Assembly (NCBI GenBank): GCA_028344335.1
Contig: JAOMAZ010000002.1
Location: forward strand, 380-64,379
Length of the DNA stretch: 64,000 bases
Direction: 5' to 3'
DNA from: Deltaproteobacteria bacterium
Lineage (GTDB): Archaea; Thermoplasmatota; Poseidoniia; Poseidoniales; Poseidoniaceae
The position numbers and the translations under genes are program-made. The notes below the pieces were generated by a model. That model had not been told where the DNA came from. It did not search any database and worked only from the letters and a program-made list of their open reading frames with translations. How positions within the stretch are numbered: the stretch's first letter is position 1; each line of letters begins with the position of its first letter. Positions 1 through 64,000 of the stretch are shown piece by piece.

Positions 1-1
1 T

Positions 2-2665
2 GCTACTCAAATTTACAATGTATCAGAATCTAGAGTTGCAGTTCAAAGTGAGCATATTCCAAATCCAGGTGGTACAGAATTATATCCAGTACAATTGAGT
101 TGGAGCGGAGCAGAGTGCCCGGCGGTTGTGAACGAATGTCTTGTTCTTCCTCCAGTATCTGAAAAGAAACCGAAGGGCATGCCATTATCGATGAACTTAT
201 TGGAAAATGCAACAACTTTCACTTTCGCAGATTTGACAAACTTTGACCTTGGGAAAGTCCATATCCAAAACCAGAATTCTGCATGGGGTGTGCAAGTACA
301 GAAGGGAGAGTTAGTCCGATTTAGAACAATGGCCAAGGGCAACCAAGTTGGGGGAGCATACTTACTGGTCACGGACGCAATAGGAAATGAATTGTACAAT
401 TTTACCACAGATGATTACGGCTACACACCTCAATTTACTCTACCTTCAAATTTCCACATCGATACTAATTGGAATCATCTTGCTAATGATCCTGGTGAAG
501 ATTCATGCAATGATGGAATTGATAATGATGGTGATGCAAATATCGATAATGCAGATAGCGATTGTGAAAATGGAAGAGAAAAGTCTATTTATTCTGTTTG
601 GGCATATAAATTTGAAAAGGGTTTAGCTGAGTATTCCTTTGAACTATCTACTGCAGTAGATGATGTATTATCATTGTCCAATTTGGAACCATCATTGACA
701 ATAAATCAACCTGATGGATTTTCATTCAAGAGAATTATTGAAATTTCGGGAACTGCCTGGGATGGTGTTTCAGGACCATATTTCAATGATCTCGATGCAC
801 AATGGTCGCAACAGGGTGTTGTTCGCCAAATTCAAATTAAGCCTCCCGGTGTTTTAGATTGGGATGACGCATATTTTGCCACTGACACCTCAGGTGCATC
901 TGGAGTAGTCAACAAATCTAATCATCCTTTCAGTTCTTGGTCATATGAATGGGATATGAGCAACAATCCAGAAGGTGATTATACATTCGAAATTAGAGCA
1001 TTTGATGGATTAGATTACAGCCCAACTTTCACGAGAATCTACAAACTGAATACAATTGCTCCAACCATTCTCCTTGATTCCCCAGCCAACCATTCCTCAC
1101 ATGATGATGGGAGAGTTATTTTCATTGGAAGAGCAACCGATCCATACACTGGAATTCAAGGTTCAGACATCGATAAGATTTGGTTCAGCATAGTAGGGCC
1201 AGATGGTATTCCTACTAGTACCAGTACACTTGGTGGAACCTCTTGGTCATGGGAATGGGATTTCTCTCCCCTGGTTAGTGGTGAATATGAGATAACAATT
1301 TGGGCCAGTGACTCTGATTTCTGCAAAAATGGACCAGGTGAGTGCTTAGCAAGAACGCTTGTATTGAATGTTGATACCGATAATGATATTCCATATGTAC
1401 AGATTTCAGAACCTTATGACACTCAAACTGTCACGGTCTCAACCACCACGCTGGTCTCTGGAACTTCTAGAGATACCGATGGACAAGTAACAAAGATTGA
1501 ATTCACAGTAACAAATCAAGACGGGCTTGAAGAGCAAAAACATCCGGCTACTATCACCATGGACAATATTCGATCTGATGGTTATTGGGAGACAACTTGG
1601 GATACCTCAGACCTTCTACATGGGCGGCAATATAGCTTAACAGCTCGCTCTTTCGATGGCTACAATTATTCCCCACCTTGGACAGTAACAGTTGAAATTG
1701 ATAATCCTCCTGAATTCGGTAATATTCCTCCAGTATTCAATGCCACAGGTTGGGTTGAAGTGATCAAGGTGTTCTGCGACTCAGGGTCGAATTCAGTTAA
1801 TCAATGTGGGGAATCTAAGACTCTAAATTTGTCTAAACACTTCAGTGATGAAGATCAACCAATGTCAACAGGTGATTTTATCGTTATAGATAACCCAGCA
1901 ATTTCAAGTGATGATCATTATGGTATCGTGATAACGATTACAGCCTCAGGAATTGCAACATTTGACACCATTAAGATGAGGGATTACAGCGATGATATTT
2001 CCGAATGGTCACTCAAAGGAGTACAGTTCCAATATATTGATGCCTCTGGTTCAAAGGCTACTTCATTATTAGTGGATTTCCATGTTGAATCTTCTAGTTT
2101 CACTTATCAAATGGAGGGAGATGGCGAAATTGCTGAAGATGGGACCCTTAAATTTTCAGGTGAAGGCAGGCCAGGTGCAAAGGTTACCGCCAGAATAAAG
2201 GATGGTGAGAGATCAATTGGAGAGACAACTGTTGGAGAAAATGGTCTTTGGGCTATGGAAATAAGTGGTAAAGAACTGAATGGAGTTGGTTCACACTCAA
2301 TCGTCTTTGAATACTCTGGAGTCTTGACAGAACCCGTTGCAATTCAAGTAGGAGAACTAGATGAAGGAATTGCAACTTGGGTGATAGTAGTTGGAATTTT
2401 GATTGCTGTCGTAATTCTTGGAGTAATGTTTGTTTTCTTCTTTGTTGAGTTTGAAGAATTCGGTGATGAAGATATGGACCAAGATACCACTTCTAAGGAG
2501 GACGACCCATATGCATGGGCAAAACAGGCACAAACAGAAGTTGCAACCCCTGTTGCAACACCTCAACCTACACCAGCACCTCAGCCAGTAGATTCTTCCC
2601 AATATCCAGGATGGATGTGGGATGCAGCCAATAATAAGTGGGTTCCTGACCCAAATCACCCTTAG
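2..2665 (+). CDS. Large secreted, C-terminally membrane-anchored surface protein; 5' end truncated by the window edge
   Basis: The frame is open from base 2; the listed start at 95 is an internal TTG. It has a Cys/Asp-rich motif (CNDGIDNDGDANIDNADSDCENG) and repeated Ig-like segments (e.g. SGTSRDTDGQVTKIEFTV). A hydrophobic TM (WVIVVGILIAVVILGVMFVFFFV) is followed by an acidic, Pro-rich tail ending YPGWMWDAANNKWVPDPNHP. Confidence 0.8.
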   Translation, partial: ATQIYNVSESRVAVQSEHIPNPGGTELYPVQLSWSGAECPAVVNECLVLPPVSEKKPKGMPLSMNLLENATTFTFADLTNFDLGKVHIQNQNSAWGVQVQKGELVRFRTMAKGNQVGGAYLLVTDAIGNELYNFTTDDYGYTPQFTLPSNFHIDTNWNHLANDPGEDSCNDGIDNDGDANIDNADSDCENGREKSIYSVWAYKFEKGLAEYSFELSTAVDDVLSLSNLEPSLTINQPDGFSFKRIIEISGTAWDGVSGPYFNDLDAQWSQQGVVRQIQIKPPGVLDWDDAYFATDTSGASGVVNKSNHPFSSWSYEWDMSNNPEGDYTFEIRAFDGLDYSPTFTRIYKLNTIAPTILLDSPANHSSHDDGRVIFIGRATDPYTGIQGSDIDKIWFSIVGPDGIPTSTSTLGGTSWSWEWDFSPLVSGEYEITIWASDSDFCKNGPGECLARTLVLNVDTDNDIPYVQISEPYDTQTVTVSTTTLVSGTSRDTDGQVTKIEFTVTNQDGLEEQKHPATITMDNIRSDGYWETTWDTSDLLHGRQYSLTARSFDGYNYSPPWTVTVEIDNPPEFGNIPPVFNATGWVEVIKVFCDSGSNSVNQCGESKTLNLSKHFSDEDQPMSTGDFIVIDNPAISSDDHYGIVITITASGIATFDTIKMRDYSDDISEWSLKGVQFQYIDASGSKATSLLVDFHVESSSFTYQMEGDGEIAEDGTLKFSGEGRPGAKVTARIKDGERSIGETTVGENGLWAMEISGKELNGVGSHSIVFEYSGVLTEPVAIQVGELDEGIATWVIVVGILIAVVILGVMFVFFFVEFEEFGDEDMDQDTTSKEDDPYAWAKQAQTEVATPVATPQPTPAPQPVDSSQYPGWMWDAANNKWVPDPNHP

Positions 2666-2722
2666 TGATGCAGGATATCTAACTCGTAATATAGGTATAG
2701 GGGCACAGGACGGTAGGTAAGC

Positions 2723-5263
2723 ATGGCAATACCAAAACCGGGAGTCCAAGAGAGGATTCTACTTCATTTGCGAGATTATTCTGACTTTTCAGATGCTGTT
2801 GAAGTGCCTTTTTCATTATCACAAATGGGAATTGCAAATGCAGTTGCAATAGCTCGTTCAAATGTGCCTAGAGCTATTGCTGGATTGAAGGATCAGGGAT
2901 TATTAATTGAGCGCCAAGCGCATGTAACTGGAGTTAGTCGAAAACGTAAAGCCTACTTTTTAACAAAGCCTGGAATTGCTTTGGCTGAAGACACTTGGAA
3001 GCGGTTGAGGTCCTTTCCTCTGCGATGTATTATTCACGGTGGCGAAATTATTTCCACTTCACTAGGAGAAATCCAGAATACTCTACCTTTTTCAATGCGT
3101 CCAGTAGATGTTATCAGATATCTTGATGACAATGGAATAATTGATATTCGAAGTCTTTCAGAAGATTTGATTGAGCGCGACCTCTCTAAACACGTGGAAA
3201 AGCAATTAGTGACTTCACTCGGTGACTTGCCTCGTTTGAGGCATTTTTATGGTCGTCAAGTTGAATTGGGAATGATGGCCGATTTACTTGAAGCAAGGGA
3301 TGACCCTTCGTTGGCTGTACGTACAATCCATGTTGCAGGAATTGCTGGAATCGGTAAGACAACTGTTGCTTCAAAGTTGATTGAGCGCTTTATGCACCGC
3401 AGAAACCTTCTCTACCATCGTTGCCAAGATTGGGAAGGAGCACGAGGTTTTCTCGATGCAGTCGCTGATTGGTTAGCAAGTATTGGGGATGGTGTGTTGA
3501 CAGATTATCTGACTTCAACACCGCATCCTCGACCAGATGATGCGGCTAAAATCCTAGCAGATGCCTTGGCCATAGCGCCATCACTAATTGTCATCGATGA
3601 TTATCATAAAGTCAGCGACAAAATACTTCACCAAACTATCAAGGCTTTTGCATTGAGGATTCCTAAAATTGATCAAGATATTGGCCTTGTTATTTTCTCA
3701 CGCTCACATCGAGTTGCAATTCCAACCAAAGATGCAGAGGGGAACATCATCAGTATGCCAATGGTCTTAACGGGGTTAGATGTTGAGGCATCGAAACATT
3801 TGCTCCCTGCTTTTGAAGATTTACAAAAAGAGCAATTCATGTTTATTCACTCAATGGCAAGAGGTCACCCATTAGTACTTGAATTGATTAACAGAGGAGC
3901 GCCTGCCACAGCATTTCACGAAACTTTGGAGAATTACATAGCGGTTGAAATCTTCAGTAAACTATCCGCTGAGCAAAAGCGTCTGCTTGGAGCATTAGCG
4001 ATTTACAGAGAAGCAATGCCCTTAGCAGCATTAGCAGCACAAGGTTTGGATACTAATGAACTTGATTCATTGGTTGAGCAGGGCCTTGCAAGACAAGCCG
4101 ATGCTGATTCATATGACGTTCACGATTTGATTCGTGAATTCCTCCATTCCGGAATGGATGAAGAAACCGCTGAATCTCTCCACAAGTATGCTGCTGATTG
4201 GTATTCTAATAAATCATCATCTGCAGAATCAATAATTGAATTTCTTCATCATTTAATAAAATGCAATCAATCTGAGAGGGCTGCAGATGTGGTGTCACAA
4301 CATGGTGAAAACTTGGTGCGTGACGGTAGAATGGAACTATTGGTTATTCTCGAGGCAATAGACTTACAATCTGTGGCCAAGATACATGCTTGTAAGGTTC
4401 GTATTCTTCAGGCTGATATTTTGACTTTACAAGGTAGGTTTGACGAGGGGCAATCGCTCTATGAGGAGGCATTAAAGCATTCAAAAAGCCTCAAGGATGT
4501 TGCAATGGAGGCCTCGGTCTTGGCTAGCCTAGCAGATATTTCGTTGAAGAGAGGTGATTCTGAAAATGCACTCGACTTACATCGTCAAGCATTGAAAATA
4601 TTTGTCTCTATTGAAGATGGAGTTGGAGCTGCTAGAACTTACAATAATATGGGATTCATCTTCCGTAGAAAAGGAGATATTAGTTCAGCCAAAGAAGCAT
4701 ATTCCAATGTCGAAGAGATTCTCTTAACAGAAGACAATACCGAATTGATTCACTCTCGTATTCTCCTTGCGCGTTCATGGTTAGAGATGGGTGAAGTGGA
4801 AAAGGCAAGAGACCACGCATTGAAATGCCATGAAGAGACTGTTTCCCAACCAGACAAAGCCCTGCATGCGAAGGCACGTGCTGTGCTAGGTAGATTTTAT
4901 GCAAAGACGGGTGATTCCGAATTAGCCCTTCATCACTATTCTGAAGCCTTAGAACAGATGGGGGATGATGGTGACCCGATCACCTTGGTAGATACTATTC
5001 TATTATTGGGTGAAGTACTTGAAGATTCAGAGAGAATGGAGGAAGCCCTTAACATTTATCGAGAGGGTTTGCTCATTGCAGAAGGAAATGACCTGCGCAT
5101 GCAAATTGGAGAACTACTTGCTAGACTCGGCGGTGCTGCACCAGATATGACTAGAAGAATGGAATATCTACAAAGAGCCCTCACTGTGTTCAGGGAATTA
5201 GGAGCAGAAGGCCGGATGAGAGAAATTCAAAACATGGTCCATCAGGCAATTATCGGAAGATAA
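2723..5263 (+). CDS. Signal-transducing (STAND/Arch_ATPase-like) P-loop NTPase with N-terminal winged-helix DNA-binding domain and C-terminal TPR array
   Basis: The N-terminal MarR-like wHTH reads SLSQMGIANAVAIARSNVPRAIAGLKDQGLLIERQ. FYGRQVELGMM precedes Walker A GIAGIGKTT (about 3338-3364), and Walker B is LIVIDDYH (about 3584-3607). The C-terminal roughly 350 aa have TPR-like periodicity (e.g. AARTYNNMGFIFRRKGDISSAKEAY). Confidence 0.8.
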   Translation: MAIPKPGVQERILLHLRDYSDFSDAVEVPFSLSQMGIANAVAIARSNVPRAIAGLKDQGLLIERQAHVTGVSRKRKAYFLTKPGIALAEDTWKRLRSFPLRCIIHGGEIISTSLGEIQNTLPFSMRPVDVIRYLDDNGIIDIRSLSEDLIERDLSKHVEKQLVTSLGDLPRLRHFYGRQVELGMMADLLEARDDPSLAVRTIHVAGIAGIGKTTVASKLIERFMHRRNLLYHRCQDWEGARGFLDAVADWLASIGDGVLTDYLTSTPHPRPDDAAKILADALAIAPSLIVIDDYHKVSDKILHQTIKAFALRIPKIDQDIGLVIFSRSHRVAIPTKDAEGNIISMPMVLTGLDVEASKHLLPAFEDLQKEQFMFIHSMARGHPLVLELINRGAPATAFHETLENYIAVEIFSKLSAEQKRLLGALAIYREAMPLAALAAQGLDTNELDSLVEQGLARQADADSYDVHDLIREFLHSGMDEETAESLHKYAADWYSNKSSSAESIIEFLHHLIKCNQSERAADVVSQHGENLVRDGRMELLVILEAIDLQSVAKIHACKVRILQADILTLQGRFDEGQSLYEEALKHSKSLKDVAMEASVLASLADISLKRGDSENALDLHRQALKIFVSIEDGVGAARTYNNMGFIFRRKGDISSAKEAYSNVEEILLTEDNTELIHSRILLARSWLEMGEVEKARDHALKCHEETVSQPDKALHAKARAVLGRFYAKTGDSELALHHYSEALEQMGDDGDPITLVDTILLLGEVLEDSERMEEALNIYREGLLIAEGNDLRMQIGELLARLGGAAPDMTRRMEYLQRALTVFRELGAEGRMREIQNMVHQAIIGR

Positions 5264-5277
5264 ATTCCATCATCATG

Positions 5278-5757
5278 TTATTTAGAACGGGGTGCGATAT
5301 GGGAAATTATTACTTCACCGTCATCATAAATAACCCACACCTTCAGAGATTTTCCTAGATTTACTTCTCCAGAATGAGCCGCAGATGATGCACCTGAGAT
5401 AGAGACTGCATCCGTGTAAATTCCTCTGTCATCAATCAAAGCAAGTTCGGAGTCATCTAAGATGAGAGTTAGTGCACTCACATCACTGTGAATTGCTCTT
5501 AGTAAAACCGGCTCTGCATAAAACGAATTTGGATCCAACCTACTGGCTGCATCGGCTCTTTCAACTGCGGCAGCTACTTCCCTAAGGTTATCTTCTAATG
5601 CCTGTTCATTCCATCTAGTGCGGGTGGAATTTTCGATATCCCAAGCCCAAACACTGAACATACTAAGCAAAAGAACCCCGAGTAAAAAGGTGAATACATA
5701 ACCCAATTCAGTTGCAGCAGCAGATTGATCTTGTTTCATTTCACCCTTCACCATCAC
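5278..5757 (-). CDS. Pilin-like protein with class III (type IV pilin-like) signal peptide, TadE/Flp-like N-terminus
   Basis: The N-terminus is MMVKGEMKQDQSAAATELGYVFTFLLGVLLLSMFSVWAW: a short polar leader, a Glu, then about 20 hydrophobic residues. It is the last gene of a three-gene minus-strand operon. Confidence 0.6.
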   Translation of the reverse strand: MMVKGEMKQDQSAAATELGYVFTFLLGVLLLSMFSVWAWDIENSTRTRWNEQALEDNLREVAAAVERADAASRLDPNSFYAEPVLLRAIHSDVSALTLILDDSELALIDDRGIYTDAVSISGASSAAHSGEVNLGKSLKVWVIYDDGEVIISHIAPRSK

Positions 5758-5769
5758 ACCCCCCTTTAT

Positions 5770-8004
5770 TCATATTCCTTGCATTGTACATGAGACCAAG
5801 GATAATTGTAGACTGAACTGAATACTTTCACCTTGAGTATGGTAAATTGTTTCAGAACTATCCATCGAAGGATGTGGAACCCATCCCTTGTAGTCGTTCA
5901 ATAAATCTAGACGCATTGGTGCGGAAGTCCAATCTTCGGAACTTCTCAAATCTCTTGATACTGCTGATGCTAAAGTGCTCCCATATGGGCCATCCCACCC
6001 TCTCCTCACTTCGTGTGCTTCTGCACTGGTCAAGGATAGTCTCTGTTCTAGGAATAAGCCAACCGAAAATTCCCCAGAACCAACATGGCTTTCAGAAGTG
6101 GGAGTAAGAAGTGGAATGGATATTGCAAATCGTGGACCAGGTCCATTTCGGTCTAATGGCGATTTAATCACAGTTGGTTCAACTTCAGGATGATTTGTGA
6201 CTACTGCACCGGCTCTCATCGCAACTTCTAATCCCTTGATAGAACTTGAAAAAGAGTATACTAATCTTGGAGCATGTATCGCCCATGCAGTTGAGAGAGT
6301 AGTAGTTTTTTCATCCATCCAAGGCCCAATTAATTCGACTTTTATAGAGGAAGGGTGACTTCCATCTTGCCAAGCAGTCTTGGCTTCAAGGTCTGTAGAA
6401 TACGATAATGCCTGCCATGGTAATTCCACATTAATCCAGCCACTGGCACGTATACCAATTTTTCTGCAACGCTCTTTTCCATCATGTTGAATTGAAAGTA
6501 TTCCATCTTCACCACTTTCATGATATAAGCGCAAACCATCATATGTGTCATCTGCATTAATTCTCATTTGACCTTGACCTAGGATCACCGTTGTGATTGC
6601 TTGGCTATGCTGACTTAAGGTTGTAATATTGCTAATTACTGTGGTCCAATTGCTCATGGTACCAGTAACTTGAGGATGATATCGAGCTCCGTTCTCGGGA
6701 CTAATATCGAATAGTGAATGACCGCTGCTTCTACTACTATCGGTGGCTACTACCATGTCCAATCCAGTTGCATTAGAAGAGTTTCTTTGGGCAAATGTCC
6801 AACGCAAACTAACTGGGTCATCGGCGATTAATTGAGGTGAAACTGTCCCTTGGGGTGGCCATTGAACTGCGAGAGTTGATTCAGGACTAATTGAGGCAGC
6901 CCCATTCCCCCATCTGACGGTGGCGGAAGTGTTTTGCTGATTTGTTATCAACAATGTGCCACTGTTTCCTGGTGGTTGGAAAGTATTCGCATATAAATTT
7001 CCAAATATACTTGGCCAAGATGCGAAACCTATGGCTGTACTCTTTGCTGCATCTTCATTATGTGCTAATATCATTCTTGCATCAGCACTACTTTGGACAT
7101 TGGCTATTAGGTCTTCACTATTATTGAATGTCATAGTCCAAGTGGCCCCTTCTTCCATGAAAGAATCTCTTTCTAAGACAATTTCACTTCCGACATTGTC
7201 TTCAATATCCCAATTTACACTGAAGGTTTTTTGAGAAACTAAAGTCAGGGTATTATTTCCCGCTGGGATGGCTACTCTCCAAGCCCGCCCTTCACCCGAA
7301 TATGGATTAATTGCTTGGGCGGGAATGAGGCTGGTGCCACCTTCACCCTTGAGCAATAGCACTTGGGCAGGTGCATCTAGGTGTAGCCAAGATTCATCAT
7401 TTCCACTGAGTGAAATACTCCAAGTTTCATCATCAGCAATTTCGGCATTGGTTTGAATCCCATCTTGTTCCATCATTATAGACAATGGGCCTTGGCTCTG
7501 TGCAAGTCCTGAATCAGGAGAGACCAGCAACCTTCCTTCCACAGCAGGGATTCTAAAGTGACTTAGAATACCACTTCCAAGCCTTAAATCTTCAAAGCAA
7601 ACAGCCGAAACTTCACCGCTAGGGTATCTAATTTGTAAATCTCGGTCAAAGTCAAGGGCATCGGCCAATCGCAGGGATGATGAATCTTGCCAAGCAGCGG
7701 AAATCCATACTCCACCTTGCTGGTTTTGCCACTTAAATCTACCTTCAACACCTTTCAAAACACTGGTACTTGAATCACCAGGCATCCCATTGCTGGATAA
7801 TTGGTCTATTTCATTAGACATGTCGAGCATTTGGGTAACCATGTTGCCCCTTTCAACAGCCCCTTCTAATTCTTCAATTACTGGAATCATCGTCATCATC
7901 ATCACTCCAATGATTGACAATACCCCCGCGAAGAGTAATACGGTTCCAATCGCAGCACTAACTGCCTCTTCATCCCTAATTGGGATTGCCGCTGCAGACT
8001 TCAT
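5770..8004 (-). CDS. Large (744 aa) protein with archaeal type IV pilin-like N-terminal domain
   Basis: The N-terminus MKSAAAIPIRDEEAVSAAIGTVLLFAGVLSIIGVMMM resembles the archaeal pilin N-terminal (DUF1628-like) pattern [DE]xA-VS-x-x-IG plus a hydrophobic helix. Its start overlaps the upstream stop by 4 nt (8001-8004). Confidence 0.65.
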   Translation of the reverse strand: MKSAAAIPIRDEEAVSAAIGTVLLFAGVLSIIGVMMMTMIPVIEELEGAVERGNMVTQMLDMSNEIDQLSSNGMPGDSSTSVLKGVEGRFKWQNQQGGVWISAAWQDSSSLRLADALDFDRDLQIRYPSGEVSAVCFEDLRLGSGILSHFRIPAVEGRLLVSPDSGLAQSQGPLSIMMEQDGIQTNAEIADDETWSISLSGNDESWLHLDAPAQVLLLKGEGGTSLIPAQAINPYSGEGRAWRVAIPAGNNTLTLVSQKTFSVNWDIEDNVGSEIVLERDSFMEEGATWTMTFNNSEDLIANVQSSADARMILAHNEDAAKSTAIGFASWPSIFGNLYANTFQPPGNSGTLLITNQQNTSATVRWGNGAASISPESTLAVQWPPQGTVSPQLIADDPVSLRWTFAQRNSSNATGLDMVVATDSSRSSGHSLFDISPENGARYHPQVTGTMSNWTTVISNITTLSQHSQAITTVILGQGQMRINADDTYDGLRLYHESGEDGILSIQHDGKERCRKIGIRASGWINVELPWQALSYSTDLEAKTAWQDGSHPSSIKVELIGPWMDEKTTTLSTAWAIHAPRLVYSFSSSIKGLEVAMRAGAVVTNHPEVEPTVIKSPLDRNGPGPRFAISIPLLTPTSESHVGSGEFSVGLFLEQRLSLTSAEAHEVRRGWDGPYGSTLASAVSRDLRSSEDWTSAPMRLDLLNDYKGWVPHPSMDSSETIYHTQGESIQFSLQLSLVSCTMQGI

Positions 8005-9017
8005 CCTCCTACCACCACCCGTTGCACACCTACTTCCAAGATGAAATTGGCAGAGGGAATTATAGTCAGACCATCACTTCCGGATTTTCTCCCATATGGT
8101 GCAAATCCGCTATATTCATCCAGTGTATTGGTTGCCAAATGTATTTCATATCCCTGCGTCCAATGATGGATGTATTGAGGGTCAATAATATCGTGCATTT
8201 GATTAGTCATTTCGAACCTAAAGTTCCATACATTACCATCAAATAACTCAATCGCACCAAGGGATTCTAATTCCATTACAGGATTAGCACCATTTGGAAG
8301 GCTTTCTCTAAAGTCAAGGTCTGTAAGCATCATTGAAACTCTTGGCGTACCATCAGGCAATTCATCGAAGCGAATAGTTGGATACTCATTAATTGACCAA
8401 GGCCGTCCTGGTTGGCGTTCAATACTTGCACCATTGATCAGGACCAATTCAAGTGAACCGGTATTCATTTCGGTTTTAATCTCCAATCCTGAAAGAGTTA
8501 GGATTGCTAAGCGATGTAGGATATTTCCTTCTGAATCTTTAACATCGAAAATGGAAATATCTGATAAGGATTGGGAGATTTGGAATTCTTGTTGTTCAGA
8601 AGTTTCTTGCAGTGTCCAAGTTGTTGTGTCCTCTCCTGAATTAAGGATCAATTCGCTACAAGATGAATTCTGGCAATCCAATACTATTTTTCCTTGTGAA
8701 TAAGAGATTTGAACTCTTTCAGATTCAACAAGGTCTGCTTCAATCGTCCACAGTTCTACATCTTGAAGCATGAGCAAATTTATGGCCCTCATTTCAAGAC
8801 TATTTCTTGAACCAGTGTCTTCAGGTGCAGCCCCTATAACATCTATTCTATCAGAAACTTGTTCAGCCAAAACATGACTTGCAGCCCAATCCCTTTGGTC
8901 CTCGAAGTCGGACAGATAAGGCTCTATTAGAACTACTACTCCCGACATTACTGAGATTAGCATAGCGAGTAGCATAACTACACCAACGATTTCACTGACT
9001 GCTGCTTCGTCAGGCAT
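8001..9017 (-). CDS. Protein with archaeal type IV pilin-like N-terminal domain
   Basis: From the ATG at 9017 the N-terminus reads MPDEAAVSEIVGVVMLLAMLISVMSGVVVL, the same pattern as the next gene. The ORF track's GTG at 9065 is an alternative start. Confidence 0.65.
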   Translation of the reverse strand: MPDEAAVSEIVGVVMLLAMLISVMSGVVVLIEPYLSDFEDQRDWAASHVLAEQVSDRIDVIGAAPEDTGSRNSLEMRAINLLMLQDVELWTIEADLVESERVQISYSQGKIVLDCQNSSCSELILNSGEDTTTWTLQETSEQQEFQISQSLSDISIFDVKDSEGNILHRLAILTLSGLEIKTEMNTGSLELVLINGASIERQPGRPWSINEYPTIRFDELPDGTPRVSMMLTDLDFRESLPNGANPVMELESLGAIELFDGNVWNFRFEMTNQMHDIIDPQYIHHWTQGYEIHLATNTLDEYSGFAPYGRKSGSDGLTIIPSANFILEVGVQRVVVGG

Positions 9018-9184
9018 ATTTCGCGGTCTTGGAAACCGCTCCTCTCGTGCGTCTAGGCTATGCACGCCGCGGCATAGCCGCGGCTCCGTACATATCAGTT
9101 CGCCTAAAGAAGGTGATTTATGCTTGGAAATCCCTGCTCAGTGAGGTGACGGAGTGGTTTCTCCTTGATGCTGCTTTTGGTATC

Positions 9185-10000
9185 TCAAATGAGGACATTC
9201 ATTTCTTTTTCAGCCTGTCCGAGCCAATGCGTAAACTCCGGCCCATTTTGCAGGCTAATTGCAATATCTCCTTCGAAAACTTCGTCAATATGATAGAGAA
9301 CTGTACTTTCAGCTAGGTGCGGTTTATTATTTTCTGAGGAGAGGTGGCAAAGCACTATGCTTTCGGTTTTATTTGATACAACTTCAGCGAGCAATAGGCC
9401 AGTTTGGTCATTAGATAAGTGCCCCCCCGGACCGCGTATTCTATTCTTCAAGGATGAAGTGTATGAACCTCTCTCTAACCTCAATATGTCATGATTTGAT
9501 TCGATCGATATATGCTTACATCCACGTAGGTGTGAAAGTAATTCATCAGTCCATTCACCCAAGTCTGTTACTACTGCTGCTCTTTCGCCTCTACTGCTAG
9601 CGATGAAACCAACATTATCGGCACCATCGTGAGGAACAGGGACTGGAAGTATTGAGAGGTCATCAGAAAATTCTAACATCTGGAGTGATTCAAATAATTC
9701 CACATCTTTGACCAAGTCTAAACCAAGTGCACCTGCAGTCCTTAAGTTGCAATAAATCGGCACCCCCCATCGCCGGTGGACGATGCCAGCTCCGCCTCCA
9801 TGATCTCCATGGTGATGGGAGATCAACATAGCATCAATATCACTTGGATGGAGGTCTATTCTAGCCAATCTTTTTTCAAGTTCCCTGCCACTAAATCCTT
9901 GGTCGATAAGGATTTTTGCACCCTCGCTTTCGAGTAGGGTCGCATTTCCGCGACTTCCACTTCCAAGATGGGTTATCGATAAAGGCATGTCAACCAACAT
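9185..10000 (-). CDS. Metallo-beta-lactamase-fold hydrolase (YycJ/PhnP-like)
   Basis: It carries the HxHxDH motif ISHHHGDHGGG. Later metal ligands are also present (VPVPHDGADN, LCHLSSENN). Confidence 0.8.
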   Translation of the reverse strand: MLVDMPLSITHLGSGSRGNATLLESEGAKILIDQGFSGRELEKRLARIDLHPSDIDAMLISHHHGDHGGGAGIVHRRWGVPIYCNLRTAGALGLDLVKDVELFESLQMLEFSDDLSILPVPVPHDGADNVGFIASSRGERAAVVTDLGEWTDELLSHLRGCKHISIESNHDILRLERGSYTSSLKNRIRGPGGHLSNDQTGLLLAEVVSNKTESIVLCHLSSENNKPHLAESTVLYHIDEVFEGDIAISLQNGPEFTHWLGQAEKEMNVLI

Positions 10001-10185
10001 ATCGGGGATATGTACAGACCTTCAATTAACCCCTTAGTTTCATTTCTCTCAGCCCAATTTGAGCGTTGTTTATTGAATCTCGAAACATCAAGGACAACTG
10101 ACTTGTATGAACTATGCTCCATCAGTCTCATAAGCGGCTTTGCAGGGTTGCTATGCCTGACGGGGCTCCGTCACGGGTGCTTGAC

Positions 10186-13100
10186 ATGCGACGTAAACAA
10201 ACAACTCTGGTGACTACAGCAGTTTTACTGACCGCTTTGATGCTACTTTCACAGATGCCAACTGTGAGTCAAGTTGAGAATGCTCACCCCGAAGAAACCA
10301 ACCAAGAACCTCCGCCAGTTTCCGATACTGATGGTGATGGAATACCTGATGTTCATGAAAATAACTTTGTAGAATGGATTAATTGGACAACTTCTGATGC
10401 ACGAGATGTATTCATATCGGGACTGGATCGAACGGATGCCAGTGATGCTCCACTTGATTTTGATAATGATGGTTTGAACAATACCGAGGAATATTGTTGG
10501 CCTTACCGCTGGAATTGCACAATTGATGCCAAGGGACTAACGGGGATGCTTGATACCACAACAGGCGAGAGAATCTACCTTGACCCCCGAAAGTCAGATA
10601 GTGATGGCGATGGTCTTCCAGATGGTTTTGAAGTTTACATGTGCGCAACAGCAAGAAATGCCTATAATGCGGAATCAAACCTCTATACTTGTGAAGGTGG
10701 ATTTGATCCATTAAATGGCTCTGATGGTGCACTGGATGCTGATAGAGATGGTTTCGATGTTGACAGAGATGGTATTTACGAGCCTCATGAATGGTTCAAT
10801 AATACTGAAGAATATTCAATGGGTGCTGCCGATAACTGGACTACCGAATTAGATGGATTACGTTGCAGTTATACTCCACCTGAAGGTCCTCGCCAAAATG
10901 ATGATGGAGAATGGCCATACCTCTCATCAAATTGGCCGAATATTAATTGGGCCTGCACTGAAAACTCCACTGCATCTTATGGGGAGGATGTTTGGTTGGG
11001 TACCAATCCTTCCAATGCGGATAGCGATAGGTTTTGGTGGGATGGCTACAATGTTATCGAGTATACAAGCAGCGGAGATGGTTTACCAGATGGGTGGGAA
11101 GTATTCTTTGGAATGGACCCACTGAATAGAACCGATAGACTATTGGACCCAGATGAAGATGGTTGGGACCTTGATAGAGACGGCTTCAAGAGCAAAGATG
11201 TTTCAGGAAAAGACGAAGACCTTGCGGCAGGTGAAGAATTTTCCAACCTTGAAGAATACCAAACATACCTTGATGATGAAAATTGGGTAATTGCCGGCCT
11301 AAAGTCCGTAGTTTCGGGTGCCACAGAAAATAGCCTTCAACAAGTCCCATTATCGAGGGAGTCTGGTGCCTCTGCTTCTTATTCGACCTTACATCATGAT
11401 GTGAAGCGATTATTGAAGGTCAATGATGATACTTTCATCGCAGCCACTAGATTAGGACTCTCGACTATTATGATTGATGAAGAACGTTCTCAAGATTCTT
11501 GGTTACCTACAGGCTGGGAATTGAATGATGCTATTTTAGTTCAAGGAGATGTAGATACCATTGTAATTGCAGCAAATAATGGAATTATAGTAATTCCACT
11601 CGATGCAAATTCAGATCAACCTCTCGCTATTGCTGATTGGGATATAATGGAAGGAGAATCTGCTAATGTTGTTGTGCAAATGCAACAAGATGGAAGCGAT
11701 TCCTATGTTTTATTGGTTGGTTCTACAACCGCAGAAATGTTGAGAGTTTCAACCACAGGTACTGTAATTGGAAGCACAAATACATTCTCAAACTTAACCC
11801 AGACTCTGCAAGATGCAGCAGCAACTCCGACCGCTATAACCCATGTTGTTCACGATGCGAGAAGTCGTCTCTTTGTGGGTACAGACAAGGGTATGTTCGA
11901 AACTTCAGCAATCAGTAGTAGTGATGGTTGGTTATTGGAATCACCGTTTTGGCAATTCAGTGAATCTGATTCTGATGATATGAGAGAGCCTGTGTCTGCC
12001 GCAGTAAAGGGCACATCACGAACCTATGTCAATACAATTGTTGCTGATGGGATTGCCGGTGGAGATCCCGTCATGTTATGGATTGGAACTAATTCAGGAC
12101 TTCATAAATTTGATTTGACTTCTGATATCATTCAACATTCCGGTCTCTTAGCGCATTCTGCTAATCCCGATCACAACCGAAAGGATAGAGCGAACGCAGT
12201 GACCGATGTTCTTCCTCTTGATGGCAAGGTATACGTTGGCTCGAAGGCTGGAATGTGGACATTACAAGGCACCTATGGAAGTATTTGGGGATTGACACTT
12301 CAAGAGAGAATCCCTGGCCATATCAATGACTTGATGGTCATATCAGTAGATGGTGAGAATCGAATATTCGCTGGGGCAAACCCTGGAAGGTTCTCTAATA
12401 TTGCTTTGATAGACCCAGGAAGCAATGACTCTGATTTCGATGGTATTCCCGATGGTTGGGAGTATGTTTACGGTTTAGACCCAACAGACCCTTGGGATGC
12501 AGAACTCGATTTGGATGGCGACGGGGTTAACATGGACCTTGCTCAAGATGCGATGAATGAGAGGAACTGGACTAATCTACTGGAATATCGCTATACTCCA
12601 ATTAGCCCAGAAGGTTGGTACTCAACTGACCCAAGAGACAAGGACAGCGATGATGACGGTTTACCTGATGGTGGTGAGGCATTCGGTTTCTATTTCTCCC
12701 AGTCCAATTTGTGGTGTCATTATCAACCAAATATGTCTTATGATTGTGATGATGAAATAGTTGGCCAACTTGCTAATGCTACTTATCTTGATGGGATGCA
12801 TAGCGATCAGCAATTAGATCCAACCAACAAAGACAGTGATGGAGATGGTATGCCAGATGGTTGGGAAATTGAGCACCGAAGATGGATTGGCTCGAGTTTT
12901 ACTGGTGGCAATAACTGGACCCTTGACCCCTTGCGTGCTGATGATAAATATTGGGATGCAGACTCAGATGGTTTAGCCAATCTCTGTGAATATAATTGGC
13001 AATCATATGTCGAAGAAGGTCTGGCAGGAAATCTTTTAGAAAGCCACGCTGAATCAGCTGAAGGAGCAGCCAATTGGTCTCTTACAGACCCAAACAACCC

Positions 13101-15888
13101 CGATTCAGATGGTGATGGATTACCTGATGGTTGGGAAGCACTATATGAGTGCATTTGGGATGCCTCTAATCTTGGAATCAATCCATTAAATGGCTCTGAT
13201 GCATTCAATAATCCAGATAATGATGGTTATGATGTTAACCATGATGGAATCCTTGATTTTGATGAACAATTAGTTAACTATTTGGAATATCATTTGAAGG
13301 ATACATTATTCCTTGGAAATCAAACCTTTGATGGTGAAGAAATCCCGCAATCATTCAGTAGTAGTCTTTTCAATAATATGTCTGATTGGGGTACTCCTGA
13401 AGTTCCATTTGGAGATTATGTATCCGCATCGGTAACTGTTGGTCAACCTAAGTCTCACTTTGGTTCTTCGAACCCTCTACTTTCTGATACTGATGGCGAT
13501 GGCATGCCTGATGGCTGGGAGGTTTACTTTGCACGTTGGGATTTACTGAGTGATGAATGGATTTTGAATCCCGTTGATGGTACAGATGATAGTGGAGACC
13601 CAGATGATGATGGGATGGCTAATTGGGAAGAATACAATGCTATTGACCCTCTGTTGACTGAAACAAATGCTAATCAATCTGCTCCTCAATGGTTTATGCT
13701 GACATCCGGAAATACTTCGATATTACAAGAATGGAATTCTGCAACTGCGAGCAAAAGCTTTGGTTCATTTATCACCGCTGAACAAATTGCTCTGAAGGGT
13801 TGGACTGCAGACCCCACAGACCCAGATTCTGACGGAGATGGTTATGTTGACGGAATCGAGGCGCTATTCACAAATTGGAATAGCAGTGCTGAAACTTGGA
13901 CACTAAATCCATTAGTCGCAGGAGATGGAAACTTCGATTCTGACAATGACGGCATTACGGATGCTCAGGAATTGAATATCTCATCTTCTCATCCTGATAA
14001 CGGAGTTGATCATCCTGTTGACTCTTGGTTGTTCCATCAAGATGCATTGATTCAAGATCCACTTGGTATTGCAACTCGAATCACCACGATGCTGCTAAGT
14101 AAATCTAACAGGGCAACTCTAGCCTTGGCTCAATTCCAGCACTTTGCTTCCACAAATCAGTCCACACCGTTAACAAATATGTTGTTGACAATAACAGACC
14201 CGAGCAATAATGATACTGACGGAGATAATATGTCTGATGGATTTGAATTCTGGTTCGCAAAGTGGGACCTTTCCTTGAATAGATGGTCAATGAACCCATT
14301 AAGTAACAAAGATGCCGATTTGGATAGTGATGAAGATTCCTGGGATTGTGATCAAAATGGCACCATCGAGGATGATGAACGTTATACAAACATTAGAGAA
14401 TGGGAATCTCTAGTATATGGTCGATATGACCGCAGAATGGGAAATAGTGGATTTGGACACGATGCCGTTGCTGCATTAGTAGCGGATAATTTGACTAGTG
14501 AAGCACAAGCCCGCCTATCTTTGTACAATACGTGGGTAAATAGGGACCAAGAGAGCAGCGACCGAATGGCTAAAATCAATTCATTGGACCCAAATAATTG
14601 GAATAGAAGTTTATTTGGAGTTTCAGACCCAACCTCAAAGGATTCAGATGGGGATTTAATTCCCGATGGTTGGGAATACTGCTATGCTGCTCTCAACATG
14701 ACCGGTTTATCTTCTCCAAACCGCTGGTCTGCAAATCCAATAAATCCTGCTGATGCAGATTATGATGGCGACCAGGATGGATGGTATGACCGAGATTTCA
14801 CTGATATTCCTGCAGCCCAAGGAACTTGGAAGGACAGACAGTTCACACAAAATGGAGTTCAAATAGATGCGGGCGCTAATGATCCAATCAAATTCACAAA
14901 CCTTATGGAATACAGGAATGGTACTCGTCCTGATTTAACTGATTCAGATGGTGATAGTATCATCATGAAGAGAGTTGGAGATCCCCAAGATAACCAAGTG
15001 ACAATCTCCTATGAGTTAGACCTCAACCTTTCCGATGGTCGAGAAGTGTTCAAGTATGGGATGAATCCCAAAGACAATGATTCTGACCATGACTTCCTTC
15101 CAGATTGGTATGAATATCATTATGGTTGGAATGCTGCAAGTTCAAACTGGTCAACATATTCTCCAGTTGCAGTAACATGGGAAGACACGGCTTCTAGTAA
15201 GAAACCACTACACTTTGATTTCGGAACGGGAGAATTGCAAAGACCAATGTTAAGTTCTGTTTGGGTGACATTTAATCCGGCAGATGCAAGTGATGCAAAT
15301 GCGGATTGGGATTTGGATGGCGATTGGGACTGTACTGCAAGTTGTGTATATACTCCATACACAAATTTCCAAGAGTTTTTCATGATAACTGATCCAGCAC
15401 TAAATTCCCCAAATGCGGTTTTACAAGCATCCCTTTCCTACAAGGGTCAGCCTGTTACCGAATGGTGGCAATTTAGGGCATACCTCCTAGACTCTCAAGG
15501 AGCGGACCCTGATGCAACTAATTATTTGCGAATGTACCAGATGCCTGGTGATAATATATTAGCCTACAAACTCAACGATATGGATAGCGACTTCGGGACT
15601 GTGAATGTAGCAGATGACATCTTACTATGCGATGGTTCACGCACTGATTCTTGGGACATTTTCTACACCACTTCTCCTCTCACCCCGCCTGTTTTAAATG
15701 TCAATGAACGGGAATATGGTTGGTGGCATTTCGATCTGGATGGAGACCATACTGCTGAAGGAACAAGCCCTCTAAATTGGGATAGTGATGGCGATTGGAT
15801 GGTTGATTGGTTCGAAGTTAATGACGATGAAGAAGATGGAATTAGAGGTGACGGCTCACCTCTGAGATATGACATCAGGGATCCTTGA
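10186..15888 (+). CDS. Giant secreted protein: more than 20 thrombospondin type 3-like Ca-binding repeats flanking a central beta-propeller
   Basis: A signal peptide follows the ATG at 10186 (MRRKQTTLVTTAVLLTALMLLSQMPTVSQVENA). DxDxDGxxDxxE repeats run throughout (DSDGDGLPDGWE, DSDGDGMPDGWE, DTDGDGIPDVHE and others). The central region (about 11400-12420) has Reg_prop-like blades (LWIGTNSGLHKFD, VYVGSKAGMWTL, LFVGTDKGMFET, IFAGANPGRFSN). No C-terminal TM is present. Confidence 0.85.
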   Translation: MRRKQTTLVTTAVLLTALMLLSQMPTVSQVENAHPEETNQEPPPVSDTDGDGIPDVHENNFVEWINWTTSDARDVFISGLDRTDASDAPLDFDNDGLNNTEEYCWPYRWNCTIDAKGLTGMLDTTTGERIYLDPRKSDSDGDGLPDGFEVYMCATARNAYNAESNLYTCEGGFDPLNGSDGALDADRDGFDVDRDGIYEPHEWFNNTEEYSMGAADNWTTELDGLRCSYTPPEGPRQNDDGEWPYLSSNWPNINWACTENSTASYGEDVWLGTNPSNADSDRFWWDGYNVIEYTSSGDGLPDGWEVFFGMDPLNRTDRLLDPDEDGWDLDRDGFKSKDVSGKDEDLAAGEEFSNLEEYQTYLDDENWVIAGLKSVVSGATENSLQQVPLSRESGASASYSTLHHDVKRLLKVNDDTFIAATRLGLSTIMIDEERSQDSWLPTGWELNDAILVQGDVDTIVIAANNGIIVIPLDANSDQPLAIADWDIMEGESANVVVQMQQDGSDSYVLLVGSTTAEMLRVSTTGTVIGSTNTFSNLTQTLQDAAATPTAITHVVHDARSRLFVGTDKGMFETSAISSSDGWLLESPFWQFSESDSDDMREPVSAAVKGTSRTYVNTIVADGIAGGDPVMLWIGTNSGLHKFDLTSDIIQHSGLLAHSANPDHNRKDRANAVTDVLPLDGKVYVGSKAGMWTLQGTYGSIWGLTLQERIPGHINDLMVISVDGENRIFAGANPGRFSNIALIDPGSNDSDFDGIPDGWEYVYGLDPTDPWDAELDLDGDGVNMDLAQDAMNERNWTNLLEYRYTPISPEGWYSTDPRDKDSDDDGLPDGGEAFGFYFSQSNLWCHYQPNMSYDCDDEIVGQLANATYLDGMHSDQQLDPTNKDSDGDGMPDGWEIEHRRWIGSSFTGGNNWTLDPLRADDKYWDADSDGLANLCEYNWQSYVEEGLAGNLLESHAESAEGAANWSLTDPNNPDSDGDGLPDGWEALYECIWDASNLGINPLNGSDAFNNPDNDGYDVNHDGILDFDEQLVNYLEYHLKDTLFLGNQTFDGEEIPQSFSSSLFNNMSDWGTPEVPFGDYVSASVTVGQPKSHFGSSNPLLSDTDGDGMPDGWEVYFARWDLLSDEWILNPVDGTDDSGDPDDDGMANWEEYNAIDPLLTETNANQSAPQWFMLTSGNTSILQEWNSATASKSFGSFITAEQIALKGWTADPTDPDSDGDGYVDGIEALFTNWNSSAETWTLNPLVAGDGNFDSDNDGITDAQELNISSSHPDNGVDHPVDSWLFHQDALIQDPLGIATRITTMLLSKSNRATLALAQFQHFASTNQSTPLTNMLLTITDPSNNDTDGDNMSDGFEFWFAKWDLSLNRWSMNPLSNKDADLDSDEDSWDCDQNGTIEDDERYTNIREWESLVYGRYDRRMGNSGFGHDAVAALVADNLTSEAQARLSLYNTWVNRDQESSDRMAKINSLDPNNWNRSLFGVSDPTSKDSDGDLIPDGWEYCYAALNMTGLSSPNRWSANPINPADADYDGDQDGWYDRDFTDIPAAQGTWKDRQFTQNGVQIDAGANDPIKFTNLMEYRNGTRPDLTDSDGDSIIMKRVGDPQDNQVTISYELDLNLSDGREVFKYGMNPKDNDSDHDFLPDWYEYHYGWNAASSNWSTYSPVAVTWEDTASSKKPLHFDFGTGELQRPMLSSVWVTFNPADASDANADWDLDGDWDCTASCVYTPYTNFQEFFMITDPALNSPNAVLQASLSYKGQPVTEWWQFRAYLLDSQGADPDATNYLRMYQMPGDNILAYKLNDMDSDFGTVNVADDILLCDGSRTDSWDIFYTTSPLTPPVLNVNEREYGWWHFDLDGDHTAEGTSPLNWDSDGDWMVDWFEVNDDEEDGIRGDGSPLRYDIRDP

Positions 15889-15924
15889 TATTTAATATCT
15901 GAAATTCTAATTCAGCTATATGTT

Positions 15925-18900
15925 ATGGCATTGGATAGGATGATTCAAAGCCCCAGTCATTACCGTAGACAACAGGGAGGCGTTAGCGTGGATGGGAATA
16001 AAAAATCCGCTTTGGCATTTTCTCTTGTAGTATTGATGATAATTTCAATTGGAACGCCTTTGCTCTCTCTAATTCCAGCGGTTGAAGCCGGCAGTGGTTC
16101 CGTTCGTCACATTTACACTTTTAGTGATGGTTCTGTCGAAGCAACTGCTCTCTATCAGGGCTCTTCCCCTGATGCTACCAATAGCATCACTATCCCGAAA
16201 GGGGCTGAAGTCACTGATATTGAAATGACTTTGCAAGGAGCATCAGCAACCGGTTGGTCCCAAGTCGAGTCGCTCGATAGGTCTGATTGGATGAAAGGTG
16301 ATGATAATAATATCGACAAGCGTTCTGACATATTGACATTGGGACTTGATTCTCCAAGTATTGAACTGGAAGGCCATGACCCTATGGAAAATTATGATTT
16401 GAATAATACCGCATGGAGAGATAATGGTAGTTTCGCTTTACGCCAACCTAACACGGGAAACGTATCTGAATCATTATTCGTTCCTCAATCTCAAGTTAGT
16501 GGAAATTCTTTCATGGCCCAAGGTCAAGGTGCAATTTTGAAGAATCATGGTTGGTTATTCATGTCAACATGGAGTGGTACAAACTTTGAGAACATGGTTA
16601 AGCGTTTATGGCCAAATAACGGTAGTGTTGAATCAACAATAACACTTGATAAGGCTAGTTGCACATTACCATCATTACCTACTAGCACCTATTATGCATC
16701 ATATGGGTTTAGAGATTGGACAGTTGCTCCAGGAGAAAAAATGTTTGGCATATTTTCATCATATCGATATCATTATGGTTCAACAGCACCTGTTCAATAT
16801 CATAGAGTATTAGAATTTGATATTCGTTATGACGATATTTGGACTTGCCTTGATTCATATGATATATCTCCACAATTCAGTGATTATACTGGAATTGGCT
16901 ATGACCGAGTAGAAGATTCTATTTGGGTTGCTCATGGAAGTCAAAGGAGATTAGTATCCTATGAGTTTGAAGGAGGCGGACAATTTAATAGAGGTTCTAC
17001 AATGTACACATTTTCAACTACCAGTAGCGGTATTCAGGATTGTGGTAAGAGTGGTGGATTTGTTCGCGGATTGGCAGTACATGATGACATGTTTTGGATG
17101 CGCTGTAAGAAAGGTTCGAGCTCATGGTCAACCACTGATACTCTGAATGCTTGGGCAGTTCCATCTTCTGGAACTCAATTAATTGGTCAAAGCAGTACTC
17201 GTGATATCAATCAACTTGGATATGGGCTAACCTATGATGGAGAACGCCTACATACGGTTGATTGCGGTTATTATTCATGGGGAGGCTCAACCTTATTCTA
17301 TCGTCAATTTGGTTCAGGTATTGCTTATCCATCAACACCTGCTCCTGGAACTTCGACTTGGCTATCAGAGCCAATAACTTCTGAAGAGAATATTCTTGCT
17401 GTAAATATGCAGACTCATTGGTCTGCACCCTCAACGGGAGACCGAGTAGATTTTTGGGTCAGCAGTGATAATGGCACACATTGGGAATCTGTCGAATCAA
17501 ATACCACAATTCACCTTTCAAACCCAGGTAAGATATTGTTGTGGAAGGCGAGGCTAATTGGTTCTAGCGCCGTATCTTGGTGGGTTAGTTTGGAATATGC
17601 AACTGCTTACATGACAACTGGGTCTTGGACATCACCTACTACTCCAACTGGAACTGAAATCGGTTTAGTTAGACCAATTTGGACATCGGATGTTCCGTCT
17701 GAAACTACATTGAAGGTGTTTGTTTCGAATGATAACGGCAGTAACTGGGATGAAGTGCCATCAGATACAGATTGGTCATTTACATCCAATGGTTCTCATC
17801 TCCGATACAGCATCATGCTTGAAACCTCAGATAATACCATCACTCCGAGCATAGACCAATTCATTTTACGATATCAAGAAGCCTTTCCAAACAAAGTTAG
17901 ACTCGATATTGGTGATGATAATACCTGGGACTGGTGGGGATTATCTTTCTTATCTCAAGGCGTAAGTGTGATAGCTAGTGATTCCTCAGTGGTTGGAGAG
18001 GAAGTGGTTAACCAACCTTCTATGGTAAGCGCATTGAATGCTCATATTCCAGCCAATGGAATTGGTAGCGTTGATATTCCAATTGCCATCAGAGCTGAAG
18101 AATCAGGCCGAGTGAAGTTAACTAACCTTGATGTTTCATACAGGATGATGTCTAGAGTATTAGATGCTAGCCTTGATGGTAATACTCTTGCACCTGATGG
18201 CGATTGGAGAACTCTTGAAGTTAGAATTGCAAGAGGTGATGAAGCTGATAGAATAATGAGTGTAAGCACAACTCTTGAGAATAGCCATGGTTCTTCTCCG
18301 GTATTATTTTGGCAATTGGGAGATGCTTGCAGCACTCTAAACGATGGTGATGGAATTTTTGAATTCGATGCAGGTAATTGTTCGTCCTTTGATAATCAAT
18401 ATGGAGTAAAGACAATTCGAATGCCAATAAGGGTTAACTGGAGTTGGGACGATGAAGTTGATATGCAGGCTTTGGTAACTGTTGACGATGACATTGGAAG
18501 AGCGGTTACAAATTGGCAGACTGAAAGTTTGAATTTGAGAGTTGAGAATGATATCCAATTAGATGGCCTGAGGGTGCACGATGCTACTGGAAGAGAATTA
18601 CTTAATTTTGATTGGATGAGAGGTGGTGAAAACATCACCTTTTCTGGAGGAATCCACTTTGAAGGAACCTCCATCAGCCCAGGTGCAGGAGAATTCATCA
18701 TACAAATAAGTGGTCAAAATCTAACTCCGGACGGCGACCCAGATGGGTCATCTGTTATTTTGTATGAAGAGCCTAATCCATCTCATGGGGAGTATAATCT
18801 GACTTTTATTGCGCCTATGGAATCTACCCAAGGCGGAATGTTATTCCAAGTTGCAGTTGTCAATACTAGCATTGGATCTAGTTTTGCCAACCCATATTAC

Positions 18901-21366
18901 AATACAATCCGTGTAGTTCTTGATGGAAATAGCCCATTGCTGATGTCAGCGAGCCCTATGGACGGCTCCCAAATGCACAAAGGTTCTCCAGATCAGGCTA
19001 TTGAAATCATTATCCAAGATAGTGTAGAGCCTCCAACAAACATCCAGTTGCATTATTGGTTGGGTTGTAAATCGAGGCACGAAACTTGCTCAGACACCAA
19101 TTTCAACAATTTACCGGATGCATTGGAATACAGAACGCTCACCTTGACATCCCCAGAAGTCAGAACAGGTGGGATCAACATCTTTGAGGGTTCGATAGAT
19201 GACAGTATGCTAATTCATGGTGAGAAAGTAGTCTTCCACGTAACTGGAATAGATGCACAAGGGAATTCAGTCGCCATGGGCGGGGCTAGTGTTTGTCTAG
19301 ATTCTACAGGTACTGTTTGCGGCTCACAATTTGGGCAGAATCCCCCTGATTGGGATGCAGCACTAGTAGTCTATACCATTAGAGAAGAATTCGAGCCGGA
19401 ATTATCTCCTGAAAATTCCACCATAGTAGGCCACGATGACAAGGCACCTTTACACCCTGGAATTCCATATAATTTAGTTCTGCAAATTGGCGACATGAAT
19501 GGTTGGAGAGATATTGATTCTGTCCAGGTCGCTTTAGCTGGAGATTTTGATGACGAAGAAACCACCATTAGTATCGACATCTTTGAAGGAGAGATGGGCC
19601 AAGTAGATATGACTCTTCACTCTGGAGGTGAGGGCCTTGCAGTTAGTAATCTGTATAGCCTAATAGTAGAAGATATAGAGAATTCTTCTCGAGTTTTCAT
19701 CAACATAAGATTCCAGTTAACTTGGTTATTCCCTGAAGTCTGGGATACTGATGGAGAATCCCATTTTATTCCCAAATTAAAGGTTGAGGACTTACCTTGT
19801 GGTCTTGAATTGAATGTTCCATGTAATGAAGTTAGAGTTGGAATGGGTAATGATTTATGGAGTCTTGATAACGACCTGAGGTTTGATCTTGAACAAGGCC
19901 ACATGAGAGCGGTTGAACTGCGTAATGGAATCGATCATTTTAATGAAGAAGGAGATGCCACTCTCATTGGCTCAGGACAAGCTTTGCGTTTTTCTGGAAA
20001 GGTACTATTCAGTGAAGATTCGATTTCTGCTCCAGCAGGCGCTTTCGATATAGTGCTTGGTGACTTAGAGCACCAATGGCGCACATCACCTCGAGAAGGT
20101 GGTTATTTCACAATGGATATGTTAGTTCCAGAGGTAAGGAGTGGCCATCTTGACTTGATGGTAACGATGGAAGACATGCCTGGCCTTGCAACTGATGAAA
20201 CAGCAATGGATGTGCGATTGAGGCTGGAAGTTGATCACCAAAAACCTGTTATTGAAGATATTTCCATTGCTGGAATAAGTAGTTCAAATTACATCCCTCT
20301 CAATAGCGCATCACAAGCGAGAGTTGTCCTATCGACAAGCGATGACCATGGTTTTGATTTGAACAATCATCCAACGTTACACTATGTGATTAGAGCCGGT
20401 GCAAGTGAGGTAAGCCGAGGAAGTCTACCACTATCACAAGGAAATGATTTGGACGGCGAGGTATTTTGGAGTGCGGACCTTGATTTGACTGATGCAGGAG
20501 CAACGCAAATCCTACCGACCTATGCACTCGACACATGGATAACTGGTTCTGATGCAAGTGGTAATCCTTTTGATGCCAATGGAAATACAGAATCTTACCC
20601 TGTTGCCTCATTCCTTTTCACAAGAACTGGTCCGCTTCTAGACTTGATGGCAGAAGATACTACCATCTCATGGAGCGACCCAAGTCCCGCCCCTGGTGAT
20701 GTCGTTAGCCTTGAAGTTCATGGATTCAATAGTGTTCCACAAATTGGGGACTTGAGATTTACTTTGGAAAGAAAAGTAGCAGGTGAGTGGATTGAAGTTT
20801 CCATGCGTAATACAACCGTTAAAGGTGTAAGTGAAATGCATATTATTTTGGAATATGCTGTACCATTAGATGCAGAGGAGACCCTTGAATTCAGAGTTAG
20901 AGAATTTGATGAATTATTTGAACTAGACCGGCGTAGCACTTCCCCACTGACTATTGAAAAAGATGTTCAACGAGATGGAGATGCATTAGCGAATCAAGTA
21001 TCTAGCTCGGGATTGAGTGTCATTCTCTATCTTGTTGCCTTAGCATCCACCGTATTTGGAATCTGGATGATGGTTCTTTATCGTGAATCAGTTAGAGTTG
21101 ATGAAGATGAACAACTTGACCAAACCAGTGATGTGATGGATAACTTAGAAGTGAAAAAAGATCTGCCAAGTCTTGAATCTTCATCCCCCCCTCCTCCCAA
21201 TATGTCGGCGCCATTACCACTAGGAGAGCCCGTTCCAGTTTTACCTCCAGCACAAAGCCATCAAGGAGTGGCTCCAGTACCAACTGAGGGCTTGCCACCT
21301 GGTTGGACTCCGGAACAGTGGGGACATTATGGCTGGACTTGGCTTGAGCAGCAGGGGCGGGCCTGA
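15925..21366 (+). CDS. Giant (1813 aa) surface protein with Asp-box/BNR motifs, C-terminal TM anchor and conserved cytoplasmic tail
   Basis: The N-terminal signal/anchor is KKSALAFSLVVLMIISIGTPLLSLIPAVEAGSG. Asp-boxes are SSDNGTHWE and SNDNGSNWD. The TM is GLSVILYLVALASTVFGIWMMVLY. The tail is acidic, then Pro-rich, then GLPPGWTPEQWGHYGWTWLEQQGRA. Confidence 0.8.
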   Translation: MALDRMIQSPSHYRRQQGGVSVDGNKKSALAFSLVVLMIISIGTPLLSLIPAVEAGSGSVRHIYTFSDGSVEATALYQGSSPDATNSITIPKGAEVTDIEMTLQGASATGWSQVESLDRSDWMKGDDNNIDKRSDILTLGLDSPSIELEGHDPMENYDLNNTAWRDNGSFALRQPNTGNVSESLFVPQSQVSGNSFMAQGQGAILKNHGWLFMSTWSGTNFENMVKRLWPNNGSVESTITLDKASCTLPSLPTSTYYASYGFRDWTVAPGEKMFGIFSSYRYHYGSTAPVQYHRVLEFDIRYDDIWTCLDSYDISPQFSDYTGIGYDRVEDSIWVAHGSQRRLVSYEFEGGGQFNRGSTMYTFSTTSSGIQDCGKSGGFVRGLAVHDDMFWMRCKKGSSSWSTTDTLNAWAVPSSGTQLIGQSSTRDINQLGYGLTYDGERLHTVDCGYYSWGGSTLFYRQFGSGIAYPSTPAPGTSTWLSEPITSEENILAVNMQTHWSAPSTGDRVDFWVSSDNGTHWESVESNTTIHLSNPGKILLWKARLIGSSAVSWWVSLEYATAYMTTGSWTSPTTPTGTEIGLVRPIWTSDVPSETTLKVFVSNDNGSNWDEVPSDTDWSFTSNGSHLRYSIMLETSDNTITPSIDQFILRYQEAFPNKVRLDIGDDNTWDWWGLSFLSQGVSVIASDSSVVGEEVVNQPSMVSALNAHIPANGIGSVDIPIAIRAEESGRVKLTNLDVSYRMMSRVLDASLDGNTLAPDGDWRTLEVRIARGDEADRIMSVSTTLENSHGSSPVLFWQLGDACSTLNDGDGIFEFDAGNCSSFDNQYGVKTIRMPIRVNWSWDDEVDMQALVTVDDDIGRAVTNWQTESLNLRVENDIQLDGLRVHDATGRELLNFDWMRGGENITFSGGIHFEGTSISPGAGEFIIQISGQNLTPDGDPDGSSVILYEEPNPSHGEYNLTFIAPMESTQGGMLFQVAVVNTSIGSSFANPYYNTIRVVLDGNSPLLMSASPMDGSQMHKGSPDQAIEIIIQDSVEPPTNIQLHYWLGCKSRHETCSDTNFNNLPDALEYRTLTLTSPEVRTGGINIFEGSIDDSMLIHGEKVVFHVTGIDAQGNSVAMGGASVCLDSTGTVCGSQFGQNPPDWDAALVVYTIREEFEPELSPENSTIVGHDDKAPLHPGIPYNLVLQIGDMNGWRDIDSVQVALAGDFDDEETTISIDIFEGEMGQVDMTLHSGGEGLAVSNLYSLIVEDIENSSRVFINIRFQLTWLFPEVWDTDGESHFIPKLKVEDLPCGLELNVPCNEVRVGMGNDLWSLDNDLRFDLEQGHMRAVELRNGIDHFNEEGDATLIGSGQALRFSGKVLFSEDSISAPAGAFDIVLGDLEHQWRTSPREGGYFTMDMLVPEVRSGHLDLMVTMEDMPGLATDETAMDVRLRLEVDHQKPVIEDISIAGISSSNYIPLNSASQARVVLSTSDDHGFDLNNHPTLHYVIRAGASEVSRGSLPLSQGNDLDGEVFWSADLDLTDAGATQILPTYALDTWITGSDASGNPFDANGNTESYPVASFLFTRTGPLLDLMAEDTTISWSDPSPAPGDVVSLEVHGFNSVPQIGDLRFTLERKVAGEWIEVSMRNTTVKGVSEMHIILEYAVPLDAEETLEFRVREFDELFELDRRSTSPLTIEKDVQRDGDALANQVSSSGLSVILYLVALASTVFGIWMMVLYRESVRVDEDEQLDQTSDVMDNLEVKKDLPSLESSSPPPPNMSAPLPLGEPVPVLPPAQSHQGVAPVPTEGLPPGWTPEQWGHYGWTWLEQQGRA

Positions 21367-21393
21367 GTGCAAACTCCAAGTAATGAAGAAAAA

Positions 21394-21816
21394 ATGACAA
21401 ATTTGCACGAGCGAATCGTGCACATGGTCAGACAATTAAATATCCCAGTTGTAGAAGTTAGTCTCGTTCTGTCAAAATACATCCGAGTATTAATAGACAC
21501 ATTACAGGCAAAGGCAATCGAGTTAAATGAAGAATTACCTCCACGTCTAATGCACTCATGGCCCTTGGAAGAGGAGATACAAACTCAATCCAAAGATTTT
21601 GATTTTGATTTAGAAAAAGTCTTGTCGCTTGTAGATGCTGATAGAATGGATATTCTTGATACATTAATTAGAACTACAATTAATGATGAAAAATTGGTGC
21701 TTACTGATTCTCTCTTATTGATGAGGCAATGGGAAAAGGATGTACGGCAACGCCTTGCCCTAGTTGAGTCGCCTGGACAATTATTTTCACCGATGGAGCT
21801 CTCAGAGGATCATTGA
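21394..21816 (+). CDS. Hypothetical small acidic protein
   Basis: The ORF directly abuts the preceding stop. ATG at 21394 (MTNLHERIVHMV) is preferred over GTG at 21367. I recognise no motif. Confidence 0.4.
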   Translation: MTNLHERIVHMVRQLNIPVVEVSLVLSKYIRVLIDTLQAKAIELNEELPPRLMHSWPLEEEIQTQSKDFDFDLEKVLSLVDADRMDILDTLIRTTINDEKLVLTDSLLLMRQWEKDVRQRLALVESPGQLFSPMELSEDH

Positions 21817-21867
21817 GTGAAATCACCTATGGGCCAAGTTGAAGAAGTCCTTGCTCTTGCTCATTTC

Positions 21868-22665
21868 ATGCGCCTGCGTGTATTGAGCATCAGTATATCG
21901 CTGCTTTTGGCTAGTTTCTCCGGCTGCATAGGTGATATGGGTGATGGAGGATTATTCGGTAGCGATGAAGAAGATGAGTTATTCGGTATACCCGGTGGGT
22001 TGACTTTAGCCTGTCTACAAAGTTCTAAATTCACCAATATGATGATTGAAATTGATTATACTGAGGGCTATGAGCCTCAATCTCAGACCCTTTCTACTTT
22101 AAAATCACGAATTGAAAGCGTTTGTGATAAACCCGGTGGAGTGACCATAAAAACAACCCAAACTGATTTCGGTCATGGCGATATTTGGAGTCCGGATGAT
22201 GTCAGAGAGATTGGACGTGATACTAGGGAAACCCAGCCCCAAGATGGCTCCACTTTACGCTGGCACCTTCTTTTTCCCAATGGCTCCTATGAGGAAAGTG
22301 GCGTTCTTGGAGTAGCAGTAGATGCATCAACTGCAGCAATCTTCTTGGATGATGTTCGAGATGCTGAAGGGCTATTTGGTCGGCCGAGCGCAGAAGCAAT
22401 AGAAAACGCAGTTACAGTTCATGAGGTAGGGCATCTTTTGGGTTTGGTTAATTTAGTCTATACTTCACCTGCAGATCATGAAGACTCAGACCATCCTGGC
22501 CATTCTAACAATGAGAATAGTGTCATGTATTGGGCCATTGAATCTGGAGACTTTAGTAGTTTTTTCGAGAATGACGTACCCGATGACTTTGACTCAGATG
22601 ATAGAGCAGACTTGGCTGCTATTGCTGCAGGTGATTTAGAAGTTGTTGAACAACTTTGGTCATAA
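21868..22665 (+). CDS. Secreted zinc metalloprotease (metzincin-like) with lipobox-like signal peptide
   Basis: The leader is MRLRVLSISISLLLASFSGC. The motif HEVGHLLGL (HExxHxxG, 22420-22434) is followed by SVMYW, a candidate Met-turn. Confidence 0.7.
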   Translation: MRLRVLSISISLLLASFSGCIGDMGDGGLFGSDEEDELFGIPGGLTLACLQSSKFTNMMIEIDYTEGYEPQSQTLSTLKSRIESVCDKPGGVTIKTTQTDFGHGDIWSPDDVREIGRDTRETQPQDGSTLRWHLLFPNGSYEESGVLGVAVDASTAAIFLDDVRDAEGLFGRPSAEAIENAVTVHEVGHLLGLVNLVYTSPADHEDSDHPGHSNNENSVMYWAIESGDFSSFFENDVPDDFDSDDRADLAAIAAGDLEVVEQLWS

Positions 22666-23019
22666 TCAAATTCCCAGATGCTTGTTTCTCTTTTTGACAA
22701 CCTTTGCATTAGCAACTTGCCAAGCATCAATGATTGACCAGCCCCACAATCCTATCCAAAGGATGACTGTGAAAGAGAGAGGAACCTGAATCAAAGTCCA
22801 ATCAACTGCTTTTTGATGTTCGCGGTTGAAATGCTGTCCGAGGAAAAGCAATGGAACTGCAGCAAGTATAATCGCAATCAAAGGCCTCATTGAGCCCCAC
22901 ACACCTACTCCTGCAGTTAACTCTCGCCAAATTACCTTGCCAATACCTAACTTTCGTGCCTCTTGATGGGGTGCAAGTTGGATGACGATTTCTTCTTCGC
23001 TCAACACTAAACACCTCAA
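22666..23019 (-). CDS. Hypothetical membrane protein
   Basis: It has two hydrophobic helices. Its start overlaps the upstream gene's stop by 4 nt. Confidence 0.45.
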   Translation of the reverse strand: MRCLVLSEEEIVIQLAPHQEARKLGIGKVIWRELTAGVGVWGSMRPLIAIILAAVPLLFLGQHFNREHQKAVDWTLIQVPLSFTVILWIGLWGWSIIDAWQVANAKVVKKRNKHLGI

Positions 23020-23585
23020 TATCTATCGTGGAAACTAACGATTCCGGATTCTTTACCTGCAAGTCGTTTCCACATGATTGCCAAAATCAACAATCCTGTT
23101 GCAAGTACTCCAACCACATATTCGAAAGGTACGCCAGTTCGGTTTTCAAGGCCGTGGTTAATTGAACTAAACCTCCAAGCCACAATTGCTGCCAATATTG
23201 CGGCCAAGAATAGAGTGTATACACGGCGGTTAACAGCAGATTTTGACATGTCAGCCATATCTTTTGGAGTCATTTCCATTCCCAGCACGGCTCTCAACCA
23301 CAGTGGAAGTAAGCGTTTGAAGTCATTAATTGATTGAGAGCAAAGCCATAGCCCGAGACCTGGGCCAAATAGTAACCAATCTATTTTTGTCCAATTCCAA
23401 TCCATTGGATTAAATTTCCCACCCCAAATAGATGAGATAGCGAAGAAAATTGAAACACCTGCAATGGAATAAAGCATCACATCAGCGATTATCATCCCCA
23501 AGTCAGCACTCTCTTCTCCGCTGTCATCGCGGAAGTGGCTACTTGAATCCGCCATCGCCATTTGCTCAAGTTGCCAGTCGTCCAT
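23016..23585 (-). CDS. Hypothetical polytopic membrane protein
   Basis: An acidic N-terminus is followed by about 4 hydrophobic helices. It is translationally coupled to the downstream membrane ORF. Confidence 0.5.
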   Translation of the reverse strand: MDDWQLEQMAMADSSSHFRDDSGEESADLGMIIADVMLYSIAGVSIFFAISSIWGGKFNPMDWNWTKIDWLLFGPGLGLWLCSQSINDFKRLLPLWLRAVLGMEMTPKDMADMSKSAVNRRVYTLFLAAILAAIVAWRFSSINHGLENRTGVPFEYVVGVLATGLLILAIMWKRLAGKESGIVSFHDRY

Positions 23586-23647
23586 CGGCTTGCCTCCTAC
23601 CTTGTTACATAATGCTCTTGTGGCTAATTGCCCGCCAACAGTCGTAG

Positions 23648-24721
23648 ATGGTGGATGATATGCGCCGGCGGAAGGTATTGCTAACAGGATTTCCTGCTTT
23701 TGGGGGGATGTCCAATAATATTAGTGAGGATGTTATCAAAGAATTATCAGGAGTAGGTCGCTCCAAGGTATCATTGAGGGAAAGGCCCAGAGTTGATGAT
23801 GGTGGAAATGTACTATCAACAGCAATGCCAATCGTTGAAATTGAGTGGCAGACCGAGTTATTGACTTGTGATGAAGCAGGTTCATCGCAGATTGCTAATT
23901 CACTGAAAGACAATGATGCTGATGCAATACTACACCTTGGCTTATGTACTTCATGCAACACTCCTAGAATCGAAACTCAGGCAAGAAATATCTTGGAGAT
24001 GCGAATCGCCGACAATGCTGGAAGAAAAATCAGTGCAAGTGAAATAATAATCAATGGCCAACAGTTTATCCATAGTTCATCACCATTGAACCGTTTTCCA
24101 AATGACTTATTTTCAACGAAACTTGAACAATCAGATGATGCAGGTTCATTTGTTTGTAATGAAACCTACTATCGCACTTTATCTGCGATTAATTTCAATG
24201 ATAAAAAGGATCATTTTGGTAGAAAACTACCATGCTTATTCCTGCATCTTCCAGATTATGACAAGGTGGAACTTAGTGAGGTAGTACGATTGGTTGAAGA
24301 AATTGGCGCATGGCTTTGTGAAAAACCGCGGATTGTGGTAGCATGTTCGGTACTTGAAGGAATAGATGGCAGATATATTAGTTGTAGGCGCTCACCCGAA
24401 GAATCTTTTTCTGGAATGTGGGAATTTGCTGGCGGAAAGGTGGAGAAGGGAGAATCCATTCATGATGCTTTGATTCGTGAAATAGATGAGGAATTAGGTG
24501 TCGAGATTGAAGTAATAGGTGCATTAGCAAAACATGTACATGAAATGGCCCATCTTGAGATTGAATTACATGCATGGCATTGTAAAATAATTTCAGGCCA
24601 ACCACGACTTGTTGTTCATGACAAATTACGCTGGCTGAAAGTAGAAGATTTCCTAAATGAGGAATGGATAGATGCAGATTTGCCGATGATATCAAAAATT
24701 CAGAAACTACTCCTTAGTTGA
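23648..24721 (+). CDS. Fusion protein: peptidase C15 (pyroglutamyl peptidase I-like) domain plus Nudix (MutT-like) hydrolase domain
   Basis: The N-terminal VLLTGFPAFGG, the Glu in PRIETQARN, the Cys in DAGSFVCNETYY (codon 24155-24157) and the His in LFLHLP match the C15 triad context. The C-terminal Nudix box is GMWEFAGGKVEKGESIHDALIREIDEELGV (24413-24502). Confidence 0.8.
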   Translation: MVDDMRRRKVLLTGFPAFGGMSNNISEDVIKELSGVGRSKVSLRERPRVDDGGNVLSTAMPIVEIEWQTELLTCDEAGSSQIANSLKDNDADAILHLGLCTSCNTPRIETQARNILEMRIADNAGRKISASEIIINGQQFIHSSSPLNRFPNDLFSTKLEQSDDAGSFVCNETYYRTLSAINFNDKKDHFGRKLPCLFLHLPDYDKVELSEVVRLVEEIGAWLCEKPRIVVACSVLEGIDGRYISCRRSPEESFSGMWEFAGGKVEKGESIHDALIREIDEELGVEIEVIGALAKHVHEMAHLEIELHAWHCKIISGQPRLVVHDKLRWLKVEDFLNEEWIDADLPMISKIQKLLLS

Positions 24722-25244
24722 ACCATTCTCTAAGCCGCCCATCTTTGCTCATTGTATTTTCATCGCCAATTTGTCTTGGCACATCTTCCCTCCCGCGGTG
24801 CCAAGTTGCTTCTTGCAGCCAAGCTTTGAGATATTCGCATTGAAGTGAAATAATGAACGTCCCACCTAATGGATTTTCTCCAAGCAAACAAAAGGAGATT
24901 TTCTCATTGATTGCTGCTTGCCTTGATAACTCAAAGGTAGTTTTCTTGCCTTGCAATTTTTGGCTCATAGCATCCAAGGCAGTATCGAGGACTCTATCTT
25001 GGTGAATTTTATGGAGAAAATGTTCTAAGTTCAAATCAGAAAAGGACCACGTAATTTCATCTCTCTTGTTTGGAAAGCGGCTGTTTTGAAAATCCAATCC
25101 ATCTGGTGAAATATCAGGAAAAATATTTTGAAGGGCTGAAAATACTGTTTCAGGAACATCAGCAGCGCTGAGTTTGGTTGTGCACGATACCCTCACCTCT
25201 TGGCTGTCCATGACACCTGCCATGCAGGGGGATTCATCAACCAT
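24714..25244 (-). CDS. Hypothetical protein, possibly UPF0201/DUF54-type archaeal RNA-binding protein
   Basis: There is weak remembered similarity (VRVSCTTKLSAADVPETVFSALQNIFPD; LSRQAAINEKISFCLL-ENPLGG-FIISL). The start is uncertain, with several in-frame Met codons. Confidence 0.4.
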   Translation of the reverse strand: MVDESPCMAGVMDSQEVRVSCTTKLSAADVPETVFSALQNIFPDISPDGLDFQNSRFPNKRDEITWSFSDLNLEHFLHKIHQDRVLDTALDAMSQKLQGKKTTFELSRQAAINEKISFCLLGENPLGGTFIISLQCEYLKAWLQEATWHRGREDVPRQIGDENTMSKDGRLREWFN

Positions 25245-25262
25245 GCGCCCAACAGCCCTTCC

Positions 25263-26285
25263 ATGAGTGTCGAGGTGGCCCCAATGGTAGCCTCTGTCAT
25301 TCCAACCTTCAATGAGGAAAAATGGATCGGTCGGTGCCTCGATTCATTACTTGCCCAAACCCACCCTTCATCACGACATATCATTCACGTCGTTGATGGA
25401 GGAAGTACAGATAATACTCTAAATATTGTTAGGTCGAAGATGAAGGAAGGTGCAAAAATCGTTCTAATCAACAACCCCGAAAAAAGAGTTCCTCAGGCTA
25501 GAAATTTGAGTCTAGCAGCATTGGAGGAGGAGGTAGAGTTTGTCTTCGAAGTTAATGGTCATGGGTGGGTGCCAGTTGACCACTTGGAAAAGAGGATTTC
25601 TGATCTTCGAGATATTGAATCTGAACTGGCAAAGAAGGTAGGTGGAGTAGGCTGTCTGGTAGTACCTGCGGAGGATGAAGGAAGGACCATGATGGGAGAT
25701 TGGATTGAATCTACATTATCCTGCCCTCTAGGGAGCGGAGGGGGGCAATTTGCTCGCTTTAAAGGGCGACATCCACATAATGTGCCAGCATTTGTTTTAC
25801 ACAGAAAGGAGGCTTTACTTGAGGCCGGTGGCTGGGATGAAGGACTTCCAACCAATCAAGATTCAGACTTGAGTATGCGCCTCATCAAAGCAGGTTGGCC
25901 GCTTTGGCGCTCTGATGCTAGTAGTTTTGAAATGGTCAAACGAAGAAGTTTGTTGGGCTTTATGAAAATGTGCCGCCGCTACGGGTTTTGGAGGACTAAA
26001 ACATTGAAAAAGCACAAAAATAGGGTAAATCCAAAGGAGTTTCTACCTATTATGGGACTATTACTCACTGTGGCATTATTTGCTACTCAAAGCGATTATC
26101 GCTATTATCCCCTCCTCATTTATGCAGTTGCAGTTAGCCTAGTTGGTTTGTATGAAGCTATGAAGTTTAGAAAGCCGACTTTATTGATTGGTGTTCCATT
26201 ATTACTACTAATTCTACATACTCAATTCAGTATTGGAATGGTAGAAGGAGTCTTTCGAAAGCAACAGGAACTTGTGGATAGATGA
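25263..26285 (+). CDS. Family 2 glycosyltransferase with C-terminal transmembrane segments
   Basis: ASVIPTFNEEKWIGRCLDSLLAQT is a typical GT2 N-terminus. DGGSTD and a DxD-like QDSD are present, with 3-4 C-terminal TM helices. ATG 25263 avoids overlap with the divergent gene. Confidence 0.8.
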   Translation: MSVEVAPMVASVIPTFNEEKWIGRCLDSLLAQTHPSSRHIIHVVDGGSTDNTLNIVRSKMKEGAKIVLINNPEKRVPQARNLSLAALEEEVEFVFEVNGHGWVPVDHLEKRISDLRDIESELAKKVGGVGCLVVPAEDEGRTMMGDWIESTLSCPLGSGGGQFARFKGRHPHNVPAFVLHRKEALLEAGGWDEGLPTNQDSDLSMRLIKAGWPLWRSDASSFEMVKRRSLLGFMKMCRRYGFWRTKTLKKHKNRVNPKEFLPIMGLLLTVALFATQSDYRYYPLLIYAVAVSLVGLYEAMKFRKPTLLIGVPLLLLILHTQFSIGMVEGVFRKQQELVDR

Positions 26286-26335
26286 TGTACAGTTGATGAC
26301 AACCTTCAACAGTGAATTGAATTGGGGAGGAATCC

Positions 26336-27265
26336 ATGGCAGATGAAAAGAATCCGATGACTGGGTGGATTATTTTTCTTCTTCCAGTATTTTTCCTCTT
26401 TCTACTTTCAAGTTTAATCGAACCGGTGCGTTTGGCATTTAGAGATCATATGTGGGCTCCTTGGGTTTCCTATTCTGGTGCTTTAGTAATTGGTTGGATT
26501 GCAAGGTCCCGATTGTCGGTCAAGAAAGACCATGAATGGCAGAGGAGCAAAGCAATCAAACAGTTAAACAAACATTATGGTAAGGAAGAAAAAGGCTTGT
26601 GGCAAAAGGATACTGAAATCTCCACTGACCTTAGTGTTGAAGCTCAGGCAGTCATTCAGGGAAGAATTGGAAAATTAATGAACACAAAGGAAACTGAGGA
26701 GATATCTCGCGATAAAGTTGATGGCTCAGTGGAAATAAATCTTCTAATTGATGAGGATCATGTTTCCAAAGCAACACGCAGGGTTTCAGGAGACGAAAAC
26801 TTTGATGATGAGCAAATTCAATCTACAATTGGCACAGTTCGCCGGCGTAGTACCATGGATCGTTTCTTTGATTGGATAGCCAAGCGTTTCCGCAATCAGG
26901 ACTCTCAATCGATTCGTGAACAAACCAAGCATGCGACCCTTTCAGCAAGAGCAGACCAATCCCCTGTACAGAATGTCAACCTTTCTGAAGTGCATCAAAA
27001 GAATGTTGTAGCAAGGTTGGAATCTGAAACAGAAACAATTCCTGATGCTCCAATTAAATCTAAAGTCCCAGAAGTAAAACAAGCGGAGGAGACTATTGCC
27101 ACACCTAGACAACCACGGGAATTATCAATTGAAGAAATGGCTGGTATGGGTCAAGGTAATGCCCAACAGATACAATCAACATTTTCTGGTAATAAATGCC
27201 CTGCTTGTGGCCAGGGTTATGCAGCAAGTAGTCGTTTTTGCGAAAATTGTGGCAGCGATCTTTGA
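26336..27265 (+). CDS. Membrane protein with disordered linker and C-terminal zinc ribbon
   Basis: Two N-terminal TM helices are present. The C-terminal motif is CPACGQGYAASSRFCENCG. Confidence 0.55.
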   Translation: MADEKNPMTGWIIFLLPVFFLFLLSSLIEPVRLAFRDHMWAPWVSYSGALVIGWIARSRLSVKKDHEWQRSKAIKQLNKHYGKEEKGLWQKDTEISTDLSVEAQAVIQGRIGKLMNTKETEEISRDKVDGSVEINLLIDEDHVSKATRRVSGDENFDDEQIQSTIGTVRRRSTMDRFFDWIAKRFRNQDSQSIREQTKHATLSARADQSPVQNVNLSEVHQKNVVARLESETETIPDAPIKSKVPEVKQAEETIATPRQPRELSIEEMAGMGQGNAQQIQSTFSGNKCPACGQGYAASSRFCENCGSDL

Positions 27266-27326
27266 GCCTTGACAGGCGCTCGATTCTTATGATGCGGGTG
27301 GACCGGCCACTTTAGAGGCGAGCGGA

Positions 27327-28472
27327 ATGGCAAAGCGGGACTACTACGAAGTTCTCGGAGTTGAACGAGATGTTGATGCTAAAGCATTGAAGAATTCTTT
27401 TCGTTCACTAGCTCGAAAATATCACCCTGACAAGAATGACTCTCCCGATGCGGATGAGAGATTCAAGGAAATTCAGGAAGCATTTGCAGTGCTCTCAAAT
27501 TCTGAGAAACGCCAAATCTATGACCGATATGGGCACGAACCGCCTGGTGGCTCCCCATTTGGTTCGGGTGGATTCTCTGGTTTCAACATGAATTTTGACG
27601 ATATATTCTCAGGGAATCTTGGCGATCTCTTCGGTTCATTCTTCGGTGGCTCTTCTCGACGTCGCCACTCTGCTTCTCGGGGTAATGACATTTTACTACG
27701 ACACATTGTTCCATTCCAATCTATTTTTGATGGTTCTGAAGAAGAGGTCGAAATAGAACTACCAACTGCTTGCGAAGATTGTGAAGGTAGTGGAGCGATG
27801 GATCCCGATGCATTGTCAAGTTGTCAAGCCTGTGGTGGACGAGGGCAAGTAACTGTAAGAGAACAAATGGGGCCATTCATCAATCAAAGCACTAGGACTT
27901 GTACTAGTTGTTCTGGAAGAGGGCAATTAATCGACGAAGAATGCGAGTTTTGCGATGGCCATGGTAAGATTCAGAAAGAGCAGAAGTTAAGGTTCAATGT
28001 TCCTAAAGGAGCCTCTGATGGCACACGGTTGCGGATGAGAGGCAGTGGCGAGCCAGCCCCTATGGGGAGAGGAGAGGCAGGAGACCTATACATCGAATTA
28101 CGTATTGAGGACCATCCTTGGTTTGAGAGAGATGGAGCTGACCTCTTGATGTCCTTACCACTAGGATACCCAGACTTTGCATTGGGTCGCACTGTTAGTA
28201 TTCCCCACTTCGATGGCAAGGATTTGGAAATCAAAGTTCCAGCAGGTGCACGTTCAGGTCAAACCTTGGAGATTGCGGCTCGTGGCTTAGCAGATGCTAG
28301 GAGTAGAGGTCGAGGCAATATCATCGTATTATTGAAAATGTATGTGCCAAAGAAATTATCTAGAGCCGTGAAAAAAGGCCTTGAAGGGTTGAGAAACGAC
28401 TTGTCTCTTGATGATGCTAAGACTCTTGATGAAGTGCGAAATGATGCTGATGATAGAAGAAGCAATCACTGA
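27327..28472 (+). CDS. dnaJ: Chaperone DnaJ (Hsp40, type I)
   Basis: The J domain reads DYYEVLGV...KYHPDKN. It is followed by a G/F-rich linker and four CxxCxG-type zinc-finger repeats (CEDCEGSG, CQACGGRG, CTSCSGRG, CEFCDGHG). Confidence 0.95.
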   Translation: MAKRDYYEVLGVERDVDAKALKNSFRSLARKYHPDKNDSPDADERFKEIQEAFAVLSNSEKRQIYDRYGHEPPGGSPFGSGGFSGFNMNFDDIFSGNLGDLFGSFFGGSSRRRHSASRGNDILLRHIVPFQSIFDGSEEEVEIELPTACEDCEGSGAMDPDALSSCQACGGRGQVTVREQMGPFINQSTRTCTSCSGRGQLIDEECEFCDGHGKIQKEQKLRFNVPKGASDGTRLRMRGSGEPAPMGRGEAGDLYIELRIEDHPWFERDGADLLMSLPLGYPDFALGRTVSIPHFDGKDLEIKVPAGARSGQTLEIAARGLADARSRGRGNIIVLLKMYVPKKLSRAVKKGLEGLRNDLSLDDAKTLDEVRNDADDRRSNH

Positions 28473-30758
28473 CTATTCTTCCTCAAGTCTGAGTGAACCT
28501 GTATGTTTTGCTGCCACCGGCTTATTCTCAACCAGTCCACTCATCGAGACTTCAAGTCCAGTGCCATTACCTTCTAATTCCACTTTCAAAAAAGTACGAC
28601 TACCTTCTGATAGGGTATCGAGGAAGACCTCATCTCCTCTCGATAAGAAGCGCGGTTCAGATGATATAACTCTCCAATGTTCTCCAGCACTGACCTCAAA
28701 CCTAACTGCTGCGACTTGCCATGAACCCTTCAGTATGTGAACTCCAAACAAAACTGGAACCCCTCCTTTGTTAGAGAATTCTGGCGCCAACTTCCATACC
28801 GCCAAATCAACTGCCTCTGTACGGTGTCGGATATTTGCTTCTCCCCAAGTCTCCACACCTTCTTCCCAATCGAGAGCAGCTATGGTTCGCAGCGATAATT
28901 TTAGATCAGAAATCGCCTGTTTGACTTGACCTTCTGCTATCATTTTACGCAGTGTCTTCAGACGTTCTTTATCGCCTGCTAATTGGGCTGCACGGCGGTT
29001 ATAGATTCTATTAGTCCAGATGACCCAGATAATTGGAGTTAGCATCAGGAAACCGAGGAAATAGAGTAATGCAGTACTGGCCTGCGAAACGAATCCTTCC
29101 GCCTCGAACCAAGGCTCGATACCTTCTTCACTTTGAATACTGGATATTTCGATGGTCCAAGGGATTGGGTTGATGTTGACATCTCCCCAAGTCCAATTTC
29201 CTTCTCCGTTCATCAATTCAACACTTCGAATCCTCAGAAGGTGAGTGCCTTCGCCGACTTCAAGGGTTGTCATTCCCTCAATTCCGTCATCTATGATAGT
29301 ACTGGCCTGTGAAACGATTGTCCGACTTGACCAATTCATTTCGATTAATTCTGCAACAATTCTAGTATTATCAGCGGTCAACTGTAATTTGATTCTGTAC
29401 CTACTTTCTTCCCAACCCTCCAAGTTTAGAAGGTATGTATCTGCTCCATCATAGGTCGGAAGAGAAAGCCAACCTGTGTGGCTAACTCCTTCCTTCAATT
29501 GAATGAAATCCCAACCCTCCATTGCACTATCTATGTTCATTGGAATAGCACCATTTGCATCGGTGTTATTATCGAGATCTCCAAAGGTAGTTCTCATCAC
29601 ATCAAATGACCAAATCCCTGTTTGTTCACTTAATGAGGATATTGATACCTTCAACAAAGCTGTTGCCTCTGGGGTCCAAATACTTGAATCAGAATTATGT
29701 GCCAAATCCGATTGTAAACCTTGGAAGGTCAAAAATGGAACCCAAATCCCATCTACCATAGCACTGATGTTAATATCTAAGGCTGCAGTTGAAGATGAGG
29801 TGAATTTCCATAGGTGAGGGCCACTGGCATTTATCATGATGATATCTTCATCGCCTGTTGAGAGTAATCCATAGAAAGTAGCACTTTCTTCATGTAATTC
29901 CTGAACGTCATTAACTTCACCTGTTGCTGGCCAATTATCGGCGCTTCCACGGGCAGCAAGCCTTGCCGAAAAACTGCTGCTAGCCGTTGTTGTTGATGCC
30001 TCTAACCAAGTGTGATTATTGGTTGTAGTTTTCCAAATTCTTTGTGGTGCTGTTGAAGAAGATGAATTTGACTGGCTGCTCAGGCTCGCAAGAATCTGAT
30101 TGCCCTCATCACCAGATAATAATCGTAATTCAACATCTGCAGATGAATGAAGTAGGCTTAGTTCGAGGATGTCAGAAACATTTGCATCAACTAACCAATA
30201 CATGCTGTCCAGTCCGTTGAAAGTAGCGTTTATCCAAGTGGCGCTTGGATCATGAATTCCACCTCCAGTCGTTTTTGCAGCAAAGGTTTCTGTCAAATTT
30301 GAGGTAGATAAAAATGAGTTTGCTTGAACTGCAGAATTCCTTGTTGAAGATGAATCACCATTTCCCAGTGAGTTTAATTCAGGCAGGCTTGCTTGAATAT
30401 CAATATTCAATGAATCACTACCATTATTGCTTAGGTTTAACCAAGCAACCCCTTCTACAAGTTGACCTATGACTACAGCATTATTGGTGATTGTAGCAGT
30501 ATTTTCTGATACGCTATCGGAAACAGTTAGCAATAGGTCTCTACAGTCTCCCCCGCAATCAGCATCAACCCAGAATCCACCTGTTCGCGATGAAAAACTA
30601 ATCGAAATAGATTCACCACTTGGAAGTGAAATATCACGGAGCAAGGATTCTTCGTCGGCAACTTGAACACCTCCATGACTAGCATCCCCGCTAATAATCA
30701 GGAAGGGAGACACAGCCAATATTGCACCAAATAAGATGGCGGCTATGCGATGCTGCAT
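28473..30758 (-). CDS. Single-pass membrane protein with large extracellular N-terminal domain and cytoplasmic C-terminal domain
   Basis: The signal peptide is MQHRIAAILFGAILAVSPFLIISG. A TM (ALLYFLGFLMLTPIIWVIWT) sits about 200 aa before the C-terminus. I recognise no domain. Confidence 0.6.
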   Translation of the reverse strand: MQHRIAAILFGAILAVSPFLIISGDASHGGVQVADEESLLRDISLPSGESISISFSSRTGGFWVDADCGGDCRDLLLTVSDSVSENTATITNNAVVIGQLVEGVAWLNLSNNGSDSLNIDIQASLPELNSLGNGDSSSTRNSAVQANSFLSTSNLTETFAAKTTGGGIHDPSATWINATFNGLDSMYWLVDANVSDILELSLLHSSADVELRLLSGDEGNQILASLSSQSNSSSSTAPQRIWKTTTNNHTWLEASTTTASSSFSARLAARGSADNWPATGEVNDVQELHEESATFYGLLSTGDEDIIMINASGPHLWKFTSSSTAALDINISAMVDGIWVPFLTFQGLQSDLAHNSDSSIWTPEATALLKVSISSLSEQTGIWSFDVMRTTFGDLDNNTDANGAIPMNIDSAMEGWDFIQLKEGVSHTGWLSLPTYDGADTYLLNLEGWEESRYRIKLQLTADNTRIVAELIEMNWSSRTIVSQASTIIDDGIEGMTTLEVGEGTHLLRIRSVELMNGEGNWTWGDVNINPIPWTIEISSIQSEEGIEPWFEAEGFVSQASTALLYFLGFLMLTPIIWVIWTNRIYNRRAAQLAGDKERLKTLRKMIAEGQVKQAISDLKLSLRTIAALDWEEGVETWGEANIRHRTEAVDLAVWKLAPEFSNKGGVPVLFGVHILKGSWQVAAVRFEVSAGEHWRVISSEPRFLSRGDEVFLDTLSEGSRTFLKVELEGNGTGLEVSMSGLVENKPVAAKHTGSLRLEEE

Positions 30759-30799
30759 GAGTGGGCGTTGGGGCTTGGCCTTTCAAATGATTCAAACCT

Positions 30800-32611
30800 A
30801 TGACCCAGCACGAGTCGAATGTGGACGGGGATACGATAGGCCTAACGGTACAGGCTTCACAGCGTTTAGGGCGCATTTACGGATTGGGAGACCGCGCTTC
30901 GCCAGCCGCATTGACACCTTGTTTATTAGTCGAGGAATCCGATGCAGATTCCACTCCCACAAACCTCGCTCCATTTACCTATCAACAAGACAATAGTAAG
31001 ATTCCAGGAACTTTGTCTATAATGGGTAGGCTACCCATGTCTATACCTTTTGATGCTAATGGCCCTGACTGGAAAGTAGGTGTTGGGCATGTATTGCCAC
31101 CTAGCATGGTTGCTGCGGATACTGGAGACCGCGGTGGAAGTGGTACATTGCTACCTATCTCATGGCAACGAATGAACCATGATGAGGAGTTATTGAATTT
31201 GGAAAAAGAACCGCAGGTTGTTGTTTTACTTGATGCTCTCCAATTAGCTAATCAACGAGGTGCCCTCGCCAAGGCATTATTCACAATCCGTCAACAATTC
31301 TCTTCAGCCCTCATTTGGTGCCCAGGAATTTCAGGCCCTGATAACTTGGCTTTGTTGACTTGGATGGGTGTTGACTTGCATGATTTAGTACGTACTTCTC
31401 AATGTGAAGCACATCATGCCTTGCTTACGAATAGCGGTCCCCGCATGCCTGAAGAAAGCCTTGATGAAGTAGTCGACCGGAAAACGCACTTGGCAATTTG
31501 GAAAGCCGAACTAGCGACAGTTCGTAGGGCAATTCGTGATGGTACCCTCAGAGAATTAGTCGAACAGAGAGTGCTTTCAAGTCCAAGAATGGTTGAGCAT
31601 CTTCGCCACCATGATGCTCTTTTGACAATCCCTAATCAGGAAACAGTCTTGCAATCCGTTGTAGCAACCGGAAGAAGATTTAGAGCGCACTCCCAAGCCT
31701 CCTTTAATGACCCAGAAATAATTGATTGGGTAAGATTCATTTCAGATGATTATTGTGCCCCTGAAGAACAAGATAAGGTGCTTATATTGCTCCCTTGTAG
31801 CGATCGAAAACCATATCGTGAATCGCGTTCTCACATTCGTTTTGGTCATGCGATTGGTTATACAACTGCCCATGAAGTTATGGTAACCAGCCCACTTGGT
31901 TTAGTTCCAAGAGATTTAGAGAGGATTTGGCCAGCAGCTCATTATGATGTCCCAGTTACAGGAGATTGGAGTACTGAAGAACTAGAACGGATTCAAAGCA
32001 TGTTGAATCGATTAATCGAAAATCAAGGTTATTCTCATGTAATCAATCATAGTGGCATGAAATTGGAGATTCCAAGCGGTGTTTCAGTTGTCGATAGCCG
32101 CCTTGATGACGGTGCAACTTCACAAGCGGCGTTTGAACGTCTGCAAACTGCGGTTCAGGAAGCAATAGAGAAATTCGAGTTAAGAGGGCGCTCAAAATAT
32201 ATTCAATTACTGGAAGAATTCCGTTCCATCGCTCGTCGCCAAATGCGTAATGATAGTTGGCTCGATGGTTTGAGAGTAGCCGGAAAACCACCACGCTGGA
32301 AAGTCTATGATGGAGAAAAACAAATTGCTCAATGGCTCCCTGAAAGAGGGGCTTTATCGATGACAAAAGCGGCCCTACCACGTTTATTAGAAGGAAATTG
32401 TTTGCCTAAAATACATTTACTTGAGGGTATAAAATGGAGAGGAGATGTGTTTTCTTCAATACTCGAAAGCCATGACTCTGATATTCGAGAGGGTGGGGAA
32501 TTATTGGTATTACAAGGTGGAAAACTGTTAGGCTCGGCGCGTGCTAGCGTTTCTGCTTGGGGTTGGCCTAATACTCCTGGAAAGTTGGCAAAGGGCCATC
32601 AGCGCCTCTGA
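30800..32611 (+). CDS. arcS: Archaeosine synthase ArcS (TgtA2-like, TGT-like N-domain plus PUA)
   Basis: PCSDRKPYRESRSH (31793-31834) is an exact match to the remembered ArcS signature PC-x3-KPY-x2-S-x2-H. The N-terminal half is TGT-like (ALIWCPGISGPDNLALLTWMGVDLHD) and the C-terminus is PUA-like. Confidence 0.75.
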   Translation: MTQHESNVDGDTIGLTVQASQRLGRIYGLGDRASPAALTPCLLVEESDADSTPTNLAPFTYQQDNSKIPGTLSIMGRLPMSIPFDANGPDWKVGVGHVLPPSMVAADTGDRGGSGTLLPISWQRMNHDEELLNLEKEPQVVVLLDALQLANQRGALAKALFTIRQQFSSALIWCPGISGPDNLALLTWMGVDLHDLVRTSQCEAHHALLTNSGPRMPEESLDEVVDRKTHLAIWKAELATVRRAIRDGTLRELVEQRVLSSPRMVEHLRHHDALLTIPNQETVLQSVVATGRRFRAHSQASFNDPEIIDWVRFISDDYCAPEEQDKVLILLPCSDRKPYRESRSHIRFGHAIGYTTAHEVMVTSPLGLVPRDLERIWPAAHYDVPVTGDWSTEELERIQSMLNRLIENQGYSHVINHSGMKLEIPSGVSVVDSRLDDGATSQAAFERLQTAVQEAIEKFELRGRSKYIQLLEEFRSIARRQMRNDSWLDGLRVAGKPPRWKVYDGEKQIAQWLPERGALSMTKAALPRLLEGNCLPKIHLLEGIKWRGDVFSSILESHDSDIREGGELLVLQGGKLLGSARASVSAWGWPNTPGKLAKGHQRL

Positions 32612-32681
32612 GGTGTTGCTGTGCTTAGCGATGTGATTATGAAGGAGAAGCAGGTCGGCGGCTCGCCCGAGGTGTGATGAC

Positions 32682-33137
32682 ATGGCACGAATGTACGCTC
32701 ATAAGAGAGGAAAGAGCGGTTCCACCAAGGTCCATGGACAGGATCTTCCAGAGTGGGCCAATACCGATAAGAAAGAAATCGAGAGTCTTATTTCTTCTCT
32801 CCACACCGATGGACACACTGCTGCCATCATCGGTACAATTCTACGTGACCAGCATGCTGTCCCAGACGTGCGCAAGGTAATTGGTCAGAGAATAACTTCC
32901 TTCTTAGCTTCACAAGACAAGGTTGCTACCTACCCCGAGGACATGATGAATCTGATGCGCAAAGCAGTTAGTATCATCGATCACATTTCTTCAAACCGCA
33001 AAGATATTCACAATACACGAGCACTTGAATTAACTGAATCAAAGATTCGTCGCCTTGCTAAGTATTACCAAGCCAAGGGCCGCCTTGATATTGATTGGAA
33101 ATACAAGCGCGACCAAATCCGTTTGATGGTTGAGTGA
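32682..33137 (+). CDS. rps15: 30S ribosomal protein uS15 (S15P/S13e)
   Basis: MARMYAHKRGKSGSTKV is a typical archaeal/eukaryotic S13e N-terminus. The length is 151 aa, with a C-terminal S15 helix bundle (ESKIRRLAKYY). Confidence 0.95.
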   Translation: MARMYAHKRGKSGSTKVHGQDLPEWANTDKKEIESLISSLHTDGHTAAIIGTILRDQHAVPDVRKVIGQRITSFLASQDKVATYPEDMMNLMRKAVSIIDHISSNRKDIHNTRALELTESKIRRLAKYYQAKGRLDIDWKYKRDQIRLMVE

Positions 33138-33193
33138 ACCCGCATCATTCCTCAAGTTGAAGTGTATTGGCCGTTTGCATTGTCTTTGTCGCA

Positions 33194-34039
33194 ATGTTCC
33201 CTTTGCATAGTTTAGAGGAGTTCAACTCCATAACTGCAACATTAGAAGAGGCGGTAGAGTTTTTAAAAAATCAATCAAGTATTAGTATTATTTTTCCGGC
33301 AAAACTTTCTTCTGCAATAGCCGCTTCTTTAATTGAAGCTGCATTTTTAGATGCGGGTATGGCTTATCATCGTAAAATCAGTACCTCTGATTTGATTGAG
33401 GATTCAGCACCCTGCATCATCATTGACCCAGATGAACAGTATGAATTGAGAATCGAAAGAGGATGTCTAATTATGGGAATCAATAGTATGGAATTTGATA
33501 TTGGCCATTCTGGAAAGCGCAATTTAGGGGTAATCGAGCAAGTTGGAATGGCTGGATTACTCGCTGGAATACTGGCACCAGAGGGTGAAAGGACCAAGAG
33601 ATTGAGGCCATGGATATTAGCGGGGTCATGGCTTAGAGATTCTCTTGATACTGCATATGATCCCCAATATATGAGATTCAAGGACCTTCTAAGTGAATCC
33701 GGTGAAATCCAATGCCTGCCATTACCAGAACTCGCCGACTGCGACTTGAGTCAATTACCAGGTCTATCAACCAGTCTTTTGTCAAGGATGCGAAGACGAT
33801 GGCCTTCGATGAGTCTTGAGCAGCGCTCTGCGGCGATGAGTGATTTACTATTACCAGTACTGGAGAACCCAGATTGTGCGACGGCACGAATTGAAGAATT
33901 AGGCTGGAGGCGTGTAGTTGGGGTAGGTTGGGATTTGGATCTTGCAACAATGTTGAAGAAATCTAGGGATTCATGGTTGCCTGATTCACTTTCTGTTTCA
34001 AAAGCGATGGATTCTCTAATTAGTACCGGTTTACTTTAA
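33194..34039 (+). CDS. Hypothetical protein; possible degenerate DHH (RecJ/Cdc45-like) domain
   Basis: It lies immediately downstream of rps15. The N-terminal layout ISIIFPAKLSSAIAASLIEAAFLDAGMAY resembles the first DHH-domain strand and helix, but the metal-binding Asp/His residues are replaced. The call is weak. Confidence 0.4.
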   Translation: MFPLHSLEEFNSITATLEEAVEFLKNQSSISIIFPAKLSSAIAASLIEAAFLDAGMAYHRKISTSDLIEDSAPCIIIDPDEQYELRIERGCLIMGINSMEFDIGHSGKRNLGVIEQVGMAGLLAGILAPEGERTKRLRPWILAGSWLRDSLDTAYDPQYMRFKDLLSESGEIQCLPLPELADCDLSQLPGLSTSLLSRMRRRWPSMSLEQRSAAMSDLLLPVLENPDCATARIEELGWRRVVGVGWDLDLATMLKKSRDSWLPDSLSVSKAMDSLISTGLL

Positions 34040-36048
34040 GCAACGATTTTCAGGACTCTACCACAACCACCACAAGGAAGCCTAAGGGGTCTGATATCAG
34101 AAACCACGGGATTGACAGTAGTACATTTAGGACAAGAGATAGTTGGTACCTCGGGCATTGAAGAAGTATCGGGCATTCCATCATATCCCAAGCGCTTTGG
34201 TGTGATGATTGTTGTTACCATCCATATTCCACCGATTCCACCCATCAATGCTCCAATACTCTCCATTGGGAATGCGTACCAATAAGCAGCAGCGACCAAA
34301 GGAATCAGAATAGTTTCAAGAATCAGTGGCTTCTTGTCTTTACCACGTGCTAATAATAAACAGGTTGAAAATAATACGGCTACCAATGAAAGACAAATTA
34401 AAGCTAATGGAAGGGGGGTATAAAGAGGATTAGTGCTTGTTTTTACCCTTAAGTCTAATCTATTCCAAGATAAGATGTTATCTGCATGAACTGTGTATAC
34501 TTCTTCGGTGATGTGCCTTTCATGGCTAGTTTCTAAGTCTTCACTGGTCTTTTCATGAATATCTGTGAAAGATGATTGACTATCGCTGTGGAGACTAATA
34601 TCGAGTGATACTTGATTCCAGTAACTTTCGGATTGAGGGAGAATGAACTGTTGCAATAGGTCAAAATAATCACCTTCTTTAATTGATTGTGTGGTGCTAA
34701 TTATCAGGGTTACTTGATTTCGATTAACATTATTATCATCGTTCAAATCTATGCGCACCTGTATCGTGTGAAAGTCTCTAAAAGAACCACCTAGGAGTGG
34801 TTCTGCCTCAAGTTGAAGGGCGTTTTCTAAGAAATTAAGAGTTAATTCTTGAGATTGCAGGCGGGAGGCGAATTTTTCAAGTTCAGAATTATCTATTATT
34901 CCATCTTCATATTGCGATTGGCTAAATCCACCATCAAAACGTTTCCATACCGAGTCCATTTTCAACCATTCTGAGTTCTGGTTGGTAATTCCCCATCTCA
35001 TCCAATATGCCATGTCATCTTTGATGACTAATCGAGTCGTTCGGGATATTACGATACCATCTCCTTCATCGAGGTCTGCATCGATGATGACAGATAGCCC
35101 ATTACTGTTATTGGTTCGAATTGGCTCTTCAGAGCCATAATAAGTTCCAGAACCATCACCATCTTCTAACTGAACATCAAATTGACCAGAGGCTAGCCAA
35201 CTGCTACCGCCGCTTTGCATCACATAGTTGATTTCAATCTGCACACTATCGCCACTAAATGATTCACTTGCAGTCCAGGACCAAGTTGCTTTGACATCTT
35301 GGCCAGAGGGTGTCTTGACAGGTTCTCCACTCAAGAATTCTCCATTTACTGAACAACTAATGCTGCCTTCTTCTATTAATTTTTGACTAAATCCAGAGCG
35401 AAGAATTGCTGGAATATGTAATGTTCTCCCATCAACAATCGGTTCTGAAATATCAATATCCATTAGTGGTAGATTTGCTTCAAGTTTGCTTTCGTGGTCT
35501 TCATCACCCCACAAGAAGTCAATTTTAGCATCAGAACCTGGAACTACAAAGACTAGAGAACTCATTACCAATTCAACTGATACTGTATCAGAACTAACAA
35601 GTGTGCCAGTATCTACTTGAATGGAAGTAGTCAAGGTTCCACTCCCTCCTGGAACATATGTTTCCCCAGCAGGAGTTTGGCCAGTGAATTGGTTTGGACC
35701 GATATTAACCTTCACCGTTGCATTTAGTTGCACGCCTGCGGCATTTTCAACTTCGTAAGTTATTGTGAAGGTCCATTCCTCTGAAATAATATCTCCATGA
35801 TACCCTGGCTGGAATGACCATGTCCCGATGCTTTCCTCATTTGGAATTGATGATGCTAGAGATTTACTTTGTAATTCGTTTCGGTCACCATCAAATGGTG
35901 ATAGACTGCTGGTGCCAGTCAAAAACAGGTCCACAGCCTGACTTTCACAGCACTCACCACTTGCTTTAACAGTAGGTAAATATGAATTTGGCGCAGCAAT
36001 TAATGAGATGAATAGCAGGCTCAGGACGAGAAGTGGTTGTAATTTCAT
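34036..36048 (-). CDS. Secreted membrane-anchored protein with C-terminal cytoplasmic zinc ribbon
   Basis: The signal peptide follows the ATG at 36048 (MKLQPLLVLSLLFISLIAAP). Two or three C-terminal TM helices precede CPKCTTVN...CGGCGRVL. Confidence 0.6.
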   Translation of the reverse strand: MKLQPLLVLSLLFISLIAAPNSYLPTVKASGECCESQAVDLFLTGTSSLSPFDGDRNELQSKSLASSIPNEESIGTWSFQPGYHGDIISEEWTFTITYEVENAAGVQLNATVKVNIGPNQFTGQTPAGETYVPGGSGTLTTSIQVDTGTLVSSDTVSVELVMSSLVFVVPGSDAKIDFLWGDEDHESKLEANLPLMDIDISEPIVDGRTLHIPAILRSGFSQKLIEEGSISCSVNGEFLSGEPVKTPSGQDVKATWSWTASESFSGDSVQIEINYVMQSGGSSWLASGQFDVQLEDGDGSGTYYGSEEPIRTNNSNGLSVIIDADLDEGDGIVISRTTRLVIKDDMAYWMRWGITNQNSEWLKMDSVWKRFDGGFSQSQYEDGIIDNSELEKFASRLQSQELTLNFLENALQLEAEPLLGGSFRDFHTIQVRIDLNDDNNVNRNQVTLIISTTQSIKEGDYFDLLQQFILPQSESYWNQVSLDISLHSDSQSSFTDIHEKTSEDLETSHERHITEEVYTVHADNILSWNRLDLRVKTSTNPLYTPLPLALICLSLVAVLFSTCLLLARGKDKKPLILETILIPLVAAAYWYAFPMESIGALMGGIGGIWMVTTIITPKRLGYDGMPDTSSMPEVPTISCPKCTTVNPVVSDIRPLRLPCGGCGRVLKIVA

Positions 36049-36127
36049 CTCCTCACCGAACACCTTGCCGTACCAAGCACCTTTGAAACCAGCGTCTGAA
36101 GGTACAGTCAATACGCCTAATTAGCTA

Positions 36128-36478
36128 TCAAAGTGCTCTTTCGAGAACACTTCCAATTTCCTTCTCAAAGAGAGTGACTAATGCTTCAGACACTTCGTCA
36201 TGCAAATCGTCAGGTAATATGGAAAGGCCGAGTCTTGCAGCGGCACGGGTTGCTTTCAACTCTGCATAAACTGAACGGGCCTTTGAGGTGAAGTAATAGG
36301 TTAGTGATTCTTTCAACTCAGCTTTCAATTCTGGGTCTTCATCTATTCTATTTTTGATGTGACTCTTCAATTCGTCTTTCACCAATTCTCTAACTGCTTC
36401 AATAACCAAATCTTCGGTTTGCATTAAGTCTTTCAGTTGTTCTTTCATCGAACCTCCTAAGATTCTCTCAATTGCCAT
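36128..36478 (-). CDS. Hypothetical small helical, charged protein
   Basis: The ORF has an ATG at 36478 (MAIERILGG...). I recognise no motif. Confidence 0.4.
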   Translation of the reverse strand: MAIERILGGSMKEQLKDLMQTEDLVIEAVRELVKDELKSHIKNRIDEDPELKAELKESLTYYFTSKARSVYAELKATRAAARLGLSILPDDLHDEVSEALVTLFEKEIGSVLERAL

Positions 36479-36621
36479 ATTAACGGGGAATCGCACCTAA
36501 TGTTTCAATCCTTGCACTGTCTTTGCCCCCTAATTTCTCCCAAAAACAGGGGTAAAATGTTTAATTGAACCGAGGAATCATTGAATAACACTAGCCGGTC
36601 TGGCTGGTTTAGGTGAAATGA

Positions 36622-37041
36622 ATGTCCGAAGTACGCATCCGAGATTTAGTCCTAACAGATGAGCACGATACAGTTGAATTAGGCGACTCCTTGGTCGACG
36701 CTGCAAAGAAATTACTTGGCTTACCAAGAGGTATCCTTGTTGCCCTTGATGGTGGAAAGGTAAAGGGAGTTTTGACCAGTATTCAAATCTTATCTGCAGT
36801 TGCAGATGGTATAGATATGAATGCAGAAAACTGTGGTGGGCACATGGACACAGATGTCATGGAAGTTGGTCAAGATGATTTAGTTTCAGAGATTGTCGCT
36901 ACAATGAACGAGCGCCGCCCTCATGCAGTAGTCGCAACAGATGAAGACGGCCAATTTACTGGCTATTTCTCACCTAACGACTATCGACAAGCAATGTCTT
37001 TGGCTGCTAACAATCCAGCAATTCAGGCGCTTGAAGAATGA
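36622..37041 (+). CDS. CBS-domain pair protein
   Basis: The 139-aa size and two CBS-like units support the call (ILVALDGGKVKGVLTSIQIL; AVVATDEDGQFTGYFSPNDY). Confidence 0.6.
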   Translation: MSEVRIRDLVLTDEHDTVELGDSLVDAAKKLLGLPRGILVALDGGKVKGVLTSIQILSAVADGIDMNAENCGGHMDTDVMEVGQDDLVSEIVATMNERRPHAVVATDEDGQFTGYFSPNDYRQAMSLAANNPAIQALEE

Positions 37042-37043
37042 TT

Positions 37044-38759
37044 TCAATTATGGCTTAAAACCAAGCCAGTTTCTTCAATAACTGCATAGCCGATTCTTTC
37101 GAGTTGTACTTGTGTTCCGATGGGGTGTGAGTGGTTCTCAAGAATACCCTTTTGGCAGTTGATTCCATCATCTTCATTGTAATACAGATTCGTCTCTTTA
37201 CCATTAGCAACCCAATGAATTATTCTCAGCCCGCCTGCTGAATCAATTGAAGTTATGATTGCTTTTCCGTCGGTTATTTCAATATCAGCTAGATCTTTCA
37301 GTCTAAATTTATTTGACTTTGAAAGTGCTTCATCAATATCTGCTTTTTCAACCATGATAATTTTTGTAGAAAGATCAATTATTCTTGGCTTGAAATTGGA
37401 ATGCTCTGGGTGAGAGGGAACCGTGATTGATGCCGGTAACTCTCCTCCAACTAGTTCCAATGATTTTGGTTCGCGCACAAAACTGATTCTCGGAGTTTTG
37501 ATGTCAATAATTTTTGTGTCATGAGAAAATAGGCTTGAGAGTGGCACACTGATATCTTTCTGAGTAAGCCCCAACTCAATCCAGAATGCTTTCAATGCTT
37601 CAGCATTCATCCCTTTTCTGCGCATAGATGCAATGGTTGGCAAGCGAATATCATCCCAATTACTATATTTTCCTGACTCTATATCCCTGCGTATTTGAGA
37701 GGTTGAAAAGCCCCCATATTCGTGAATTTTCACTCTTCCCCAGTAAATCGTAGTTGGATACTCCCAACCAAATTTATCATAGAGTAATAATTGCTTTCGA
37801 GTAGAGTCCATCAAATCTTTACCTCTAATGATGTGAGTAACATTTTGCAAATGGTCTTCTACTGCACTCTGGAAATCTAATAATGGCCAAACTCTCCATC
37901 GGCTACCAATGTTAGGCCTTGGATGGGGATTGGTTTTGGTATCTTGAATTCTAAAGGCTGGCCAATCACGAAGGGCGGGATTTGGTAGGGTCATGTCTGT
38001 TTTCACTCTCATCACCGCATCTCCAGGTTTTAGTCTCCCATCTTTCATCTGCATCCATAAGTCGAGGTTTTCTTCAATATCTTGGTGGCGATGTGAACAT
38101 TCTTGCTTGTTTTTTCGAATTTCCTTGAATTCATCTCCACTGCATAAGCAGATGTATGCACCATCCATCTCCAATAATTGAACTGCATGTTTGTGATAAT
38201 ATTCCATTCTCTCACTGGCTATGATAATTTTTGGTTTCAAGCCAGTTAACCATTCAACTTCTTCTTCAATTTTCTCATAGGCAGAGAGGAGAGGTGCTTT
38301 CTGAATTGTGTCAGTATCATCGAAGCGCAGTATCAATGTTCCATTGTGTGCTTTTGCATATTCTGAATTAATGATAAGCCCTCTACTATGTCCAAATGAC
38401 AACAAGCCGTTCGGATTTGGTGCGAATCTAAGAACAACTGTCCCTTCGCCAACATCGGGAAGGTCGGGTAGTCCAACCCTTCGCTCTTTCACTTTCTTTT
38501 CAAGTAAATGCGGAGCAATTGATTCTAATTCACCTCTGATGAAATCACTTCCTTTTTCTTCGAATAAAGAATTTGCATCTGCTACTAATTTAGCAACCAT
38601 TGGAGAGACATCCTTTCCAAATTGCCTTAAATCAGCTCTTTCAGCCATTAGTCTACCAATTACACTGCCTGCTTTGCCAGCCCCTTCATACTCCATGGCA
38701 TTGGCAAGGCAATAGGCACGAATTAGGATAGAGGTTTCCTCATCGGCTTGCCAAGACAT
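37044..38759 (-). CDS. gltX: Glutamyl-tRNA synthetase, archaeal/eukaryotic type
   Basis: Class I motifs are present: VLRFAPNPNGLLSFGHSRG (HIGH variant), LILRFDDTD and THIIRGKDL. ATG 38759 (MSWQADEE) is preferred; the ORF also opens at TTG 38795. Confidence 0.93.
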   Translation of the reverse strand: MSWQADEETSILIRAYCLANAMEYEGAGKAGSVIGRLMAERADLRQFGKDVSPMVAKLVADANSLFEEKGSDFIRGELESIAPHLLEKKVKERRVGLPDLPDVGEGTVVLRFAPNPNGLLSFGHSRGLIINSEYAKAHNGTLILRFDDTDTIQKAPLLSAYEKIEEEVEWLTGLKPKIIIASERMEYYHKHAVQLLEMDGAYICLCSGDEFKEIRKNKQECSHRHQDIEENLDLWMQMKDGRLKPGDAVMRVKTDMTLPNPALRDWPAFRIQDTKTNPHPRPNIGSRWRVWPLLDFQSAVEDHLQNVTHIIRGKDLMDSTRKQLLLYDKFGWEYPTTIYWGRVKIHEYGGFSTSQIRRDIESGKYSNWDDIRLPTIASMRRKGMNAEALKAFWIELGLTQKDISVPLSSLFSHDTKIIDIKTPRISFVREPKSLELVGGELPASITVPSHPEHSNFKPRIIDLSTKIIMVEKADIDEALSKSNKFRLKDLADIEITDGKAIITSIDSAGGLRIIHWVANGKETNLYYNEDDGINCQKGILENHSHPIGTQVQLERIGYAVIEETGLVLSHN

Positions 38760-38816
38760 CTTTCTCGTTGTGCGGCACGGCATACACGTCTTCAATCAGG
38801 CGGCTGAATTATCTCT

Positions 38817-39551
38817 TCAGAATAGAGTTTTTTGAGGAGGCTGCAATTCTCCGTCTTCGATGATTGGCCTTGTTGGTGGCATGCCTTGGTTATTTTCTTT
38901 CCAAATATCTGTAACTGTCTGCCATCTCCACCTTAAATCTGGGTCGCAGATTCCTTTATCGATTAGTTTTCGCACTGCCAATTTTGTTTTTTCATCAGAT
39001 GGATAGCCAGAACCGAGGTCAAAACCCTTTAATTTCGATAATTTTTGAATTTCATAATCTCTTGTTGTTTTGGCAAGAATACTTGCTGCCCCAACTGCAG
39101 GATGGATATCATCAGCTCCATGCCTACTATCTACATTCCAATTACTCCATGGCCACTTTTTTATCCTCTTACATACGTTCTTAGCAAAGCGCACTGGGTC
39201 GGTATCACAAGCATCCAATTCAAGAATACCACTTCCTTTTAGGGTTGGGAGATTATTGATTACGTACGAAAATAGAATGCACTCGTGTTCATTCAAGTTC
39301 CCTCTTTGCATGGCATTATCGATTGCTGCTGGACTTGAAGAATGAATAAAGAAATGCCAATCTCTTGACTCGGATTCTTTTCTTAACCATTTTTCCAATT
39401 TTTCTCTCTTCTCTGGAGATAGTTTTTTTGAGTCTTTCACACCTTCTTTGACAAGCAAATGTAGGTCTTCATCGGGACAACAAAAACTTGCTACTACCAA
39501 AGGGCCAATCACCGGCCCCCTGCCTGCCTCATCTACACCGATGTGCCACAT
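38817..39551 (-). CDS. rnhB: Ribonuclease HII
   Basis: MWHIGVDEAGRGPVIGPLVVA is the canonical RNase HII N-terminal DEAGRG motif. DACDTD and GSGYPSD are also present. Confidence 0.93.
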   Translation of the reverse strand: MWHIGVDEAGRGPVIGPLVVASFCCPDEDLHLLVKEGVKDSKKLSPEKREKLEKWLRKESESRDWHFFIHSSSPAAIDNAMQRGNLNEHECILFSYVINNLPTLKGSGILELDACDTDPVRFAKNVCKRIKKWPWSNWNVDSRHGADDIHPAVGAASILAKTTRDYEIQKLSKLKGFDLGSGYPSDEKTKLAVRKLIDKGICDPDLRWRWQTVTDIWKENNQGMPPTRPIIEDGELQPPQKTLF

Positions 39552-39559
39552 ATTACCGC

Positions 39560-42034
39560 CTAAATATCAAGGTCATCTAAATCTTCATCCTTTGGTAAGG
39601 GGGATTTTTTGCTTTCCATCAAACCTTTTGGATCATGGCGAGTTGTTCTTTCATTTTCGCTATCTACGCCAGGTAGGTCGAGGTTTGATGAATGTGTGGT
39701 AGAACTACCCTTTAGCATTAAACCGGCAGCCATTTCATCCATTTTGAGAATGACTTCCTTGGCATCGTGATGATCCAAAACGGTAGCAGCTGCCTCAACT
39801 AATTTTTCATCAACTGGAGTTGATGTTTGTTTTCTCGGGCCACTACTAAGGCTGAATGCCGCGCTGAATGAACCTGCATCCATACTCGGACTTTCAACCA
39901 ATTCCACTTGCTTTTCTCCACTCTCTGCAAATTTAGACTCAATCTCGCTAAACTCTTCAGGTGGTTTAGGTTTTCTTGCCTCTTCTAATTCTTTGATAAT
40001 ACGTTGTTCCTCCTCAATTTTCCTTCTCCTCTGTAGGGCGATGTGAATTGCAAAAATAGAGAATATTATAGCAAAGAAAGTGTACGAATGGCGACTCCAA
40101 GTTTCATCAATGAAGCCAAACATTGGTGTAAAGTCGAACCATGTCTCTTCTTCAACTGGCTGATTAGGTTGCCAAGGTGTACCAAGCCAATCCTCATTGC
40201 TTGATGTATTAACTTCAGCGCCATCAGGGTCGGAAAAACTCCACATGCTAACGTTCATCCATAAGGTCCCATTTAGAAGTTCATCAACAGGTAATTTGGC
40301 CCAAGAACGGAAGGTTATATTCTGCCCGTGATTTATGTCGATAATTTGGAAATCTCGCAATTGGTCTGCCTCTAATTCAAACTCAGCACCATCTGGTGGG
40401 CTCAAACCATGTTCAGTGTAATGACTGACTGTTAAGACCACTATTAACCCGTCTTTACCATTGCCGAGATTCTTTACCGTGCAAGACATTGTCATCAAAC
40501 CATCAGCATCAACCTCTTGAATTACTTCTTCGAAAACCCAATTAGAATCTAAAGCAATACTGATATTAATTTTCAATGTATCAACTATATCTCCCTCTGC
40601 AGGACGTAATTTCCAAATAACTTCGGCTTGAGTAAAGGCTTCGATTCCTTCATTTATAGTAATTTCAATCCCTGGAATCTCAACCGACTCTCCTCTTGCG
40701 AGTGAAATTTGGCTGGAGGGTTGATTAACAACTACCCATTCAGGAGATTCAGAAAATAAAGTGAAGGAATCAATGAAATTTCCGCTATTATTGACTATTA
40801 ATGAGCCACTACAAGTTTCACCTGGCTTGATACTTCGACATTCCAATCCGTCTAAATCAATACTTCCATTACGAATCAATTCAATATTGGCAAACATATC
40901 AACACTGACATCCCTTGTAGGGGCGGATGGACTGTAAGCACGAACTCTAATTCCTGCAGAACCTGATGCCACTGCCGGTGCAAGAATCGAGATATCGATG
41001 AAAGCACTTGCATTGACTGCGAGTAAAGATGCATTATATTCTGTTGATATTCTAAAAGTCCAACCTGAAATATTGAGAATATCTGCTTTTTCTCCAACCG
41101 GCAACCCATTTTGGTCTAATTCCATAATTTCTATTTCCATTCTGGATTGTGAATTACCTACATTTCTAACTTTTAGTTGTAGTTTCCCAGTATCCTCTGG
41201 ATCAAGAGTAATATTTCCTTGATGCCAATCGATAGTTGCATTGTGAAAAGTTTTTGGAATAATTGTAAATGAATATGATGATACAGCAGAATCAAGAGAG
41301 GAAGTAGCAGTCATCGTCCATGTTAATCCATCTCCTGAAGTTGGACTTCCATTAATGACTGGGGGAACCCAGACTTGGATATTCACCCACCCAATCGCAC
41401 CTGCCTCTATACTCATCAGGCTTCCATTCCAAGGCTCATCTCCCAAATCCCATTGAATTCTCCATCCTACATCACCTTCTAATTTTATCAGCGGTTCATC
41501 CAAAGTAGTTCCATTATTGCTGAGATTTAGAGCGAAAGAGAATGGAGTGTCTGGATTGATATTGAAGGTACTTCCTGCACTTCCCCAACCTAATGAGCTT
41601 TCTATATCAACAGAAATATCGATACTCATGGAATGAAATAATTCTTGGCTACTATTGTGCCTCCATTCAAGATTAATAGTTTGCATTCCCAAGTTTGCAC
41701 CGGAATCTGCTGTTAAGGTGAAAAGCAGTTGACCTAATGCACCTGAATTCATTTCAATACCTTCACTTGGTAAACCTGCGATAGAAATTGAGTTGAGGGA
41801 CTGTTGCACACTGACATCAGTGATAATTTGTTCATCCTTTAGGTTATGCCAGATTAATGAAACTTGTTTTACTTCATCTCGATGAATATGCACAATTTGA
41901 GGATTAGAGACAGTGAAATCAGACTCTCTAGCAGAATTGTTCTTTTTTTCATATGTAGACGAAGACAAAGAAGTGTCAACAATGCCAGTGGTGGTTGAGA
42001 TTAGTAAAATAATCACCAGCAACTGAGCCTTCAT
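39560..42034 (-). CDS. Large secreted protein with repeated beta-sandwich (CARDB/NEW3-like) modules, TM anchor and charged cytoplasmic tail
   Basis: The signal peptide follows the ATG at 42034 (MKAQLLVIILLISTTTG). Repeated segments of the type ...LxxxNxGN... occur (NLSNNGTT, VRNVGNSQS, VNNSGNF, VKNLGNGKD). The TM is YTFFAIIFSIFAIHIAL, followed by RRRKIEEE. Confidence 0.65.
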   Translation of the reverse strand: MKAQLLVIILLISTTTGIVDTSLSSSTYEKKNNSARESDFTVSNPQIVHIHRDEVKQVSLIWHNLKDEQIITDVSVQQSLNSISIAGLPSEGIEMNSGALGQLLFTLTADSGANLGMQTINLEWRHNSSQELFHSMSIDISVDIESSLGWGSAGSTFNINPDTPFSFALNLSNNGTTLDEPLIKLEGDVGWRIQWDLGDEPWNGSLMSIEAGAIGWVNIQVWVPPVINGSPTSGDGLTWTMTATSSLDSAVSSYSFTIIPKTFHNATIDWHQGNITLDPEDTGKLQLKVRNVGNSQSRMEIEIMELDQNGLPVGEKADILNISGWTFRISTEYNASLLAVNASAFIDISILAPAVASGSAGIRVRAYSPSAPTRDVSVDMFANIELIRNGSIDLDGLECRSIKPGETCSGSLIVNNSGNFIDSFTLFSESPEWVVVNQPSSQISLARGESVEIPGIEITINEGIEAFTQAEVIWKLRPAEGDIVDTLKINISIALDSNWVFEEVIQEVDADGLMTMSCTVKNLGNGKDGLIVVLTVSHYTEHGLSPPDGAEFELEADQLRDFQIIDINHGQNITFRSWAKLPVDELLNGTLWMNVSMWSFSDPDGAEVNTSSNEDWLGTPWQPNQPVEEETWFDFTPMFGFIDETWSRHSYTFFAIIFSIFAIHIALQRRRKIEEEQRIIKELEEARKPKPPEEFSEIESKFAESGEKQVELVESPSMDAGSFSAAFSLSSGPRKQTSTPVDEKLVEAAATVLDHHDAKEVILKMDEMAAGLMLKGSSTTHSSNLDLPGVDSENERTTRHDPKGLMESKKSPLPKDEDLDDLDI

Positions 42035-42132
42035 CAAGAGGCTGGTAGGCACCTTGCTCTTCAACCATTTCGTTAATTCGTGTATGAAAAATAATCGGTA
42101 ACCTCATCTGTAGCAACCTCTCTCGATGAAAC

Positions 42133-42459
42133 ATGCCCCCACTCTGGCCTTTCAAGAAGAAGGCGGCTGTCGATGAGAAGCCGCCTGCTCCAATTGCTTA
42201 TGATAGAAATAATGACCACTCTGCAGAGATTTTGGCAGATACCTCTCATACCGATAGCCAAGATTACAAAGCAGCAATGGCGGCTTTATCTAATCCCCAT
42301 TTAGAAGAACCTACAGAACAACCATCAGGAGTTCCAGAAAAAGAATATGTTCAGTCAAATGATGGCTATTGGTATTTGAAAAAGGCCGATGGTAGTTTTG
42401 AGCCCGAAGTATATGTAAAAAATGAAGACGGAACATACCGGTTATTTTCAGCAAATTAA
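42133..42459 (+). CDS. Hypothetical small protein with Pro-rich N-terminus and Trp/Tyr-rich beta-hairpin-like C-terminus
   Basis: The ATG start gives MPPLWPFKKK...KPPAPI. The C-terminus is DGYWYLKKADGSFEPEVYVKNEDGTYRLF. Confidence 0.4.
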   Translation: MPPLWPFKKKAAVDEKPPAPIAYDRNNDHSAEILADTSHTDSQDYKAAMAALSNPHLEEPTEQPSGVPEKEYVQSNDGYWYLKKADGSFEPEVYVKNEDGTYRLFSAN

Positions 42460-42474
42460 AATAAAACTTGTGGC

Positions 42475-44229
42475 TTACAAAACTGGATCAGGAATGGCCT
42501 TTCTTAATGCCTGAAGGCAGAATTCAGCCCCATGCAGAGGCACTCTTAATTCGAATAATGCACCAACGGTGGGGTCTATTTCGCCCATCTCCCCAACCTT
42601 TTCACCTGCAATGAAAATTTGGGAAGAGCGACCTTTCATCCACGGTCCTTGCTGTGCCGGCATCTCCTTCCACTCTACATTTGAAGATGATGAATCGATT
42701 CCAAGGTCTCTAAGGAATGCTTGAACCATACCTCTACAATTTGCGAATGAGGAAACATTTTCTGCACAAAGCCAAGAAACTCTATCCTTATTGTGGTGAT
42801 TTCTAACAGTGGTGCCTACTTCATAGATACTTTGAGGAAGCTCATGGTGTCGGTTTGCAGCTAATAACCTCAATAAACTGGGGAGAACCGATTGTCTGAG
42901 CATTGTGTGATCTTGGGTTATTGGGTTGGAAATTAATGTTGAAATTCCTTCACTTTGCCAACGGGGAAATGTAAATTGATCATTTTCATTAGATAATGTC
43001 AAACTTTGTACCTGAGTTAGTCCAAGTCCACATAGACTGTCTCTAAGTCTTCGCTTGAAAGTTGCATCTTGATGGGGAATTGCTGTAGTTGCGTGGCTTG
43101 GACTTGCATCGCCGAGGTTTTCATAGCCATGTCCTATTGCTATTTCTTCCACTAAATCTATTGGATGTAAAATGTCAAATCTCCATCTAGGCATTTCTAT
43201 CATTAACAAGTCCGAACCTTTGCTTGCATCAGCCATTCTGCCACCTCCTATTTTTTCGGATGTTTCTCGACCGATGAAACGCCCCCCCATCCGATTAATT
43301 GCATAATTGAGTTCAGCATCACTAAATTTGTATCCAAGGATAGAGAATACTAATTCTTCTGGAACTTTGTGTACGATGGCTTTGGAAGGGGGGGATTCGA
43401 ATTGCTGCCCTTCGCAATCTGTAATGTTAACAGATTCAACAACTCCTCCTCTAGCTTGTAACTGAAGGCAAATAAGGAGTAAACTGCATTCACAGGCGCG
43501 ATGATCCCAGCCAGTTACATCGATGAAGAAATCTCTAGTCTGGTGGTTTACAGTGGTATGGTCACCGTTGATTATAGGGGGGAATGATAGTGCTGCATCA
43601 TCATCATCGAGGATTATAGGGAAGCGTTCAAACCCGTCTAAGAGGTGTGCATATTCAACACCTTTTTCATGGTTGGATAGGATTTCAGAAATCGACATTT
43701 CTTGTTGCATTTGAAGTGGGATGAATGCATATTCTTTTGGTACTGAAATAACCCTGAAAGGGGGCTTCAAAGACGACAAGTCATGGACCCCGATTGAAGC
43801 TCTTTTCCTCCCCCTTCCAAGTGCGAAATGAAGTTTCTCTTGGTGTTCCATTAAGGCTTTAATGAATTCTTCTTTTTCTTCTGAATCATCACCAATATCC
43901 ACTCCTCTTACTATTGCACCGAGAATAACCGGCCGGATTTCCTTGAGGCTACTATCAACCATGAGTTTGACTTGACCTTGTTGAATATCCACCCTTGGCA
44001 CGGCTACAGTTCCATGTAAGAAGGGACGGATTGCATGAGCAAGAGTTTCACCAGAAAGCAAGTCAGGTCGGTCTGGAAATATCTCAATTTCTAGCATTTC
44101 ATCATCGCATCTGTCGATATCAGTTCCGAGTAAAGGTAATTGATCGGCAATCAATTCAGGCTTGCTTTCAATATCATGTCTTTGCTGCAATTTTTTTAAT
44201 AAAGAATGTTCGACCTTGATAGTTGGCAT
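42475..44229 (-). CDS. pheT: Phenylalanyl-tRNA synthetase beta subunit (archaeal type)
   Basis: The start MPTIKVEHSLLKKL is typical of archaeal PheT. FPPIINGDHTTV (B3/4 domain) and a B5-like segment are present. ATG 44229 abuts the upstream stop at 44240. Confidence 0.9.
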   Translation of the reverse strand: MPTIKVEHSLLKKLQQRHDIESKPELIADQLPLLGTDIDRCDDEMLEIEIFPDRPDLLSGETLAHAIRPFLHGTVAVPRVDIQQGQVKLMVDSSLKEIRPVILGAIVRGVDIGDDSEEKEEFIKALMEHQEKLHFALGRGRKRASIGVHDLSSLKPPFRVISVPKEYAFIPLQMQQEMSISEILSNHEKGVEYAHLLDGFERFPIILDDDDAALSFPPIINGDHTTVNHQTRDFFIDVTGWDHRACECSLLLICLQLQARGGVVESVNITDCEGQQFESPPSKAIVHKVPEELVFSILGYKFSDAELNYAINRMGGRFIGRETSEKIGGGRMADASKGSDLLMIEMPRWRFDILHPIDLVEEIAIGHGYENLGDASPSHATTAIPHQDATFKRRLRDSLCGLGLTQVQSLTLSNENDQFTFPRWQSEGISTLISNPITQDHTMLRQSVLPSLLRLLAANRHHELPQSIYEVGTTVRNHHNKDRVSWLCAENVSSFANCRGMVQAFLRDLGIDSSSSNVEWKEMPAQQGPWMKGRSSQIFIAGEKVGEMGEIDPTVGALFELRVPLHGAEFCLQALRKAIPDPVL

Positions 44230-44239
44230 TTCAATCACC

Positions 44240-45799
44240 TCAACTGGCAAACCAATGCGGTAAGGGTCTGCCATATCCTGATAAACGAAGTCCACTGGTT
44301 GCCGCTGTTTCATTATTGATTGCTCTCAAATGCTTACGTGTCAATTGGTCAATACTAATTATTCCTAGTTGAATTAACCAACCTTCAAGATTTGAACTCA
44401 ATTCCTCCAACCATTGGTTAATTGCCGCAACTCCATTTACGGGGGCACTACAAATAACCATTTTGCAACCTGCTGAACAGGCTATCGCTAAGTCTTGGGA
44501 TGTAGCATCCCAATCCAATTCAAGTCCTAATAAAATTCCATCTCTTGCTAATGAATTTGCAGCTGCAGAGCGTCCAATTAGCGGTAATGCTGAGGCTGCT
44601 GTCCTTCCACTTGGGTCACCAAGGCGAGAGATACATGCATCGACATCTGAATTTGCTGAAAGTATGTGGAGCTTTTCAACTTCATCGAGGTCTGAAAGAA
44701 GGACAATAGGTGAGTCTTCTCCAACTAATCCCTTGAGGGAAACAATAAGCCCATCTAAGCGGGCAGAATTTAGAGAGGGAATTGCAGAAATATCGAGTAC
44801 AACTCCCCCTGCTTCTTTTAGTAAATCAGCAGCTTGATTGAGGTTTTGTTCATCGAGCAAAACCAAATCAATTGCTCTTGGATTTGTTCTTACTAAGAAT
44901 GGTTGTTTACTGACTCTTCCTTTGTTCAACCCTTTGCCGTCTTCACGCATTGGTAGCAGAGGCAATGGTAATCCAAGTGCTTCACATTCACCACCTCTTT
45001 CACCGAGTAAGACCATGGTGTCGCGTTCGGAATGTTTTGGAGGGCTGCTACCTTCAGAATTAACAAGAGCGATGCCATCCCAAGAGCCACTATTTTTCCT
45101 CTGAGGTAATACTGGACTTACTATCGTATCATTATCTACTACAAGACAAACTGCATCAGCAGGTATCTCAAGAGTAGGGTCGGCCATTTCTGAATTCAAT
45201 TTTTTACAGTCGGCAGTACTTAGAGTGGACATTTTCACTCCGTTTGGAATTGGTGGGCATCTACCATTGATGATTATTCTGCCACCACTCATGCCGATTC
45301 CTGGCTCGTGGCTCACATCACCGTGGACGATGATATCTCCTGCCGACATTCCTCCACCTATTCGACTGCCACAATCACCCCTGATAACCAATATTCCTCC
45401 AGACATACAAGAGCCGGCATCATTTCCTGCTCCATCTCTGATAACAACTCTTCCTGATGACATTGAATATGCAACGAAATCTTCAACTCCTCTCTCAGCT
45501 GAAATGTGGCCACCATTATTCCAAGCGCCAAAAAAATCTCCTGCCTGCCCTTCTAATGTGAAAGAACCACCAGTTGAAAATGCTCCAACACAGTCTTTCA
45601 AAGCACCAAGCATTCGTAATCTAGCACCGTTTGGTAATCCAGGTGCGATACCCATTTCTCCTTGTTTGGGATTTGGCTCACCATCACGGCTCCATCCTAC
45701 CTTCATACCTTGGTCGAGTTGCAATGCCCTCTCCACTAATTTTTGGAGGTCTTTATTCAGTGCAAGACTGCGGCTGACATCCTCTCGCATCTGCGCCAT
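44240..45799 (-). CDS. GXGXG-motif beta-helix protein (glutamate synthase domain 3 / FwdC-like) fused to a TIM-barrel-like C-terminal domain
   Basis: Tandem GXGXG turns read GQAGDFFGAWNNGGHISAERGVEDFVAYSMSSGRVVIRDGAGNDAGSCMSGGILVIRGDCGSRIGGGMSAGDIIVHGDVSHEPGIGMSGGRIIINGRC. The C-terminal roughly 270 aa loosely resemble the end of the GltS FMN domain. GTG 45811 is an alternative start. Confidence 0.65.
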   Translation of the reverse strand: MAQMREDVSRSLALNKDLQKLVERALQLDQGMKVGWSRDGEPNPKQGEMGIAPGLPNGARLRMLGALKDCVGAFSTGGSFTLEGQAGDFFGAWNNGGHISAERGVEDFVAYSMSSGRVVIRDGAGNDAGSCMSGGILVIRGDCGSRIGGGMSAGDIIVHGDVSHEPGIGMSGGRIIINGRCPPIPNGVKMSTLSTADCKKLNSEMADPTLEIPADAVCLVVDNDTIVSPVLPQRKNSGSWDGIALVNSEGSSPPKHSERDTMVLLGERGGECEALGLPLPLLPMREDGKGLNKGRVSKQPFLVRTNPRAIDLVLLDEQNLNQAADLLKEAGGVVLDISAIPSLNSARLDGLIVSLKGLVGEDSPIVLLSDLDEVEKLHILSANSDVDACISRLGDPSGRTAASALPLIGRSAAANSLARDGILLGLELDWDATSQDLAIACSAGCKMVICSAPVNGVAAINQWLEELSSNLEGWLIQLGIISIDQLTRKHLRAINNETAATSGLRLSGYGRPLPHWFAS

Positions 45800-45926
45800 T
45801 GGCTGGCCCACAGCCTCATCGCCTTCAAGGTGTTTACTTGTCTGCTATACCTTTGAGCAGATTGGCAGCCTTTTCAGTAATGTTCATGGGCATACTGCAA
45901 AGGCCGATGCATTGAGGGTGGTGCAG

Positions 45927-46976
45927 ATGGCCGTTATCAGAGTTGCAATCAATGGATATGGTACGATTGGCAAAAGAGTTGCAGATGCGGTTGCCGCACA
46001 AGATGACATGGAATTAGTGGGAGTAACTAAGACCAGCCCTTCGTTTGGCTGTGATTTAGCAGTTCGAAAAGGATATCCATTGTATTGCACATTTGATGAT
46101 TCTGCAAAGATATCCGCATTCGCTGCCGAAGGCTATAGTTGCCTCGGAGGTCTATCAGACCTGCTCTCTGCTTGTGAAATTGTCATTGATTGCTCTCCTG
46201 GAAAGGTTGGTGCTGATAATTTGGCAAAATACAAAGCGGCTAAAGTCAAGTCTATATTCCAAGGTGGCGAGAAACATTCCTTGACAGGGTTGTCCTATAC
46301 CTCATCTGCTAATCACCAACAAAACCTCGGCGCAGATTGTACCCGTGTAGTTTCTTGTAATACAACTGGTTTGTCTCGAACTTTGATGCCTTTACACAAT
46401 CACTGTTCAGAGATAGGTGGTATTTCGGTGAATTGTGTTATGATTCGTCGAGCAGCCGACCCAGGAGATTCCTCCAAAGGACCAATTAATGCAATAAAAC
46501 CTGTATTGAAAGTACCTTCTCACCATGGTCCAGATGTTATGACCGTTCAGCCTGACATTAGGATTAACAGTTTAGCAGTGGCTGTTCCAACTACTATTAT
46601 GCACGTTCATGCCATGACAGTAGAACTTCCTGAAGGCCATGGACTAACTCAAGATTCAATCTTACAAATGTGGCATGATTCGCCTCGCATCATCATAATG
46701 AATGGGGCGAAAACTAGGATAACAACGACTGCCGAAGTTATGGAGTTGGCAAGAGATATAGGGAGAACCTGGGGTGACTTACACGAAATATTCGTTTGGG
46801 AGGATGGAGTTAGTCTGGATGAAAACACCCTCTATTATTTCCAGGCAATACATCAAGAAAGCGATGTTATTCCTGAAAATATTGATGCTATCAGAGCATT
46901 GATGAATAGTGAAGTAGAATGGCAAACAAGTGTTGCAAAAACCGATGCAGCAATTGCACGATTCAATAATATTTGA
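45927..46976 (+). CDS. gap: Glyceraldehyde-3-phosphate dehydrogenase, archaeal type II
   Basis: The N-terminus is MAVIRVAINGYGTIGKRVADAV and the catalytic Cys lies in VVSCNTTGLSR. The first 234 codons of the tracked 583-aa ORF are antisense shadow of the neighbouring gene. Confidence 0.92.
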   Translation: MAVIRVAINGYGTIGKRVADAVAAQDDMELVGVTKTSPSFGCDLAVRKGYPLYCTFDDSAKISAFAAEGYSCLGGLSDLLSACEIVIDCSPGKVGADNLAKYKAAKVKSIFQGGEKHSLTGLSYTSSANHQQNLGADCTRVVSCNTTGLSRTLMPLHNHCSEIGGISVNCVMIRRAADPGDSSKGPINAIKPVLKVPSHHGPDVMTVQPDIRINSLAVAVPTTIMHVHAMTVELPEGHGLTQDSILQMWHDSPRIIIMNGAKTRITTTAEVMELARDIGRTWGDLHEIFVWEDGVSLDENTLYYFQAIHQESDVIPENIDAIRALMNSEVEWQTSVAKTDAAIARFNNI

Positions 46977-47044
46977 AAACAAATTTCACTCATGGTGCCG
47001 ATTCCATCAATAAGGGAATCAAGGTCGCAATAGGTGTGAGTGGC

Positions 47045-50000
47045 ATGGCAGGTTCTCAGCGATTCACCATTTTCATCTTGGTATTACTCTTACTCTCACC
47101 ATTCTCGTTCGTGGTAGGAGAGAGTCCTTCTGAAGATGAGGAGAAGGTAAATCCAACTCTCTGGACTGAAATTTCACCTTCAGGAATGATTCCTGTAGAT
47201 TTGCGGGAATCAACTGGAGTACTACACCTTTCAACTGGTGCCTTCGATCCATTACTGCAAGAGGATCCAACCCTTACAATTCTCCCAACCGGTTTTTCTT
47301 CTCAGGTTGTTCTTATTCAACTTCATACTACAGATGCAATGGTCTTGGCAGAATTAGCGGATATATACTCACTGTCAATACTTGACCATATGCCCGATGA
47401 AGCCTGGATTGTAAGAGTCCCAAGCCAAGACAGAATACCTGCATTGGAAAATGAATCATCTGTACGTTGGATTTCCCCTTTGAATATTGCTTGGAGAATG
47501 TCTGAAGGTTTACAACAAGTGTGGGTCGAACCTCCATCTTTACTCGATATTTCTTTGATATTAGCCCCTGACTTGAGTGAGGTTGGCATTGAGCAATTAG
47601 AGACCAGACTGAAAGATTTGCAAGCCAGAGAGGTTTGGTGTGGTTGGACCCAATGTGAGATATGGGGGATGGAATGGAATAATGGTCAAATCACAAACCT
47701 AATTGCAGATGATTCAATTCTGCATATTTCACTCTTAGAAAAATCTGCTCCCCTAAATTCCTATGCTGCACAGACGGTGGAATTAGACGAGGTACTTGGT
47801 ACACTGAACATGAACCTTGATGGATCGGGAGAAGTGATCGGTGTATCGGATACTGGAATCGATTCCTCTCATCCCGACTTGAATCAGAAGATTCTTTCAA
47901 TTAAGACTCAATATGGGTTAGACAGCTCTTCCTTAGACAAAAATACTGGCCATGGAACTCATGTTGTGGGAACCATAATCGGTGATGGAATTAGTGATTC
48001 TGAGGCCAAGGGATTGGCATCTGGTTCATCGATGCACTTTCAAGCATTGGAGCATGACAACACCGGTTTCTTTGGACGTCAAGGCTCATTATATGATATG
48101 CTAAGAGATTTTTACACCGCTGGGGCCAGAACAGGTTCCAATAGTTGGGGAGCCCCTGGAGCTCAAGGTGAATATACCAGTGATTCTCGAAGTGTTGATC
48201 ACTTCGCTAATGACTATGATGATTTCACGGTATTATTTGCAGCAGGTGAATCAAATGTCGGGGTTGCTGCCCCTTCAACCGCCAAGAATGTTCTATCCAT
48301 TGGTGCTGCAACTTCAGAACGACCTAACTCATTATCAGCCGGTGAAGTTTGGAATCAAAGTGCCAATGGCTTCAGTGCAGATGGGAGAATTAAACCAGAC
48401 TTAGTTGCTCCAGGGATTGAAATTTGTAGCACAATGTCAGAACAAGCATTATCTCCACTCGGGGTTGATTGTGGAAGTGGTATACACTCTAATGGCGATT
48501 CACTTTACAGGTCATCTAATGGCAGTAGCCATGCCACTGCAGTTGCTGCTGCTTCGGTTTTATTGACAAGAGAATTTCTTAGAGAAGAAGCCAATGTTAA
48601 TGCTCCAAGTGCGGATTTAGTTCGAGCTACTTTGATTAATGGGGCTCGTGATTTAGGTGTTCAAAACATTCCAAATGCTCAGGAAGGCTGGGGTCAAATC
48701 GATCTTTCTAACAGTTTTTCACCAAAAGATGGAAGCACTGCTTTAGCATCCTTTTATGACACAAATATTTCACTTTCGCCCGGTTTTGGTTTCATTTATG
48801 GTTTTGACTTTAATGCAGCCCATGGAATTTCAATCACTCTGGTTTGGACCGATGTAGCAGGCTCTGCTTCAGCACTCCAATCAGAGTCAAGACTAGTCAA
48901 TGACTTGGATTTGATATTAACAGCACCTGATGGCACGATTTGGTTTGGAAATGATTTCTCAAATGGGCTTTCGGCTACTACTGGTATAGTTGATTCCACG
49001 AATGTTGTTGAACGAATCGAATTAGCTCCTGGAGCCGCCCCTCAAAGTGGCACATGGAGTATTCAGGTTGCAAATAGAGCAGGCTCAGAGCAATCCTTTG
49101 CATTGGTAGTTGTTGCTGATGGGGATCATGATCCTGCTTCTGACTTGACTGTTTTCGATGAAAGTATTCGTCCAAGTTCCACCGAACCTTTGGTTAATGA
49201 ATTGATTTCCATCAGCGTTGCATGGACTAATCAAGCACCATTAGTGACTGGAAGTTACAAGGTTACATTGGTCGATACAACAACTGGAACAACACTTTCG
49301 GAAATGGTCCGAAGTGGCACCGCTGGAGGGCAAATAGAATCAGCATCGATTACCCATGCTTTCAGCACAACTGGTGCTCATATTCTTCGGTTAACTATTG
49401 ATGTTGATGACCAAATTGCTGAATTAAATGATGGAAATTCCGGTTATGATAATAATGTTAAACAAATAACCATCAACGTTAGTGCATTAGGTGTAAGGCT
49501 AATTCCACTCCTAGATGATGGGAGTGAACCAACAACTCCAGAGCAGAATTCTGCTGCTGTGATGAAATCTTTTGAAGCAAACACAGATTCACAAATTGAA
49601 ATCAATATGATTCTTCGTCATGAAGGAACTGGAAGTGAATCAGTAACCTTGACAAGTGGCTCTGTACGAATGCTCAATCCTCAACGAGAGGGAGTCTTCC
49701 AAACCCCTCCAGATTCTTGGACTAAGTCGATCAATGTTAGCAGTCCGTTGAGTATGGCGCCTGCTGGAGATATTGGTGATGAACAGTATTTCACCTTAAC
49801 ATTATTAGATGAAGATGCAGACCCCAATGGAGATATTCCAAGGTATGCCTATGCTGGCACATATGTGATAGATTTGGAGGCTCGTTATCAATTACAGCCA
49901 CTTGTCAAACATAAATTACGAATAACATTCGTGGTTAACGAAGTGGATGATGTTGACGTTGTGATTGCTGGAACATCTGGATTAAGTGCTAAACCAGGTG

Positions 50001-51964
50001 AAGTTGCTGACTTTTCTGTATCAGTAAGAAATATGGGGAATAATCCTGCCACTTACAAAGTTGAATGTCAATCTGAAAACAGATGGCAAATCGAACTAGG
50101 AAGTGGTACATCATCTTCCCAAATATTTGAACCATTGGGATTGCTTGAAGGCTTACCCATGAGAGTTAAAGTTAGAGTTCCAAATGCAGTTGCTGGAAGC
50201 CCAGTTGCTGGAAGTAGCGATGTCGTCAATTGTTGGATAACCAGTCTTGATGACGAATCATTGAATTATTCTTTGCAGGTTGATATTAGTGTTGATGCTC
50301 TAGATACCTTTTCGGTACAATTAATCAATCCTTCAGGTGAGAATGTAGGGCCTGCCGCGATGGCTCCTACGATATCGGTGTCGGCTTCAGAGCAATATAA
50401 TCACACTTTAATGATAGAAAATACAGGAAATATGGATTTAGAATTGAGTATTTCTCTTGATGCAGAAGACAATACTTGGCCACTACAATTAATTCATGAA
50501 GAGGAAGAAGCAAGTACCCAATTGGACATTAATGTCGCTGCAGGAACTGAAACAAGTGTTGAAATTCAGGCTGTTGTTCCAAAGACTGCTAATGAAGGTA
50601 AGTCAAATTCGATAGATATAACCACTTGGTTGAAAGGTGGTAACTCCAACCTTGGTGCTAAAAATTCGACCACATTACTTGTGAGAAAAGATGTAGGAAT
50701 TGATTTTTCTTGTAATTCAAATTATAATAGCACAACTGGAGGGCTTGGAATGCAGGTGACTGTAGGAGATAGTTCTACCCTGAATTGTTTTATCAATAAT
50801 ACTGGAAATGCCCAACTTGACTTGATTTGGTCAGTTGCAGAGGGTCCTGATGAGAATTGGGTGATGGGATTTGCCGCACCTCCTGCTTCGCTTTCACCTT
50901 ATCAACAAGCAACTGTAATGTTCCTAGCAAAACGCAGTGAAGGCTCTCAAGTTGGCGAAAATTTCCTCCTTCAACTCAGGGTCATCGCTAATCATTCCAA
51001 TCAATCAGTTTCGGAAGTTGTAGTGGTTTCAATGAGCGAAACAAATTCGGCATATTTAGATCTAGAATTCTTGGGTGAAGAAGAGTTTAATTTACTGGAG
51101 AGCAAAGTTGGAACAGTTAACGAATTAGAATTCAAGATAACTAATATTGGAAATACCCCTGGCACTTGGACTCCATTAGTATCACTTCGGAATTCAGAAG
51201 GGGAAGATGAAGAAGGATGGGAATTATCTTGTGATTTAGAATCAGGAATAAACCTAGAAGCAAAGGGTTCTACTGAATTTATATGCACTATCACCCCACA
51301 AAAAGATGCAGGAAAGGGAATTTGCACCCTCTTTGTATTTGTTCAATCAAGCCAAAATCAATATCATATCGGTTCAGTTGATCCCATTGAATTTGATGTA
51401 AGTGCTGCAAGAATAGTTGAATCAAGTGGATTATTTGCGGGCCTTACTACCCAAACAACAGGAATTATCGTTGGAGTAATCCTTCTTTTAGTGTCTATAG
51501 TAGGAGTACGATTAAGAAAGGTCAATCGAGAAATGGATGAGGGAGAGATGCTGGTCGCACCAGGTTCACATTCATCACAGACTGATTTTGCTCAGCGTCG
51601 AGAAGATGCTACAGATATTGGTCATAAAACCAATGAAATTGCCTCAGGTTCTGTTAGTTCAGAAGAAGTCGCAGCTGCATTAGCCCAATCAGTATCTATA
51701 CTCCCTCCTCCAGGGCCTGCGCCTTCGGCAAGCAAACGATTACCACCATTACTTGGTTCTGCTTCGATACTCCCTCAAGGGCTCCCTCCTTTGCTGAAGT
51801 CTCCCCCTCCACAACCTGCTCAAGTGCCAATTGCAAAACCTGCGACTGCACCAGCAGCTGAATCTTTCACAGGGCCTCCTGTTCCAGCCGGTGGACTACC
51901 TGCTGGATGGACGATGCAACAATGGCAGCATTATGGAGAAGAGTGGTTGAAAAAGCAACCCTGA
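47045..51964 (+). CDS. Giant membrane-anchored subtilisin-like (S8) serine protease with many beta-sandwich repeats and conserved cytoplasmic tail
   Basis: The signal peptide is MAGSQRFTIFILVLLLLSPFSFVVG. The triad context is VIGVSDTGIDSSHPDL (Asp), GHGTHVVGTI (His), SNSWG (Asn) and SNGSSHATAVAAAS (Ser, atypical). CARDB-like repeats (SVRNMGNNPAT, IENTGNMDL, INNTGNAQL, ITNIGNTPG) and a TM (GIIVGVILLLVSIVGV) follow. The tail ends GLPAGWTMQQWQHYGEEWLKKQP. Confidence 0.85.
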   Translation: MAGSQRFTIFILVLLLLSPFSFVVGESPSEDEEKVNPTLWTEISPSGMIPVDLRESTGVLHLSTGAFDPLLQEDPTLTILPTGFSSQVVLIQLHTTDAMVLAELADIYSLSILDHMPDEAWIVRVPSQDRIPALENESSVRWISPLNIAWRMSEGLQQVWVEPPSLLDISLILAPDLSEVGIEQLETRLKDLQAREVWCGWTQCEIWGMEWNNGQITNLIADDSILHISLLEKSAPLNSYAAQTVELDEVLGTLNMNLDGSGEVIGVSDTGIDSSHPDLNQKILSIKTQYGLDSSSLDKNTGHGTHVVGTIIGDGISDSEAKGLASGSSMHFQALEHDNTGFFGRQGSLYDMLRDFYTAGARTGSNSWGAPGAQGEYTSDSRSVDHFANDYDDFTVLFAAGESNVGVAAPSTAKNVLSIGAATSERPNSLSAGEVWNQSANGFSADGRIKPDLVAPGIEICSTMSEQALSPLGVDCGSGIHSNGDSLYRSSNGSSHATAVAAASVLLTREFLREEANVNAPSADLVRATLINGARDLGVQNIPNAQEGWGQIDLSNSFSPKDGSTALASFYDTNISLSPGFGFIYGFDFNAAHGISITLVWTDVAGSASALQSESRLVNDLDLILTAPDGTIWFGNDFSNGLSATTGIVDSTNVVERIELAPGAAPQSGTWSIQVANRAGSEQSFALVVVADGDHDPASDLTVFDESIRPSSTEPLVNELISISVAWTNQAPLVTGSYKVTLVDTTTGTTLSEMVRSGTAGGQIESASITHAFSTTGAHILRLTIDVDDQIAELNDGNSGYDNNVKQITINVSALGVRLIPLLDDGSEPTTPEQNSAAVMKSFEANTDSQIEINMILRHEGTGSESVTLTSGSVRMLNPQREGVFQTPPDSWTKSINVSSPLSMAPAGDIGDEQYFTLTLLDEDADPNGDIPRYAYAGTYVIDLEARYQLQPLVKHKLRITFVVNEVDDVDVVIAGTSGLSAKPGEVADFSVSVRNMGNNPATYKVECQSENRWQIELGSGTSSSQIFEPLGLLEGLPMRVKVRVPNAVAGSPVAGSSDVVNCWITSLDDESLNYSLQVDISVDALDTFSVQLINPSGENVGPAAMAPTISVSASEQYNHTLMIENTGNMDLELSISLDAEDNTWPLQLIHEEEEASTQLDINVAAGTETSVEIQAVVPKTANEGKSNSIDITTWLKGGNSNLGAKNSTTLLVRKDVGIDFSCNSNYNSTTGGLGMQVTVGDSSTLNCFINNTGNAQLDLIWSVAEGPDENWVMGFAAPPASLSPYQQATVMFLAKRSEGSQVGENFLLQLRVIANHSNQSVSEVVVVSMSETNSAYLDLEFLGEEEFNLLESKVGTVNELEFKITNIGNTPGTWTPLVSLRNSEGEDEEGWELSCDLESGINLEAKGSTEFICTITPQKDAGKGICTLFVFVQSSQNQYHIGSVDPIEFDVSAARIVESSGLFAGLTTQTTGIIVGVILLLVSIVGVRLRKVNREMDEGEMLVAPGSHSSQTDFAQRREDATDIGHKTNEIASGSVSSEEVAAALAQSVSILPPPGPAPSASKRLPPLLGSASILPQGLPPLLKSPPPQPAQVPIAKPATAPAAESFTGPPVPAGGLPAGWTMQQWQHYGEEWLKKQP

Positions 51965-52036
51965 AGGCAATTGTCCAATCAATATTAGTTACACTGAATG
52001 CGAATCGTTCATCATGGGGTCCTTTGTCGCCGCTTC

Positions 52037-52684
52037 ATGGCAAGTATTGTTTTGTTCGGACCACCTGGTGCAGGTAAGGGTACACAGGCTGCTATTATTA
52101 TGGCAGAAACAGGTTTACCTCAGGTTTCAACGGGAGATATGTTACGGGCCGCTTTGGGCCAAGGAAGCAGCCTTGGATTGGAAGCAAAGTCATTCATGGA
52201 AGCAGGAAAACTCGTGCCAGATTCAATTATTATCGGCTTGATAGAGAACAGACTTCAAGAAAATGATGCTTCAAATGGAGTATTGTTAGATGGATTTCCA
52301 CGCACAGTTGCTCAGGCTGAGGCATTGATGGAAATAGAGGAAGTAGAGGTCGTACTATCAATTGAAGTTCCAGATGAGCGAATTATCGAGCGAATTTGCG
52401 GTAGGTATTCTTGTCCTCAATGTGGTACAGTTTACCATGATTCTTTCAATCCAACATCTTCAGAAGATATCTGCGATAACTGCTCCCACCATGGAATGAA
52501 GAGAAGGGCTGATGATAATGAGGAAACTGTTACTTCAAGACTCGAAGCATATCATTCACAAACAAGACCGTTAGCAGATTGGTATTCTCAACGTGGTCTT
52601 TTTCAAGCGGTTGATGGAGATAGGAATATCGAGTCAGTTGGAGAATCATTGTTGAAGGTATTGAGTGAATTAAGAGGTGAATGA
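52037..52684 (+). CDS. adk: Adenylate kinase, long (bacterial-like) form with zinc-binding lid
   Basis: The P-loop is MASIVLFGPPGAGKGTQA. The lid has CPQCGTVYH...CDNCS. The ATG at 52037 gives the canonical N-terminus. Confidence 0.93.
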   Translation: MASIVLFGPPGAGKGTQAAIIMAETGLPQVSTGDMLRAALGQGSSLGLEAKSFMEAGKLVPDSIIIGLIENRLQENDASNGVLLDGFPRTVAQAEALMEIEEVEVVLSIEVPDERIIERICGRYSCPQCGTVYHDSFNPTSSEDICDNCSHHGMKRRADDNEETVTSRLEAYHSQTRPLADWYSQRGLFQAVDGDRNIESVGESLLKVLSELRGE

Positions 52685-53018
52685 TTTGTCAAATAGAAGA
52701 CATTCATCAAGGCGTTCTAATAAAATGAAGAACAATCGAAGAGTAAATGCCATTGCCTCCAGAAAATATTTATTTGAAATAATAACAAACAAAAGAACAA
52801 CTTCACTCAGTTTACAAAATATCGCAACAAAACAAATGTGGAATATTGGTAAGCGCCATCGAATTGGCCTTCATCCCTTGATTAAAAATGAAATATGTAG
52901 AAGTTGTAAAATCCATCTATTACCTCAGTCAAAAGTAAGGATTAGAAATGGAAGAAGAATCATCACCTGTTGCCAATGTGGGAGAATAAAGCGCTTTGTG
53001 TTGGAGGCAAAGGCATGA
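52677..53018 (+). CDS. rnp4: RNase P protein component 4 (Rpp21/Rpr2 family)
   Basis: A basic N-terminal helix is followed by the zinc ribbon CRSCKIHLLP...RIRNGRRIITCCQCGRIKRF. It overlaps the adk stop by 8 nt. The start is uncertain (GTG 52677 or ATG 52722). Confidence 0.75.
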   Translation: MNDLSNRRHSSRRSNKMKNNRRVNAIASRKYLFEIITNKRTTSLSLQNIATKQMWNIGKRHRIGLHPLIKNEICRSCKIHLLPQSKVRIRNGRRIITCCQCGRIKRFVLEAKA

Positions 53019-53281
53019 GTGGAATACCAAATTGGGTTGCCAAGATGGCAACATCTCGAGATTTTTCAATTTCTGTTAGAATCGGCCGTTCAGGTGTTGC
53101 GGATAATCTAATTAAGGAATTGGACGACCAATTAAAATCTAAACAAATTGTCAAAGTAAAATTAAACCGAGGATCGACCGAAAAAAGCGGTAAACAAGAA
53201 ATTTGGGATTATATTTGTAGTGAACTAAATGCTACTCTTGTACTCGCGAGAGGGAATGTAGCGGTGTTTTATCGGACCTGA
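53015..53281 (+). CDS. YhbY/CRS1 (CRM-domain) RNA-binding protein
   Basis: The sequence VRIGRSGVADNLIKELDDQLKSKQIVKVKL...ARGNVAVFYR matches the YhbY pattern. An ATGA start/stop overlap with rnp4 lies at 53015-53018. Confidence 0.8.
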   Translation: MSGIPNWVAKMATSRDFSISVRIGRSGVADNLIKELDDQLKSKQIVKVKLNRGSTEKSGKQEIWDYICSELNATLVLARGNVAVFYRT

Positions 53282-53347
53282 ATAAATGTTTAGATTTTCT
53301 ACCTCTCTGATGATAATGTCTTCAAGGAGACTTCTTGTCGAGGCGCC

Positions 53348-55003
53348 ATGCTAACCCGAGAGTTGTCCGTTAAACGACTCGGCAGTCAGGCCAGACACCG
53401 ACTAATGCTTTTCATTTTGACATTGGCAACATTGGCTATTACTTGGACAATGCGGGCTAGTGCTAGTGGGGGTTCTGGTGGTTTTAATGTAGTCATCAGA
53501 GAAGGATTGGAGGACCAAGCAGTTCTTGTTGGAGCGCTAATCCTTCTCTCCGTATACATGCTAATTATTTTTGAGCTGATGCACCGTACTTTAGCCGCTG
53601 CTGTTGGCGGCTTAGTGGCAGTAGGTGCATTGGTTTATTACATGGAAGGAAGTTTAACACTTGGCCAAACTGCAAATATGATTGATTGGGATACCATCGG
53701 CCTTTTATTAGGAATGATGGTCATGGTTGGAGTGCTTTCACATACTGGGGTTTTCGAATGGTTTGCGGTTCGTGCCTACAAAAAGAGTGGCGGTTCGGTT
53801 TGGAGCTTAGTGGTCATCCTTTGTATTGTAACTGCAGTATTATCAGCATTTTTGGACAATGTTACTACTATGCTTTTGCTAACTCCAGTAACCATTCAAT
53901 TGGCAAAGGTTCTAGACTTGCCCCCTGTACCTCTTTTGATAGCAGAAGTTATGTTTTCAAATATCGGTGGTGCTGCAACAATGATTGGAGACCCACCCAA
54001 TATCATCATTGGAAATGGCATGTCAGAAACAGCCCTTAGTGGTGGAGAATATGACGCTTTAGCCTCACAAGCGATTTCTTTCAACGATTTCATAATCAAT
54101 CTTGCACCTGGGGTTTTAATGACGGTAATTCCAACATTTATGTTTCTAAAATGGATGCACCGCGATGTATTCTCCACTCACCGATATAGAGATGTTGAGG
54201 AGTTAGAAGAGAAGTATGGAATCAAAGATGCTAGCTTGTTAAAGCGTGCTGGTTTTGTATTATTCCTCGTTATCTTGGGATTTTTCTTACATCCTTTGTT
54301 GCATGTTCCGGTGGCTTGGGTGGCTTTGATTGGGGCAGTCCTTACCCTCTTGGTTACTACACCACATGAATTAGAAGAAGCGCTAGAAAAGGTTGAATGG
54401 AGTACACTTCTTTTCTTCGCAGGTCTATTCGTTCTCGTCCATTCCCTTGATTTGATGGGCGTCATAAAATGGATAGGTGAACAAGTAGTTTTCACGATCT
54501 CTCAATTTGAAGATCCAGGGACTCAGTTAACTGTAGCTATTCTCTTGCTTCTATGGGTTAGTGCTATCGCTTCGGCCTTCATTGATAATATTCCATATAC
54601 AGCTACCATGGTACCAGTTGTCCTTGTGATGGCACAACCAATCGCTAATGGTGGAGAATTAGGATTAGAACTTCAACCCCTCATTTGGGCCTTAGCATTC
54701 GGAGCCTGCTTAGGAGGGAATGGAACTCTTATTGGCGCATCAGCCAATGTTGTCACAGCAGGCATGGCTGAAGAAGAGGGTTACAAGATTTCTTTCAATG
54801 AATTTTTCAAGACTGGTTTCCCAGTAATGATACTCACTACTGCTATAGTAACATTGTATTGCATGTTGGTGTATGTCTGGGGAATAGCAATTTGGAAAGT
54901 ACTCATCGCTACAATTATTGTGATGGGGCTAGACATTTGGTGGGAGTTAAAACCAGGCAATGACAGATGGTTCCCCGATGAATTGGTTAGGGAATCGGAG
55001 TGA
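53348..55003 (+). CDS. ArsB/NhaD-superfamily (CitMHS/YbiR-like) anion permease
   Basis: About 12 TM helices are present. Duplicated signatures SAFLDNVTTMLLLTPV and SAFIDNIPYTATMVPV are characteristic of this superfamily. Confidence 0.8.
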   Translation: MLTRELSVKRLGSQARHRLMLFILTLATLAITWTMRASASGGSGGFNVVIREGLEDQAVLVGALILLSVYMLIIFELMHRTLAAAVGGLVAVGALVYYMEGSLTLGQTANMIDWDTIGLLLGMMVMVGVLSHTGVFEWFAVRAYKKSGGSVWSLVVILCIVTAVLSAFLDNVTTMLLLTPVTIQLAKVLDLPPVPLLIAEVMFSNIGGAATMIGDPPNIIIGNGMSETALSGGEYDALASQAISFNDFIINLAPGVLMTVIPTFMFLKWMHRDVFSTHRYRDVEELEEKYGIKDASLLKRAGFVLFLVILGFFLHPLLHVPVAWVALIGAVLTLLVTTPHELEEALEKVEWSTLLFFAGLFVLVHSLDLMGVIKWIGEQVVFTISQFEDPGTQLTVAILLLLWVSAIASAFIDNIPYTATMVPVVLVMAQPIANGGELGLELQPLIWALAFGACLGGNGTLIGASANVVTAGMAEEEGYKISFNEFFKTGFPVMILTTAIVTLYCMLVYVWGIAIWKVLIATIIVMGLDIWWELKPGNDRWFPDELVRESE

Positions 55004-55090
55004 GCCTTTAGGCACAATGAAGCAAACGCATTTGTTGACAAAATAGCGATAGCATCAATACAGGCTGTCCGTTGGTTAAGCACGTTAGGT

Positions 55091-56722
55091 ATGCATGAAT
55101 GTTCAGTTTGTGGTTTGCTATTCTTAGGAGGGGCCGCTTGTCCAAGTTGTGGAAGCCTTGGTAATCAAGAACTCGATATTAAAGGAAACGGCAAAGAAGT
55201 CATCGAACAACGTGGTGGAATCCCTGGGATGAGCGAACTTAACACAGCAATGATTAACGTCGTAGGCGATGAGGGCTTAACGGAAGAAATTGAAGCAGAA
55301 GAGCCAACTGGTACATCTTTACCTTTCACAATTGGTGGGGGCGCAAGCGAAGAGGTTTCGAGTTTACCTTTTGGAGTTGGAAGTAGAACTGCCGGTTTAC
55401 CATCTACAGAATCAAATCCTGAAAAAGAAGAAACTCCAACCATTGAAAGCGCAATATCCGCCACCCAAGATGTTGAATTATTGCAACAGCAATCTGATAA
55501 TTCTCAAACTGAAACCGGGGAATCTGAGCAATGGACTGATGTTGGAGGTGAACTTTGGGCAGTAGGCAAAAGCCAAGATGATATTGAACAAAATCAGGAC
55601 CAAATGACTGAAAAACTTCATCAAGAACTACCCCACTCTCATGCAGAACCACCTGCTCGAAATCAGACCGCAAATATTTCAGAAGAACCCGCTGAAATCA
55701 AATTCGAAGCAACCTCCACAGGACCTTCAATTAATGAAATTAAAGTAGTTCACAGAGAACCTGTGCCCTTGCCTGGAACTGCTGTTGATGAATTGGAAAC
55801 TGTACCACTTCCGTCTCCTGGATTACCAGAGAAAAGTACCGAAAATACCCCAAAACCAATGAAACTGCAAGCCATTGCGATCCAAGTTGATGAAACCTCA
55901 GAACAAATTAGCGAAGCCAATGAGACCACCCTAGATTTAGCACCCACAACCTCTTCAATTACTCATTCAGATTCAGATGAAGGACATTTTCAGATTCATG
56001 CAGCTGAGGTCGATATGGAGCAATTATATGCTGAGCCAGAACAAGTTGTCTTCCATGATTTTGAGAGTGAGGAATTAACTTCAGAGGTACAAGTAAATCT
56101 TGATGATATGGCAGAAGAGGAACCAGTAGGTGATGTCATTTTCGCACCAGAACACGTATCTTCAGAACCTGAGTTATTTCCTGCTCAAGCTTTAGAAATT
56201 GACACAAAGGGAGATTCAGAGATGAATATGCTTCTCGAAAGTGGATTTAGTGCTTTAGGGGCAGGCAATTGGGAACAAGCCGCTAGGAGTTTTCGTTCGA
56301 TGGCAGCGAAGGACCCAGATAGTTCCTCGATTCTAAATAATTACGGGCTGGCATTACTACAACATGCCATGGGCCTAGATGAAGAAATAGGTGTTGATGA
56401 ATCTGTTGTAGATAGCCAATATGAAGCAGCAATTATGGCTTTGCGCCAATCGGCAAAAAGTAATCCTGAAGAAGCCTTGATATTGTACAACTTAGGTGTT
56501 GCATTGGTCTCCAGCGGGCGACACGAAAAGGCAGTTTCAATCTTAGATGTGGTCCTCAATAGGCCACATAGTCCGAAAGTTGCAATCCTCAATGCACGCT
56601 CCGCAGCCCATATAGGATTAGGGGATTTTGATGCCGCGAAAAACGATTTATCATCGGCACTTTCTATTGAACCAGATAATCAAATTCTGAAGGCAAACCT
56701 CTCCCGCATTTCTCCCACTTAA
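55091..56722 (+). CDS. Protein with N-terminal zinc ribbon, long acidic disordered region and C-terminal TPR repeats
   Basis: The N-terminus is CSVCGLLFLGGAACPSCGS. About 350 aa of E/D/T/S/P-rich sequence follow. C-terminal TPR-like repeats include GNWEQAARSFRSMAAKDPDS and EALILYNLGVALVSSGRHEKA. Confidence 0.6.
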   Translation: MHECSVCGLLFLGGAACPSCGSLGNQELDIKGNGKEVIEQRGGIPGMSELNTAMINVVGDEGLTEEIEAEEPTGTSLPFTIGGGASEEVSSLPFGVGSRTAGLPSTESNPEKEETPTIESAISATQDVELLQQQSDNSQTETGESEQWTDVGGELWAVGKSQDDIEQNQDQMTEKLHQELPHSHAEPPARNQTANISEEPAEIKFEATSTGPSINEIKVVHREPVPLPGTAVDELETVPLPSPGLPEKSTENTPKPMKLQAIAIQVDETSEQISEANETTLDLAPTTSSITHSDSDEGHFQIHAAEVDMEQLYAEPEQVVFHDFESEELTSEVQVNLDDMAEEEPVGDVIFAPEHVSSEPELFPAQALEIDTKGDSEMNMLLESGFSALGAGNWEQAARSFRSMAAKDPDSSSILNNYGLALLQHAMGLDEEIGVDESVVDSQYEAAIMALRQSAKSNPEEALILYNLGVALVSSGRHEKAVSILDVVLNRPHSPKVAILNARSAAHIGLGDFDAAKNDLSSALSIEPDNQILKANLSRISPT

Positions 56723-57149
56723 TTTCACAATCATGTTCAGATAATCATTCGTAATAGTACTATGAATTTCATTCCTATTTGGCCATCATTAACTTTCCTG
56801 AGAATTGAAAAAACTCCATTTTTATTCTCTCTGTAGAATTGAATAAAAAAAATCCCATGAGAAACGCATTATTTTTATCATCAAAGTGTGCTACGGCGTC
56901 CTATTTTACCATTCCAATATATTCGGCGACCCTATTCCTCTCTCTTAGGGAAGGTTAAAACGCCAAAATCAATCCCTATATTGTCTAGCAGTACAACGTT
57001 CTTGATGAATGACCCAATCCGATGCTTTGATATAGGGAGGGTCAGTCGGGCGGCTGTTCTGAGTGCACTCGGTCATGCAAAGCCATGACTGGGGAAGCGG
57101 CTGAGGAGGTCTGTCCCACGGGGAGGCGGGCTTCTGAGGAGGCCGACAA

Positions 57150-57179
57150 GAGGTAAGCCTGGATACCGAAGGGTGCTCG
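57150..57179 (+). promoter_or_regulatory. 5' strand of the 23S rRNA processing stem (pairs with 60107-60137)
   Basis: gaggtaagcctggataccgaagggtgctcg is complementary to cgagcatccttcgtctaacaggacttacctc. The pairing is 8 bp, an A bulge, 4 bp, a 5x5 internal loop, then 13 bp including one G-U. Confidence 0.7.
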
Positions 57180-57199
57180 TGGTACGGAAAGAAGTACCA

Positions 57200-60083
<2,884 letters not shown>

Positions 60084-60106
60084 TTTTTTTCACTTCGTTC
60101 CGGAAA

Positions 60107-60137
60107 CGAGCATCCTTCGTCTAACAGGACTTACCTC
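60107..60137 (+). promoter_or_regulatory. 3' strand of the 23S rRNA processing stem (pairs with 57150-57179)
   Basis: See the 5' strand entry. The stem encloses the 23S only; the 5S lies outside it. Confidence 0.7.
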
Positions 60138-60189
60138 TTGATTTACTCAAACATGCGACACGCGTCGCGTATCCGATTCGAGAGAAGAT

Positions 60190-60311
60190 GGGTGCACGGT
60201 CATAGCGGAGGTGTTTACCCGGTCCCATTCCGAACCCGGAAGTCAAGACCTCCTGCGTCTGTCCTTTTACTGTGGTGCGAGAGCCCACGGGAACGGCAGT
60301 CACTGTGCCCC
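60190..60311 (+). rRNA. rrf: 5S ribosomal RNA
   Basis: gggtgcacggtcatagcgg...cccattccgaacccggaagtcaag...ggtgcgagagcccacgggaa...cactgtgcccc matches conserved 5S loops, and the termini can pair. The length is about 122 nt. Confidence 0.9.
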
Positions 60312-60337
60312 TCTTCTTTCACTGGATTATCCCCGTA

Positions 60338-60343
60338 TTTTTT
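60338..60343 (+). terminator. Oligo-T tract downstream of 5S (candidate archaeal terminator)
   Basis: A T6 run lies 27 nt after the 5S 3' end. It is followed by a small hairpin (cccagt...actggg). Confidence 0.35.
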
Positions 60344-60459
60344 CCCAGTTCCAGTGCAACAAGTTACTGGGAATAACTAAATTATTGATATAATATCCCT
60401 TGGGATTTGTTCCCATATCATCAAGAAGGGTATGCTTCCGCAGAAGCCTGAGGGTCGCT

Positions 60460-61122
60460 ATGGGCATAGTCACAGGGGATGTATTTGGCTCTGACCAAAT
60501 TGGCGTATTCTTAGCTGTAGTTGGGAATACTGTTTTTCACCCTCTCGAATTGGAGCAAGATGTTGTTGAAACAATAGAATCAACTCTTGAACTTGAAACA
60601 AAGGGAATTTTAATCGGAGGTTCAAGATTAATTGGTAGCCTTCTTGCAGGTAATTCAAAAGGTATAGCAGTGGCGGATTTAGCCACTGAAAGAGATATTG
60701 ACGAGTTGACATCCTATGGCGACGTTGTAGTTATGGAAAGCGGAATTAATACTGCAGGTAATCTTCTAGTCTGTACTGATCATGGTGTTATTGCCAGTAC
60801 TGATTTGCCAGATGAGGGATTGGCAATTCTTGGTGAAGTCATGCAAGTCGATATCGGCTGTACTACTGTTGCAGGGCAATCAATTGTTGGGAGCCTTGCT
60901 GCTGCAAATAGCAAAGGAATTCTTCTTCACCCTGACGTTCGAAGCGAAGAAATTGAAATAATTCAACAAGTAATGGATGTTCCACCCATGGTTGGAACTG
61001 TTGCTAGAGGTTCTCCATTCATAGGTTCTGGAATGGCATGTTCAGATTCAGGTGTATTCACCGCTAAGGAAACAACTGGTCCGGAATTGAATAGAATTGA
61101 AGATGCACTTGGTTTAATTTAA
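60460..61122 (+). CDS. eif6: Translation initiation factor 6 (aIF6/eIF6)
   Basis: The 220-aa protein has five pentein-like repeats with recurring [IV]G-S/T-x-x-x-x-N/S-x-x-G (IGVFLAVVGN, IGSLLAGNSKGIAV, AGNLLVCTDHGVI, VGSLAAANSKGILL, IGSGMACSDSGVF). The ATG is at 60460. Confidence 0.88.
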   Translation: MGIVTGDVFGSDQIGVFLAVVGNTVFHPLELEQDVVETIESTLELETKGILIGGSRLIGSLLAGNSKGIAVADLATERDIDELTSYGDVVVMESGINTAGNLLVCTDHGVIASTDLPDEGLAILGEVMQVDIGCTTVAGQSIVGSLAAANSKGILLHPDVRSEEIEIIQQVMDVPPMVGTVARGSPFIGSGMACSDSGVFTAKETTGPELNRIEDALGLI

Positions 61123-61225
61123 GGTACAGACTATCCAAAGAGTGTTTAGAGCCATTCCAAATTCAAGGAATAAGGAATGAGTTTGACGCCAATGTTGAAA
61201 GACGGCTCGCGTAAGCAATTACCCA

Positions 61226-62137
61226 ATGGGAGAACTACTCTACTCTGGAAAAGTCAAGCAAGTTTGGTCTACTGACGATTCAAATGTCATTGAATTTAGG
61301 TATACCGACCAAATTTCGGTATTTGATCAGATTATCCCAAGCCTAATTCCACGAAAAGGTGAGAGTCTAAATCGTGCTTCTTGTCATTGGCTGAAAATGG
61401 TAGAAGATGAAGGAATATGCGAGACTCATCTAATCGAGATGAATGCACCAGATAGGGTCTTAGCACGACGCTTCGATGTCATTCGTGAAGCCGGAGCAAT
61501 ACCTTCAGACATGGAAAATGTATTTGTTCCATTGGAAGTAATCTGCCGACATTACCTTGCAGGTGGAGGCTGGAGAAGGTATGCCCGTGGTGAAGTTGGA
61601 GCCGAAGAGTTTGGCTTTGAGGCTGGCACAGTTCTAGAAGAGGGAGTGAAACTTCCAGTGCCCTATCTAGAGGTTTCAACTAAATTCGAAGTCTTTGACC
61701 GCTTGCTAACAACTGAAGAGGCCCTTCAAATTTCTAACTTGAGTCTTGAAGAATTTGAAGCGATAAAAGAAATCGTTCTAAAAATAGATCAATTAATCGA
61801 AAGAGAAGCGGGAAAAAGAGGTTTGATTCATGTTGATGGAAAGAAGGAATTTGCCTTAGGCCCTAACAGAATCCCTGTGCTCGTAGATAGTTTTGGCACC
61901 CTTGATGAAGACCGTTGGTGGGATAAAAAAGAACATGATAACGGCGAAATAGTTCAATTATCAAAAGAATTTGTCAGGAGTCATTACTTAGGAAGTGGCC
62001 ACCATACTCAATTATCCAAGGCTCGAAATGAAGGAGGCGAAGAACCTCCAATCCCCGCATTGCCTCAATCTATGATTGATAGAACTGCTGATTTGTACGC
62101 CTCGATGTTCGAAAGGTTGACCGGCGAGGAATTCTAA
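61226..62137 (+). CDS. purC: Phosphoribosylaminoimidazole-succinocarboxamide (SAICAR) synthase
   Basis: LLYSGKVKQVWSTDD...IEFRYTDQISVFD is a typical PurC N-terminus. LIHVDGKKEF and DSFGTLDEDRWW are also present. Confidence 0.9.
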   Translation: MGELLYSGKVKQVWSTDDSNVIEFRYTDQISVFDQIIPSLIPRKGESLNRASCHWLKMVEDEGICETHLIEMNAPDRVLARRFDVIREAGAIPSDMENVFVPLEVICRHYLAGGGWRRYARGEVGAEEFGFEAGTVLEEGVKLPVPYLEVSTKFEVFDRLLTTEEALQISNLSLEEFEAIKEIVLKIDQLIEREAGKRGLIHVDGKKEFALGPNRIPVLVDSFGTLDEDRWWDKKEHDNGEIVQLSKEFVRSHYLGSGHHTQLSKARNEGGEEPPIPALPQSMIDRTADLYASMFERLTGEEF

Positions 62138-62144
62138 AATCCTC

Positions 62145-62783
62145 TCAACCATGTCTGCGAAAGACAATCCCCCAACCTCTTGAGTGAGCACTACGCAAGA
62201 TCATCATCAGGTGCTTGACAACCTCCATGACACCTCCGTCATATAATTCATGAGAAGAAACCCCCCAAGGTGATTTTTGTAATTCTTGGCGGAGAATTGA
62301 TACTTCATCTGCAGATAGCCAACCTCTTAATTCCAAGCCACCAAAGCCCCTTCCGAAACGGGAATGTCCGAGTTGTTCTTCGCTAAGACATCCTTGCAAT
62401 TTACTCAAAAGAGTGAGGATTTCAGAGCCGTCTTCCTGAACTAAGTAGTCCTCTAAGTAGGTCAGCGGAGAGCCATCAGAACTTGGATATCTGCCCAACT
62501 TCTCTCGCGCTCGGCCTTTGTCAAGGGATTCCATGCTTCCGTCGTCCTTCCTAATACTAGACAAGACCCAGAGTAAAGTTGCATTATCCCAAGATAAGTC
62601 GCTTCGAGATGAAATATCTTTCTGGCCTTCAGAAGCTAAACGCTTTGAAACTTCATTATTTTTTCTGATTAAATCCCTGAATGAGTTATCATCATCACTT
62701 TGAAGGGATGAAATTAATTGCGAAAAGATATCACTTTCGATTGCATCGAAAGTATAGAATGCCTGAGTATTGCCACTTGCCAT
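62145..62783 (-). CDS. Hypothetical protein
   Basis: This is a clean 212-aa ORF with an ATG start. I recognise no motif. Confidence 0.45.
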   Translation of the reverse strand: MASGNTQAFYTFDAIESDIFSQLISSLQSDDDNSFRDLIRKNNEVSKRLASEGQKDISSRSDLSWDNATLLWVLSSIRKDDGSMESLDKGRAREKLGRYPSSDGSPLTYLEDYLVQEDGSEILTLLSKLQGCLSEEQLGHSRFGRGFGGLELRGWLSADEVSILRQELQKSPWGVSSHELYDGGVMEVVKHLMMILRSAHSRGWGIVFRRHG

Positions 62784-62813
62784 TTCAAAACCCCGAGATA
62801 TTTGATCAAGTTC

Positions 62814-64000
62814 TCAATCTATGCCTCTGCGTGAAAACATGTCTTCTATTCTCTGCTCAATATCACCATCATTGTCCTTTGCAACTTCCTCTCTTGCAGA
62901 GGCACGTAATTGCTTAATGCGGTCTCTAATATCCGTACCTAATTGTGGAGATTCTTCCACAATCTCTTCTTGGATCTCTTCTCCCTCATTTTGTTCTTCC
63001 ACATCAGTGCTTGGTAATACAGATACTTTGTCTTCTGATTCAAGATACAATCCTTGGTCGATATTTTCGCTATTAATTGGGCTAGGTATCTCAATAGTCG
63101 GGGTTTTCTTTTCTTGGATTGATTTTCCTCCATCCTCATCGGAACTAATTTTTGAGGCTGAAGGCAGAAGCAGCCCTGCCCACCAAAGACCAACCAACAC
63201 TAAGATGGCGATGCCGCTACTCCAAATTATTCCAGACTCAACAATTTCAGTAGTTTCCATTTTTGATAAAACGATGAATGCAGAATCATCTGAGGCATCA
63301 TCATCTACATCATAAGGAGCATCACAGAATAATGTCGCAATTACCTTTTCACCATCACTGACAGGAGGTCTATCTAGGTCGAGTATCGGAACGTGGTCTG
63401 ATGAAACTAAATCTATGGACCAGATTCCACTCCATCCTGAGGTGTTTAATTGCAACCAGCAATCAATATTCTCCAACACTTGTTCATTGCTTCTAGATAA
63501 GCCAATTCTAAGGTCCCCCGAATCCAATTCATTTAGGTAAGAAACCCCAATATTCCAGCCACTTGCACTGATCGAAATTCCTTCCTCATCACTTGATAGA
63601 GTTCTACCGTGTGAATCTACCAGTTTAATCTGTAAATTGTGCTTACCTGGAATCGCTTCCCAATTTGATGAAGTGATATTAATGATCAACGAATCATCAA
63701 TAGGTGCGTTGAAAGTTGATGAGTGAATTATTTCCCCTGATTTTGTAGATAAAATAATTGTAGCACTCATACTTGAACTACCATTCTGAATAGTACAACT
63801 GGCTAAAGTAGCACTGCCATTATGGGTTGGTTTCCCGAGTGTAGCAGCAACTGAAGAAATAATCACACATGAGACTCCCCGATTATTTAGGGGAATGGAC
63901 TCAATATGCAGGGGCAACTCTTCAGATGAATCCGAATTGACGACACTCGCAGTTAGGTCTGTTGAAGCCGAAGGAATTGTCAACCACCATACACTTCCAT
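62814..64000 (-). CDS. Surface protein with C-terminal TM anchor and acidic cytoplasmic tail; N-terminus lies beyond the window edge
   Basis: The frame stays open to base 64000; the TTG at 63983 is internal. The TM is GIIWSSGIAILVLVGLWWAGLLL. An E/D-rich tail follows. Confidence 0.65.
   Translation of the reverse strand, partial: GSVWWLTIPSASTDLTASVVNSDSSEELPLHIESIPLNNRGVSCVIISSVAATLGKPTHNGSATLASCTIQNGSSSMSATIILSTKSGEIIHSSTFNAPIDDSLIINITSSNWEAIPGKHNLQIKLVDSHGRTLSSDEEGISISASGWNIGVSYLNELDSGDLRIGLSRSNEQVLENIDCWLQLNTSGWSGIWSIDLVSSDHVPILDLDRPPVSDGEKVIATLFCDAPYDVDDDASDDSAFIVLSKMETTEIVESGIIWSSGIAILVLVGLWWAGLLLPSASKISSDEDGGKSIQEKKTPTIEIPSPINSENIDQGLYLESEDKVSVLPSTDVEEQNEGEEIQEEIVEESPQLGTDIRDRIKQLRASAREEVAKDNDGDIEQRIEDMFSRRGID

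What the first reader, a model, noticed from the sequence alone, without database searches (positions are those of the whole stretch)
21010..21366. Shared cytoplasmic tail module on unrelated giant surface proteins
The 1813-aa Asp-box protein and the 1640-aa S8 protease (tail at 51440-51964) have ectodomains that look unrelated by eye. Both nevertheless end with the same architecture.
- The order is a single TM helix, basic residues (YRESVR / RLRKVNR), an acidic stretch, a Pro-rich stretch (SSSPPPPNMSAPLPLGEPVPVLPP / LPPPGPAPS...LPPLLKSPPPQPAQVP), and then a near-identical terminal peptide.
- The terminal peptides are GLPPGWTPEQWGHYGWTWLEQQ and GLPAGWTMQQWQHYGEEWLKKQ. That gives 13 of 22 positions identical, with both placed 2-4 residues from the stop codon.

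The opening LP(P/A)GW resembles the start of eukaryotic WW domains. The Trp spacing also recalls the short GW...W motif of actinobacterial DUF2510-type sequences. Both resemblances are from memory only.

A conserved module on the cytoplasmic side of giant exoproteins suggests a docking, sorting or clustering signal, or a link to a cytoplasmic partner. It would be distinct from known archaeal C-terminal signals such as PGF-CTERM, which lie at the membrane.
Basis: partly seen in the sequence, partly recalled or inferred. Interest (0 to 1): 0.7.

Follow-up and report, generated by a model that had tools for sequence, protein, structure and literature searches.

The report
Shared cytoplasmic tail peptide, Poseidoniales
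Many unrelated surface proteins of the abundant, uncultured ocean archaea called Marine Group II end inside the cell with the same 26-33-residue tryptophan-rich peptide. No database describes it, and it most likely plugs these proteins into one common, still unknown, intracellular partner.

Summary

- **Similarity.** The two window proteins, ORF A (15925-21366) and the S8 protease ORF B (46973-51964), have unrelated ectodomains. Their tails match at BLASTP E=6e-12.
- **Motif.** The shared element is PP[LIV]PxxGLPxGW[TS]x[ED]QWxx[YF]Gxx[YW][LIVM][DE] at the extreme C-terminus. It lies 20-140 residues behind a single TM helix, on an acidic, Pro-rich linker that is probably disordered.
- **Recurrence.** A motif profile finds 636 cluster representatives among 1.84 billion proteins. 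A degenerate DNA pattern (0.03 hits expected by chance) hit at least 120 genome loci, all Poseidoniales.
- **Carriers.** There are at least six unrelated ectodomain groups, plus small membrane proteins.
- **Topology.** Cytoplasmic placement is supported by the positive-inside rule (111 of 122). It is also supported by a SAP-domain type II protein that carries the motif on the SAP side of its TM.
- **Known families.** Pfam, NCBIfam, PDB and the literature hold no such family. A weak likeness to the first half of WW domains fails the WW membership test.
- **Function (inferred).** It is most likely a docking peptide for a common cytoplasmic partner, which was not identified.
- **Further tail classes.** A second tail motif (HPGWLWD....WVPDP) and an acidic LDDLDL end also exist. 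S8 paralogues carry either Trp motif, which suggests an interchangeable tail code.

The parts
15925..21366 (+). ORF A. 1813-aa type I surface protein with two Asp-box-like motifs and no Pfam family. It carries the tail motif.
   Evidence: 120 full-length orthologues at 47-91% identity, all ending in the motif.
16012..16074 (+). ORF A N-terminal hydrophobic core of the signal peptide (LAFSLVVLMIISIGTPLLSLI).
   Evidence: It is the only hydrophobic 21-mer apart from the C-terminal TM.
21016..21078 (+). ORF A single TM helix, followed by the basic residues YRESVR.
   Evidence: AF2 gives a helix with pLDDT above 90.
21118..21147 (+). ORF A juxtamembrane acidic element DQTSDVMDNL, a short predicted helix. 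It is conserved only within the ORF A family.
   Evidence: Alignment A3 has invariant D, T, V, K, P columns. AF2 helix 39-46. Not related to the S8-family element (hhalign probability 3%).
21148..21270 (+). ORF A Pro-rich linker, hypervariable in length and sequence, probably disordered.
   Evidence: gapped, unconserved. AF2 pLDDT 50-67 with no secondary structure.
21271..21348 (+). ORF A terminal motif APVPTEGLPPGWTPEQWGHYGWTWLE (positions -6 to +19). Five more residues precede the stop.
   Evidence: AF2 helix over PEQWGHYGWTWLEQQGR, pLDDT 84-87.
46973..51964 (+). ORF B. S8 subtilase + CARDB/Ig-like surface protein, 1663 aa from TTG. The likely ATG start is at 47045. It carries the tail motif.
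   Evidence: Orthologues and paralogues appear in the loci.
47822..48694 (+). ORF B Peptidase_S8 catalytic domain (residues 284-574).
   Evidence: Pfam PF00082, E=8.8e-32.
51461..51523 (+). ORF B single C-terminal TM helix, followed by RLRKVNR.
51524..51874 (+). ORF B tail linker. It holds acidic S8-family-specific elements (LVAPGSH, RRED..D.G, SGSVSSEEVAAALAQS) and then a Pro-rich stretch with GLPP-type repeats.
51875..51952 (+). ORF B terminal motif PPVPAGGLPAGWTMQQWQHYGEEWLK. Three more residues precede the stop.
   Evidence: In the AF2 motif-only model the extended segment has pLDDT 83 and the helix MQQWQHYGEEWLKK has pLDDT 86-90.
2603..2662 (+). Related but distinct item: the C-terminus YPGWMWDAANNKWVPDPNHP of ORF 95-2665. 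That ORF has Big_7 Ig domains, a TM and an acidic/Pro-rich tail, and its 5' end is cut by the window. This is tail motif 2.
   Evidence: At least 120 metagenome loci carry the same terminus.
39563..39586 (-). Related but distinct item: the acidic-hydrophobic C-terminal end EDLDDLDI of ORF 39560-42064 (834 aa, TM near aa 659-677). The same kind of end follows the Trp motif in PKD/CARDB carriers elsewhere.

Best explanation
The last 26-33 codons of both genes encode a Poseidoniales-specific peptide module. Its consensus is PP[LIV]P-x-x-GLP-x-GW-[TS]-x-[ED]-QW-x-x-[YF]-G-x-x-[YW]-[LIVM]-[DE].

Anatomy. The module sits in the cytoplasm at the end of a long, acidic, Pro-rich tail behind a single TM helix of Sec-exported surface proteins. 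The tail is probably disordered. The module is predicted to form an ordered extended Pro-rich segment that leads into one amphipathic aromatic helix.

Portability. The module occurs on at least six unrelated ectodomain groups and on small membrane proteins. It was also inserted into the cytoplasmic linker of one subclade of a type II SAP-domain membrane protein.

Proposed mechanism. The helix, with its invariant Gly, Gln and Trp residues, is a docking peptide recognised by one common cytoplasmic partner. Functionally different surface proteins (proteases, PKD/CARDB and TSP3/propeller adhesin-like proteins) would thereby be coupled to the same intracellular machinery for anchoring, clustering, positioning or signalling.

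Shown here: the existence of the module, its conservation, its C-terminal position, its lineage restriction, its modularity, and the evidence for cytoplasmic topology.

Inferred only: the helix fold, the docking function and the existence of a partner.
For: - Statistical reality.
- Conservation island. In 120 orthologues of ORF A found by full-length homology (47-91% identity), P-3, G0, L1, P2, G4, W5, Q9, W10 and G14 are invariant. The linker in front is unalignable.
- Protein-level selection. The invariant Gly, Pro and Leu positions use all synonymous codons, across loci with GC of 34-62%.
- Spread. There are 636 representatives at E<=1e-3 and 176 at E<=1e-10 among 1.84e9 proteins. The motif starts within 30 residues of the end in 125 of 148 of the listed top hits.
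- Genome scan. The DNA pattern has a chance expectation of 0.03. It hit at least 120 loci, and 121 of 122 frames have the motif 20-75 aa from the stop with a hydrophobic segment 32-143 aa upstream.
- Taxonomy. All loci are Poseidoniales of both families. The four loci labelled bacterial are mis-binned.
- Unrelated carriers. There are six ectodomain clusters: S8/CARDB, a 1190-aa family without Pfam hits, propeller+TSP3, PKD/CARDB, the ORF A family and a 360-aa family. Multi-pass and tandem-motif proteins also occur.
- Cytoplasmic side. K/R counts are 2.93 after the TM against 0.48 before it, with 111 of 122 carriers higher after. The SAP-motif-TM-ectodomain proteins place the motif next to a nucleic-acid-binding domain.
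- Gain by insertion. Only one SAP subclade has the motif: 14 of the 120 listed clusters.
- Fold. Two independent AF2 runs give the same helix, with pLDDT 84-90, and an ordered preceding segment, with pLDDT 83-86. Helical periodicity beats beta periodicity.
- Specific recognition. An invariant Gly lies in the middle of the hydrophobic face and there is an invariant Gln. These favour a specific protein interface over generic lipid binding (inference).
Against: - No partner was identified. No neighbouring gene family recurs across carrier families.
- AF2 on short peptides is biased towards helices, and I could not inspect coordinates.
- Some invariance in the 362-instance logo is imposed by the search pattern. 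Only the orthologue set and the flanking positions are unbiased.
- Nothing experimental exists for any Poseidoniales protein, because the order is uncultured.
Confidence: 0.6

Rival explanations
1. Homotypic clustering motif. The amphipathic aromatic helices of different tails bind each other as helical bundles. Alternatively, a WW-like half-domain binds the Pro-rich PPLP linkers of neighbouring tails. Either way, surface proteins would be cross-linked into patches without a separate partner.
For: - The hydrophobic stripe at M7, W10, Y13/G14, Y17 and the residue at +21 has 3-4 spacing with a small Gly in the face, which is typical of helix-helix packing.
- P0250 carries two motifs in tandem.
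- The best PDB sequence match is the SAV1 WW2 domain. I recall from memory, not tested here, that this domain forms a homodimer.
- S8-family linkers contain repeated GLPPxG and PPLP units.
Against: - The helix is short, about 14-17 residues.
- Family-specific flavours of the motif (WKWYGHEWLAKYG, QYYGQQYLD, NHFGWQYVE) are tolerated. A shared third-party binding site explains that more easily than mutual fit does.
- No multimer prediction could be run.
Confidence: 0.15
2. In-plane membrane anchor. The Trp/Tyr-rich amphipathic helix folds back onto the cytoplasmic leaflet and acts as an interfacial anchor or a curvature or lipid-domain sensor, not as a protein-binding site.
For: - Trp and Tyr favour membrane interfaces (established knowledge).
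- The helical hydrophobic moment is 0.25, against 0.18 for shuffled sequence.
- The long flexible tether would allow the helix to fold back.
Against: - The helix and linker are net acidic (E at +8, D/E at +19, linker about 17% D+E). Basic residues occur only at the very end, which suits lipid binding poorly.
- The invariant Gly, Gln and PPxPxxGLPxG lead-in are more specific than lipid binding needs.
- The moment is only moderate.
Confidence: 0.12
3. Diverged or truncated WW domain. The motif is homologous to the first two strands of a WW domain and works as a Pro-ligand-binding beta-hairpin.
For: The motif profile's best PDB hits are WW domains: SAV1 WW2 at E=0.022, ungapped over 28 residues (GLPxGW, [FY]G at +8/+9, Y at +12), then NEDD4 at 0.22 and Itch at 0.58.
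Against: - The E-values are marginal.
- The Pfam WW model finds none of 32 motif peptides at E<=10.
- The protein ends 17-20 residues after the first Trp, so the third strand, the second Trp (+20-22) and its Pro cannot exist.
- AF2 predicts a helix twice.
- Beta periodicity is weaker than helical periodicity.
Confidence: 0.06
4. Nascent-chain element. The Pro/Trp-rich last ~30 codons act inside the ribosomal exit tunnel, as an arrest or termination-pausing peptide like SecM or TnaC, to coordinate the end of translation with export of the large ectodomain.
For: - The whole motif, including the PPxPP lead-in, occupies the last ~30 residues. That is about the length of the exit tunnel (established knowledge) when the stop codon is reached.
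- A second, different Trp-rich motif sits at the same distance from the stop.
Against: - The motif works in other positions. It lies 35-87 residues from the stop when an acidic extension follows.
- It lies about 650 residues from the stop, N-terminal to the TM, in the SAP family.
- The number of residues after the motif varies from 1 to 10.
Confidence: 0.04
5. Chance or compositional similarity of two Pro/Trp-rich tails.
For: None beyond the low-complexity Pro-rich context.
Confidence: 0.01

Closest known systems
WW domain (Pfam PF00397), especially the atypical SAV1 WW2
   Same: It opens with (G)LPxGW. An aromatic-Gly pair follows 8-9 residues after the Trp, and an aromatic-aliphatic pair at +12/+13. 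WW domains are the top PDB sequence matches. The motif sits in a Pro-rich context.
   Different: The matches are marginal (E=0.02-0.6), and Pfam WW does not hit. There is no room for strand 3, the second Trp or its Pro. A helix is predicted rather than a beta-sheet. WW domains are Pro-ligand readers, whereas this looks like a tethered terminal peptide.
Prokaryotic C-terminal sorting signals (PGF-CTERM/archaeosortase, LPXTG/sortase, GlyGly-CTERM/rhombosortase, T9SS CTD)
   Same: It is one short C-terminal tag shared by many unrelated secreted or surface proteins of a lineage. The lineage restriction suggests a dedicated recognition partner.
   Different: Those tags are signature-TM-basic cluster, with the signature on the outer side immediately before the TM, and they are cleaved. 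T9SS instead uses a folded extracellular domain. Here the signature is 20-140 residues after the TM on the cytoplasmic side, and no NCBIfam sorting-signal model hits.
Eukaryotic cytoplasmic-tail short linear motifs of type I receptors (integrin NPxY-talin, calsyntenin W-acidic-kinesin light chain TPR, clathrin-box LLDLD-type ends)
   Same: The architecture matches: large ectodomain, single TM, basic stop-transfer, disordered acidic/Pro-rich tail, and short conserved islands reused on unrelated proteins. Several motif classes combine: the Trp motif, the acidic LDDLDL end and a second Trp motif.
   Different: There is no sequence homology. The organism is an archaeon with none of those eukaryotic partners known. 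At 26 conserved positions the module is longer than a typical SLiM. The partner is unknown.
DUF2510 (Pfam PF10708), short GW...W modules of actinobacterial membrane proteins
   Same: It is a short Trp-rich module on membrane proteins.
   Different: There is no HMM match at E<=10 for 32 motif peptides. The spacing and conserved residues differ. Motif 2 of this genome (PGWxWD....WxPDP) looks more like it by eye, but it also gives no Pfam hit.

Membership tests
WW domain (PF00397) | Profile match at or near the family threshold | tested here: not met
   hmmscan of 32 motif peptides at E<=10 gives no WW hit. The reverse search of the motif profile against PDB gives WW domains only at E=0.022-0.58.
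WW domain (PF00397) | Two signature Trp residues 20-22 apart, with a Pro 2-3 residues after the second Trp | tested here: not met
   The proteins end 17-20 residues after the first Trp. The other Trp residues are at +5 and often +12, and no Pro follows.
WW domain (PF00397) | Three-stranded antiparallel beta-sheet of about 35-40 residues | tested here: not met
   AF2 predicts a single helix in two runs, with pLDDT 84-90. Helical moment exceeds beta moment. This is prediction only, with no experimental structure.
DUF2510 (PF10708) | Profile match | tested here: not met
   No hit at E<=10.
PGF-CTERM / archaeosortase-type and other exosortase/sortase sorting signals | Tripartite signature-TM-basic cluster at the extreme C-terminus, with the signature immediately N-terminal to the TM | tested here: not met
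   The motif lies 32-143 residues C-terminal to the TM. A basic cluster follows the TM, but the protein then continues for 60-170 residues.
PGF-CTERM / archaeosortase-type and other exosortase/sortase sorting signals | Match to curated NCBIfam/TIGRFAM sorting-signal models | tested here: not met
   The only NCBIfam hit with sorting-related flavour is a sub-threshold match in the ORF B ectodomain: choice_anch_T, 34.6 bits against a cutoff of 70. Nothing hits either tail.
Cytoplasmic-tail short linear motif / docking peptide (functional class, not a homology family) | Conserved island inside a non-conserved, probably disordered region | tested here: met
   Alignment A3 and the AF2 pLDDT profile. 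The linker is 19-132 residues long and P/A/E/S-rich.
Cytoplasmic-tail short linear motif / docking peptide (functional class, not a homology family) | Reuse on unrelated proteins, with gain or loss independent of the rest of the protein | tested here: met
   There are six unrelated ectodomain clusters. The motif was inserted in one SAP subclade only. S8 paralogues carry motif 1 or motif 2.
Cytoplasmic-tail short linear motif / docking peptide (functional class, not a homology family) | Located on the cytoplasmic side | tested here: met
   Positive-inside rule in 111 of 122 carriers. Signal peptide plus a single TM. Co-location with a SAP domain in the inverted topology. All of this is computational.
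Cytoplasmic-tail short linear motif / docking peptide (functional class, not a homology family) | A defined binding partner | not testable with these tools
   The neighbourhood analysis found no shared neighbour. No multimer prediction or proteome-wide screen was available.
PP-fold / Trp-cage-like miniprotein (structural analogy considered) | Polyproline-II segment packed on an aromatic helix | tested here: inconclusive
   The Pro-rich lead-in has pLDDT 83-86 without secondary structure, next to the helix. Coordinates could not be inspected, and Foldseek against PDB gave 0 matches.

The most novel reading that the evidence does not exclude
Poseidoniales use an interchangeable cytoplasmic 'tail code'. 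At least three portable C-terminal peptides exist: GLPxGWTxEQWxxYG, HPGWLWD....WVPDP and an acidic LDDLDL end. They are tethered by disordered linkers and assign different surface proteins, including paralogous S8 proteases, to different intracellular machineries. Those machineries could be a cortical scaffold or transmembrane signalling to TPR/STAND regulators. This would be a prokaryotic counterpart of the SLiM-based tails of eukaryotic adhesion receptors, in a wall-less, uncultured and globally abundant archaeal order.
Probability: 0.3. Interest if true: 0.85.

Novelty: new variant of a known kind. Interest (0 to 1): 0.64.

Why it matters
Marine Group II archaea are among the most abundant microbes in the surface ocean. 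They are uncultured, so their cell envelope and surface biology are known only from gene lists.

A single peptide shared by the cytoplasmic ends of their proteases, PKD/CARDB proteins and TSP3/propeller adhesin-like proteins says that these proteins are handled together inside the cell.

- **An experimental handle.** It gives a concrete bait: a 33-residue peptide to fish for the partner. It also gives a simple in-silico marker (profile A2) to enumerate the anchored surface proteome of any Poseidoniales MAG.
- **A possible new kind of signal.** Known prokaryotic C-terminal tags act at or outside the membrane. A cytoplasmic, tethered docking peptide reused across families, with a second and third tail class and tail swapping between paralogues, would be a new type of surface-protein organisation for archaea.
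- **Evolutionary interest.** It would also bear on how receptor-tail logic arose.

Tried and rejected
1. **Word-index search.** A search with a 2-sequence tail profile found only one fragment. It was too insensitive, so I replaced it with a full HMM scan.
2. **Pfam and NCBIfam.** Nothing hit either tail or 32 motif peptides, even at E<=10.
3. **Foldseek.** The 40-residue model gave no PDB matches.
4. **Linked partner gene.** I clustered 1461 neighbouring ORFs over 120 loci. Every recurrent neighbour is tied to one carrier family only. The TPR protein at 55091-56722 and Adk simply follow ORF B synteny.
5. **Shared juxtamembrane element.** The ORF A and S8 family elements are not related (hhalign probability 3%). 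Only the terminal motif is common to both.
6. **Viral carriage.** There were 0 hits in IMG/VR.
7. **Bacterial occurrence.** Four loci labelled Salipiger, Yoonia or Verrucomicrobiales are mis-binned Poseidoniales contigs.
8. **SAP family.** I tested whether it universally carries the motif. It does not: only one subclade does. I reinterpreted this as a gain by insertion.
9. **Literature.** Searches for the motif strings and for MGII tail motifs found nothing relevant. Rinke et al. 2018 (PMC6461757) mention thrombospondin and flotillin genes and adhesion, but no tail motif.
10. **Antisense ORF.** The ORF at 21092-21400 (-) overlaps the tail. I consider it spurious, because synonymous variation fits the + frame.

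Full report
**What is there**

The window is from a Marine Group II (Poseidoniales) archaeon. It carries an archaeal 23S-5S rRNA pair, and named relatives of its proteins are Poseidoniaceae, Poseidonia or Poseidoniales MAGs.

ORF A (15925-21366, 1813 aa) has no Pfam or NCBIfam family. It has two Asp-box-like S.D.G..W motifs. ORF B (46973-51964) is a Peptidase_S8 + CARDB protein.

Each protein has exactly one N-terminal hydrophobic signal segment and one C-terminal TM helix. In both, the TM is followed by basic residues, an acidic stretch, a Pro-rich stretch and a near-identical terminal peptide. The terminal peptides share 14 of 22 positions, and they end 3 and 1 residues before the stop.

**Is it more than chance?**

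Yes.
- BLASTP of the two tails gives E=6e-12.
- The local alignment score is 145, against 35 +/- 6 for 3000 shuffles.
- The last 40 residues alone score 115, against 30 +/- 6.
- The ectodomains are indistinguishable from shuffled controls.

**Conservation**

A full-length search with ORF A returned 120 orthologues at 47-91% identity. This search is not biased towards the tail. Apart from one truncated sequence, every one ends in the motif.

In 81 unique C-termini, P-3, G0, L1, P2, G4, W5, Q9, W10 and G14 are invariant. The consensus is PP[LIV]PPxGLPxGW[TS]x[ED]QWxx[YF]Gxx[YWF][LIVM].

The linker between the TM and the motif cannot be aligned and varies greatly in length. Across 122 genomic instances the invariant Gly, Pro and Leu positions use all synonymous codons, in loci with GC of 34-62%. 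The constraint is therefore on the peptide, not on DNA or RNA.

**Spread**

- **Protein search.** A 33-position profile (A2) scanned against 1.84 billion cluster representatives gave 636 hits at E<=1e-3 and 176 at E<=1e-10. In 125 of 148 of the listed top hits, the motif starts within 30 residues of the end.
- **Position.** In 121 of 122 frames the motif lies 20-75 residues from the stop. A hydrophobic segment lies 32-143 residues upstream.
- **Taxonomy.** All loci are Poseidoniales, covering both Poseidoniaceae and Thalassarchaeaceae. Four contigs labelled as bacterial MAGs are mis-binned. For example, one is 94.5% identical to a Poseidonia contig, and another is collinear with Poseidoniaceae loci.
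- **Viruses.** No viral contig carries the pattern.

**Carriers**

The ectodomains fall into six groups with no detectable similarity between them:
1. S8 subtilases and CARDB proteins, including ORF B.
2. A 1190-aa family without Pfam hits.
3. Beta-propeller and TSP3-repeat proteins.
4. PKD/CARDB proteins.
5. The ORF A family.
6. A 360-aa family.

The motif also ends small type I proteins and multi-pass membrane proteins. One N-terminally anchored protein has two tandem motifs. Single genomes hold several carriers from different groups, for example L011, L017 and L023 of one Poseidonia MAG. Public records call these proteins "hypothetical protein", "PKD repeat protein" or "S8 family serine peptidase".

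**Topology**

Three lines of evidence put the tail in the cytoplasm.
- **Positive-inside rule.** K/R residues average 2.93 in the 15 residues after the TM, against 0.48 before it. The count is higher after the TM in 111 of 122 carriers.
- **Signal peptides.** Carriers have N-terminal signal peptides.
- **The one exception to C-terminal placement.** L056 encodes SAP domain (PF02037, E=5.4e-9), acidic linker, motif, TM, then a roughly 550-aa C-terminal domain. This is the mirror topology, with the motif on the same side as a nucleic-acid-binding domain.

Within this SAP family, only the 14 clusters at least 73% identical to L056 have the motif. The other 105 have EAEV-type acidic repeats at that position. 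The motif was therefore gained by insertion into a cytoplasmic linker. It behaves as a portable module that does not strictly need a free C-terminus.

**Predicted structure**

AF2 on the ORF A tail (35-sequence alignment) gives the following:
- a TM helix with pLDDT above 90;
- a short juxtamembrane helix;
- about 55 residues without structure, with pLDDT 50-67;
- a terminal helix over PEQWGHYGWTWLEQQGR, with pLDDT 84-87;
- a preceding segment, PVPTEGLPPGW, that is ordered but not helical (pLDDT 86).

A motif-only run on ORF B gives the same picture: lead-in pLDDT 83 and helix MQQWQHYGEEWLKK at pLDDT 86-90.

Helical periodicity (moment 0.25, against 0.18 shuffled) exceeds beta periodicity (0.12). 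The hydrophobic stripe at M7, W10, Y13, Y17 and the residue at +21 contains the invariant G14, and the invariant Q9 sits at its edge. This is an inference.

**What it is not**

- **Databases.** Pfam and NCBIfam give nothing for the tails or for 32 motif peptides at E<=10. Foldseek gives nothing.
- **WW domain.** The motif profile's best PDB sequence matches are WW domains: SAV1 WW2 at E=0.022 (ungapped), then NEDD4 and Itch. Membership fails, however. The match is marginal, there is no room for the third strand, second Trp or Pro, and a helix is predicted.
- **PGF-CTERM-type signal.** The signature is far behind the TM on the inside, not just before it on the outside.

**Mechanism**

The best-supported reading is a tethered docking peptide for a common cytoplasmic partner. 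Three observations point that way:
- the strict invariance of small and polar residues within an amphipathic helix;
- the obligatory PPxPxxGLPxG lead-in;
- reuse on functionally different surface proteins, together with lineage restriction.

Together these suggest one dedicated recognition system, as with other lineage-specific tags. I could not find the partner, and neighbourhoods are family-specific. The rivals are homotypic clustering, an interfacial membrane helix, a WW-like hairpin and a nascent-chain element. They are listed with their evidence elsewhere in this report. The last one is contradicted by the internal and extended placements of the motif.

**Beyond the finding**

The same genome uses other tail ends.
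- **Acidic end.** ORF 39560-42064 (-) ends in EDLDDLDI. This is the acidic-hydrophobic end that follows the Trp motif in PKD/CARDB carriers. Eight of 916 ORFs have such an end, against 0 after shuffling.
- **Second Trp motif.** ORF 95-2665 ends in YPGWMWDAANNKWVPDPNHP. A pattern for this second motif also hit the 120-locus limit in marine metagenomes. It sits 16-26 residues from the stop in all but one frame (48 in L203), with an upstream TM in 115 of 120 frames.
- **Tail swapping.** Carriers of the second motif are a roughly 1450-aa family and an S8 paralogue family. The paralogues are 33% identical over about 800 residues to the S8 proteases that carry motif 1. Homologous ectodomains thus carry alternative tails.
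- **No known family.** Motif 2 has none either.
- **A regulator next door.** An HTH-AAA_16-TPR (STAND-type) gene, at 2723-5263 in the window, lies immediately downstream on the same strand in 99 of 99 informative loci of the 1450-aa family. It is not next to the S8 paralogues. This is a lead, not evidence.

**Verdict**

The interpretation (a cytoplasmic tail module on unrelated surface proteins, distinct from PGF-CTERM) is supported. The function remains inferred.

This is an undescribed, lineage-specific tail module. As a kind, it is a new variant of "shared C-terminal tag on surface proteins", with an unusual cytoplasmic, tethered placement. There are hints of a broader tail code.

Noticed in passing
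window 95-2665 (+), C-terminus 2603-2662; loci L121-L240: A second, different Trp-rich tail motif, [HY]PGW[LIM]WDxxxx[EQ]W[VI]PDP[DN][YF]. It sits 16-26 aa from the stop behind a TM and an acidic/Pro-rich linker. It hit at least 120 marine metagenome loci. Its carriers are a ~1450-aa family and an S8 paralogue family whose relatives carry motif 1, so tails are swapped between paralogues. It has no Pfam or PDB relative.
   Followed up: partly
window 39560-42064 (-), C-terminal codons 39563-39586; L024, L058, L074, L081, L089, L101, L108: An acidic-hydrophobic extreme C-terminus (EDLDDLDI, LLDDLDL, DDLDLDF, PWEFDL). It occurs alone in the window protein. In PKD/CARDB carriers it occurs as a 30-50-aa extension after the Trp motif. 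Eight of 916 ORFs have it, against 0 in shuffled controls. It looks like a third portable tail module.
   Followed up: partly
window 2723-5263 (+): An HTH_Crp_2 + AAA_16 + TPR (MalT/STAND-like) protein is encoded immediately downstream, on the same strand, of the motif-2 surface protein. This holds in 99 of 99 informative metagenome loci. It is a possible tail-reading regulator, or it may be plain synteny.
   Followed up: partly
window 95-22665: A conserved surface-protein island. Its order is: motif-2 protein, TPR/STAND, two N-terminally anchored proteins (5770-8004 and 8001-9065, pilin-like N-termini by eye), metallo-beta-lactamase-fold protein, 1924-aa TSP3-repeat protein without a TM (10114-15888, ending 37 nt before ORF A), ORF A, then two small ORFs. 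The same order recurs in many metagenome loci. The secreted TSP3 protein may work with the anchored ORF A.
   Followed up: partly
ORF A family tails (window 21118-21147) and S8 family tails (window 51524-51700): Each carrier family has its own additional conserved juxtamembrane tail elements. The ORF A family has DQTxxV..M...K..P.I. The S8 family has LVAPxxH, RR..ALD and SGEVSxEEIxxALxQS. ANSMYGGxxxIFQQ is shared by members of clusters 1 and 2. SLSAxYGAVxAAP occurs in other members.
   Followed up: partly
S8-family linkers, e.g. window 51680-51800; L023, L037, L055, L064, L086: The Pro-rich linkers contain repeated GLPPxG, KGLPPxG and PPLP units. These look like degenerate copies of the N-terminal half of the motif.
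   Followed up: no
L056:1042-3465 and P0270-P0389: A conserved Poseidoniales family of type II membrane proteins with an N-terminal cytoplasmic SAP domain, an acidic repeat linker, a TM and a ~550-aa extracellular domain. This would tether a DNA/RNA-binding module to the membrane.
   Followed up: partly
L006, L049, L062, L079: Four contigs deposited in bacterial MAGs (Salipiger, Verrucomicrobiales, Yoonia) are Poseidoniales sequence. These are bin contamination in public records.
   Followed up: yes
window 57196-60311: An archaeal 23S and 5S rRNA pair with no 16S gene adjacent within the window.
   Followed up: no
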